A stretch of DNA of 41,149 nt. It comes from a virus. Taxonomy: Duplodnaviria > Caudoviricetes. A program made the translations under genes and the position numbers. Below are positions 1 to 41,149 of this stretch, piece by piece. The DNA lies in the IMG/VR virus record IMGVR_UViG_3300032221_000083, positions 1 to 41,149 of that record. One strand, 5' to 3'. The notes below the pieces were generated by a model. The model was not told the DNA's origin and did not search any database. It saw nothing but the letters and a program-made list of their open reading frames with translations. Position 1 is the first letter of the stretch, and the number at the start of each line of letters is the position of its first letter.

Positions 1-1
1 T

Positions 2-880
2 CCGGTTAAGGGCTCTGCGATCAGCGGAACAGCACAGTCTTGGGCTGAGTTTGTCTCTGTTGACCGCTGGTTAGCTGGTTGGACACAACCTGTATTCCGC
101 GCTTCGTACATCTACGGTGTAGCTAACCAGAACGACGATTGGTTTATTGGGGCCGAGCCATTCCCAGAAGATATATCGCCATCTCGCTGGCTTCTGCCTC
201 TAGCCGAGCCAGTTCGTACACGGACAATCACAACTGCCGTTACGGTAGCAGCATCTCAGTTCATTCCGCCTACGCCGCCTGAGGGGTATCCCATCAGCGG
301 GACTACTCAGTCTTGGGCGGAAGCAGTTAGTTCTGACCGTTGGGCTCAGCCTTGGCCGTTACCGGTTTGGAAGAAAACACTTCCCCTTGCTGCGATCCAG
401 ACTGCAGCAGACTTCCCGGGTATGGGCATCCCTGATGCTGCGTTTGATGTAGATACGTGGGTACAACCTTGGTCGCAGCCGTACTTCGCCCGTACGCTAA
501 AGACAAACCTGCAGACTGATTACACGCAGGATATCGGCGCAGCGATCACTTTCCCTGCTGATACGGGCATGGCCGCATGGGCGCAGCCGTGGTCTACTCC
601 CGTTCGGATGGTTGTACAGCCGCGCGCTACGACTTTCCCGGCGCAGGAGAACTGGGTTCTTTTCGAAGGCTTCTATGCCTACCTCTCTGCTACGGAGCCG
701 CAGGATACTCTCTTATTCTCCGTGGTTCATTGGGGTGCGCTAAGTACCTTCCACGGCAATATGCGGGTTTCTTACGAAGACCGTACGATGGTTGCGATGC
801 CGAGGGACGACGACGGCGCGATTATCATAAACGCTGAAAACCGCGTAATGACAGTCCCAGCCAGAACTGTTATACTTTAA
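2..880 (+). CDS. 5'-truncated virion/tail-associated protein with Trp/Pro-rich degenerate repeats
   Basis: Frame 2 is open from base 2 and continuous with the 422..880 ORF; recurring (D)xWxQPWxxPV-like units; lies upstream of tail genes. Confidence 0.6.
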   Translation, partial: PVKGSAISGTAQSWAEFVSVDRWLAGWTQPVFRASYIYGVANQNDDWFIGAEPFPEDISPSRWLLPLAEPVRTRTITTAVTVAASQFIPPTPPEGYPISGTTQSWAEAVSSDRWAQPWPLPVWKKTLPLAAIQTAADFPGMGIPDAAFDVDTWVQPWSQPYFARTLKTNLQTDYTQDIGAAITFPADTGMAAWAQPWSTPVRMVVQPRATTFPAQENWVLFEGFYAYLSATEPQDTLLFSVVHWGALSTFHGNMRVSYEDRTMVAMPRDDDGAIIINAENRVMTVPARTVIL

Positions 881-902
881 ACATGGCCGAAGGACCGCCC
901 GT

Positions 903-1190
903 ATGAAGCTCGGTAGCTATATAAAATCGCCAAACGAGAACAAGCAATACGTAATCGACTACTCAAAGTGGCTCGAAGACGGTGAAACTTTAGTATCGTC
1001 AGTCTTTTCGGTGTCTCCTACTGGTATGACAGTTGGAACAAACGTGATCGATGGAACTGGCACTCTATTGTCTTACTTTGTTAGCGGGGGCACAAACGGC
1101 GTATATTATGTGCTCACGGTTAGAGTAACTACGAACATTGGGCAGATTAAAGAAGACACCGTTCATTATAATGTACGGGCTGTAGCCTAA
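903..1190 (+). CDS. phage tail fibre adaptor-like small beta protein
   Basis: KSPNENKQYVIDYSKWL..GET and SGGTNG..Y.LTVRVTT motifs recalled from small phage tail-adaptor proteins; coupled to next gene (TAATG). Confidence 0.6.
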   Translation: MKLGSYIKSPNENKQYVIDYSKWLEDGETLVSSVFSVSPTGMTVGTNVIDGTGTLLSYFVSGGTNGVYYVLTVRVTTNIGQIKEDTVHYNVRAVA

Positions 1191-1819
1191 TGCCTATAAT
1201 TTCACCCCCAACTCCACCTATATCGCCACCTATTACAGGGAATACTTTCATGCCTCTTTCAAAATATTCTGGCGGTATGGACGAAGGGACTTATACCGTC
1301 GCAATTAATAAGATTATTGATGCGTTAAACGCGGCGAGCACAACGCTCTCGTCTTATGGATCGTTCTCAGATAATTCCGTTCTACAGGCAATAGTCAGTA
1401 CATCATCAGAGCAGGCTATTACATTCGATACTGTAGAAGTAAGTGATGGAGTTACACTCGCTAATTATTCGCAAATCACACTTCCCACTGTTGGATTATA
1501 TCTACTTGTATTTAGTGCATTATGTTCTACAGCTTCAAACCAAGTACAGTCTGTAGACATATGGTTTCGGAAAAACGGAGATAGTATAGTCCCAAGAAGT
1601 TCTACTCGTGTTTCGATACCAGCACAGGGGCATTATGCACCGATGACGGTCAGCGTAATTGTGGAAGCTACCGCAGTGGGCGACTATTACGAGCTTATGA
1701 TGTGTGGGTCGCTTGATACAAACACCGGACTAGCTACCGTAGCGGGGACGTCCGAAGGCCCAGATCGCCCAGACGCGCCTGCCATTATTGTAACTGTAAA
1801 CAAAATCAGCGTAAGCTAA
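1190..1819 (+). CDS. tail/fibre protein with C1q/BclA-CTD-like beta domain
   Basis: AITFDT...SQITLPTVGLYLLVFSA...GDYYEL pattern of TNF/C1q-like trimeric domains. Confidence 0.55.
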   Translation: MPIISPPTPPISPPITGNTFMPLSKYSGGMDEGTYTVAINKIIDALNAASTTLSSYGSFSDNSVLQAIVSTSSEQAITFDTVEVSDGVTLANYSQITLPTVGLYLLVFSALCSTASNQVQSVDIWFRKNGDSIVPRSSTRVSIPAQGHYAPMTVSVIVEATAVGDYYELMMCGSLDTNTGLATVAGTSEGPDRPDAPAIIVTVNKISVS

Positions 1820-1838
1820 TCGAGAACGGGACGCACGA

Positions 1839-2441
1839 ATGACTATCTCGATCACACACCCTTTTGTCTCGGCCAAAGTTGACGGTACGGACCCTACAGT
1901 CGTTCAGCCATCTAATTGGAACGAACAACATGTGATTTCAATATCGTCAGGTACCCTTATTGGGCGTTCCTCTGCTGGTATTGGCCCAGCGCAAGAATTG
2001 GATATTACACAGCTTCCCACAATGGGAACTGTTGGTGATCTTTTTGTTGGAACATCTGGCGGATATTTTCGTGCAACTGCTTCATTAGGATCATGGAGAA
2101 CTTCTCTTGGTACTAATGTTATCTCTTGGAATTATTCTACTGGAGATTTTACCGCTACTGGTAACGTGACTGCATATTCTGATGCCAGATTAAAAACTAA
2201 TGTTAGGACAATTGAGAACGCACTTGAACTGACTAAAGCTTTGCGAGGTGTATTTTATGATAATATAAATACTGGCGAAGCTGGCGTTGGCGTTATTGCG
2301 CAGGAATTACAAAAGATATTACCTCAGTTAGTAACTGATAATGATGGAACATTATCGGTTGCTTATGGAAACATAGTCGCTGTTTTAATTGAAGCTATAA
2401 AAACGCTTTCCAATAAGATAGACGAGCTAGAAGTAAAATGA
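1839..2441 (+). CDS. short tail fibre with C-terminal peptidase S74 intramolecular chaperone
   Basis: TAYSDARLKTNV...LRGVFY...GVIAQE...SVAYGNIVAVLIEAIK S74 signature. Confidence 0.85.
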   Translation: MTISITHPFVSAKVDGTDPTVVQPSNWNEQHVISISSGTLIGRSSAGIGPAQELDITQLPTMGTVGDLFVGTSGGYFRATASLGSWRTSLGTNVISWNYSTGDFTATGNVTAYSDARLKTNVRTIENALELTKALRGVFYDNINTGEAGVGVIAQELQKILPQLVTDNDGTLSVAYGNIVAVLIEAIKTLSNKIDELEVK

Positions 2442-2767
2442 AGGACTATATCATAGTCAATAATTCTACTTTCAACGAGTTTTTGGCTCGTACGGTCTCT
2501 CTAAATACAGAGGGATATAAATTCACTTTTGACTATGCAGAAAAGTTATCCAATATGGGGGCTACCTACCCCGGAGGATTTGGCTGCCTTCGCATGATTG
2601 GAGGTATGCCAGCAGAAAAAATGTTTCTGTCTCCTGATGTAGAATATAGATACTCTGACACGCAGAATAAATGGCTGGCTGACGGCCAAGAAACAAACTT
2701 GTCGAAGCTGGGGGTTATTCAAACTCTCTACGAATACTTTGTTACACTAGAGGGGCACCGCCCATGA
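2438..2767 (+). CDS. hypothetical protein (tail fibre module)
   Basis: 109-aa ORF with ATGA overlaps at both ends. Confidence 0.6.
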   Translation: MKDYIIVNNSTFNEFLARTVSLNTEGYKFTFDYAEKLSNMGATYPGGFGCLRMIGGMPAEKMFLSPDVEYRYSDTQNKWLADGQETNLSKLGVIQTLYEYFVTLEGHRP

Positions 2768-3447
2768 CGCTACCTAGTGGGTCAAACAATCCTCCGATTA
2801 GTATGAATGATATCAATACTGAGTTTGGTCTTGGTAGAGACTTAAACACGTACCGTGGTGTACGGTGGTATAGAGACACTAATGCTAGAGGTTATTTTTC
2901 TGCTGGGGCTATTTCTTTCTCTGATTTTTATGGAACCCGTAAAAATTCTCCTGTAGTGGCCGGGACTTCAACATATACCTCAAGCCAAACTATTAACTTC
3001 CCGATGTTCAATAACTTGACCGTAACAGTTGTAAGCGGGCAAGGCGGACAAGGCGGTATTAACGGAAACTGCGCGGGCGCTGGAGCAGGCGGAACCGGTG
3101 GTGCAACTTCTTTTGGAGGTTATGTTTCTGCAGCGGCGGCAAGTGGTGGCTCCCCCAGTGGCGGTGGCGGCGGGCAAAATTCAAATACAAGAAGTTGGGC
3201 GATAACTGATGCCAATCAAGCATCAATAATCGCGCTATACGGACAGGGCGTTTCTAGCACGGTAGGTTCAGGCGGTGGCGGCGGCGCTACTGGGTACAAC
3301 ACTCGTTCTGAGAATGTGTGTGTCCAGTATGCGTTTTACTACGGTATTCCTGTCTGTACTTGGTTAGTAACGCAGTACTACTGCGATAGCCCTGCTGGCG
3401 GTGGCGCTGGTGGCGCTAATGGTTATATCAGACTGGATTGGAACTAA
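2764..3447 (+). CDS. glycine-rich tail fibre tip/adhesin-like protein
   Basis: N-terminal MTLPSG..PISMNDINTEFG...ISFSDFYG motif, poly-Gly loops, C-terminal GYIRLDW; follows the S74 fibre. Confidence 0.65.
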   Translation: MTLPSGSNNPPISMNDINTEFGLGRDLNTYRGVRWYRDTNARGYFSAGAISFSDFYGTRKNSPVVAGTSTYTSSQTINFPMFNNLTVTVVSGQGGQGGINGNCAGAGAGGTGGATSFGGYVSAAAASGGSPSGGGGGQNSNTRSWAITDANQASIIALYGQGVSSTVGSGGGGGATGYNTRSENVCVQYAFYYGIPVCTWLVTQYYCDSPAGGGAGGANGYIRLDWN

Positions 3448-3449
3448 TC

Positions 3450-3803
3450 ATGATAGAAGAACTAGTCGCTAAAGTTTTCGCCACTAGAAACGCAGCGCAC
3501 ATTGCGCACTGGGCGTCAAAATCTTTTTCCCAACATTCCGCGTTGGGAGATTTCTACGATGCGTTAATTGATAAAATCGACGCAATTGTAGAGACATGTC
3601 AAGGCGCTCACGGCTTAATTGGAGACGTACCTTCAGAAGTCGTGCCCCCTAGGACTATTACGGAGCACATTGCTGAAGAGGCGCAGTGGATAGAAGATAA
3701 TCGTGAAGATATTGCTAACGGCTGTAAGGCTGTTGAAAATCTTCTTGATGATCTGACGGCCACTTATTTGACCACATATTACAAACTCACCAACCTTCGG
3801 TAG
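3450..3803 (+). CDS. ferritin/Dps-like four-helix protein (DUF5856-like)
   Basis: AHIAHW.SKSFSQHSALGDFYD..IDAIVE.CQG...TYYKLTNL; ATG at 3450 preferred over TTG at 3438. Confidence 0.7.
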   Translation: MIEELVAKVFATRNAAHIAHWASKSFSQHSALGDFYDALIDKIDAIVETCQGAHGLIGDVPSEVVPPRTITEHIAEEAQWIEDNREDIANGCKAVENLLDDLTATYLTTYYKLTNLR

Positions 3804-3812
3804 GAGATTATA

Positions 3813-4139
3813 ATGAAAAAGATGATGCCATTTGAAAAGTCCGCCAAGGACAAGAAGTCAGATAAGGGTATGAAAGAACGCTCAAAAGCTGACATGCTCA
3901 AAGATAAAATGATGAAATCAAAAATGGCGAGCGGCGGTAAGGCGATGAGCCCACGCGGAGCCATGACTGGCGGCGGTAAGCCGATGATGGGCAGCGCCGC
4001 TGTCCCCGGCGGTGGTACACCGATGATGAGCCCACGCGGAGCCATGACTGGCGGAGCTAAGCCAGCACCAAAGCCAATGATGGGTGGCGCTATGGCCGGT
4101 ATTAAAAAGGGCTACCGCAAGGGCGGCATGTGTAAATAA
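3813..4139 (+). CDS. Met/Gly/Lys-rich low-complexity small protein
   Basis: Strong RBS (TAGGAG); MPFEKSAKDK start; MSPRGAMTGG duplicated. Confidence 0.7.
   Translation: MKKMMPFEKSAKDKKSDKGMKERSKADMLKDKMMKSKMASGGKAMSPRGAMTGGGKPMMGSAAVPGGGTPMMSPRGAMTGGAKPAPKPMMGGAMAGIKKGYRKGGMCK
3944..4054 (+). repeat. 30-bp exact direct repeat, 2 copies (3944-3973, 4025-4054)
   Basis: GATGAGCCCACGCGGAGCCATGACTGGCGG occurs twice, in frame. Confidence 0.9.
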
Positions 4140-4333
4140 TGGCAAGAAAAATGTCTCTTGGCGGCAAGTTTGGGCTTCCAACCTTAGCTGCCGCCATGAA
4201 AGAGAAACGACCGTATCTTGGTGTTACTCAAGGTGGAAGTAGTCGTAAAAATAGCGGCGCTAAGCCTGCAGCTACGGATGGACAAAGACCTTCAAAGAAC
4301 TTCAAGAGCGTGTTTAAAAAGCTGGGAGTGTAA
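4139..4333 (+). CDS. small basic hypothetical protein
   Basis: 64 aa, Lys-rich, TAATG coupling. Confidence 0.6.
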   Translation: MARKMSLGGKFGLPTLAAAMKEKRPYLGVTQGGSSRKNSGAKPAATDGQRPSKNFKSVFKKLGV

Positions 4334-4335
4334 AT

Positions 4336-4581
4336 ATGAGCGGTGCAGACCAGATGCTTCTGGAGCTAGACAACCTCCTTCCTGAAAAAGAAGAAGGCGA
4401 TAAGCTCATAGTTCGTAAATCGACTAAGCAAAAGACGCCAAAATCTGAGGCAGCTTCAGTGATAGAAGTGCCCCAGTCAGAAGTTATGATTACTCGTGTC
4501 GAAGAATTGCCGCCAACGCTTTCGGCTCAGACTATTGCTGAAATGGAAGCTGGTCGCAAGGCGCTTCAAAACTACAGATAA
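4336..4581 (+). CDS. hypothetical protein
   Basis: RBS GGGAG; 81 aa ending LSAQTIAEMEAGRKAL. Confidence 0.6.
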   Translation: MSGADQMLLELDNLLPEKEEGDKLIVRKSTKQKTPKSEAASVIEVPQSEVMITRVEELPPTLSAQTIAEMEAGRKALQNYR

Positions 4582-4591
4582 GGTCTACGTT

Positions 4592-7078
4592 ATGGCCACT
4601 ATCAAACTTAGCGCTTTTAGTGGCATGGTCCCGGCAATAGATGATCGTCTATTACCGGTCAATAACGCTTCGTTTGCTCAGAACGCATGGTTGTATTCTG
4701 GAGCAATTAGTGCGTTTAATAGGCCGAAAACTGTATATACTGCTGCTTCAACAACAATTGGTAAGGTATATAGAATACCTAATCAATTTACAGACGCAGA
4801 GCATATACAAGATAGTATTTGGTTGGAGTTCCAAGAAGCTGACACTGACATCATTAAGTCGTCAGTTGTTGGCGACGTTTATGATCGATATTATTTTGCT
4901 GCAGCGGGTGTTATCCCTAAGTACAACACTAAGCAGCGTATTGATGACGATGATCCAGCGTTCTATCTTGGAGTACCGGCTCCCACTGTAGCACCGGGGC
5001 TTACTCATGCTGGTGGTACGGGTTCAGCGCAGACTAGATCGTATGTTATTACGTATCTTAGCGCATATAGTGAAGAAGGACCGCCTTCTCCTCCGGTCAC
5101 TGTAACTGGTAGAACCGATGGCACATGGACTTTAACGTGGACACCATACGTAGATGCTAATCGGAACATAACATCAGTTCGAATTTATCGAACTGTAACA
5201 AGTTCTCAAGGGGTCACTTCGTATTTCTTTGTCACCGAAGTTCCTATGTCTCCGGGATCTTACGCTGATACTGCGCTTGACGCTGCAATATCATCAAACG
5301 ATATCTTAGGCAGCAGTTCGTGGTTCCCTCCTCCTTCTGATCTAGAAGGATGGGTTACACTGCCTAACGGCATTATTGCTGGTTGGAGAGAGCAGGAGAT
5401 TTGGTTCTCCGAAGCTTATCGCCCACATGCATGGCCACCAGAATACGCGCTGTCCGTGGAGTATAATATTGTAGGCTTAGGTGTGTATGGGCAAACTTTG
5501 ATTGTTTGCACCGAGGGCTACCCATCTGCAATTACCGGTATTAATCCTGCCTCGATGTCGATGGCTAAAATTTCATCGTTTGAGCCATGTGTTTCTCGTG
5601 GGTCAATTGTTTCTGCGCCAGAAGGTGTTTATTACGCTTCCCCGAACGGTTTGATCCTCGCAGCCCAAGGTCAGTTCAATAATGTGACAAAGGCTGTAAT
5701 CACTAAAGATAAATGGCAAGAACTTGTTAGTCTTTCTACTTTTCGAGCGGCGCGTTTAGGAAGCGCGTACTACGCTTGGGGTACAGCGCGTTTAGGTATG
5801 TTTGAACCTACTGCGTTTGACGCAGATGCGTTCGAACAGAGCGATTACACTGGCGCGTATAACGGCATTTTTGTTGACCCTACTAACTTAGAAGCCATAA
5901 GCACGCTTTATAATCCTGTTCCTGTTACCAGTGTATTTAATGATCCATGGTCTGGCGAAGTCTTTACACTTAGAAATGGGTCTGTGGAATGGATCGACGT
6001 AACGGCGAATAATACGATACATGAGACTGCGCTGTGGAGATCGAAAGTATTTCAAACCGACTACAAGCAAAACTTTCAAGCCGCGAAAGTATTCTTTTCA
6101 GTTCCGGAGAATACGCCAGCTGATCCTGTACCTGTGGACATTACTACTTCTATTCAGCAGCTGGGTAAGGCGCTTTATTCTTATAATGTATTCTCTCAGG
6201 TATATCAGGCAATTCCAATATTGGGAGGAGCGTTCGCTGATTTTTACGCTACTGAAACAGTAAGCCCTAACTGTGATTTAGGAGCAGTTATTCATGACGC
6301 TACTGGGTTCACAAGTACGCAGATGACTGTTTTGTGGAACGTGGCAAATTCATATCCTACTCCGACTGTAACAGCTGATACTGTTAGCCGATATCAACTT
6401 TTTACAGCTTTGGTCTCGCAGAATGTTCTCTATTTGATTTATCAAGGACTAATAATTGACACAGAACCTTACGTTGAGTTTTATACTGGGCAGGCTCTCA
6501 CAAAAGACGGGGCGCTCGGTAGTTTTATACAAACTGAATTAAGTTATACCGCTGGGCAGATGACTAATCTGTGGGCTGTGGCTAAAGCGATCCCTGACCG
6601 TACAACTATCGGAGCGGAGTATATTACCAGAAACCAGTTGTTTAGGGCTCTGCGCGAGCAGAACCAACTAGATTATGTATATCAGCAAGTGCAGATAGAC
6701 AGCTTGATATGGGTCTGGTTCTACACAGCTACGACTGTAATCGCTACAGATACGTTAGGTACATTCGTTAAAAATACGCTTAGTTATACAGACGCCGAGA
6801 TGGCAGTGTTATGGGACTTAGCTAGAGAGTACATTTCTCCGCCAGCTGTTATAAATAATAATCTTGTGCAGACATACAACCCTACAGCGCAATACGGACT
6901 AGTTCGGTTCTACGCGGATGATGAGTTGATAGCTACGAGAGAACTTAGACGCTCTGGAGATCAGTTACGGCTACCTTCTGGTTTTAAATCTGATTACTGG
7001 CAAGTTGAGTTCGAAGGCACTGTGCATGTGTATTCGATCCAGATTGCTACGAGCGCGAAAGAACTCAGGGCGATCTAA
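4592..7078 (+). CDS. tail tube/nozzle (stabilisation) protein with internal triple repeat
   Basis: MATIKLSAFSGMVP start; TRSYVITY...EEGPPSP, IWFSEAYRPHAWP, GVYYASPNGL, WRSKVF and RLPSGFKSDYWQVE motifs recalled from podoviral tail tube proteins; ATG at 4592. Confidence 0.75.
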   Translation: MATIKLSAFSGMVPAIDDRLLPVNNASFAQNAWLYSGAISAFNRPKTVYTAASTTIGKVYRIPNQFTDAEHIQDSIWLEFQEADTDIIKSSVVGDVYDRYYFAAAGVIPKYNTKQRIDDDDPAFYLGVPAPTVAPGLTHAGGTGSAQTRSYVITYLSAYSEEGPPSPPVTVTGRTDGTWTLTWTPYVDANRNITSVRIYRTVTSSQGVTSYFFVTEVPMSPGSYADTALDAAISSNDILGSSSWFPPPSDLEGWVTLPNGIIAGWREQEIWFSEAYRPHAWPPEYALSVEYNIVGLGVYGQTLIVCTEGYPSAITGINPASMSMAKISSFEPCVSRGSIVSAPEGVYYASPNGLILAAQGQFNNVTKAVITKDKWQELVSLSTFRAARLGSAYYAWGTARLGMFEPTAFDADAFEQSDYTGAYNGIFVDPTNLEAISTLYNPVPVTSVFNDPWSGEVFTLRNGSVEWIDVTANNTIHETALWRSKVFQTDYKQNFQAAKVFFSVPENTPADPVPVDITTSIQQLGKALYSYNVFSQVYQAIPILGGAFADFYATETVSPNCDLGAVIHDATGFTSTQMTVLWNVANSYPTPTVTADTVSRYQLFTALVSQNVLYLIYQGLIIDTEPYVEFYTGQALTKDGALGSFIQTELSYTAGQMTNLWAVAKAIPDRTTIGAEYITRNQLFRALREQNQLDYVYQQVQIDSLIWVWFYTATTVIATDTLGTFVKNTLSYTDAEMAVLWDLAREYISPPAVINNNLVQTYNPTAQYGLVRFYADDELIATRELRRSGDQLRLPSGFKSDYWQVEFEGTVHVYSIQIATSAKELRAI

Positions 7079-7338
7079 TGAAGCTTGTATATCCATCAAT
7101 TCCAGACCCTGATGACAGTGGTGGCGGTCTAGCTAATACCGTCAGAGCGCTGAAACAGGCAGTTGAACAACTAACTGGACAACGGGCAAATGGCCCTGCG
7201 GCTCATGTCTTTACGCAAGATGATCCACCAGTAGCCATAGCTGTTGGCGATTTGTGGATAGCTACTAACGCTAAAAGCGCCCTTCGATATTGGAATGGCA
7301 ATCAGTGGGTTTTAATCTCGTCCCCAACCTATCCGTGA
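7078..7338 (+). CDS. small tail-associated protein
   Basis: YPSIPDP...ALKQAVEQLTGQR and GDLWI...LRYWNGNQWV module; coupled to tail tube gene. Confidence 0.65.
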   Translation: MKLVYPSIPDPDDSGGGLANTVRALKQAVEQLTGQRANGPAAHVFTQDDPPVAIAVGDLWIATNAKSALRYWNGNQWVLISSPTYP

Positions 7339-7349
7339 AGGAACCTAAT

Positions 7350-8144
7350 ATGCTCCGTCTTTTCGCTTTTATGTCTAGCTTACTTTTTGCGGTAAGCGCA
7401 TCAGCCCAGACTTGGGTGCAACCGCAGTGGGGTATGAATACAGCTATCAATCCGTACAACCTTAGCATTCGTCTAGGCACGCAGTTTTATAGTATAGGAA
7501 CTATGAGCTCTGCAGGTTTATGGACGCCGGACATAGGAAATGTTGCTGGAACTAGCGGGCATAAAATCCCATATCTGGACGCTGCCAACTCTTGGAGTTC
7601 AAAACAGACTTTCTCGGTAGCTCCCCGGTATAATGCTTTGACCGGATATGTGAATTGTAGTGGGTCAGCAGCGGATTGTACCGCAAGTGCGACGATCCCA
7701 TCTTCTGACCTTCTCGGAGTAACTACAGTATCTACAGCGGCAGCGGGGTATATTGGCGAGCAAATTTCGTCCGCTAATAATACTCCTGTCTCGTTGACAA
7801 CTGGCGTTGCGGCGAATGTGACGTCTATTCTTTTGACAGCTGGAGATTGGGAAGTATCTGGCTCTGTAACCCTTACTCCAGCTGGAACGACTACTGTTTC
7901 AAGTATATCTGCGAGTGCTAGTACGACATCCGCCACGTTGCCTTCTACTACTCTCGATGCGAATGGGTATCCAACAGTAGTCCTGTCCGCAAGTTTTGCT
8001 ACGGGCGTTGTTCAACGTATTGGGATTACGCCGTACAGAGTGAACGTATCGTCAAACACTACAGTATATCTTCTTGGGTATGCTAATTTCGCTACAAGTA
8101 CAATGACCGCAGTGGGTGTCATAAGGGCGAGAAGAGTTCGTTGA
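7350..8144 (+). CDS. tail fibre-like Ser/Thr-rich protein with Sec-type signal peptide
   Basis: RBS AAGGA then ATG 7350; MLRLFAFMSSLLFAVSASA|Q; C-terminal AAAGYIGE...LTAGDWEVSG...IRARRVR fibre-tip-like domain. Confidence 0.65.
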   Translation: MLRLFAFMSSLLFAVSASAQTWVQPQWGMNTAINPYNLSIRLGTQFYSIGTMSSAGLWTPDIGNVAGTSGHKIPYLDAANSWSSKQTFSVAPRYNALTGYVNCSGSAADCTASATIPSSDLLGVTTVSTAAAGYIGEQISSANNTPVSLTTGVAANVTSILLTAGDWEVSGSVTLTPAGTTTVSSISASASTTSATLPSTTLDANGYPTVVLSASFATGVVQRIGITPYRVNVSSNTTVYLLGYANFATSTMTAVGVIRARRVR

Positions 8145-8575
8145 TTTGTATAGGCAAACACAATTTTGGACAGCACATCGCCGCCGCCGCCGGAGTTATT
8201 TACAACCCGGCGGCGGATCATTGTGTCGCACGGGTTGAGAACGGTCGGCTTTTAGGTGGATGCGTTTACCAAGAGTTCACTGGAGCTAGTATTCGAATTT
8301 CTTCAGCGGGGTTTTCTCGTAAATGGGTAAGCCCATCTTTTGTATCTATAAGTTTTAATTACCCTTTCAGCCGTCTTGGGTGCGATAAACTTATAACTGT
8401 CTGTCATAGTGAAAAGCCATCTACTCTTGAAATTATTCGGTATTTGGGGTTTATTGAAGAGGCTAGGATTTCCATGGCGTATCTGGACGGAGACATGATA
8501 TTTTTTACCATGCTCCGCCCCCAATGCCGTTGGCTAAAAACTAAGCCCGCCATCCTGCAAGGAATACGGCCATGA
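8141..8575 (+). CDS. GNAT-family acetyltransferase (phage)
   Basis: FNYPFSRLGC...LGFIEEA...GDMIFFTMLRPQCRWL; usual position before ejection proteins. Confidence 0.75.
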   Translation: MICIGKHNFGQHIAAAAGVIYNPAADHCVARVENGRLLGGCVYQEFTGASIRISSAGFSRKWVSPSFVSISFNYPFSRLGCDKLITVCHSEKPSTLEIIRYLGFIEEARISMAYLDGDMIFFTMLRPQCRWLKTKPAILQGIRP

Positions 8576-9705
8576 TGTTCGATTTCGCCGGTATGATCGC
8601 GGCACAGAACCAAGCAGCCCAAGCCAATAAGATGCTTGAACTAGGGCAGCAACAGCTTGCTTGGGCAAAAGAACAATACGAGAAAGACCGTGCAATTACA
8701 GAGCCTTTGATCAAGGCGCTAACCGAGAGCACGACCCAATCTTTAGCGTTCGCAAAAGAACAAAAAGATTTTTATGATAAAGTCTACAAACCATTAGAAG
8801 AAAAGTTTGCAGAGACCGCCGCCGATTGGGCTTCCCCAGAACGGAAAGAAAAAGAAGCCGCTCGCGCTCAAGCTACTGTAGCCCAGCAGTTTGATATCCA
8901 GCGCAGCAATGCTGAGGCGCAGCTTAAAGATTTTGGCATCAATCCAAACTCGGGCAAATACATGTCCACCCTCATGCAGTCGCGCGTTGCACAAGGCGCG
9001 ACTGCGGCAGGCGCAGCGGAGACTGCTCGGTACCAGACCGAGATGACTGGCCTTGGCCTACAGCAGCAGGCGATTGCTACTGGTCGGGGGTACCCCGCTG
9101 CGATTAATCAGACAACTGCTACTGGGCAGGGAGGCGCGCAAGCTGGTATTCAAGGTCAGTTAGCCCAAACAGCTTCTGGCGCGGCCACAATGGGAACTGG
9201 GCCTCAGTACTACGGTCTGGGCAATCAGGCTCTTGGTATGTGGGGCAATCAAGCTCAGCAAATGTTTAATACTCAGTATCAGGGGTATATGCAGGAACAG
9301 TCTAAGCCTTCGACGTTGGGTATGATTGCTGGTTTGTTTGGTGGCGCTGCTGCGACCGCTGCTGGCGCATATGCTGGTAGGAAATTTGCCCATGGCGGCG
9401 TAGTTGATCACTACGCTGATGGTGGAGATGTTACACCGGGCGGAGCAGTTCCGGTTGGCGCTTCTCCCACGCGCGGTCAGGTTGAGGATGATGTCCCTGC
9501 TCAGCTTACCGCAGGTGAGTTCGTTCTCCCTAAGGACGTTGTATCTTGGATTGGTGAGGAACGGGCGCATCAGATTATCGATAAAGCGAGGAAGGCTAGA
9601 GATCAGCTTACCTCGCAAACTGGCGCTGTCCCTTCTAGCGGCCCGGCCCCGGACCAACAGCCTTCTTTCGTTTCTCGGCCACAAGCCGCCTTACCGGTGG
9701 GGTAA
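8572..9705 (+). CDS. internal virion (ejection) protein
   Basis: Ala/Gln/Gly-rich helical body; C-terminal ADGG...DDVPAQLTAGEFVLPKDVV domain. Confidence 0.7.
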   Translation: MMFDFAGMIAAQNQAAQANKMLELGQQQLAWAKEQYEKDRAITEPLIKALTESTTQSLAFAKEQKDFYDKVYKPLEEKFAETAADWASPERKEKEAARAQATVAQQFDIQRSNAEAQLKDFGINPNSGKYMSTLMQSRVAQGATAAGAAETARYQTEMTGLGLQQQAIATGRGYPAAINQTTATGQGGAQAGIQGQLAQTASGAATMGTGPQYYGLGNQALGMWGNQAQQMFNTQYQGYMQEQSKPSTLGMIAGLFGGAAATAAGAYAGRKFAHGGVVDHYADGGDVTPGGAVPVGASPTRGQVEDDVPAQLTAGEFVLPKDVVSWIGEERAHQIIDKARKARDQLTSQTGAVPSSGPAPDQQPSFVSRPQAALPVG

Positions 9706-9708
9706 GTT

Positions 9709-12369
9709 ATGAGTTCACTCGCTGCAGGATTTATTCAAGGCTTCTCCGCTGGCTCATCTGCCGCCTCTACTGGTTTCCAAGCTGGTGCGCGTCAGGCATA
9801 TTACGAGAAACAGGCTGCGCATGATAAAAAATTGGAAGATATTGCTGATGCTAAGCTTAAGGCATACACAGAGAGCCTTCCTAAAACTAGAGATTACGAA
9901 ACAGAAGCAGAAAGAGCTATTCCAGATAGCTCTGTAGAAAACACTGGCGGCGGGGCTGATTTCAGCGCTAACGCCATGTCGCTTCATCAGCGGCTCATGG
10001 ACACGTATAAGCTATCCCCCGAGGTCGCTGACGGTGTTGTTGGTTCTGTTACAGGTGAAAGCGGTCGCGGTTTAGACCCTAAAGCTTACAACCCTGATGA
10101 CGAAGGATCACCCTCTGGCGGCGCGTTTCAACATCATCTAAGCCGTCTCGATAACTTAAAATCTTTTGCTAAACAGTCGGATGTCCGCAAGATACCGTAT
10201 AAAGCGCAAGAAGATTTTGTCTTCGATCAAGAACTTAAAAAAGACTATAGCATTGTAGGTAAAAACCTGCAGTCTATTCAGGCTAAGTTAGACACTGGCA
10301 AAATAACAAAAGAAGAAGCTAGAACTGAAGCGGCGCGCGTTTGGACGAGGGATTTTGAAAACCCTAAGAACTGGGAAGCAAAAGCTAAAGAACGTACACG
10401 GTTCGCCCAGAACTTTACAAACTGGCGTATGGCAAAGGCAGGCGACACAGGTGCACCGAAAACTGTGGCGCGCGATGAGGGGCAGCCCGAAGTTCCTCCG
10501 CAAACGCGAGTTGCCGCATTGCCGACAATGCTCGAAGCGCCAGAACCTATACCGGAAGAGAAAACATACTCTGCGCCTCAAGGAAAAGCCCCGTTTGGTG
10601 GTGGCATCCGCACCGCTGCAAGTCAACAGCCGCAGCAGCCAGCTGTAGGCGGTGCGCCACAGAAGCCGAAGAACATGTCTCCTTTTGGTTGGGGCGACTA
10701 TTTACCAGAGGAAGGCGCAGAAGGGTTTACGCCTAGTTCTGAAGGTGAGGCTGGATACCCGACTGGTTCTTTCACTCCTGCTCTTGCTATGGGCGGAGGA
10801 GTTCAAACACTTCCTCGTCCTACTATGAAATATCGTGCGGGCGGTGCAGTTCCGGAACTGAAGCAGAAGTTTCAATTTGGTGGCTACAGCGATGAAGTTG
10901 ATCCCACCGCTGATACTTACTACAGCGACATGCAAGACCGGGCGAAAACCCAGTCTGAATATAATGATGTGACATCTGATCTTCCCCCAAACGCGCGGAG
11001 CATGATGGCGACGACTGCTCGTCCAGCACCTGAGAAAATTACTGGTGCGGAAGGCGTTAAAGACGCGCTTAATGGGGGCTTGGACTTCTTGCAGAATGTG
11101 TTTGGGTTGAAGGGCGGCGACACAGCGGTCCCTCAGAATGATCCTCAGAAAACAGACCGCGCTGCAGATATGCTGCGTGGTGTTGGCGCAAACACGCCCG
11201 AAGAGGGCGTAGCGATGGCGGATAAAATTGATCCTAAACGCGAACTAACGACTTCTCTTCGTAACGCTTTTGTTCTGCGTAAAGTGTACGAATTTTATCG
11301 TGATCGTGGAGAGCATGATAAAGCTCAGCAGGCGGCGGCTGAGTTTATCCAGCTATGTAATGTCGATGCACAACGGCTCGGCTCGTTGGGTGTCGCAGCT
11401 TCTCAAAACGGTGATTTTACTGGCGCTGCTAAAGCAGTGCAGTCTGGGTATAATCAAGCTCCTAACGGCGAAGAAGTTGTCATAAAAGTCAATGACCCTA
11501 AGACGGGCAAAGGCGAGATGATTACTTCTAACGCGGAGACGGGCAAAGAGATTAAGCGCGAACCAATAACCGGGGAAGAAATCGCAGCGAGAGCGGCAGG
11601 GCTGGTTAACGGTACTGGCTACTATAAAGCCATGGTAGAAGCTGCCGGTAATAAACTTCCGCAGCGCAAAGAGACCAGCTACGATAAAAGAGCCGGTACC
11701 CTTAAGCAGTTCAACACGCTTATGGAAGAGGCTCCAATAGATTACACTCGTAAAGATTTACCAAAAACTTTGGAAGAAGCGCTTAGCCCTGAACAGAGGG
11801 CAGTGTATAATGAGCTTCCTACTTCTCGGCAGACATTCGAAAACAACCAATATTTGGTGCGTAGCGGGCAAAAATCAGTTTCTGGTCGGAAGTCTATGAG
11901 AGGCTCTGTCGAGGAGGCTCCTGCGGAAACGTATAATGCTGCTGTCGAAACACTTGATGCAGCCAAAGATAACGTCGAGAAGTGGCGTTCCGCCGCTAAA
12001 GAATTTCCTGAGAAGATGAATGAAGCTGGTAAAGCAGCTGCGATAAAAGCTGAACAGGATTACGCGAACGCTTATGATACTGCTAAACGAGCGCTTGGCC
12101 CCAATGCTAAAGAGTATATGGGCGGCAAGGACGCAATATATCCAAAGCCAACAGTCATGCCTCGGAAGGCTGTATCAGCTTCTGAGCCGAGAGTTGTCGC
12201 GGAAGATAAACCTCAATACTCAGACGGGCAGACTGCCACTCTGAAAGACGGAACGAAGGTAGTATTCTCTGGAGGAAAATGGAGGGCTGCTCCTTCATCT
12301 GCTCCCGGTGGGTTAATGCCTATTTCCGGTGGATCATTTACGAGCCGTCCTGAACTAATGGGGCAATAA
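9709..12369 (+). CDS. internal virion protein with phage tail lysozyme-like domain
   Basis: ADGVVGSVTGESG..LDP...GAFQH...R...AQEDFV..EL...AARVWTRDFENP lysozyme-like segment; C-terminal GQTATLKDG..VVFSGGKW motif. Confidence 0.7.
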   Translation: MSSLAAGFIQGFSAGSSAASTGFQAGARQAYYEKQAAHDKKLEDIADAKLKAYTESLPKTRDYETEAERAIPDSSVENTGGGADFSANAMSLHQRLMDTYKLSPEVADGVVGSVTGESGRGLDPKAYNPDDEGSPSGGAFQHHLSRLDNLKSFAKQSDVRKIPYKAQEDFVFDQELKKDYSIVGKNLQSIQAKLDTGKITKEEARTEAARVWTRDFENPKNWEAKAKERTRFAQNFTNWRMAKAGDTGAPKTVARDEGQPEVPPQTRVAALPTMLEAPEPIPEEKTYSAPQGKAPFGGGIRTAASQQPQQPAVGGAPQKPKNMSPFGWGDYLPEEGAEGFTPSSEGEAGYPTGSFTPALAMGGGVQTLPRPTMKYRAGGAVPELKQKFQFGGYSDEVDPTADTYYSDMQDRAKTQSEYNDVTSDLPPNARSMMATTARPAPEKITGAEGVKDALNGGLDFLQNVFGLKGGDTAVPQNDPQKTDRAADMLRGVGANTPEEGVAMADKIDPKRELTTSLRNAFVLRKVYEFYRDRGEHDKAQQAAAEFIQLCNVDAQRLGSLGVAASQNGDFTGAAKAVQSGYNQAPNGEEVVIKVNDPKTGKGEMITSNAETGKEIKREPITGEEIAARAAGLVNGTGYYKAMVEAAGNKLPQRKETSYDKRAGTLKQFNTLMEEAPIDYTRKDLPKTLEEALSPEQRAVYNELPTSRQTFENNQYLVRSGQKSVSGRKSMRGSVEEAPAETYNAAVETLDAAKDNVEKWRSAAKEFPEKMNEAGKAAAIKAEQDYANAYDTAKRALGPNAKEYMGGKDAIYPKPTVMPRKAVSASEPRVVAEDKPQYSDGQTATLKDGTKVVFSGGKWRAAPSSAPGGLMPISGGSFTSRPELMGQ

Positions 12370-15300
12370 TGGAACGCATGGAGTTTGACACGCTGCCGGA
12401 AGGCGCGGTCCTTGACGAAGCTCCAACTGCAGGGCGTTCCTCTGCTCCTATGGAGTTCGATACACTGCCGGAAGGCGCGGTCCTTGATGAGGCTCCGCCT
12501 CCTCAAACTACGCCTAGTTTTAATCGCTTACCCGGTGGCGCGCAGCTTGAAGTTTATGCGGGGGAAAAAGAGCCGAACATAGGAGAAGATTTTACTTCTC
12601 AAGCTTTGCACTCTGCTGACATAGCTGGTCGCGCTGCTATGCGAGGTGCGCGTTCCGCCATATCTGGCATTGAACAAACCGGACAGTTTATAAGTGATCG
12701 CGAAAAATACACTCCCGAGAATATCAAAGCTCGTCAGGTAGAAGACCCAGAACTTGATGCACTTCTCTCTAAAAAGGTAGGCGAAGGCTGGAGCGATCCG
12801 AATTGGTGGATCGGCAAAAGCGCCGAGATGCTCGCGGAAAGCTCTCCGATGTTGGCGGGTACTGCTCTTGGTACTACGGCAGGGACGGCGGCGGCTGGCC
12901 CTGTTGGCGCTATTGCGGGAGGTGCAGCAGGGACAGCTGTTGGCGCAATGATCCCAACACTGGGGCGTGCTTATTATGAAGCTCGGCACACAATGGAGCC
13001 GGATGAGGCTTTTGAGCAAGCATGGAAGCAGACTGGGATTGCTGGCGCTTTTGGCGCAGTTGCTGGCGCGCTACCCGGTGTATCTGTATTTGGGCGTACA
13101 GCTGAGAACGAACTGAAAGCCCCTATAAAGGAAGCCATCTTTCAGATATTTGGCGCGCAGCCAGCTACGGCAGTTGCTCAAACAGCTGCTTCAAATGTTG
13201 TTGCTGGTAGAGCAAATACAGCGGAAGACTTGTTCGAACCTGCTCTTCTCGGCGCTGTCACTGGCGCGGTACAGACTGGTGTTCATCGTGGGGCTGCGAA
13301 GGCATTTGGTAAGGAAGCACCTTCCATTGAAACGCCTCCCGGCGAGCCCCCACCGCCAGCGCAAGAACTTACCGCAGAAGGTAAAGTTGAGTTTGCACCA
13401 GAAGAAGTGAAACGCGAAATTCCGTCTGGCCCTCCTCCCGGAGCGTCTCCAGAAGACATTGACGCACATGTCGCTGAACTTATTAAACTGCATATCGGTG
13501 AGACCGAACCGAAGGTAGTGGATAAGATTGAGAAGAAAGTTGAAGCGGTTAATTTGGATGCGGTTGGAAACGACGCGACCAAAGGCTATCGCACTGGAAA
13601 CAATCCTCCTCCCAATGAAGAAGCTCCAGTTGGTAATGATATCAACCCACCTCGCCGGGATCAGGGAACGAAAGCTGCTACCGCCGCTGCCGGTACTGAC
13701 ACTCCTAGTACAAAAACTGGAGAAGAAGTCAGCACGGGTACGCGCCCGAGTGTAAAGCTGCCTGAGACAGATATTGTTAATTCGACGGACCCTGCCATAC
13801 GAGAAGCTATTGGCGTTCCTCCAATAGAGCCTCCTGCTCCTAGGATTAGCTTCAACCCAGAAACTAGCCGCCTGACTATTGGCGATTGGTCGATGGGAAT
13901 GAACGCTAGAGATGCAATATCTGTAACTGCCCCAGATGGGGAAACAGTTAATATCTACGACCGCACTGCTAGAAAGCATTATGGGCGTAGAGACGAAATT
14001 TACGCTGATGAGATGGAGGCGAACAATATACCTCCGCAACTGCGTCCAATTGTGGAGGCACATTTATCTGGTGAGCTAACGCCAGATAAAATAATGGCGT
14101 ACCTCAATAAACCTACTGCAGAGGCGGCAGCGGTACCAAAAGAGGTACCACCAGTACCACAAGCAGCTGAAGCTGCGCCAAAATTAACTAGGCTTCAGCG
14201 CAGCTTAGAGAATAAACGCTTATACGCAGAACAACAGGCAGCAAAAGAAGCTGCTCGTGTGGCGGCAAAGCAGGAGGCTCCCAATGTCGAAGAAGCTCCT
14301 GTTCAACCCGCTCCTCCTGTTGAGCCTGTTGCTCCTCCTGTATCTGCTACTGCTCCCGCTTCAGTTGCTCCTACGATTGAGCCGAAGGGTGGGGCGATAA
14401 AGCGCGGTCGGGGTCGTCCTAAAGGTGCGTTGAGAAATAAGGCAAAAACAGAAACGGAAGCTCAGAAAGCTCCGAAAGCTAAAGCTAAAAAGACTGAAGC
14501 TCAGAAAGCTGACGCTGACTTTGACGCGAAAATAAATGAACAGAATGCAAAAATAAAAGAAGCAAGCGAAAAACGTAAAGGCATTTTTTCTGTCGTAGCG
14601 TTAGCAGAAGCTCAAGCCAAAAAAGCTTCAGAGGCTCCTGCTGGCGCTGGCCCTAAAGCGTTTCCAATCATAGAGAAGGCTAAACGCCGTGGCGCTAAGA
14701 AACAAGAAGCTGCCCCTGCGCCAGAAAAACCTGTTACCCAAAAAGCTGCTGAAGCTCTTTCTGCGCAAGAAAATAAACCGCGTATCCTTCGGCCTGTCGC
14801 AGAGATTGAGCAAGAGAAAAAAGACCAAGCCCGGATATCGAAAGGTAATCGTGGCGTTCATAAAAACGAACCTCCGAATATGGAGGATAAGAACAAGCGC
14901 GCGGCATTCATACGCCGGGCTAGAGCAGCTATCCGCCAGAAAGGCGAAGAAGCTCCACAATACTACCGCGATGCTGTAGCGGCAGATGCTGAACCTGTTA
15001 AGCGCGGCAAGCAAGACGCGGCTGGCTTAGATCGTTTAAAAAAGATTGAGACAGCTTGGCAGCAAGAACACGAGGCTATTGGTCGTGGCGAAGAAGCCCA
15101 AGCTGTTGTTGGCGAGACAAAAGGTCAGGTAGAAAAGGCTATAACAAAAGCGGAAACGAAAGAAGAAGCCGCAGTAGAAACGGCGCTTGTTGCGAAAGAT
15201 AGAACCGCCGCTGCGATAGAGAAAGTTACAGACGACGAAATGACTAGGCTCCGGAAGAAATATCCGGAACTTGCAAGCCGTAGCGATGCCGAGGTTAGAG

Positions 15301-18300
15301 AAATTGCTGCTCTATACGGTGAGCAAGTAAAAGCACAAACCGCTCAGAAAGCTGGAAGGTCTGAAGCGTCTCGTAGCAGTGAAGCTCCTTTGTTCGAAGA
15401 CACAATGGCTCCTGCTAAAGAAGAAATAATTTCTGATAAACGTAGAGGTTCACGCACTGAGGATGAAATCCTCAATGAAATTCTCGCGCGTCTCGATGCC
15501 GGAGAAAGAATTGCTATCGCCCCTGAGAAAGGGCTTACCGTTAAAGGTAAGGATGGAAGCGCTCGTGTTACTTCTACAGAAAAAGCTGGACCTATTCTTG
15601 ATAGATTAGATTTTGATGGGGAGAAAGGTTTCTTCCGTCCGCTTTACGAGCTTCTCCGTAAGACTTTAAAGAGCGCAGCTGGCGACGTTGATGTCCACTA
15701 TGTCCCTGATGAAGAGTTTAAACGTATCGCTGGGCAGGAGAGTGGCGGCTTTCATTATCTGAAAGGCGACACAAGTTATATTGTGCTGCCTGAAAGCGCC
15801 AAAAATATGAGCGCTTCTGGGTGGCGTCATATAGTCATGCACGAAGTCATGCACGCTGCGTCCGTCAGCAAGTTGGCTTCCCTGTCTGAAAACCATCCCG
15901 TTCGGGTTAAACTGCGCGCACTCATGGATGAGTTCCTTGAGCGCAACCCTGAGTGGAAAGGCGAGCAAGCGTTTGAGAATGAACGTGAGTTCTTGGCTGA
16001 AACTTACGGTAACAAGAAACTCCAAGGCGCGCTCGCCAATATGGAGATCGGCGGCAAAGCTAGTTCTTTCGGTGGGCGCATACGTACAGCGTTTAATGAG
16101 ATTGCCAATACGATCCGGCAGATGTTCGGAATGCCGGAACGTGCTACGTCGATGCTCGAAGAGGTAATCAAAGTTAGTTCCGAAGTTATCGGCAAAGAGC
16201 GTGTCGCTAAAGAAACTATTAGCGATATATCTCGTAGTGAAAACGCTCTGAGTTGGGCTAAAGGTCAGTTGCTCGCAAAAGGTGTAGACCCGGCAACCGC
16301 TGATAAATTAATCAAAGCAATCAGCATGAAGATGACCAAGGGCATCACGAAGAAAGCCCTGCAGCCTATCGTCACTTCTCTAGCTAAGACCTATGGCAAA
16401 CCGCTAACTGGCCGACCCGGTTCCGCGCAAGCGGCTCCGACGCAACAGCAGCAAGCTCAAGCTCGCCTTGCGCAGAGAGGTCTGACGCTTGGGCCGAAGC
16501 CTACTCCTAAACCTCCTTCTGTTGGGGCTAAGACAAAACAAGTAATTAGTAATGTTGCGGCTAAACTTGGCATGACGACAGAACGGTTTGAAAAACTGCG
16601 TGAAGCTGGCATCGACTACAACCGTCCCGTGCAGCGGATACAGGAAGCTATTGAAAACGTAACGGGTAAATTGCCAGACCAATTAGATTTCTTCGGACTA
16701 AAAACAACTCTTGTGCCTAAGATCACTGGCAAAGTCCGTGATCTTCATGTGACTAAGCTGAAGGAAGCACAGGATATTTCTAAGGAAGCTAGAGCCGCTG
16801 GTATTAGCGATAAGCAGCTAAGCCGCGCCTTGTTGGCTTATGGCGCTGAAGAACGAAACACTGTGATCCAAGCTCGCGACCCTAGCATCACCGCTGGTTC
16901 GGGTATGTCCACAAAGAACGCTAGAAATTACCTAGCTGCTTTTGCTAACAGCCCAGTGAAGCAAGCAATTTTAGACCGCGCAGTTAAACTAGTTAAAGCG
17001 TTGGAAGATATAAAGTTAGATGCGTTAGTAGCTGGCGGGAATATATCTCCCGCAGAGGCAGCGCGGCTTCGCGCGACATATAAAAAGTATGTCCCGATGC
17101 GCGGCTTCGAAGACGAAGCGATAGCTGCTGCACATGCTCAAGGTAGAGATTTATTCCTTGCTCAATATGATATGGACGTCTCGGGACGGGATATCCGCAA
17201 GGCGGCTGGGCGTTCCACCCTTGCAGAAGACCCATTGCTGAATTTGTTTAAGGATACGGCTCGGGCAATCGAACGCGCAGAAACTAATATAGTCAACCAA
17301 GCCACGGCTGAAGCTATTCGTCTGGCCGGGTTCACGAAGAATGAAGGCGTCTATGTTGCTGAGAACTTAGCAGCCACGCCCGCCACCACTATTCGTGAAG
17401 CTATGCTTGACCCAGCAATTATCGGCTTCAAGGAGAATGGCGCTGATAAGTTTCTTGTCTTCACTGACAAGAATTTAGCTGAGGCTTTCCGTCGCGTATC
17501 GCCTCCCGCTGCGCACCTATCTGTTCGTACTAGCAACAAAGTGATGAACACTTTGAAAGCGGCTTGGACGCACTACAGCCCTGCGTTCCTCATTCGCCAC
17601 TTTGCTTTCCGTTATCCTATTGAGGCGATGATGAACCTCAAAGGATATAAGGAACAAGGATTAGACACCAACCCGCTCAAGTATCTTAACGATGCTCGTA
17701 AGGGGTGGGGTGATATCCGCCGCTATCTGCGGGGAGAGCCTGTCAAAGACCCTGCTATTGGCAAACTGATGAAAGAGTTTGAGGAAGCTGGCGGCGTCGT
17801 TCAGTTCCGAGAAGTCTCTGACACTTTCAGCTTGGCTAAAGAGTATGAGCGTTTGGTTAAGTCAGACCCTACTTTACTAACCAAGCTCAAAGAGTTCCAT
17901 AATAATTGGAGCGACTTCCTGACTTCAATGGATACGGCAGAGCGCCTAGCCATTTATAAACGGGCTAGAGACGCTGGCAAATCCAGTCACGAAGCTGCGC
18001 TCATGGCGCGAGACGCTACGGTAGACTTTGCTCGTCGTGGTTCAGCTTCTTCGCTGATATCAACATGGCTGGCGTTCGGTAACGTAGCCCTGCAGACAAC
18101 GGATCGTATGCTTCGTGCGTTCGGCAGTAGCAAATCTTATCGCCGTGCGATCTTCGGTATCATGGGTGGCGCTGCCGCTGTTGAGCTTATGAATTATATG
18201 GCGAACGACCCAGATGAAGATGGAACGCCGCTTATTGAGAAGGTGCCATCCTATGAGCGCATCCAAAACATCATCTTCTTAACGGGGCGCAAACCGAATG

Positions 18301-19127
18301 GCGACCCGAGTTATGTAAAGATACCGCTTCCTTATCCATTGTTTGGCGTATGGACTGCGGGTTCTGCGATGACCCAAGCCGCAATGCGGCATATCGGCGG
18401 CTCAAAGATGAGCAATAGTGACATCGGATCACGTATTTTCCATGGCGCGATGGAAACGCTTACCCCGTTCGGCAAGAATATAAGCAATCCATATTCTTTG
18501 ATTGCGCCAGAAGCTGTACGTCCTCTCGCTGAAGTGTTCCTAAACAGGGACTTTACCGGCGCACCGATCCATCAAGAATTTCCAAAACGTGGAGCGTTGC
18601 GTTCTGAGCAAGGCAAACCGAATACTGGTGAAGGATGGAAAGCAATTGCCCGTACCTTTGAAAGGGTTGGGCTTGATATGTATCCAGAAGATATCAAGCA
18701 TATCGTCAATCACTTTGCTGGTGCGCAAGAGCGTCTTGTCGCTGATGTCCCCGGTAACATTTCGGGCGTCGTAACTGGCAAATCGGAAGCTGCTAAAGCT
18801 GACCAAGGCCGTATCTTTAACCTAGAGAAAAAGGCCGAAGTCACAACCGCCACGCTTAAAGCTCTTAAAGCAAGAGATGAAGGTAAGTCATTATCGGCTC
18901 CAGAACGCACACTCATACAGGTAGCTGAACGCCGGAGTGGTATGACTTGGAAGCAATTGCTTGCTGTTAATAAAGAACGGACTGAGCGTAACAAACTCAG
19001 CGAAAAAGTTAATGCCGCAGAGGGCAAAGAAAAAGAACGGCTCGTTGGAGAACGGAATAAGTTCTTCAAACAGTCTCTGAAGAATTTTAACCGTATGGGA
19101 ATTACTGGCGGCATCGACCGTCACTAG
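12369..19127 (+). CDS. large polyvalent virion protein (zincin metallopeptidase, AT-hook, LPD38-like C-terminus)
   Basis: 2252 aa; HEVMH at 15840-15854 with downstream EFLAE; KRGRGRPKG at 14400-14426; DATVDFARRG...FGNVALQ...KIPLPY LPD38-like motifs. Confidence 0.75.
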   Translation: MERMEFDTLPEGAVLDEAPTAGRSSAPMEFDTLPEGAVLDEAPPPQTTPSFNRLPGGAQLEVYAGEKEPNIGEDFTSQALHSADIAGRAAMRGARSAISGIEQTGQFISDREKYTPENIKARQVEDPELDALLSKKVGEGWSDPNWWIGKSAEMLAESSPMLAGTALGTTAGTAAAGPVGAIAGGAAGTAVGAMIPTLGRAYYEARHTMEPDEAFEQAWKQTGIAGAFGAVAGALPGVSVFGRTAENELKAPIKEAIFQIFGAQPATAVAQTAASNVVAGRANTAEDLFEPALLGAVTGAVQTGVHRGAAKAFGKEAPSIETPPGEPPPPAQELTAEGKVEFAPEEVKREIPSGPPPGASPEDIDAHVAELIKLHIGETEPKVVDKIEKKVEAVNLDAVGNDATKGYRTGNNPPPNEEAPVGNDINPPRRDQGTKAATAAAGTDTPSTKTGEEVSTGTRPSVKLPETDIVNSTDPAIREAIGVPPIEPPAPRISFNPETSRLTIGDWSMGMNARDAISVTAPDGETVNIYDRTARKHYGRRDEIYADEMEANNIPPQLRPIVEAHLSGELTPDKIMAYLNKPTAEAAAVPKEVPPVPQAAEAAPKLTRLQRSLENKRLYAEQQAAKEAARVAAKQEAPNVEEAPVQPAPPVEPVAPPVSATAPASVAPTIEPKGGAIKRGRGRPKGALRNKAKTETEAQKAPKAKAKKTEAQKADADFDAKINEQNAKIKEASEKRKGIFSVVALAEAQAKKASEAPAGAGPKAFPIIEKAKRRGAKKQEAAPAPEKPVTQKAAEALSAQENKPRILRPVAEIEQEKKDQARISKGNRGVHKNEPPNMEDKNKRAAFIRRARAAIRQKGEEAPQYYRDAVAADAEPVKRGKQDAAGLDRLKKIETAWQQEHEAIGRGEEAQAVVGETKGQVEKAITKAETKEEAAVETALVAKDRTAAAIEKVTDDEMTRLRKKYPELASRSDAEVREIAALYGEQVKAQTAQKAGRSEASRSSEAPLFEDTMAPAKEEIISDKRRGSRTEDEILNEILARLDAGERIAIAPEKGLTVKGKDGSARVTSTEKAGPILDRLDFDGEKGFFRPLYELLRKTLKSAAGDVDVHYVPDEEFKRIAGQESGGFHYLKGDTSYIVLPESAKNMSASGWRHIVMHEVMHAASVSKLASLSENHPVRVKLRALMDEFLERNPEWKGEQAFENEREFLAETYGNKKLQGALANMEIGGKASSFGGRIRTAFNEIANTIRQMFGMPERATSMLEEVIKVSSEVIGKERVAKETISDISRSENALSWAKGQLLAKGVDPATADKLIKAISMKMTKGITKKALQPIVTSLAKTYGKPLTGRPGSAQAAPTQQQQAQARLAQRGLTLGPKPTPKPPSVGAKTKQVISNVAAKLGMTTERFEKLREAGIDYNRPVQRIQEAIENVTGKLPDQLDFFGLKTTLVPKITGKVRDLHVTKLKEAQDISKEARAAGISDKQLSRALLAYGAEERNTVIQARDPSITAGSGMSTKNARNYLAAFANSPVKQAILDRAVKLVKALEDIKLDALVAGGNISPAEAARLRATYKKYVPMRGFEDEAIAAAHAQGRDLFLAQYDMDVSGRDIRKAAGRSTLAEDPLLNLFKDTARAIERAETNIVNQATAEAIRLAGFTKNEGVYVAENLAATPATTIREAMLDPAIIGFKENGADKFLVFTDKNLAEAFRRVSPPAAHLSVRTSNKVMNTLKAAWTHYSPAFLIRHFAFRYPIEAMMNLKGYKEQGLDTNPLKYLNDARKGWGDIRRYLRGEPVKDPAIGKLMKEFEEAGGVVQFREVSDTFSLAKEYERLVKSDPTLLTKLKEFHNNWSDFLTSMDTAERLAIYKRARDAGKSSHEAALMARDATVDFARRGSASSLISTWLAFGNVALQTTDRMLRAFGSSKSYRRAIFGIMGGAAAVELMNYMANDPDEDGTPLIEKVPSYERIQNIIFLTGRKPNGDPSYVKIPLPYPLFGVWTAGSAMTQAAMRHIGGSKMSNSDIGSRIFHGAMETLTPFGKNISNPYSLIAPEAVRPLAEVFLNRDFTGAPIHQEFPKRGALRSEQGKPNTGEGWKAIARTFERVGLDMYPEDIKHIVNHFAGAQERLVADVPGNISGVVTGKSEAAKADQGRIFNLEKKAEVTTATLKALKARDEGKSLSAPERTLIQVAERRSGMTWKQLLAVNKERTERNKLSEKVNAAEGKEKERLVGERNKFFKQSLKNFNRMGITGGIDRH
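12378..12496 (+). repeat. duplicated MEFDTLPEGAVLDEAP coding unit
   Basis: Near-identical 47-nt units at 12378 and 12450 with synonymous differences only. Confidence 0.85.
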
Positions 19128-19136
19128 GAGATAGTT

Positions 19137-19274
19137 ATGCCGCTGAAAAAAGGATCGAGCAAAAAGGCGATTAGCCAGAACATTGCGACAGAAATCCGTG
19201 CTGGCAAGCCGCAGAAGCAGGCTATCGCTATAGCTTACTCCATGGCGCGCAAACCGAAGAAGGGGAAAAAGTAA
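19137..19274 (+). CDS. 45-aa basic protein (MPLKKG family), not in ORF track
   Basis: RBS TAGGAG; [45 protein letters not shown]. Confidence 0.8.
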
Positions 19275-19444
19275 TGGCTAAGGCTGTCGCTAAAAATCCG
19301 GCGTTGTGGTCTCGCGTTAAGGCAGAGGCGAAAAAGAAATTTAAAGTTTACCCTAGTGCGTACGCCAACGCTTGGGCAGCTAAAGAGTATAAGAGTAGAG
19401 GCGGAAGTTGGTCCGGCGCAGACAATCGGGTGAAACGTGGCTAA
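19274..19444 (+). CDS. 56-aa basic protein (DUF5872-like, N-terminal part), not in ORF track
   Basis: [46 protein letters not shown]; TAATG coupling. Confidence 0.75.
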   Translation: MAKAVAKNPALWSRVKAEAKKKFKVYPSAYANAWAAKEYKSRGGSWSGADNRVKRG

Positions 19445-19670
19445 AGGCGGACTTGGTAAATGGTTCGGGGAAAAGTGGGTCGATGTAAAGACCGGCAAAC
19501 CCTGTGGCCGTTCGGGTTCCAAAGACAATCGTGGCTACCCAGCTTGTCGCCCTGCCGCTGCTTCTGCCAAGATGACTGCTTCTGAGAAGCGTTCGATGGC
19601 GGCTAAGAAAACAGGGCCAGAGCGTAAGTCTTGGCCTGTCTCTCCCTCAGGTAAAAGAAAGGGTAAATGA
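19437..19670 (+). CDS. small basic protein (DUF5872-like, C-terminal part)
   Basis: GLGKWFGEKWVDVKTGKPCGR...YPACRP motif. Confidence 0.7.
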   Translation: MAKGGLGKWFGEKWVDVKTGKPCGRSGSKDNRGYPACRPAAASAKMTASEKRSMAAKKTGPERKSWPVSPSGKRKGK

Positions 19671-19924
19671 TGGCTAAGACCCCAGCATGGCAACGTAAAG
19701 AAGGGAAGAACCCTAAGGGTGGGTTGAACGCCAAAGGGCGCGCTTCCTATAACGCCGCCAATCCGGGAAAGCCGGGGCTCAAAGCCCCCCAGCCTGAGGG
19801 TGGCCCCCGCAAGGACAGTTTTTGTGCTAGAATGTCTGGCATGAAAAAGAAACTGACTAGCAAGAAAACAGCTAACGATCCGAACTCTCGGATCAATAAA
19901 TCTCTGAGAGCTTGGAACTGCTGA
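19667..19924 (+). CDS. small basic protein (DUF6321-like)
   Basis: PAWQRKEGKNPKGGLNAKGRASY...SFCARM...DPNSRINKSLRAWNC. Confidence 0.75.
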   Translation: MMAKTPAWQRKEGKNPKGGLNAKGRASYNAANPGKPGLKAPQPEGGPRKDSFCARMSGMKKKLTSKKTANDPNSRINKSLRAWNC

Positions 19925-19925
19925 T

Positions 19926-20201
19926 ATGGCTGAAGGTGGACAAAAACGCGACCCTTCGTCGCACCGAACACCGGGCCAGATCAAGCGGCTCGACCGTGGC
20001 TATAACGCTTCGGAGGAGATGAAGAAGAAACGGGCGACGAACAACGCTGCCCGTGCCGAACTCATGAAAGAAGGCCGCGTTCGAAAGGGCGACGGTAAAG
20101 ATGTGGACCATAAAGTACCACTTCGCTCTGGTGGCGGTAACTCCAAGTCTAATCTTCGGGTAGTCCCAAAGTCTGTGAACCGGGCGTGGAGATCGAAATG
20201 A
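19926..20201 (+). CDS. small HNH endonuclease
   Basis: DVDHKVPLRSGGGNSKSNLRVVPKSVNR. Confidence 0.8.
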   Translation: MAEGGQKRDPSSHRTPGQIKRLDRGYNASEEMKKKRATNNAARAELMKEGRVRKGDGKDVDHKVPLRSGGGNSKSNLRVVPKSVNRAWRSK

Positions 20202-20815
20202 AATTTGCGGTCGTGAACAACATCCTTACCCTCGACGGTAAACCTGTCGCCCAGCGTAAAACTCCGAACATGGGAGGTACGCTGGTAAAGCCATCACTAT
20301 TGGTGATGCACTACACCGCTTCTCAAAAAGCAGCTGGGGCTATCGAATGGCTTTGTAACGCTGCAGCTAAAGCTTCGGCTCAATTAGTAATAGATATTGA
20401 TGGAACCGTTACGCAGCTTATGCCGCTCAACCGAGTGGCTTGGCACGCAGGTGTATCAAAGTGGAAAGGGAAGTCAGGGGTAAACTCGTCCTCTATTGGG
20501 ATTGAGATGGCGAATGCTGGGAGACTACAGCAGCTTGCAAACGGCAAGATAGCCGACGCATATGGGAAACCCTTCCCTGCGGATAAAGCGACAATGCGCT
20601 CGCACAAGCTAGAACCGGGGAAGGTTCGGCCATGGGCAATTTATCCGCAAATTCAGCAGGAGGTAGCTGTCGCTGTAGCGCAAGCTATACTTGCTGCGTA
20701 CCCTTCGATCAAAGAGATCGTTGGGCACGACGACATAGCTCCGGATCGGAAGCGCGATCCCGGCCCAGCGTGGCCGATGGAGAGCTTCCGCTCTATGGTA
20801 CAGGGGAGAATGTAA
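20198..20815 (+). CDS. endolysin, N-acetylmuramoyl-L-alanine amidase (Amidase_2)
   Basis: VMHYTA, ASAQLVI, VAWHAGVS, SIGIE, GHDDIAPDRKRDPGPAWP; ATG 20198 with GGAG RBS. Confidence 0.9.
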   Translation: MKFAVVNNILTLDGKPVAQRKTPNMGGTLVKPSLLVMHYTASQKAAGAIEWLCNAAAKASAQLVIDIDGTVTQLMPLNRVAWHAGVSKWKGKSGVNSSSIGIEMANAGRLQQLANGKIADAYGKPFPADKATMRSHKLEPGKVRPWAIYPQIQQEVAVAVAQAILAAYPSIKEIVGHDDIAPDRKRDPGPAWPMESFRSMVQGRM

Positions 20816-20838
20816 TAGTCGCCCTTGTTTTAGAGTGG

Positions 20839-20913
20839 ATGTTTTTGGCAGTTGCTGTACCATTATGTCTCATACTCATCTGCGTCTATTGGTGGGGAGA
20901 GAGGGACAAATGA
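20839..20913 (+). CDS. putative 24-aa single-TM peptide
   Basis: MFLAVAVPLCLILICVYWWGERDK, ATGA-coupled to next gene; weak RBS. Confidence 0.35.
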   Translation: MFLAVAVPLCLILICVYWWGERDK

Positions 20914-21053
20914 TACAAGAGACAGCCCGCTTCTTAATTCTCGCTGCCATTTTTTCGATGGCGCTGGTAGGTACTGCGTTTCTCGCCGGGTGCGAAAGCA
21001 CAAAGTATTACGAGTGTGTTTTGCGCGATAATACTCGCAATCCGTGTAACTGA
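20910..21053 (+). CDS. small lipoprotein
   Basis: RBS GAGGGA; hydrophobic stretch ending in lipobox LAGC; 20-aa mature part with two further Cys. Confidence 0.7.
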   Translation: MIQETARFLILAAIFSMALVGTAFLAGCESTKYYECVLRDNTRNPCN

Positions 21054-21166
21054 TGGACCCTCGGGTCGCATGGATTGTGTACGCGGTATCCGCCGCAGCT
21101 TCTGTGGCGTATAGCGCTAAGCTGTTGTTTATGTTAGGGCTATGGTTTAGGCACAACTTAGAATGA
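21053..21166 (+). CDS. 37-aa membrane peptide, not in ORF track
   Basis: MDPRVAWIVYAVSAAASVAYSAKLLFMLGLWFRHNLE; TGATG coupling. Confidence 0.5.
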   Translation: MDPRVAWIVYAVSAAASVAYSAKLLFMLGLWFRHNLE

Positions 21167-21174
21167 TGGAGAGC

Positions 21175-21357
21175 ATGATGCTTACAGGATACAGGACATA
21201 TATTGTTGCAATTCTCACCGCCGTCTTCGGCGTTCTCTCCACCACTGATTGGGTTAAGTTTCTTGATGACCCAAAAGCTGGATGGTCAATTGTTGCAATG
21301 TCTATTGTGATGGCGATCATGCGCTCGATTACATCAACCCCACCAACACAGAAATGA
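21175..21357 (+). CDS. holin-like protein (2 TM)
   Basis: GYRTYIV N-terminus, two TM helices, MRSITSTP tail; located in lysis cassette. Confidence 0.65.
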   Translation: MMLTGYRTYIVAILTAVFGVLSTTDWVKFLDDPKAGWSIVAMSIVMAIMRSITSTPPTQK

Positions 21358-21590
21358 TTACTATTATACTCACACTTATCAGCAGCATGTTTACCGCTGC
21401 TGGTAAGCTTTTCGAGTGGCTTTATGCTGCCAAATTGGTAGACGCTGGTAAAACACAAGCGCAATTAGAAGCTCTACGGAACCAAGTCCATGAAGCCCAA
21501 ATCGCCATCGCTGCTCGTGAAGCTGTCCGTGCTCACATCATTGCCAATGATGGCAAGCTGCCAGACGACGACCCCTTCCTTAGAGACTAA
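21354..21590 (+). CDS. i-spanin (Rz-like)
   Basis: N-terminal hydrophobic anchor, helical body, DDPFLRD end; overlapped by a lipoprotein gene. Confidence 0.65.
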   Translation: MITIILTLISSMFTAAGKLFEWLYAAKLVDAGKTQAQLEALRNQVHEAQIAIAAREAVRAHIIANDGKLPDDDPFLRD

Positions 21591-21720
21591 TGGAGCTACG
21601 TTTTGCCAATCTGCCAGAGCGATCTACTACTCTCGGCACGACACAAAGCCAACGATTGCCCAAATCCGAGAGCACAATGCGGTCGGAATAGCTCTCAAGT
21701 GCGGGTGGGTGAAAAAATGA
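21490..21720 (+). CDS. o-spanin (Rz1-like lipoprotein)
   Basis: Starts inside Rz in another frame; lipobox MASC; FCQ...DT..TI.QI.EHN....CGW. Confidence 0.75.
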   Translation: MKPKSPSLLVKLSVLTSLPMMASCQTTTPSLETNGATFCQSARAIYYSRHDTKPTIAQIREHNAVGIALKCGWVKK

Positions 21721-22016
21721 TAAGTGATGAAGCCAAGGCGCTCTTCGATGAATTATGGAGATATGTAGCTCCATTCCTTGGTCCCGCTGGCGGTGCAACT
21801 GTTGGGTATATTGCCGCACGTCACAAGATCAAAGCAGAAGCGCACAAGCTAGATATCGAAGCTGACGCTGTACAATTGGATAGTATAACTAGGCACTTCC
21901 AAGCTTTGATCGAGGGGTATGAGACGAGAGTAAAAGACCTCACTGATGAGATCGAACAGCTTCGCGAAGAAGTAAGACAGCTTCGCCAAGCTTTAGATAA
22001 ACGCCCCCGAGTTTAA
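21717..22016 (+). CDS. membrane-anchored coiled-coil protein (lysis-cassette associated)
   Basis: ATGA coupling at 21717; hydrophobic Gly-rich segment then heptad-rich C-terminus. Confidence 0.6.
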   Translation: MISDEAKALFDELWRYVAPFLGPAGGATVGYIAARHKIKAEAHKLDIEADAVQLDSITRHFQALIEGYETRVKDLTDEIEQLREEVRQLRQALDKRPRV

Positions 22017-22315
22017 TACCTCCTTCTCCATCTATGCCTATTCCCTTTTCGAGGGGTTTTATCTTCTTCTGGTTCTGCCTTCTGCTGATCTTCGCATTTC
22101 TCTTTAACAATGATAGGGTCTGGCACCATACATTGTTTCTCTTGGACTACGGGCTTTAATACATAAGAAGTCACTGGCTTCTCTGCGACTTTATACAAAT
22201 AGCATTTGTCCGCCAGCTGCAGGTCCGGAGTATATATGGAGAATAAGACCCAGCCGAAACATATACCTGCACCGGCTGCCAAAGTCCCATACCAAAAAAG
22301 ATAAGTTCTGCTCAT
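22013..22315 (-). CDS. hypothetical membrane-anchored protein
   Basis: N-terminal TM, basic C-terminus; RBS GAGG. Confidence 0.55.
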   Translation of the reverse strand: MSRTYLFWYGTLAAGAGICFGWVLFSIYTPDLQLADKCYLYKVAEKPVTSYVLKPVVQEKQCMVPDPIIVKEKCEDQQKAEPEEDKTPRKGNRHRWRRRY

Positions 22316-22542
22316 GACTTCCTCTTTTTACGTGTACGAAGATCAAGCCTAATATCCTGACCTAAACAACGCCAACGTAAACCCAGTTTGATTTTTGAGA
22401 TGTGTTGTTGATCTACGCCAAAACTATACGCAATTACTTTTTGTCTTTCTCCCATGCGTATGCGTTCAATAATCTGAACCACATCTGCGGTAGTAAGTCG
22501 GCAGTTGGGATGTTGTTCTCCACGAGTTCCTGTGGGTTTCAC
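22312..22542 (-). CDS. stand-alone HTH protein resembling the DNA-binding tail of HNH homing endonucleases
   Basis: GEQHPNCRLTTADV..I...GERQKVIAYSFGVDQQHISKIKLGLRW; RBS GAGGAG. Confidence 0.65.
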   Translation of the reverse strand: MKPTGTRGEQHPNCRLTTADVVQIIERIRMGERQKVIAYSFGVDQQHISKIKLGLRWRCLGQDIRLDLRTRKKRKS

Positions 22543-22552
22543 TTGTATCTCC

Positions 22553-23221
22553 TCACCTGCGTTTCGGTGGTATCCAAACTATCTTGTGGTGATACTCACA
22601 GTATGAAGAACTAGCTTGCACGATGCTTCCACAAAACATATGCGTGTCATTCTTTCTACCTATTGGGTAGCGGCATTGATTGTTTTTCAAGTTCAACAAA
22701 GAAGTTATTCCCTCGTCGTCGTTTCCAAACATCGTTTTCATAATACGCCCTACCTTCGAGGGTAAGGTTACTCCAGCGGCTATTGGCTTACCGGGCTGGT
22801 TGGTAATATTCATCGCTGGATTAGTTTTGTTTTTCTCTACTGCTTTAACCTGATAGGCTATTGTGTTTATTTGACTTGCAGTTAGATTGTATTTTTCTGC
22901 CAGCTTTTTACGTATCGCTAAAGAGTTGTTGTTCTCTATAAGCTCTTGCGCTATCAATTTTCGCTGGGCGTTATCTAATTTCTTTTCTTCTATAGGGGTA
23001 GAAAAGTATTCAGCTAAGCGTTCTGGTGGCCAACGCATTACTACTTTAGGAACATTTATTCCACGCTCTCGCATTCGAAACGCTACTCCAGCTACAACGC
23101 CTCTACCTATCCCCATTTGTTGGTAGATATCAACTGGAGGTACGCCAGCTAGTAATAGTTCTTCTATTCTAAGCGTTCGCTTCGATTGTGTCCCCTTCGG
23201 GTTCGGGTTCTTGTAAGTCAT
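22553..23221 (-). CDS. gcrA: GcrA-family cell-cycle regulator
   Basis: N-terminal HTH-like IYQQMGIGRGVVAGVAFRM and C-terminal LLNLKNNQCRYPIG...FCG...SYCEYH signature; ATG 23221 has RBS GGAGA. Confidence 0.8.
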   Translation of the reverse strand: MTYKNPNPKGTQSKRTLRIEELLLAGVPPVDIYQQMGIGRGVVAGVAFRMRERGINVPKVVMRWPPERLAEYFSTPIEEKKLDNAQRKLIAQELIENNNSLAIRKKLAEKYNLTASQINTIAYQVKAVEKNKTNPAMNITNQPGKPIAAGVTLPSKVGRIMKTMFGNDDEGITSLLNLKNNQCRYPIGRKNDTHMFCGSIVQASSSYCEYHHKIVWIPPKRR

Positions 23222-26102
23222 CACTATCTCCACTTGCATAAGCCGCTAGATCGGTTCCGGCTAAATCTATTTGGATAAGATATTCTGAAGTTACTGTTGT
23301 GAACTGAGTACCTGCGCCTAAGATGCCGACGACTGGTTTCATGCCGTATTGCTTACTCAGGGCTTGATTAAATAGCTGCCTAGACACCCCCTTCTTTCCT
23401 AACCATTCAGTAAAGTATGACGTACTGAACCTTGCAATTTTATCTTCAGCGCCGAACTGAAGATGTACGCTCTCCAGCTTTGATGTGTCGCGCTCCACTT
23501 TATAAAAGTCTTTGCGCGGCTTACCTTTGGATATGTGTATGCGGTTCGTATAGAGCGTATGCCGTGAAGCTGCTTTAAAAAACTGCGTCATGGTCGATGT
23601 CACGTTGTCCTTATTAGTTAGGTCAACATGTGTATCCTTACGAAGGTTTCGCATATTCTTTAGCGTCTTAAGCATGAGCTTGTTGATGGCGATCTCGTCA
23701 AAATTGGTGTAGCCGAGACGGTTAGCAAATGTTGCGCCCATACACACGCATGTCATAGTAGCGATCCAGAACCGCTCATCTTGCTGAGCGTTCACTGCTT
23801 TCCATAGCTTCTTAGCAAACTCGCTAACTTCCTCTTGGATTTCTTTTCTATTAGCTCCCAGCCATTGGGCGTAGCGCAATCCGATATGTCCATAATTATT
23901 ATCTAGTTTAGCAGACATGTGCTGAGCATCTACTTCGTGTATCTTACTTTTCGCGGTAGACTTTGGCACAGCAACTTCAAAGATACGAAAGATACCAGCA
24001 GTTGTTGTCTTCGTTTGCGATGTAATGTAGTCGATCAGAGTATCATTTGATGCAGATACCATGAGCGTTTTCCAGCCGCCCGTTTCTCTCTGTGTAATAT
24101 CCGATGTCATGCGAGAACGCTCACGGCCTCGCGTAAGACTGAATATAAGCTGCGTAAACTTTGTCGCAGCTTCTTCGGTCTGTAATTCATCCCAATACAG
24201 CGGCAGGGATTTGAGCGCCCCCATGCGGTTCATAACACTGACGGATGTGTCGTCAACACCCTGCAGCGCATTGATCGGGTGCCCCCAAACAGAGCATCCA
24301 ATTTTCAGAGCAGTAGATTTACCTACGCCGCTTTCTTGGCTGTAGTTAGAATACAAAGCACCAGCGGGGTGGCCAGTTAGTGCGATCAGCGGAGCCCCGA
24401 ACGCTGTTGCAACTAGCGCTTCTAACTCTGGTCTTCCTTCAATCAGTGCAAGGCTATCGAACCACGGCTGGATATCACCCTTTGGCGTGTAATGCTTTTG
24501 AATGATCGGATCAGATATGGCAGAAGGTCTATCCCCTTTCTCCGTCCACATACGCCCACCAAAACTAAATCCTTCTATGCCGCCGCTATCACCGTCATGC
24601 CAACCGAAAGGAGCATTCGAGACGGTCGCATCTTTCAAGGTCTGAAGATGAGCGATCCAACCCATGAAAAATTCCCTCGCTGCTTTTTGTTGGTAATCTT
24701 TGATCATCATTCCCTGCGTTTGCAGGGTTTTGAATAGTTGATCTTTTGTGACGTTGGCATTTGGTAGCATAACCACCGTCTCAGTAAGACCAATCTTTAC
24801 TGTGAAGTGTAGTACCCATGGGTCACGCTTCAACCATGGCTCTCTTACAGGGTAATCAAAGACACGTACCGGGGTCTGGCCACCTTGCATATCTACTACG
24901 ATCTTCGATACGAAATTGTCAGCGTCTCGAACATACCCCTCAGGTAAGTCCACTGTTGGGACATACACGGCTGGAGCAGTTGAATACTTATTCACCACAA
25001 AGTTGAAGGGTGATTTACCATCTTTGACATGGATACATTTCTTGCAGAGAGTGCATCCTGCGTTCTGAATGGCAGCGCAGCTTGGCCAACCTAAGTCTTT
25101 CTGTCTTTGATCAGAGACTGCACGGTCATACTTCTCATCTACAGATGCTTCATCATAGTCTGCATGGCCAGACGACATATTGTGTGCGTCATTACGCCCA
25201 CCTTCAGTGAACACAGCTACCATTAAGGACGAACGCCATAACGGCTCTTGGAAATCCTTACCTCCAGTGGTAAGCGCCTGTTCCACAAATGGGCAGACTG
25301 CTGCGACGTCTGTGATGTGTGGTCGTTTTGCTACAGGGATACCCGCAGCGAGTTCGTCGTCCTCTTGCAGCGGAGTAAGCTGCGGGAGATTAGCCACCAT
25401 ACTAACTGCGTTATTTGCAGACGCTCTTGGTGCTACTTTGTAAGGCTCTAGCTTGTCTTTTAGTTCATCCAGATCATAGGTAGCGCCTTCGACCATGCGC
25501 AATATACGGCATTCAACATGCGGCTCATGCTTTAAGTTCATTGTTCCCGGCGTACGCAAAATACGGCATCGGTCAACAGTGACTTGTGTATCGCATTTTA
25601 AATCATGTTGTCTCGTGGCTTCGGCAAGTGCATCAGCGACAGGTTGCCAGTCATCAGGGCTTACCTCAGAGGTAAGCGGCCAGTAAAAGTGTAATCCATG
25701 TCCTGTATCAACGATAATCGAAGCTGGCGGAAAGCCACTGTCTTTTAAAAATTGTGCATAGGCTGGCAGTATTTCTTTCTTGTTGGAATATGACTTACCT
25801 TCACCAGCATCGATATCAAGAAACAAAGATTTGATAGCTGTTATATTTGTACCTAATCGATTAGCTTTCTTACCGTTCGCTGTAAGCTGTGAGCTTACAC
25901 AATGATAGACACCGCTATGGGCAGCGATACGATTGGCCCATTTAGACGCACCAATAAGTTCATCAACGCCTTTATACGCGCGGCCAGCTAACCCCTTACG
26001 TCCTTCAATATCGAAGCCCCAGTGAATACTCAGGTGGTCGCCAGTGGAGACAGGAAGAATGGCGTTAAAAAATCTACGCAGGTCATCATCGGTGTGGTTC
26101 AT
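23169..26102 (-). CDS. primase (RepB/AEP-like)-DUF927 helicase fusion
   Basis: FLDIDAG, TGHGLHFYW and RILRTPGT primase motifs; Cys cluster C..IQ..GC..C..C; SGVGKST Walker A and YWDE Walker B. Confidence 0.85.
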   Translation of the reverse strand: MNHTDDDLRRFFNAILPVSTGDHLSIHWGFDIEGRKGLAGRAYKGVDELIGASKWANRIAAHSGVYHCVSSQLTANGKKANRLGTNITAIKSLFLDIDAGEGKSYSNKKEILPAYAQFLKDSGFPPASIIVDTGHGLHFYWPLTSEVSPDDWQPVADALAEATRQHDLKCDTQVTVDRCRILRTPGTMNLKHEPHVECRILRMVEGATYDLDELKDKLEPYKVAPRASANNAVSMVANLPQLTPLQEDDELAAGIPVAKRPHITDVAAVCPFVEQALTTGGKDFQEPLWRSSLMVAVFTEGGRNDAHNMSSGHADYDEASVDEKYDRAVSDQRQKDLGWPSCAAIQNAGCTLCKKCIHVKDGKSPFNFVVNKYSTAPAVYVPTVDLPEGYVRDADNFVSKIVVDMQGGQTPVRVFDYPVREPWLKRDPWVLHFTVKIGLTETVVMLPNANVTKDQLFKTLQTQGMMIKDYQQKAAREFFMGWIAHLQTLKDATVSNAPFGWHDGDSGGIEGFSFGGRMWTEKGDRPSAISDPIIQKHYTPKGDIQPWFDSLALIEGRPELEALVATAFGAPLIALTGHPAGALYSNYSQESGVGKSTALKIGCSVWGHPINALQGVDDTSVSVMNRMGALKSLPLYWDELQTEEAATKFTQLIFSLTRGRERSRMTSDITQRETGGWKTLMVSASNDTLIDYITSQTKTTTAGIFRIFEVAVPKSTAKSKIHEVDAQHMSAKLDNNYGHIGLRYAQWLGANRKEIQEEVSEFAKKLWKAVNAQQDERFWIATMTCVCMGATFANRLGYTNFDEIAINKLMLKTLKNMRNLRKDTHVDLTNKDNVTSTMTQFFKAASRHTLYTNRIHISKGKPRKDFYKVERDTSKLESVHLQFGAEDKIARFSTSYFTEWLGKKGVSRQLFNQALSKQYGMKPVVGILGAGTQFTTVTSEYLIQIDLAGTDLAAYASGDSDDLQEPEPEGDTIEANA

Positions 26103-26122
26103 TTTCTTAATCCTGCAGGGTG

Positions 26123-26150
26123 AAAAAGCCGGGGGTGATCACCCCCGGCT
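26123..26150 (-). terminator. intrinsic terminator after the SSB-like gene
   Basis: Perfect 24-bp palindrome AGCCGGGGGTGATCACCCCCGGCT (26127-26150) followed by a U-run on the minus strand. Confidence 0.75.
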
Positions 26151-26158
26151 AACCCACG

Positions 26159-27142
26159 TTAGCGCTTTGGTAGCAGCGCATCAAGCTGTGCGTCCAGATC
26201 GTCATCAAATGTAATGTCGTCTTCAATCTGAACCGTCTCAATAACCTTCTCGACAACCTGTTCAACTACAGGGGGAGGAGGCGCTGCTTTCTTGGGAGCA
26301 GCTACTTTAGGCTTAGTCGCTTCCACTTTTGGAAATGGTTTAGGCGCTTCCACCTTTGGCGCAACTTCTACTGGCGGCTCTGAAAAGAAAGACGTAGCAG
26401 CTTCAGTAGTTACCGGCTCGTCAGAAGATATTTCCTCCTGCAGGATACGATCAATCTGTGGGCTGTTACGTAGATCAAGTACGACCTGCGCTTCGTCATC
26501 TTTCAGAGGGCGTATTGCACTGAACTTCAGCTTTGGATACGCCTGATCAGCATCGAAAGAAATCTTCGTCGCAATCGCAAAGGTTTTGAACCCAGCGTTC
26601 TTGGCCATCTGCGCATACATCGCCATGTCATTCAGTGACGCAGCAGGAACCCGAAGCAGCATAGGGCCGCCATAGGTCTCGTTGTGTAAGTCACCAACTG
26701 GCGTGACTGCAATGCGTTTCGTATCGCTACATGCTTTGCCTTTCTTACCTGACGGGGTAATCCGTGAACCGAACTGGTTCTTAGGGCAGAGCGCGCATGT
26801 CTTAGACTGCGCCTTCTTGCTGCTAGGATCGGGAGTAAGACCGTTCGTGGAGAAGCAATCTGGAGCTTCAACAGAACCTTCCTCATACCCACGCTCGTAC
26901 CAGAACTTGGCTACATGCTCAGACGACTTCAAAATAACTACATCAACAGAGCCACGAGGGCCATCGCCATCATCGCGCATAAGCGGAAATACTTCGCCGC
27001 GATAGCGGATCGACCATGTTTTCCCCTTAAAGCCCAAGATAGGAAAGCCGGTTTTAATACCGGCTGTGATTGCGTTATCGTCGTCTTCATCAGCAAAGAC
27101 GTTAGAGATTTTACCAAAGTTACCAGAGATTAGTTCACCCAT
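26159..27142 (-). CDS. putative ssDNA-binding protein
   Basis: PDCFS.NG..PD...CALCPKNQFGS...GKAC...RIAV, LRVPAASL; Pro/Ala linker and acidic C-terminal tail; strong RBS AGGAGG. Confidence 0.7.
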   Translation of the reverse strand: MGELISGNFGKISNVFADEDDDNAITAGIKTGFPILGFKGKTWSIRYRGEVFPLMRDDGDGPRGSVDVVILKSSEHVAKFWYERGYEEGSVEAPDCFSTNGLTPDPSSKKAQSKTCALCPKNQFGSRITPSGKKGKACSDTKRIAVTPVGDLHNETYGGPMLLRVPAASLNDMAMYAQMAKNAGFKTFAIATKISFDADQAYPKLKFSAIRPLKDDEAQVVLDLRNSPQIDRILQEEISSDEPVTTEAATSFFSEPPVEVAPKVEAPKPFPKVEATKPKVAAPKKAAPPPPVVEQVVEKVIETVQIEDDITFDDDLDAQLDALLPKR

Positions 27143-27151
27143 TGTATCCTC

Positions 27152-27541
27152 CTATGATTTACGTTGGACGCCAATAGTCAACCGAGTTGAAAAATTACAA
27201 CCGGGTGGCGGTGCTTCATGCTCGTTAATGAAATCCTCAACAGCAGTTACGTTAGCCTTACGATCAAGTAAGTCCCACGCATTGTTTTTAATAACGTACT
27301 CCATAAACGCAGCAGGGTCAGCGAGAGACGCAGATTTACGTGGAGTAATATACATTGTACCCGCGTTAGTGCTGATGCTATTTGAGTTTGTTGCTTGGAT
27401 ATACTCCAACATTTGCGCTTCCAGCTTTTCTTTCAGCGCTGTTAGTGGACGCTTTCTATCCGCATGTTCATCATCCATACGTTTTAGTTCGTCTCGTAAT
27501 TGAACGTATTGCGAGACGCGCTTTTCTGCATCGAATGTCAT
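27152..27541 (-). CDS. conserved replication-module hypothetical protein
   Basis: YVQLRD coiled coil, T.AGT, WDLL, PPPG motifs. Confidence 0.65.
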   Translation of the reverse strand: MTFDAEKRVSQYVQLRDELKRMDDEHADRKRPLTALKEKLEAQMLEYIQATNSNSISTNAGTMYITPRKSASLADPAAFMEYVIKNNAWDLLDRKANVTAVEDFINEHEAPPPGCNFSTRLTIGVQRKS

Positions 27542-27553
27542 AGTGTGGTTCTC

Positions 27554-29119
27554 CTATGCGCTTGCTTCTTCGAACAAATGTAATAGTTGCTCCTGTATGC
27601 GTTGCTTACTCCGGAGCATAGAGTAAACACGTTTCTCTACTGGGGTTCCTTGGATCATTATTATTTGCTGTTTGTGTTTCTGTCCTACCCTTCTTATTCT
27701 CGCGTTGGCTTGGTCAAACGTCTCCAGATCAAGCACAGGCGATACCCATATAGCAGTCGTCGCTGCTGTAAGGGTGATGCCGTGTGCTAGACATGCAGGG
27801 TGCGCAAGCAAGACCTTATACTTATCAGTGTTCTGAAAAGTGTGGAATATATCTGAACGCTTACCTGCTGCGGTATCTCCAGATACTACCGCATGTTCTA
27901 TATCTTCAGCGTCTAGCGCCTTAGATAATCCTGCCAGCGCGTGTTTGAAATTAACAAACGCCAGAACTTTTTTATCTGTATCATTTATTATATCTACAAC
28001 TGCTTCTATCCTCTTATCATTATCCAGAGCTACAATCCCTTGTCCTTTTGCGTACACCCACCCAGAGCTTATCTGCAGGAGCTTGCTCATCGCAACACCT
28101 GCATTCGCTGCTGTTATTTCTTTGTTCTCTACCATGGCGTAGCATTTACGCATCACATCTTTGTATGTTTTTTCTTGTTGCGTACCCATCTCTACATCTA
28201 CAGTGCGCTCGATTAGCTGCGGCAGTTCTTGAACATCATCCAATGAATACCGAACGCTCGGCTGCAAGACTGAAAATGCTTTCTCTACTGCATCAGATTT
28301 GGGAGCCCATTTGTACTGGTTTATTCTAGTCATAATCTCATCACGAAACCTGCCAAAATATTTCGGCACATTATCAGGCGTGATGATAGAGGCTTGTGCC
28401 CATACATCTGTAGGGGAGTTAGGAATTGGGCGTCCTGTCATTGCCCAAGCCCAAGACTTTCCTTTTACAAACGACCTCATATTCTTTGTTCTGTCGCTCG
28501 TACCATTGCGGTACAAAGACATTTCATCGATCACGATAGCGTCTATATCAGCGCGTTGGTCAAGTGCATCGCGCATGACCTTCATACCATCGTGATTAAT
28601 GACAAAAATATCTGCGTCTTCTTCCAGAAGTTTTAGTCTGCGTTCTTTATTATAATGGTGTAGCACTACGCACTTCAGATGCGGAACAGTGGTGAAGACT
28701 TCTCTTGCCCATGTAAAGTTCAAGGTGGATAGCGGGGCTACAACGAGTAGCTTGTGAGCCAGACCCAATCCCTTCAGATAATCAAAAGCCCATAGAGCAG
28801 TCTTTGTTTTACCTGTTCCAAGATCATTCAACACATACGCACGTTGGTTCATTGTGAGCATGGCGCATGTCTTTTTCTGAACATCGAATGGTTGGCGCAT
28901 ACCGGGCCAATCATACATTGTCAGAATAGGAGCCGGGATATCGTAGCCCAGCCGCTGTAAAAGAAATGTCTGCGGCGGAGCGTAAGGAACGGCAGCTGTC
29001 TGCTTACCTTTGAGGGTAAGTCTCGGCAGGTCTGGAAACAAGTTCTGTATAGTAGGAACATCTGGGACCATAACAACCCCATGTTTCTTACTAATCTGGA
29101 ATTGATTGCTTGGTGTCAT
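27554..29119 (-). CDS. SNF2-family (SF2) helicase
   Basis: DLGTGKT, VIDE, MTGRP, HGITLT and QANARIRRVGQ motifs. Confidence 0.9.
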   Translation of the reverse strand: MTPSNQFQISKKHGVVMVPDVPTIQNLFPDLPRLTLKGKQTAAVPYAPPQTFLLQRLGYDIPAPILTMYDWPGMRQPFDVQKKTCAMLTMNQRAYVLNDLGTGKTKTALWAFDYLKGLGLAHKLLVVAPLSTLNFTWAREVFTTVPHLKCVVLHHYNKERRLKLLEEDADIFVINHDGMKVMRDALDQRADIDAIVIDEMSLYRNGTSDRTKNMRSFVKGKSWAWAMTGRPIPNSPTDVWAQASIITPDNVPKYFGRFRDEIMTRINQYKWAPKSDAVEKAFSVLQPSVRYSLDDVQELPQLIERTVDVEMGTQQEKTYKDVMRKCYAMVENKEITAANAGVAMSKLLQISSGWVYAKGQGIVALDNDKRIEAVVDIINDTDKKVLAFVNFKHALAGLSKALDAEDIEHAVVSGDTAAGKRSDIFHTFQNTDKYKVLLAHPACLAHGITLTAATTAIWVSPVLDLETFDQANARIRRVGQKHKQQIIMIQGTPVEKRVYSMLRSKQRIQEQLLHLFEEASA

Positions 29120-29411
29120 CGTGGGTAGCTTTCAAATAATCTTCTAGTTGCTTAGTGTCATCTTCACCGCAGATTACAAAGGTGGTTCCTCCTGCGGATA
29201 AGATTTCTGCTATGGTTCTCTCTTGTCTTTCTGTTGGTTTACCTCCTGCTTTCTTTGTCTCTATGGCTACAAAGTTTCCTCTTATGCACAAGAGATAATC
29301 TAAAGAAGGAACACCGTAACCTGTTTGCACTGGCATAAATTTATAGATGTCAGGATACTTCGATAGTACCTTGTTCACCTTTGCTTTCACCTTGCTTTCC
29401 GGCGTCGGCAT
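29091..29411 (-). CDS. VRR-NUC nuclease
   Basis: TPESKVK, GYGVPSLDYL, FVAIETK, PTERQ, AGG motifs. Confidence 0.85.
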   Translation of the reverse strand: MPTPESKVKAKVNKVLSKYPDIYKFMPVQTGYGVPSLDYLLCIRGNFVAIETKKAGGKPTERQERTIAEILSAGGTTFVICGEDDTKQLEDYLKATHDDTKQSIPD

Positions 29412-29544
29412 TTAAAGTTTTCTCCAGCGCAGACACACGCGCTTCCAGAACTTGGTAGCCTTCTATCGTAGCGACCAAGCCCTTGTGCATCTTTTCAAGC
29501 GCTTTGAAAACCTTACTAAATTCAGCATGTAGGCTCAAGTCCAT
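29350..29544 (-). CDS. small coiled-coil hypothetical protein
   Basis: ATG 29544 with RBS GGAGAG; LEARVSALE heptads. Confidence 0.5.
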   Translation of the reverse strand: MDLSLHAEFSKVFKALEKMHKGLVATIEGYQVLEARVSALEKTLNADAGKQGESKGEQGTIEVS

Positions 29545-29545
29545 T

Positions 29546-30229
29546 TTACTCTCCATTATATTTGCAGGTTGTGACTGGGCACCATCTGCGGCAGAGGGCA
29601 CTTTGTTTCGGAGGAAAACTATTTGTCTCATGAGCCGAACGCAGCAGTTCAATTCTTGGCATTAAGTCTTTCCATACCATAGCCATGTCATTGCGATCAT
29701 AATCTGCCCGTGTAGTGGCATCTTCTTTTAACCATATAAACTCAGCCCTGATCTTCTTAACGCAAGGGTGATGAGCAAAGACACATTGCGCCATTAGCGC
29801 AAGCTGAGCCGCATCTTCTAGTATCTTCCCGGTTTTCCAATCCATTACCAGAGCGACTGGCCCTGTGATCTTTATAACGTCAGCGATACCGCGATACCAT
29901 GCAGACGGTGCAAACCAATCACACCCACTAAACTCAGCGTCTATTGCTAATTTCTGTTCTACTAATAACTTACCTCCACCGGTAAGCACATCATCTACCC
30001 AATACTTCAAATGCTTATACGGCTCAGGTAGTGGGGCTGTTTGTTGTATAGCTTCTGCAAGTGCTTTATGGACAGCGTTACCATACGCTAGATGTTCGCT
30101 TTCTTCTTCCTTGATATTTTTTAGTAGGTCTATTTGTTCATAGCGATGCGGACACGTTTCAAAGTTTTTTAATTTACTATAGCTCCAAGCGAATTGCTTA
30201 GGCTTGCGGCGTATTGTTGTCACCTGCAT
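29546..30229 (-). CDS. PD-(D/E)XK Cas4/RecB-like exonuclease
   Basis: WSYSKLKNFETCP, GNAVH, RGIADV, DWKTGK, QLAL and C..C...C motifs. Confidence 0.85.
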   Translation of the reverse strand: MQVTTIRRKPKQFAWSYSKLKNFETCPHRYEQIDLLKNIKEEESEHLAYGNAVHKALAEAIQQTAPLPEPYKHLKYWVDDVLTGGGKLLVEQKLAIDAEFSGCDWFAPSAWYRGIADVIKITGPVALVMDWKTGKILEDAAQLALMAQCVFAHHPCVKKIRAEFIWLKEDATTRADYDRNDMAMVWKDLMPRIELLRSAHETNSFPPKQSALCRRWCPVTTCKYNGE

Positions 30230-30494
30230 GTAGCAATTCCTTAGCGAGATTAACTAATCGTTGTTTTTCTGTTTCATCTATCCAATATCCAACTCTACGT
30301 TTGGATCGGATTATAGGCTCCCACTTTTCCATGTGCTCTTTAAGGCTTTTTACAATCACATGGGCTGGAGTGTCTGTTTCTAGTTCTTCTTTTACCTCAA
30401 CCGGCGATAACATTTTGTGGGTTAGCAGAAGTTTTAATAGCTTGCCTTTCTGCGGGGGCAGTTGGAAAGCTACGTCCAATGCTGATCTTGGCAT
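30198..30494 (-). CDS. winged-helix DNA-binding protein (OmpR/PhoB CTD-like)
   Basis: LPPQKGKLLKLLL...HVIVKSLK...IRSKRRVGYWI. Confidence 0.7.
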   Translation of the reverse strand: MPRSALDVAFQLPPQKGKLLKLLLTHKMLSPVEVKEELETDTPAHVIVKSLKEHMEKWEPIIRSKRRVGYWIDETEKQRLVNLAKELLHAGDNNTPQA

Positions 30495-30504
30495 GACGAT
30501 CCGG

Positions 30505-30576
30505 AAAAAATGGGGGGCGCAGGGGTAGCGGCCCCCCTAGTCTAGGGAGGAAACGCCCAAAGCAGGGCGTCACCAG
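30505..30576 (-). ncRNA. MmgR/suhB (alpha-r8)-like small RNA
   Basis: Minus strand: ACGCCC-TGCTTT-GGGCGT hairpin, TTCCTCCCTAGACT linker, GGGGGGCCGC-TACCCCT-GCGCCCCCC terminator hairpin, then ATTTTTT; matches my recollection of the alpha-r8 core; 5' end estimated. Confidence 0.8.
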
Positions 30577-30581
30577 AACAC

Positions 30582-30609
30582 TATGTAGTAACTATCTAGT
30601 ACTTGTCAA
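30582..30609 (-). promoter_or_regulatory. sigma70-type promoter of the sRNA
   Basis: TTGACA (30609-30604)-N16-TACATA (30587-30582), or N18-CATAGT. Confidence 0.6.
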
Positions 30610-30999
30610 CCCTCTACAAAGGGGAACACCTAATTTATTTAAGTCTGTCCCTCGTAATACTGTAAACTCAACTCTGTTTAACGCGCCTACCTTTTCAAGG
30701 TAATCTGCAACGCGGGGATACGTACTGTACGCACTCCATAGAAGTGCATTACCTCCCATATCTATATTCTTTGTATGCTCTATGTGTGCTCCGTGAAACC
30801 TCCATTTTGAGTTTGGTTGTACACAACGCGCAGAACGCAACGCCATCGTCCCGCCAGAGGAGTAAACTGTATCACGCTCTCCAATGCCGGAAGCTGCTGT
30901 AACGTACCAACATTCGTTTACTTCCCCGCCATGTTGCAGGGTGCAAGCTAACGCTGGTGTCGTAAAAAGAATACCTGCAAGGGTAAGGATTTTATTCAT
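30592..30999 (-). CDS. secreted ClpP/crotonase-like protein
   Basis: Signal peptide ending TPALA; HGG...YSSGGT...CVQPNSKWRFH...YP...GAL...LRGTDL...C resembles alphaproteobacterial periplasmic ClpP-like proteins. Confidence 0.5.
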   Translation of the reverse strand: MNKILTLAGILFTTPALACTLQHGGEVNECWYVTAASGIGERDTVYSSGGTMALRSARCVQPNSKWRFHGAHIEHTKNIDMGGNALLWSAYSTYPRVADYLEKVGALNRVEFTVLRGTDLNKLGVPLCRGLTSTR

Positions 31000-31261
31000 A
31001 ATAAGTCTCCATTGGGGGCAAAGTCATTCCAAGTTGAAAACCTGCGCTTGACAATACATCTTCTACTTCTTTGAGAGATTTACGCCCAAAATTTGGAAAG
31101 CTCAGTAGTTCTGATTTAGTCATTGTTACAAGTTCGTAAATATAGTGTATATCATTATACATAAACATATTCAGAGCACGAATGCCGACATCAAGCTCGC
31201 CTGTTTTACACAACAAGCCTAGCCGTTTTAATTTTTCTCCTTTTGGTTCAGCATCGTTCAC
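30992..31261 (-). CDS. stand-alone RNA polymerase alpha-subunit CTD-like protein
   Basis: LDVGIRALN...IHYIYELV...ELLSFPNFGRKSLKEVEDVL...GFQLGM; GTG start at 31261 with GGAG RBS. Confidence 0.85.
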   Translation of the reverse strand: MNDAEPKGEKLKRLGLLCKTGELDVGIRALNMFMYNDIHYIYELVTMTKSELLSFPNFGRKSLKEVEDVLSSAGFQLGMTLPPMETYYE

Positions 31262-31788
31262 AATAAGTCTCCATCGAATGTAGCTACAAAAACTTGTCTG
31301 CATTGCTGCGGCCTACAAAAACCTTGGGCATGAAAACATCCTTCGAATACAGCAAACTTATCCATAGCGGGTTGGATTGTGTATGTTATCTTTTCACCCT
31401 TCTCGTCAAACAAGAATGTTTCTCCCTTGTCGAACTTATTTAGATAAATCAATAACGATTTATGCGGAAAGTCAGGATGGTCATTGTGTGGATCGCCATG
31501 CAAACTCGGGTCTGCATATGTGAGATTAAACGCCATCCTGTATATTGTGCGAACTATTATATTGTTTTTACGGCATAGCCGCATGAACATTTCGACTGCT
31601 TTAGGTGCGTACGAAGAATGCAAAACTCCGGGCTCTTTCTTGTCAGTACGCATGATTAAATTATGCGTCAGGCAAGGAAAATTATGTGTTGCCATACCGT
31701 GGTACCAAGGAAATTCAGAACCTCCTATCGTAAGAAGGAAATCCAAATCTTCTTGCTCAAAGTTACACATTCCTTCTAGCAGTATCAT
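31258..31788 (-). CDS. 2OG-Fe(II) oxygenase
   Basis: HND (HxD), LIYLN..DKGET, FEG..HA, distal R. Confidence 0.75.
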   Translation of the reverse strand: MILLEGMCNFEQEDLDFLLTIGGSEFPWYHGMATHNFPCLTHNLIMRTDKKEPGVLHSSYAPKAVEMFMRLCRKNNIIVRTIYRMAFNLTYADPSLHGDPHNDHPDFPHKSLLIYLNKFDKGETFLFDEKGEKITYTIQPAMDKFAVFEGCFHAQGFCRPQQCRQVFVATFDGDLL

Positions 31789-32057
31789 TTCCGTTTTCCT
31801 CTCAGCACCTCGGATACACGCCCCGGATTTACATTATGAACTCTTGCTATCTTTACATACGACCAGTCTGGATTGGCTTTTGCTGTCGCTCTAATAGCTC
31901 TGGCGACCACTGGCGTCATCGGAGTAGAGGAAGACTTACTTCTGCGGGTAGGTTTTCGTCTTGGGATTTCCTCAAGAATGTCTTGTAACCTTCCTGATAG
32001 AAGGTTGAGAGCGAAAGCGATCTTCTTCAGGTCTGCTTCGATTTCTGGCAACGTCAT
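31785..32057 (-). CDS. small HTH protein
   Basis: PDWSYVKIARVHNVNPGRVSEVLRGKR. Confidence 0.65.
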   Translation of the reverse strand: MTLPEIEADLKKIAFALNLLSGRLQDILEEIPRRKPTRRSKSSSTPMTPVVARAIRATAKANPDWSYVKIARVHNVNPGRVSEVLRGKRK

Positions 32058-33913
32058 TTTGCTTCTCCATATGATTGACCAACACCAGCTTCAGCATCCA
32101 AGGGTAAGTCTTTTGCCCACTCAGGACGCCGCCGCATCTCTTCCAAAACAGTAGCGGTACAGACATCAACAAGATCATCTGGAACAATGTAGATAAGCTC
32201 ATCGTGCGCTTGACCAGCGAGCTCAACCCCAAACGAAGAAAGCCGCTTCTCAATAGCCACCGCGCTATCCATCACGCAAATTCTAGCCAATGCTTGCACT
32301 ATATTTTCTAGCAGCTTACCTCCGTATAAAGTCTTCTTCATACCTCCGAAGGTAAATCTCCATCCGTCAGGTTCACGTTCAAGGCCGGGGTAATGCAGAT
32401 GCAAGCCACTCGGTAGCGTCACCTTGCCGTGCTCAAAGACGCAAGGGCCAAGATTGTAAGATGATTTCATACCTGCAAGGATGGAGATAGCATTATCCAA
32501 AGCGCGCCATGTCATAGGCACAGCGTCGTTAATGCGACGGTATGTACCTACAACATTTTGTGCTTCGACATCGCTCAATTCAATCTGGGTGCCGGTCTGC
32601 GCTTTGCTCTGCATCTTCACCGTCTTTTGGAACTTCACCCATCCAACGCCATAGCCAAGTCCAAGGATACCTGTCTTACCCACGAAGCGTTCTGTCGGGT
32701 TCTTTTTCTTATCCACTTTGAAGCCGAACACCGCAGAGGCGAAGTTAGAATAGACATCCTCGTTCTTCGCAAACTGAAAGACTAGATCGCTTTGTCCGCA
32801 TATCCACGCAACAATGCGCGCTTCGATCTGTGAACTGTCCACTGTTAGAACTTTGTACCCCGGCGGCGCTATGAGTGCGCGCCGTAGTGCGCCACCACGC
32901 GGAAGGTTCTGCGTATTGAGTGACCACTCTCCGGACAACCGATGCGTATGTGCGCCAGCATATCTTAGTGGGATAGGCATCATCGCTGCTGGCTTACCGC
33001 GCCAAGTAAGGTTGGACATACTCAATAATCTTTCTGTCCTTGTTTCTTCGAGCGTAGATTTTACACCCAACCTTGCTGCGATAAGCATCTGAACTTCTGG
33101 AGTGTCATGGTCTAGCAGCGCCATAAACTCTGGATCAGTACGACTAAACGCATATGTTTCGTTACCAGTGGCTGGGCTTACCTTCTTAGGTACGTCAACT
33201 CCCATCAACAAAAGAGTATTCGCCAACCGCTCGTTACTCATCAGGGCATCTTTATCTATACCAATCTTAGCGAGCAGGTTCTCCTTGGTAGCTCGCACAA
33301 GATGTAAATGCTCAGCCAATACATCAGCATCAAGCTGGAACTTGGGGTTAAGCGCGCAGCGCAACACCATATCCATGATGATTAGCTCTTGGGTTGGGAA
33401 CGACGGACGCATCTTCTCGTATAAAGCTGCGCACAAGCGCACGTCCTGCAGAGCGTATTCAACAAACTGTGGGTAAAACCCAGATTGTTTTATGTCCTCT
33501 AGCATCATACCTTTTGTAGCTTGAAGGACAGCCCCGCCTTCGGCCTTACCGCCTAAGCCAAAGAACTCTGCAACTTTAGCTAAAGAGTGAGACTTCAGCG
33601 CCCATGAGTTGAGCGCTCTGCTCATGCCTAAGGTATCGATTGTGAGGCGCGGAATAAAATCATAATACCATGCTGTAATACACGCATCGAACAAAGCGTT
33701 GTGGCTAACTAGAGCGACCTTGTTAGGGTCTAGCGAAGCAAACCAAGCGGGCAGATCAGGGCCATCAATCCAAACCGGATCGCCGCCCTTCTTCATGACG
33801 GCTGCACCGTGAACAGAAAACAGCGGAGATAAAATATATTCAACAGGTGTCATCTTGCTCAGCGAGAAGTCCTTCGACCAGTATGTTTCGTAGTCGATAA
33901 AATAAATTTCCAC
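32054..33913 (-). CDS. polA: family A DNA polymerase with 3'-5' exonuclease
   Basis: DYET, HNALFD and YALQD exonuclease motifs; DSSQIEAR (A), KTGILGLGYG (B), HDE (C); GTG start. Confidence 0.92.
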   Translation of the reverse strand: MEIYFIDYETYWSKDFSLSKMTPVEYILSPLFSVHGAAVMKKGGDPVWIDGPDLPAWFASLDPNKVALVSHNALFDACITAWYYDFIPRLTIDTLGMSRALNSWALKSHSLAKVAEFFGLGGKAEGGAVLQATKGMMLEDIKQSGFYPQFVEYALQDVRLCAALYEKMRPSFPTQELIIMDMVLRCALNPKFQLDADVLAEHLHLVRATKENLLAKIGIDKDALMSNERLANTLLLMGVDVPKKVSPATGNETYAFSRTDPEFMALLDHDTPEVQMLIAARLGVKSTLEETRTERLLSMSNLTWRGKPAAMMPIPLRYAGAHTHRLSGEWSLNTQNLPRGGALRRALIAPPGYKVLTVDSSQIEARIVAWICGQSDLVFQFAKNEDVYSNFASAVFGFKVDKKKNPTERFVGKTGILGLGYGVGWVKFQKTVKMQSKAQTGTQIELSDVEAQNVVGTYRRINDAVPMTWRALDNAISILAGMKSSYNLGPCVFEHGKVTLPSGLHLHYPGLEREPDGWRFTFGGMKKTLYGGKLLENIVQALARICVMDSAVAIEKRLSSFGVELAGQAHDELIYIVPDDLVDVCTATVLEEMRRRPEWAKDLPLDAEAGVGQSYGEAK

Positions 33914-33933
33914 GCTTACCTCCTGCGGTAGGG

Positions 33934-33962
33934 TTGACGAAAGCCATCACGAACTATATCTA
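33934..33962 (+). promoter_or_regulatory. putative sigma70 promoter divergent from polA
   Basis: TTGACG (33934-33939)-N17-TATCTA, overlapping CTATAT; immediately next to a palindromic operator copy. Confidence 0.5.
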
Positions 33963-33967
33963 GATAT

Positions 33968-34051
33968 CGTCGGTCATCACGACGCATCATCCTGTGGGTA
34001 GGATATTGGGACGGTGAGAGGGTGTGGTTCCCCTCTCATCGTCTTTCTTTT
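33968..34051 (+). ncRNA. candidate small RNA with three hairpins and intrinsic terminator
   Basis: CGTCG/CGACG, ATCCTG/TAGGAT and a 13-bp GACGGTGAGAGGG/CCCTCTCATCGTC stem followed by TTTCTTTT; G-U pairs and U-tract work only on the + strand. Confidence 0.55.
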
Positions 34052-34706
34052 ATATATTGATCATCACTGTGACAGGGCGTCTGGGCACCTCGTCAGGCAT
34101 AAGCCGCGCTGCATTTATTATCGCAGTTATATCGCGCAACGCTTGCTTGGTGTCAGGGTTAAGGGCTGGACGCTGCGAGGGTGAAGACTTAGCTGCCTTA
34201 GCAATACGTTTACCAATACTAGAATTAGTATCAGTAAACAAAGACGCAAGGGTTGGCCAATAGAATAGAACCTGCGTCATAGTAGTACATGTGTTGTTAA
34301 GCGTATCGAGCGCAGTGCTAAACCTAAACTTCTTCTCGGCTACATCAACTGCAGATATTAGCCAATCATTTAGCCTACCTTCGAGGTAAGGTTTAATCTC
34401 ATGCTCCTTCATTGTAATATAGTCAGGACGTAATACAGATTTATCTTCTGTGATTATCCTAACTCTGTAGTCTTTATACTTTGTATCGAAGCTCCATGTT
34501 TCGTAGTTCTGCTGATTAACTGTCAGCATACCAGCCAGCTTGCATGTCTCAATATGCTGAGGCTCATAAAACTCAGTGAGTATGTCATCCATTGTGATGT
34601 CATGAGGCAGATGACGCAGGATACGTTCGCATAGATTATTTACAATGCGCGAGATATCTGAACGATCCTGTCCGTCTAGCGGTTTCTTATTAGGTTTGCT
34701 TCGCAT
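34050..34706 (-). CDS. hypothetical protein
   Basis: ATG 34706 with GGAG 8 nt upstream; T..QV...WP.L motif. Confidence 0.65.
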   Translation of the reverse strand: MRSKPNKKPLDGQDRSDISRIVNNLCERILRHLPHDITMDDILTEFYEPQHIETCKLAGMLTVNQQNYETWSFDTKYKDYRVRIITEDKSVLRPDYITMKEHEIKPYLEGRLNDWLISAVDVAEKKFRFSTALDTLNNTCTTMTQVLFYWPTLASLFTDTNSSIGKRIAKAAKSSPSQRPALNPDTKQALRDITAIINAARLMPDEVPRRPVTVMINI

Positions 34707-34854
34707 AGTTCTCACTCCATAAGTTAAAGATAAGTGACGGCTTGAAGGGTTTCACGGTCATGCAATGCGCGCTTAGTAGCCAACCGAACCCAACCTTGTA
34801 GCGCCTCACACGCTTGCCCGTTGCCGTCGCGGATGCAGGGAAGTGCAACGGCTA

Positions 34855-36135
34855 CTAAGCAGCTTGCTTGGGGACATCTACAACATCGCCCCACGGTGCC
34901 TTACCGTCAGGGTAAATGTTGCCCCAGATTACAGGATAGGATGGCTTCTGATTAGGGAATGTGCCTAGCAGATCAGTGAGATATACAAGAGCATCAGGCG
35001 TTATGCCTTGCTCGTGTATCCAATCGAACACAGGGCGGAAATCAGTGCCACCACCACCCGGCGCTCCCTTGGCGCGAATGACGCGCAGATCGCTCTCGCT
35101 CTCGCACTCGTCAGCACGATGCACCTTGGCGTCACACCAAACAAGAAACAAGCGGCGAGGTCGCAAGTCCTCAAGAATGCCGGACACTTCTGCAAGGAAC
35201 ATGTCCACTTCTTTGGGGCCAATAGAACCTGAGGTATCCACGCCAACTACAATCGAACCAGCGCCATACCCAGAGCGAGAAGGAACATATATCTCGCGGT
35301 TCATCCATTCGTCGTCAGGCTTATGGAAGTCATAGCCACCACCGCCAGCCTTGCGCGCCAGCAGTGAGCGAATATGATCGCGCCACTCAACCTTCGGCTC
35401 CAGCACATCACCGAACAAGCGTTCCAACGCAGCAGGTAACTTACCCATAACTTTTGCAGCTTGCATCGCAGCAGCGACAGCTTGCTGAACTTTCTGCGGA
35501 TTGTGTTCGCTTACCGTGGAGGTAGGGTCTTTGCCGGATGCAGCACCGGGCTCTTTGTGTTGGCAGAAGCCACCACCATGATCATCGCCACCGCCACCGC
35601 TGCCACCGCCACCGTTCTGATCATCATTGTATAGCTTGCGATAGACATCGAGGAAGTCACTATTAGCTGTGGCGATCTTCGGGTCATACAGCCCCTTATA
35701 TTTACCAGTAGGCATCTCGCCAACCTTGCTCTCTGTCAGGATAGCATTGACGATATAGTCCATGGCTTGGTTCATAATGTTTTGGTCATACTTGGCGCTC
35801 GATCCATCCTTGAACGGAACCTTGCCAGTCGTGTGCATCTTGTACCCGAGCATGATATGCTCAAGGACAACGTGCAGTATCTCGTGCGCTGTTACAAAGA
35901 TACGGTTAGACAGTTTGAACTCGTCGGAGAAGAACGCATTAGGGTTAAGTATAAGAGACTTACCGTCAGTAGCAGCAACGCTAATCTCATCAGTGAACAC
36001 AGCGTTATTACCACTACCGACACTATCCATCAGCGAATACAGCAGGTGAGTAAAGGACGGATAGTGCCATGTCATTGCAGCAACAGTCTCGCGCCATTGG
36101 CGCTCCTGCTTGTTGTCAAGATTAATTTTAAGCAT
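34855..36135 (-). CDS. metallopeptidase-VWA domain protein (DUF2201-like)
   Basis: AATDG, HEILH, N.AMD, DTSGSI MIDAS, GGGGTDFRPVF, YLTD; ATG 36135. Confidence 0.88.
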   Translation of the reverse strand: MLKINLDNKQERQWRETVAAMTWHYPSFTHLLYSLMDSVGSGNNAVFTDEISVAATDGKSLILNPNAFFSDEFKLSNRIFVTAHEILHVVLEHIMLGYKMHTTGKVPFKDGSSAKYDQNIMNQAMDYIVNAILTESKVGEMPTGKYKGLYDPKIATANSDFLDVYRKLYNDDQNGGGGSGGGGDDHGGGFCQHKEPGAASGKDPTSTVSEHNPQKVQQAVAAAMQAAKVMGKLPAALERLFGDVLEPKVEWRDHIRSLLARKAGGGGYDFHKPDDEWMNREIYVPSRSGYGAGSIVVGVDTSGSIGPKEVDMFLAEVSGILEDLRPRRLFLVWCDAKVHRADECESESDLRVIRAKGAPGGGGTDFRPVFDWIHEQGITPDALVYLTDLLGTFPNQKPSYPVIWGNIYPDGKAPWGDVVDVPKQAA

Positions 36136-36160
36136 GTGCTTACCTCTTGTGGTATGTGTT

Positions 36161-36382
36161 TCAGTATTCTTCGGATGGCTCGTCGAGTGCGATTTCGATA
36201 TCCTCCGTGCCGTGCATGAAGTCAGACGAATAACAAGCGATCTGTGGCTTACGTGTCTCAGCAAACAACATAGATTGCGAAAGTAAATTCTTAGCTGCCA
36301 GCATCGTCGCTGTCTTCATAATGTCCGCACGTTCGTCATCAACGTCCATGCGAAGTTCAATAGTGTATGTTCTCTGCGTCAT
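36161..36382 (-). CDS. hypothetical protein
   Basis: 73 aa; RBS inside a palindromic operator copy. Confidence 0.6.
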   Translation of the reverse strand: MTQRTYTIELRMDVDDERADIMKTATMLAAKNLLSQSMLFAETRKPQIACYSSDFMHGTEDIEIALDEPSEEY

Positions 36383-36864
36383 TTGTTTACCCTCTGCGGT
36401 AAGCGACTAGCTTTGCGTAGGTCAGCGTTATTAAGGAACGCATCTAGCCATGTATGCCATATCTCCTTTCCTTCATCGCCATTGAAGTGGAACACAATGC
36501 GTGATGATCTCCTTACAAACTCGACAGGATCAGGGTTGCGCCCATACTTACGTAGAGTAGGGGCAGCGACCAGCAGAAGATTGGAGCATAACGGAAAGTG
36601 TTTCTGTGCGTTGGGTAGATCAAGCATCATGGTAAACTTATCCGAATACCCATACTTTTCTGCGTAGATAAACGGACGCTTCTCTTGTTGGCATGACGCA
36701 CGTAATGTCTTTCGCATAGTTACCCAAGGCATGAACTTCTGCCACTCAGGAATAGCGTGCCTCATCGAGTAATGATATTGTTCGTGGATATAGATATTCG
36801 TATCGTCGTAGTCAGCCCACACACGACGCAGGTTCTCTGCGACTAAGTCTAGCTTAGACAACAT
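36379..36864 (-). CDS. hypothetical protein
   Basis: ATG 36864 with GGAGGT RBS; avoids overlap with the ATPase gene. Confidence 0.6.
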   Translation of the reverse strand: MLSKLDLVAENLRRVWADYDDTNIYIHEQYHYSMRHAIPEWQKFMPWVTMRKTLRASCQQEKRPFIYAEKYGYSDKFTMMLDLPNAQKHFPLCSNLLLVAAPTLRKYGRNPDPVEFVRRSSRIVFHFNGDEGKEIWHTWLDAFLNNADLRKASRLPQRVNK

Positions 36865-36905
36865 GCTTACCTCCAAGGGTAGGGGCGGGGCTTTCGCCCC
36901 ACCTA

Positions 36906-37988
36906 TTACTTGCTGATTGAGTGAAGCAGCAGCATGAGCGAGTTGTGCTTCTGCGACCATGCTTGCATAGCTGGCGACAGCGCCAATACAGGCAGTCGAT
37001 TGCAAGCAGCGCGGGCGAACGACACAGCGAACGGCGCGGGCAAGCGGTCAACATACTTGATCACTGGCGTGATTGTCTCCTTGGTTACACGGTGCGCTAG
37101 ATTGTAGCAGATCAACATACGCGCATCAGGCGCAGTCTCCGGAGGGATACGCTCACCTTCGGGGTCACGCACGATGTTCTCAAACTTTGGCATCTCGCGA
37201 TCCAGTTTGATGAACGACATAAGCTGCGCGGTCGCAGCTTGACCAATCTCACCAGCGATTTCTTCTGCCAGATAATCAGCATCGAGTTCACCATTGAGTT
37301 CGAGTTCAGCACGTAGCGTAGCATCTGCGGCAGCGATGGATCGTGGCGTAGGCCATGGACCTTGCTTGTCAGGCACACCGTCCGTGAATACGACATGCGG
37401 GTTAGCGTTGGTAAAAGCTACCGTGACAGGTAAGCATCCATGTTGCGTCTGCCATTGCAGCAAGCTCTCAAGATCATCGGAGACATCAATCTCCATGCGA
37501 CGATTGATAAGATGATCTAGCTCTTTAGTAGAACCAGAACGGTCGCCAGCACGATTACCAGCACCCCATACAATCCACCCGTCAGGTAAGATATGAGGGC
37601 CGAAACGACCAGAAAGCCTACCTTCTCCCAATACTTTCTTGACATCAACGTCAGCCTTATCTTCTTCGTCAACAAAGATGATACCGCCATCATACTCGTC
37701 GAGACGCTTACCTTCGTCGGTAATCCAGAAGAATGGATCAGTGAACAACATTCGGCTATGGTTGTCCTCGTGCTTGGGGACACCGAAACCTAACGTGTGC
37801 ATAGGCGTAAGCATACCGCCATTGATAACAACAATGCCAAACTTCTTACCGGGAAACGCTTTCCCAAGCAATTCGGGCGCACGACCAATAACGGTAGATT
37901 TGCCACGCCCCGGAGCGGATTTGATATAGACAGATTTACGCGCAGCATACCATGTAGGGATGCGACGGATAACAGTAGATAAATTCAT
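36906..37988 (-). CDS. MoxR-like AAA+ ATPase (partner of the VWA protein)
   Basis: SAPGRGKS Walker A, IFVDE Walker B, AGNR..DRSG, L.NR, PTPRS. Confidence 0.85.
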   Translation of the reverse strand: MNLSTVIRRIPTWYAARKSVYIKSAPGRGKSTVIGRAPELLGKAFPGKKFGIVVINGGMLTPMHTLGFGVPKHEDNHSRMLFTDPFFWITDEGKRLDEYDGGIIFVDEEDKADVDVKKVLGEGRLSGRFGPHILPDGWIVWGAGNRAGDRSGSTKELDHLINRRMEIDVSDDLESLLQWQTQHGCLPVTVAFTNANPHVVFTDGVPDKQGPWPTPRSIAAADATLRAELELNGELDADYLAEEIAGEIGQAATAQLMSFIKLDREMPKFENIVRDPEGERIPPETAPDARMLICYNLAHRVTKETITPVIKYVDRLPAPFAVSFARAACNRLPVLALSPAMQAWSQKHNSLMLLLHSISK

Positions 37989-38011
37989 AGTAAGTCTCCT
38001 GTGGGTATAGA

Positions 38012-38230
38012 TTAGCGGCGAAGCGCATCACGCACGCTTGTGACGGTATTGTGAGTGCGCACAATCATGTGCCGCTGATACGGGTTCATCACTTCCCATA
38101 TCTCCTTATCGATACGCAGTAGGTTATACTGCGTATCGAGAGTAGCGGCGCAATCGTTACTCGGAAGCTCGGAGTTCTCCACCAATCTGATCAATCGCGG
38201 ATAACCGCCCTCCGGATGAAACGCTGACAT
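38012..38230 (-). CDS. hypothetical protein
   Basis: 72 aa, RBS GAAGGT. Confidence 0.55.
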   Translation of the reverse strand: MSAFHPEGGYPRLIRLVENSELPSNDCAATLDTQYNLLRIDKEIWEVMNPYQRHMIVRTHNTVTSVRDALRR

Positions 38231-38540
38231 TTACCTTCTCCTTTGATGTCTTACCTTTCGGGGTAACTTCTGGCGGGACTTGATAACCAAGCGCACGGGC
38301 CACCAGCAATGAGTAACCAGACATATCAACCCAATGATCCGGCTCATCTTTATTGCCACACAGGATACGCGCCAACTTACTTGCAAGCATATCCAATGCT
38401 TCACGCTGCAAGGGTGAGAAGGACGCACCATTGCGTGAGCTAACAAACACTTCTTTCAAGTGTTGTGACATGTATGACACATCCTCAAAGGAACCGTGGG
38501 TAAGTTCGCGTTCAAGCAAGACTTCATTAACCAAGCTCAT
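38157..38540 (-). CDS. DUF6378-like protein
   Basis: L.ER..THGSF, QREALDM..SKLARILCG...DHWVDMSGY. Confidence 0.75.
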   Translation of the reverse strand: MSLVNEVLLERELTHGSFEDVSYMSQHLKEVFVSSRNGASFSPLQREALDMLASKLARILCGNKDEPDHWVDMSGYSLLVARALGYQVPPEVTPKGKTSKEKVNVSVSSGGRLSAIDQIGGELRASE

Positions 38541-38554
38541 AGCTTTCTCCTAAG

Positions 38555-38986
38555 TTAAGCCGTTACTTCTATTAACGGCCAGTAATACGGCAGGTCATGT
38601 GGTTCCAACCAGCCGAATTTCTCATAATACTCTGGAGCTTTGCGCAACAGATTACTACGATGCGATGCGTGTAAGGGTATATACCCAAGCCAATCTGGAG
38701 CATTCATCTGTCCGACGAATGGACTAGCAAGCTCGATGATCTTACCTCGGCAGGTATCCTTGTATCCACGGTTTATCCATTCATTGCAGATGGCAACACC
38801 ATAGAACCCAAGATACTTTTCACAACCTAACCACATACGAATGGCAGGATGATTTTTCCAACCATAGTTTGGCAGGGTGAGCGCCTTGAATATTTGTAGC
38901 ACCTCGACACGTTGCTTGCCTAAGCGTTGCGTATCTAGGACATGTGCGCTGCGCGCAAAGTCACTATACGGCAGGAATGTTTGCAT
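38555..38986 (-). CDS. pyrimidine dimer DNA glycosylase-like protein (MSMEG_6728 family)
   Basis: MQTFLPY.DF..SA..LD..RLGKQRVE, HPA..MW, SHRSNLLRK, Y.WP; ATG 38986. Confidence 0.85.
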   Translation of the reverse strand: MQTFLPYSDFARSAHVLDTQRLGKQRVEVLQIFKALTLPNYGWKNHPAIRMWLGCEKYLGFYGVAICNEWINRGYKDTCRGKIIELASPFVGQMNAPDWLGYIPLHASHRSNLLRKAPEYYEKFGWLEPHDLPYYWPLIEVTA

Positions 38987-38987
38987 C

Positions 38988-39407
38988 TTACCCTCCCCAG
39001 TAAGGAATGTTGTTTCGTTCTTCGTATAAACTCTCTGGCACAATATGGTTTCTGTTTATCATGTCCTCTATCATTGCATCTTTGGCTTCATGGAAGTAGT
39101 CGTATGCGTATTCCATTTTGCGGTAGTCACGTAAGCCTTCTATGTATTCGAGTGCGATTTCATCGCTACACACAACTGCTAAAGGTTCACTAAAGAACCC
39201 ATCATCATTCTTGTTAGCTATGTCATCATACAGATCAGATACACTGTAGGATATCATAGTCACCATTTGCAGTTGCTTTTCGAGTAAACCTATCAACTTC
39301 CAAGTCGTTGCGTTCTTACCTTTAAGGTAAGCTGCAATCGCCTCGGTAACTTCTGTTTTGTCCTTGCCGTCAAACAACAGCATCAGTGTTGGTAGAAGCT
39401 GTGACAT
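38988..39407 (-). CDS. hypothetical protein
   Basis: 139-aa ORF in the tightly packed early operon. Confidence 0.6.
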   Translation of the reverse strand: MSQLLPTLMLLFDGKDKTEVTEAIAAYLKGKNATTWKLIGLLEKQLQMVTMISYSVSDLYDDIANKNDDGFFSEPLAVVCSDEIALEYIEGLRDYRKMEYAYDYFHEAKDAMIEDMINRNHIVPESLYEERNNIPYWGG

Positions 39408-39585
39408 TTTGCACCTTTGCAGTCTCTATCTTGCTTACCCATCGGGTAAGGTTAATGATCTCCCATCCAGCGTCATCTCTTGCGGCAGCAGCAGCGAGAT
39501 ATTCGGCTTCATCTGCGTTACTCGCGTCAATAACTATTTCAGTTTCTCTCGCGCGTGTTTCCAGTAGCTTGACTATGAATTTCAT
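39370..39585 (-). CDS. hypothetical protein
   Basis: 71 aa; RBS GGAG; IDASNADEAE motif. Confidence 0.6.
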   Translation of the reverse strand: MKFIVKLLETRARETEIVIDASNADEAEYLAAAAARDDAGWEIINLTRWVSKIETAKVQNVTASTNTDAVV

Positions 39586-39743
39586 TCTCCGTCTCCACCT
39601 GTTTCAGCGAGTAAGTCATACGCATCACGAACAGCGGAGTTCAGATGTTTCGACCATGCGTCCACAGGAATATCCTCCTGTAGTTGTTGCAAGAGATTAA
39701 CCAGAACTGTCTCCAGTTCTATTTCGTATTGTGTCTTATCCAT
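39582..39743 (-). CDS. 53-aa hypothetical protein, not in ORF track
   Basis: MDKTQYEIELETVLVNLLQQLQEDIP...; RBS GAGAGGT in operator; ATGA coupling. Confidence 0.6.
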   Translation of the reverse strand: MDKTQYEIELETVLVNLLQQLQEDIPVDAWSKHLNSAVRDAYDLLAETGGDGE

Positions 39744-39763
39744 CGCTTACCTCTCAGGGTAGG

Positions 39764-39955
39764 TTAGTTGGTGCTTGACCAGCCATAGGGTATGACCTCG
39801 ATATAGAAACCAAGGTCACGGATATATTCGAGTGAAGATTGTGTCAGGGTTTTGGTTTTGAGCATCTCAGCAAAGATTTTAGCTCGATCACAAACAGGAT
39901 AAACAACCTCCTGCCCGTAATTTTTGTCCTTGCGGACTGTGATTTTCATTTGCAT
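39764..39955 (-). CDS. conserved small phage protein
   Basis: YG...YPVCDRAKIFA...KTLT.......LGF motif; ATG 39955 with GGAGA RBS. Confidence 0.7.
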   Translation of the reverse strand: MQMKITVRKDKNYGQEVVYPVCDRAKIFAEMLKTKTLTQSSLEYIRDLGFYIEVIPYGWSSTN

Positions 39956-39956
39956 C

Positions 39957-40133
39957 TTACTTTCTCCGGTAAGTAATTCTCGTCCTTGCGCGTGGCGCGT
40001 TGGCGTTGCGGCGTCGTGAGTGCGCACGATGCACACTGATTGCAATGATCCATCCTTCATACAGGGCAAGACCGCACACCAATGCTAATGTGCAAGACAG
40101 CCCGATAACAACCAGTATGTCGCCTGTGCTCAT
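39957..40133 (-). CDS. 58-aa membrane peptide with Arg-rich tail, not in ORF track
   Basis: MSTGDILVVIGLSCTLALVCGLALYEGWIIAISVHRAHSRRR...; RBS AAGGAG. Confidence 0.6.
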   Translation of the reverse strand: MSTGDILVVIGLSCTLALVCGLALYEGWIIAISVHRAHSRRRNANAPRARTRITYRRK

Positions 40134-40137
40134 CACC

Positions 40138-40389
40138 TTACTCCTTTAGGTAAGCTATGTGTTCCTCAGCCTCCGCGATTGAATTAAACATTTTGGATAT
40201 ATGTCTAGCTTGTTCACCAGTATAAGCGCATATAGCGGTCACACCATATATTGGTTGTCCGCTCATGCCTTTGCCTTCCGACAATTCGACAGCCCACCGC
40301 CCTACAAACATGTATGAAAGAGCGTTGGGCGTCATGAAGTTCGGCCCTATTTCAGAATAATACTTCCTTGCGCTCGTATATTTCTTCAT
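40138..40389 (-). CDS. hypothetical protein
   Basis: ATG 40389 with GAGG RBS; NFMTP, VELSEG, YGVT motifs. Confidence 0.65.
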   Translation of the reverse strand: MKKYTSARKYYSEIGPNFMTPNALSYMFVGRWAVELSEGKGMSGQPIYGVTAICAYTGEQARHISKMFNSIAEAEEHIAYLKE

Positions 40390-40570
40390 GATCGTGCGTC
40401 CTCGTATAGGTGAGAAGCTCTTTGAGCCACTCAATTTCTGCTTTGATTGCGACCTGCATACCTGCTTGATACAGCGTCTCTACTTCAGAGGGTTGCCGCA
40501 CTTGCAATTGCATTTTTGTCAATCGCACGTTTACTATGTGTGCGACCAGTTGCATTCGTTCGGGTTCCAT
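40352..40570 (-). CDS. hypothetical protein
   Basis: 72 aa; RBS GAGAGGT in operator. Confidence 0.55.
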   Translation of the reverse strand: MEPERMQLVAHIVNVRLTKMQLQVRQPSEVETLYQAGMQVAIKAEIEWLKELLTYTRTHDHEEIYERKEVLF

Positions 40571-40724
40571 TTCGCTTACCTCTCAGGGTATGGTTGACAG
40601 CCTCGTTCCACAGCGCACCATAGCTTTCGATAGGCCCGAGGCGCTTGCATTGTTCAGCGAAGAAAAAGTCCGCGCGTTCTTTCACCATACGAATGGTGCG
40701 TTTATCTAAATTGCGAGACAACAT
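40485..40724 (-). CDS. hypothetical protein
   Basis: Strong RBS AGGAGG, TAATG coupling; 3' end overlaps the next gene. Confidence 0.55.
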   Translation of the reverse strand: MLSRNLDKRTIRMVKERADFFFAEQCKRLGPIESYGALWNEAVNHTLRGKRNGTRTNATGRTHSKRAIDKNAIASAATL

Positions 40725-40867
40725 TACAGTCTCCTCCTAATAAATCTGACCAGCGCCATACCTGCGAGGGTAAGCGTTCCAATGATTGCAGCGCCAATCG
40801 CTGATAGGGTTAAAAGGATGGCGGCAATCTCCCACATTTGTTGCGGCGTGAATTGATAGAGCGTCAT
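40724..40867 (-). CDS. 47-aa single-TM peptide, not in ORF track
   Basis: MTLYQFTPQQMWEIAAILLTLSAIGAAIIGTLTLAGMALVRFIRRRL; coupled at both ends. Confidence 0.6.
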   Translation of the reverse strand: MTLYQFTPQQMWEIAAILLTLSAIGAAIIGTLTLAGMALVRFIRRRL

Positions 40868-40986
40868 TGTGAGTGCGCTCCTAACCTCATCCACACATCA
40901 GCAATATCCAGCAGCGCCATTGCTACCAGTGGCGTTGTCAATAGGATGGCTGATAGTAAACTTGCGGCGCGTTGCTTGATTGTCAT
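40864..40986 (-). CDS. 40-aa single-TM peptide
   Basis: MTIKQRAASLLSAILLTTPLVAMALLDIADVW...; ATG 40986, ATGA coupling. Confidence 0.55.
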   Translation of the reverse strand: MTIKQRAASLLSAILLTTPLVAMALLDIADVWMRLGAHSQ

Positions 40987-41090
40987 AACACCCCCCATTC
41001 GATAGCCACCCATGACGCTAGAAACACGAACAGAATAAGATCGATAACGCCAAACAGCGCGGCGAATACCCAAAGCATTGCGTTGGACAT
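40983..41090 (-). CDS. 35-aa hydrophobic peptide, not in ORF track
   Basis: MSNAMLWVFAALFGVIDLILFVFLASWVAIEWGVL; RBS GAGGTG. Confidence 0.55.
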   Translation of the reverse strand: MSNAMLWVFAALFGVIDLILFVFLASWVAIEWGVL

Positions 41091-41117
41091 GATACACCTC
41101 ATTAAAAAGGGACAAAC

Positions 41118-41147
41118 GCCTAGCTTACTTTTGAGGGTAAGCTAGGC
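41118..41147. repeat. extended inverted repeat containing the operator motif
   Basis: GCCTAGCTTAC-N8-GTAAGCTAGGC, 11-bp perfect arms. Confidence 0.85.
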
Positions 41148-41149
41148 AA

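What the first reader, a model, noticed from the sequence alone, without database searches (positions are those of the whole stretch)
30505..30609. Phage-encoded MmgR/suhB (alpha-r8)-like anti-Shine-Dalgarno sRNA
Seen: a self-contained unit of about 72 nt on the minus strand with a TTGACA promoter, hairpin, UUUCCUCCCUAGACU and GC-rich terminator. Established: alpha-r8/suhB sRNAs of Alphaproteobacteria share the UUUCCUCCCU core between two hairpins, and Sinorhizobium MmgR is Hfq-associated and limits phasin/PHB accumulation. Inference: the phage captured a host riboregulator to redirect stored carbon, silence host mRNAs by SD occlusion or titrate Hfq, in effect a non-coding auxiliary metabolic gene. 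I am not aware of this family being described in a phage replication module.
Basis: partly seen in the sequence, partly recalled or inferred. Interest (0 to 1): 0.85.

Follow-up and report, generated by a model that had tools for sequence, protein, structure and literature searches.

The report
Lake phage carries host-type small RNA
A freshwater phage carries a complete copy of a known alphaproteobacterial regulatory small RNA (alpha-r8/MmgR/SisA type) behind a promoter-like site of its own, and likely uses it to block ribosome-binding sites on host nutrient-uptake and carbon-storage messages, though no transcript or target has been seen.

Summary
Observation confirmed. Window 30575-30497 (minus strand) is the only Rfam hit in 41 kb: suhB/mmgR RF00519, 49 bits against a cut-off of 41. 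It has a 5' hairpin, the exact UUUCCUCCCU core and a terminator hairpin, behind the best sigma-70-like site in 19 kb. It lies among phage replication genes, has no FGase neighbour, and is intact in independent lake assemblies.

Eight of 82 related phage records carry diverged promoter-plus-core copies at two different sites. About 280 IMG/VR stretches hold the 15-mer core.

Best reading: a trans-acting anti-Shine-Dalgarno sRNA aimed at host mRNAs, freed from host control. Main rival: a leader terminator gating the downstream helicase/primase genes.

In print I found only one supplementary row listing RF00519 in IMG/VR. This scan noted phage alpha-r8 copies on other DNA at least seven times.

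In passing: a second conserved RNA at about 33966-34050 matches no Rfam family and is complementary to the phage's own ribosome-binding sites.

The parts
30580..30609 (-). sigma-70-like promoter (TTGACA, 18 nt, CATAGT); overlaps the stop codon of ORF 30592-30999
   Evidence: only 10/12 site in 22000-41149; background 0.0005 of random windows; similar sites in 5 of 6 relatives' copies
30497..30575 (-). alpha-r8/suhB/MmgR sRNA gene (Rfam RF00519 match); predicted transcript about 30574-30505, ~70 nt
   Evidence: 49 bits, E 3.1e-7
30552..30571 (-). 5' weak hairpin
30544..30553 (-). family-defining 10-mer UUUCCUCCCU (anti-Shine-Dalgarno seed), followed by AGACU
   Evidence: definition in PMC12559287
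30505..30537 (-). intrinsic terminator: bulged GC stem and U6 tract
   Evidence: one lake contig has one extra U
30198..30494 (-). downstream gene, start codon 10 nt after the U tract: conserved small protein, weakly like an OmpR-type winged-helix domain without a receiver
   Evidence: PF00486 in 3 of 11 members, best E 0.0012; E 0.013
30592..30999 (-). upstream ORF (135 aa, hydrophobic N-terminus, no family); last gene of the pol-proximal run
33934..34050 (+). second conserved small RNA with its promoter-like site (noticed in passing; not alpha-r8)

Best explanation
This is a phage-borne alpha-r8 (MmgR/SuhB/SisA-type) small RNA gene that is likely transcribed by host sigma-70 RNA polymerase as a ~70-nt RNA, and is predicted to pair, with Hfq, to ribosome-binding sites of host mRNAs and repress them. 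The likely targets are the host's own alpha-r8 regulon: TonB-dependent receptors and other starvation-induced uptake genes, and PHB synthesis. The phage copy has a plain consensus promoter and lacks the box seen upstream of host copies, so it would add seed RNA regardless of nutrient state and could outrun a host sponge such as CrfA. The payoff would be a host held in a 'fed' programme, with fewer surface receptors and less carbon stored. Shown: family membership, anatomy, phage location, conservation. Inferred: transcription, Hfq dependence, targets, benefit. Its terminator may also punctuate the replication operon as a side role.
For: Rfam hit above cut-off. Core identical to host copies, and the same 10-mer is SisA's validated seed on a TonB-receptor mRNA (PMC12559287 passages); SuhB represses phbB and a TonB receptor in reporter tests (bioRxiv 10.64898/2025.12.09.693200 passages). 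Six distinct copies in 8 of 82 related records keep core, two hairpins and -35/-10 boxes while spacers and stems differ; 6 of 7 family copies pass a promoter scan at 8-10 of 12 (background 0.0005-0.011). Position is not fixed: in G009 and G014 the copy is convergent with terL, so it leads no gene there. The seed pairs strongly (<= -12 kcal/mol) with 17 of 274 start regions in four phages with a copy, against 17 of 93 bacterial ones. The TTGTGC box found upstream of 2 of 3 host copies is absent from all 7 family copies (its role as an AniA site is recalled). Alphaproteobacterial host: GcrA domain, closest cultured relatives are Rhizobium phages, relatives lie in Pseudolabrys and Rhodospirillales contigs.
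Against: No transcript, 5' end or target was observed, and the host is unknown. All relatives' copies score below Rfam's cut-off (29-39 bits; 0 of 82 records over it), and the nearest relative (L138) has a drifted core lacking the full 10-mer. Most relatives, including the cultured phage RHph_TM3_14A, have no copy, so it is dispensable. Low seed pairing to phage start regions is the same in three relatives without a promoter-driven copy (20 of 278), so it is not avoidance driven by this RNA. If transcription starts at 30575, two core C residues are predicted paired. The 7-sequence alignment gave no clean covariation (consensus -4.7 kcal/mol). Only 3 of 96 terminator-bearing IMG/VR copies have such a consensus promoter.
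Confidence: 0.55

Rival explanations
1. Cis leader/attenuator. The promoter mainly serves the downstream winged-helix, exonuclease, helicase, SSB and primase genes. The alpha-r8 unit is a terminator gate that must be read through, and the core is the handle by which Hfq, a sponge RNA or a phage factor tunes it.
For: The next start codon is 10 nt after the U tract. This is the strongest sigma-70-like site in 22000-41149 and the only terminator found between pol and exo. Five distinct family copies lie just 5' of the winged-helix gene; in six other relatives a partial CUCCC..ACU core precedes the terminator in that gene's 3' UTR. In 7 of 61 IMG/VR loci the unit follows a transcription antiterminator gene.
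Against: Copies in G009 and G014 face terL tail-to-tail, and 24 of 61 IMG/VR copies have an opposite-strand ORF next (crude ORF calls). The seed does not pair with the downstream start (-3.4 kcal/mol). The core-versus-terminator alternative fold is 12 kcal/mol worse. Several relatives have a terminator here with no core.
Confidence: 0.2
2. Decoy. The RNA works by soaking up a host sponge (CrfA-like) or Hfq rather than by pairing with mRNAs itself.
For: CrfA binds the same core and destabilises SisA under carbon starvation (PMC12559287 passages); the phage is found in lake metagenomes.
Against: A CrfA-like sponge is shown only in Caulobacter. Hfq titration needs no conserved seed. An intact seed would hit mRNAs anyway, so the outcome merges with the best explanation.
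Confidence: 0.1
3. Self-regulation. The seed silences the phage's own earliest genes, or pairs with the phage's second small RNA, as a timing switch.
For: Two early start regions pair fairly well: ORF ending 38555 (-18.2 kcal/mol) and 40485-40724 (-17.7).
Against: Only 3 of 47 window start regions pass -12 kcal/mol. Seed pairing with the second RNA is no better than shuffles in 7 of 7 genomes (38-116 of 200 as good).
Confidence: 0.08
4. Passenger. It is a captured host fragment or old attachment-site remnant, kept only as a convenient terminator.
For: Patchy distribution and drifted cores. Some unrelated viral copies lack the 5' hairpin and face an integrase (L031/L069); two relatives encode an integrase.
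Against: The window copy is complete with an exact core. Twelve core bases are identical with a relative whose exonuclease is only 65% identical, while flanks are unrelated. Promoter boxes are kept with diverged spacers. No integrase was found in the (incomplete) window.
Confidence: 0.07

Closest known systems
alpha-r8 sRNA family, Rfam RF00519 suhB (MmgR of Sinorhizobium meliloti)
   Same: Above-cut-off covariance match; exact 10-mer between a weak hairpin and a terminator; ~70-77 nt.
   Different: On a phage; not beside FGase (host copies L297 and L298 are); consensus promoter without the upstream TTGTGC box of those host copies.
SisA-D of Caulobacter crescentus with the CrfA sponge (PMC12559287; passages and section 9 read)
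   Same: Same seed; siblings under unrelated promoters at unlinked sites, like SisB-D.
   Different: Chromosomal there; no phage or prophage copy is mentioned; no sponge partner found in this phage.
SuhB of Sphingopyxis granuli (bioRxiv 10.64898/2025.12.09.693200; abstract and passages read)
   Same: Same family; SD-blocking of thnR, phbB and a TonB receptor.
   Different: Activated by a LysR factor; 'phage' does not occur in the text.
Phage-encoded Hfq sRNAs: lambda PreS/LPR1 (bioRxiv 10.1101/2024.10.31.621285, abstract and outline read), prophage AgvB/AsxR and DicF (passages)
   Same: Phage RNA acting on host transcripts by base pairing.
   Different: As far as read, those are phage-specific RNAs or sponges, not copies of a core host sRNA family.

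Membership tests
alpha-r8 / RF00519 suhB | Covariance-model score at or above the gathering cut-off | tested here: met
   49 vs 41 bits, full model length
alpha-r8 / RF00519 suhB | 10-mer UUUCCUCCCU downstream of a weak hairpin | tested here: met
   30553-30544
alpha-r8 / RF00519 suhB | 10-mer single-stranded | tested here: inconclusive
   CCUCCCU open (p >= 0.93) if the RNA starts at 30572 or later; two C paired if it starts at 30575
alpha-r8 / RF00519 suhB | Rho-independent terminator | tested here: met
   -18 kcal/mol stem plus U6; not listed by the strict scanner
alpha-r8 / RF00519 suhB | Expressed as a discrete Hfq-bound sRNA that represses mRNAs | not testable with these tools
   needs northern blot, Hfq co-IP or reporter assays
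alpha-r8s1 subfamily (MmgR/SisA orthologues; subfamily name recalled) | Linkage to an N-formylglutamate amidohydrolase gene | tested here: not met
   no FGase hit in the window, 80 IMG/VR loci, 3 cultured-phage loci or 40 genome pieces; met by host copies L297 and L298
Auxiliary metabolic gene (functional class) | Changes host metabolism during infection | not testable with these tools
   host unknown; no culture

The most novel reading that the evidence does not exclude
Alphaproteobacterial phages have repeatedly captured the host's core alpha-r8 riboregulator and use it as an RNA-only takeover gene that overrides the feast-famine sponge switch, shutting TonB receptors (superinfection exclusion) and PHB storage. 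This family pairs it with a second anti-RBS RNA aimed at its own replication genes: one small RNA for the host, one for itself.
Probability: 0.3. Interest if true: 0.8.

Novelty: new variant of a known kind. Interest (0 to 1): 0.55.

Why it matters
Known phage sRNAs are mostly phage inventions. A working copy of a conserved host global regulator, spread over many unrelated phages, would be a non-coding counterpart of auxiliary metabolic genes that gene callers miss. It is directly testable: cultured phages carry above-cut-off copies (OP596613 and PP395640, 62.8 bits each), and deletion strains and reporters exist for SisA, SuhB and MmgR. If the role is only an operon gate, interest drops to that of a recycled terminator.

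Tried and rejected
Origin from the host ctrA 3' UTR (suggested by L300): rejected. A core plus terminator was seen in 1 of 29 ctrA loci, and CtrA ranked 9th of 11 OmpR-type domains against the phage winged-helix profile.

The second RNA as a sponge for the alpha-r8 copy: no better than shuffles.

Seed avoidance in the phage's own ribosome-binding sites: no difference between phages with and without a copy.

An alternative hairpin between core and terminator arm: -19.7 vs -32.1 kcal/mol.

A search for a donor: no exact match of 28-30-nt window patterns in bacterial genomes or metagenomes.

Expression: no RNA holder listed.

Covariation from a MAFFT alignment: inconclusive.

Literature: searches for MmgR+phage, suhB+sRNA+Rfam+phage, suhB+phage genome+ncRNA, alphar8/prophage, RHph_TM29, ppBeUSDA76 and a six-term query showed no paper about alpha-r8 in phages; most hits were judged from listings only. 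The listing was filled by prophage-only papers. The MmgR paper PMC5370414 was not held. The 2016 family-defining paper was not read; I rely on its citation in PMC12559287. Supplementary files 1-2 of PMC10690425 could not be searched and bioRxiv supplements are closed, so a prior mention there cannot be excluded.

Full report
OBSERVATION. On the minus strand the window shows TTGACA (30609), an 18-nt spacer and CATAGT (ending 30580), then a weak hairpin, UUUCCUCCCUAGACU, a GC stem and six U ending at 30505. cmscan gives one gathering-level hit in 41,149 bases: RF00519 suhB/mmgR at 30575-30497, 49 bits against 41, E 3.1e-7. The fold has z = -3.23. The promoter is the only 10-of-12 site among 19 in 22000-41149. 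Against a too-clean picture: the strict terminator scanner misses the stem, the promoter overlaps the stop codon of the upstream ORF, and seed accessibility depends on the unmapped start site.

CONTEXT. The window is an unclosed 41-kb virus record; complete relatives are 57-67 kb. The unit lies between a family A DNA polymerase (32054-33913) and the exonuclease, VRR-type nuclease, helicase and primase-like genes. A GcrA domain, Rhizobium phages as the closest cultured relatives and relatives inside Pseudolabrys and Rhodospirillales contigs point to an alphaproteobacterial host. Some relatives are probably temperate: one is classed as a provirus and two encode an integrase. The region is held by lake metagenomes. 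Of four runs laid, X2 spans the unit and both neighbours in one 1,375-nt contig, X9 covers it with one extra U, X6 covers it in two contigs, and X11 barely reaches it. No substitution is listed inside it. It is therefore not a chimera.

RELATIVES. I fetched 82 loci by the exonuclease and searched their whole records with RF00519. None of 82 passes the cut-off; 12 of 50 and 2 of 27 match at E <= 0.01. By inspection, six distinct promoter-plus-core-plus-terminator copies occur in eight records. Four (L129/130, L137, L146/176, L138) lie between pol and a small winged-helix-like gene, as in the window. Two (G009, G014) lie tail-to-tail with terL. L138 was missed by Rfam at E <= 0.01 and has a drifted core. 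Six of seven family copies, the window's included, pass a promoter scan with background 0.0005-0.011; two host copies score 6 and 0. Each folds alone into hairpin, linker and terminator with different stem sequences (six of the seven folded), but the joint alignment gave no clean covariation. In six further relatives a partial core sits in the 3' UTR of the winged-helix gene. A quick tree of 45 rows (near-duplicates and short or distant rows dropped) puts the window beside L138 (99) and all promoter-driven copies inside one 16-row branch (91); the pol-interval group needs two changes.

WIDER SPREAD. The exact 15-mer is in an estimated 280 IMG/VR stretches (117 fetched). Of 105 distinct ones, 96 pass a lax terminator test that 453 of 1,500 random sites pass, and 86 also have a 5' hairpin. 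Ten of 20 hand-picked loci pass Rfam's cut-off. A one-base variant pattern gives 27 more stretches, five of them the family's own records. Of 61 loci analysed, 32 have a PHROG-matched neighbour, among them antiterminator (7 loci), capsid, terminase, endolysin and integrase genes. None of 80 has FGase within 3 kb, whereas host copies L297 and L298 do. Cultured phages OP596613 and PP395640 score 62.8 bits; KY940711 scores 37. Some of these copies may still be host paralogues in provirus flanks.

MECHANISM. Established in hosts: SisA pairs through this 10-mer with a TonB-receptor mRNA, shown by compensatory mutation, and is neutralised by the CrfA sponge in carbon starvation (PMC12559287, passages and section 9). 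SuhB represses phbB and a TonB receptor in reporter assays (bioRxiv 10.64898/2025.12.09.693200, passages). MmgR limits phasins and PHB, with no direct target described (PMC7143759, passages). The phage seed is identical. It pairs well with 6% of start regions in four carrier phages and 18% of bacterial ones, but also 7% in three non-carrier phages. The phage is thus a poor target, though not through avoidance. The copy lacks the TTGTGC box present upstream of two of three host copies. I infer a constitutive, host-directed repressor (0.55). The main rival is a leader gate (0.2): the next start codon is 10 nt after the U tract, and no other strong promoter serves the downstream genes. The convergent copies and the lack of any cis pairing argue that gating is not the family-wide role. 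Decoy (0.1), self-regulation (0.08) and passenger (0.07) follow.

COMPARISON AND NOVELTY. It is a member of alpha-r8 on every sequence criterion that could be settled, and fails the FGase-linked subfamily test. My paper searches found no study of alpha-r8 in phages, and a 2025 review of phage sRNAs has no mention of Alphaproteobacteria, Rhizobium or Caulobacter (PMC12197685, term search). However, the supplement of PMC10690425 lists RF00519 among known Rfam families recovered from IMG/VR, in one row with no mention in the main text; two of its files could not be searched. This scan has noted phage copies on other DNA at least seven times; I took those notes as leads, not support. Verdict: real, a new variant of a known kind, function untested; interest 0.55.

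SECOND RNA. While cataloguing terminators I found a separate conserved RNA on the plus strand at about 33966-34050, divergent from pol, with TTGAC invariant in 14 of 14 aligned copies. It has no credible Rfam match. Its middle hairpin has an 11-nt perfect complement over the ATPase ribosome-binding site. The five best start regions are ATPase, pol, helicase, the ORF ending 36379 and primase. ATPase leaders in about half of 12 genomes carry the matching ACCCA..GGAG tag, and one (G023) changes in step with its RNA. Against: with the anti-SD held fixed and the rest shuffled, 6-51 of 100 controls did as well in each of seven genomes. It is a candidate c4-like repressor of the phage's own replication genes (comparison recalled) and deserves its own study.

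Noticed in passing
window 33934-34050 (+): Second conserved small RNA divergent from DNA polymerase: TTGAC promoter box, three hairpins, conserved GUGGGU loop, strong terminator; homologues in at least 13 related contigs; no Rfam family. Its loop arm is complementary to the phage's own ribosome-binding tag (11 nt perfect at the ATPase start near 38007). Candidate antisense repressor of replication genes.
   Followed up: partly
window 30198-30494 (-): Conserved winged-helix-only protein, weakly OmpR-like and not closest to CtrA; always near an alpha-r8 copy or a terminator.
   Followed up: partly
window 30992-31303 (-) and 22553-23239 (-): Stand-alone RNA polymerase alpha C-terminal domain (PF03118) and a GcrA-domain protein: more host-type transcription factors in the same region.
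   Followed up: no
L127, L133, L153, L162, L163, L121 (pol-exo interval): A partial alpha-r8-like core sits in the 3' UTR of the winged-helix gene just before its terminator; possible 3'-UTR-derived sRNA.
   Followed up: partly
L031 (and duplicate L069), L115, L003: Copies facing a tyrosine integrase (L031, L003); L031, L069 and L115 lack the 5' hairpin. Alpha-r8 genes may serve as integration sites, a possible capture route.
   Followed up: no
L001, L027, L048, L012, L042, L005, L011: Core plus terminator directly after major capsid genes (4-63 nt from the stop), where a 3'-UTR RNA would be made in bulk late in infection.
   Followed up: no
L120 (PP395640) and OM681334: Phages deposited as Microcystis phages carry an alphaproteobacterial-type alpha-r8 sequence (62.8 bits for PP395640), which may question their host label.
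   Followed up: no
L290/L291 (Pseudolabrys MAG contig): Two apparently identical copies of a related phage region 62 kb apart on one contig: tandem prophage or assembly repeat.
   Followed up: no
window 34855-37988 (-) and 38555-39043 (-): ATPase plus metallopeptidase/VWA pair conserved across the family; a pyrimidine-dimer glycosylase has the best alpha-r8-type ribosome site in the window.
   Followed up: no
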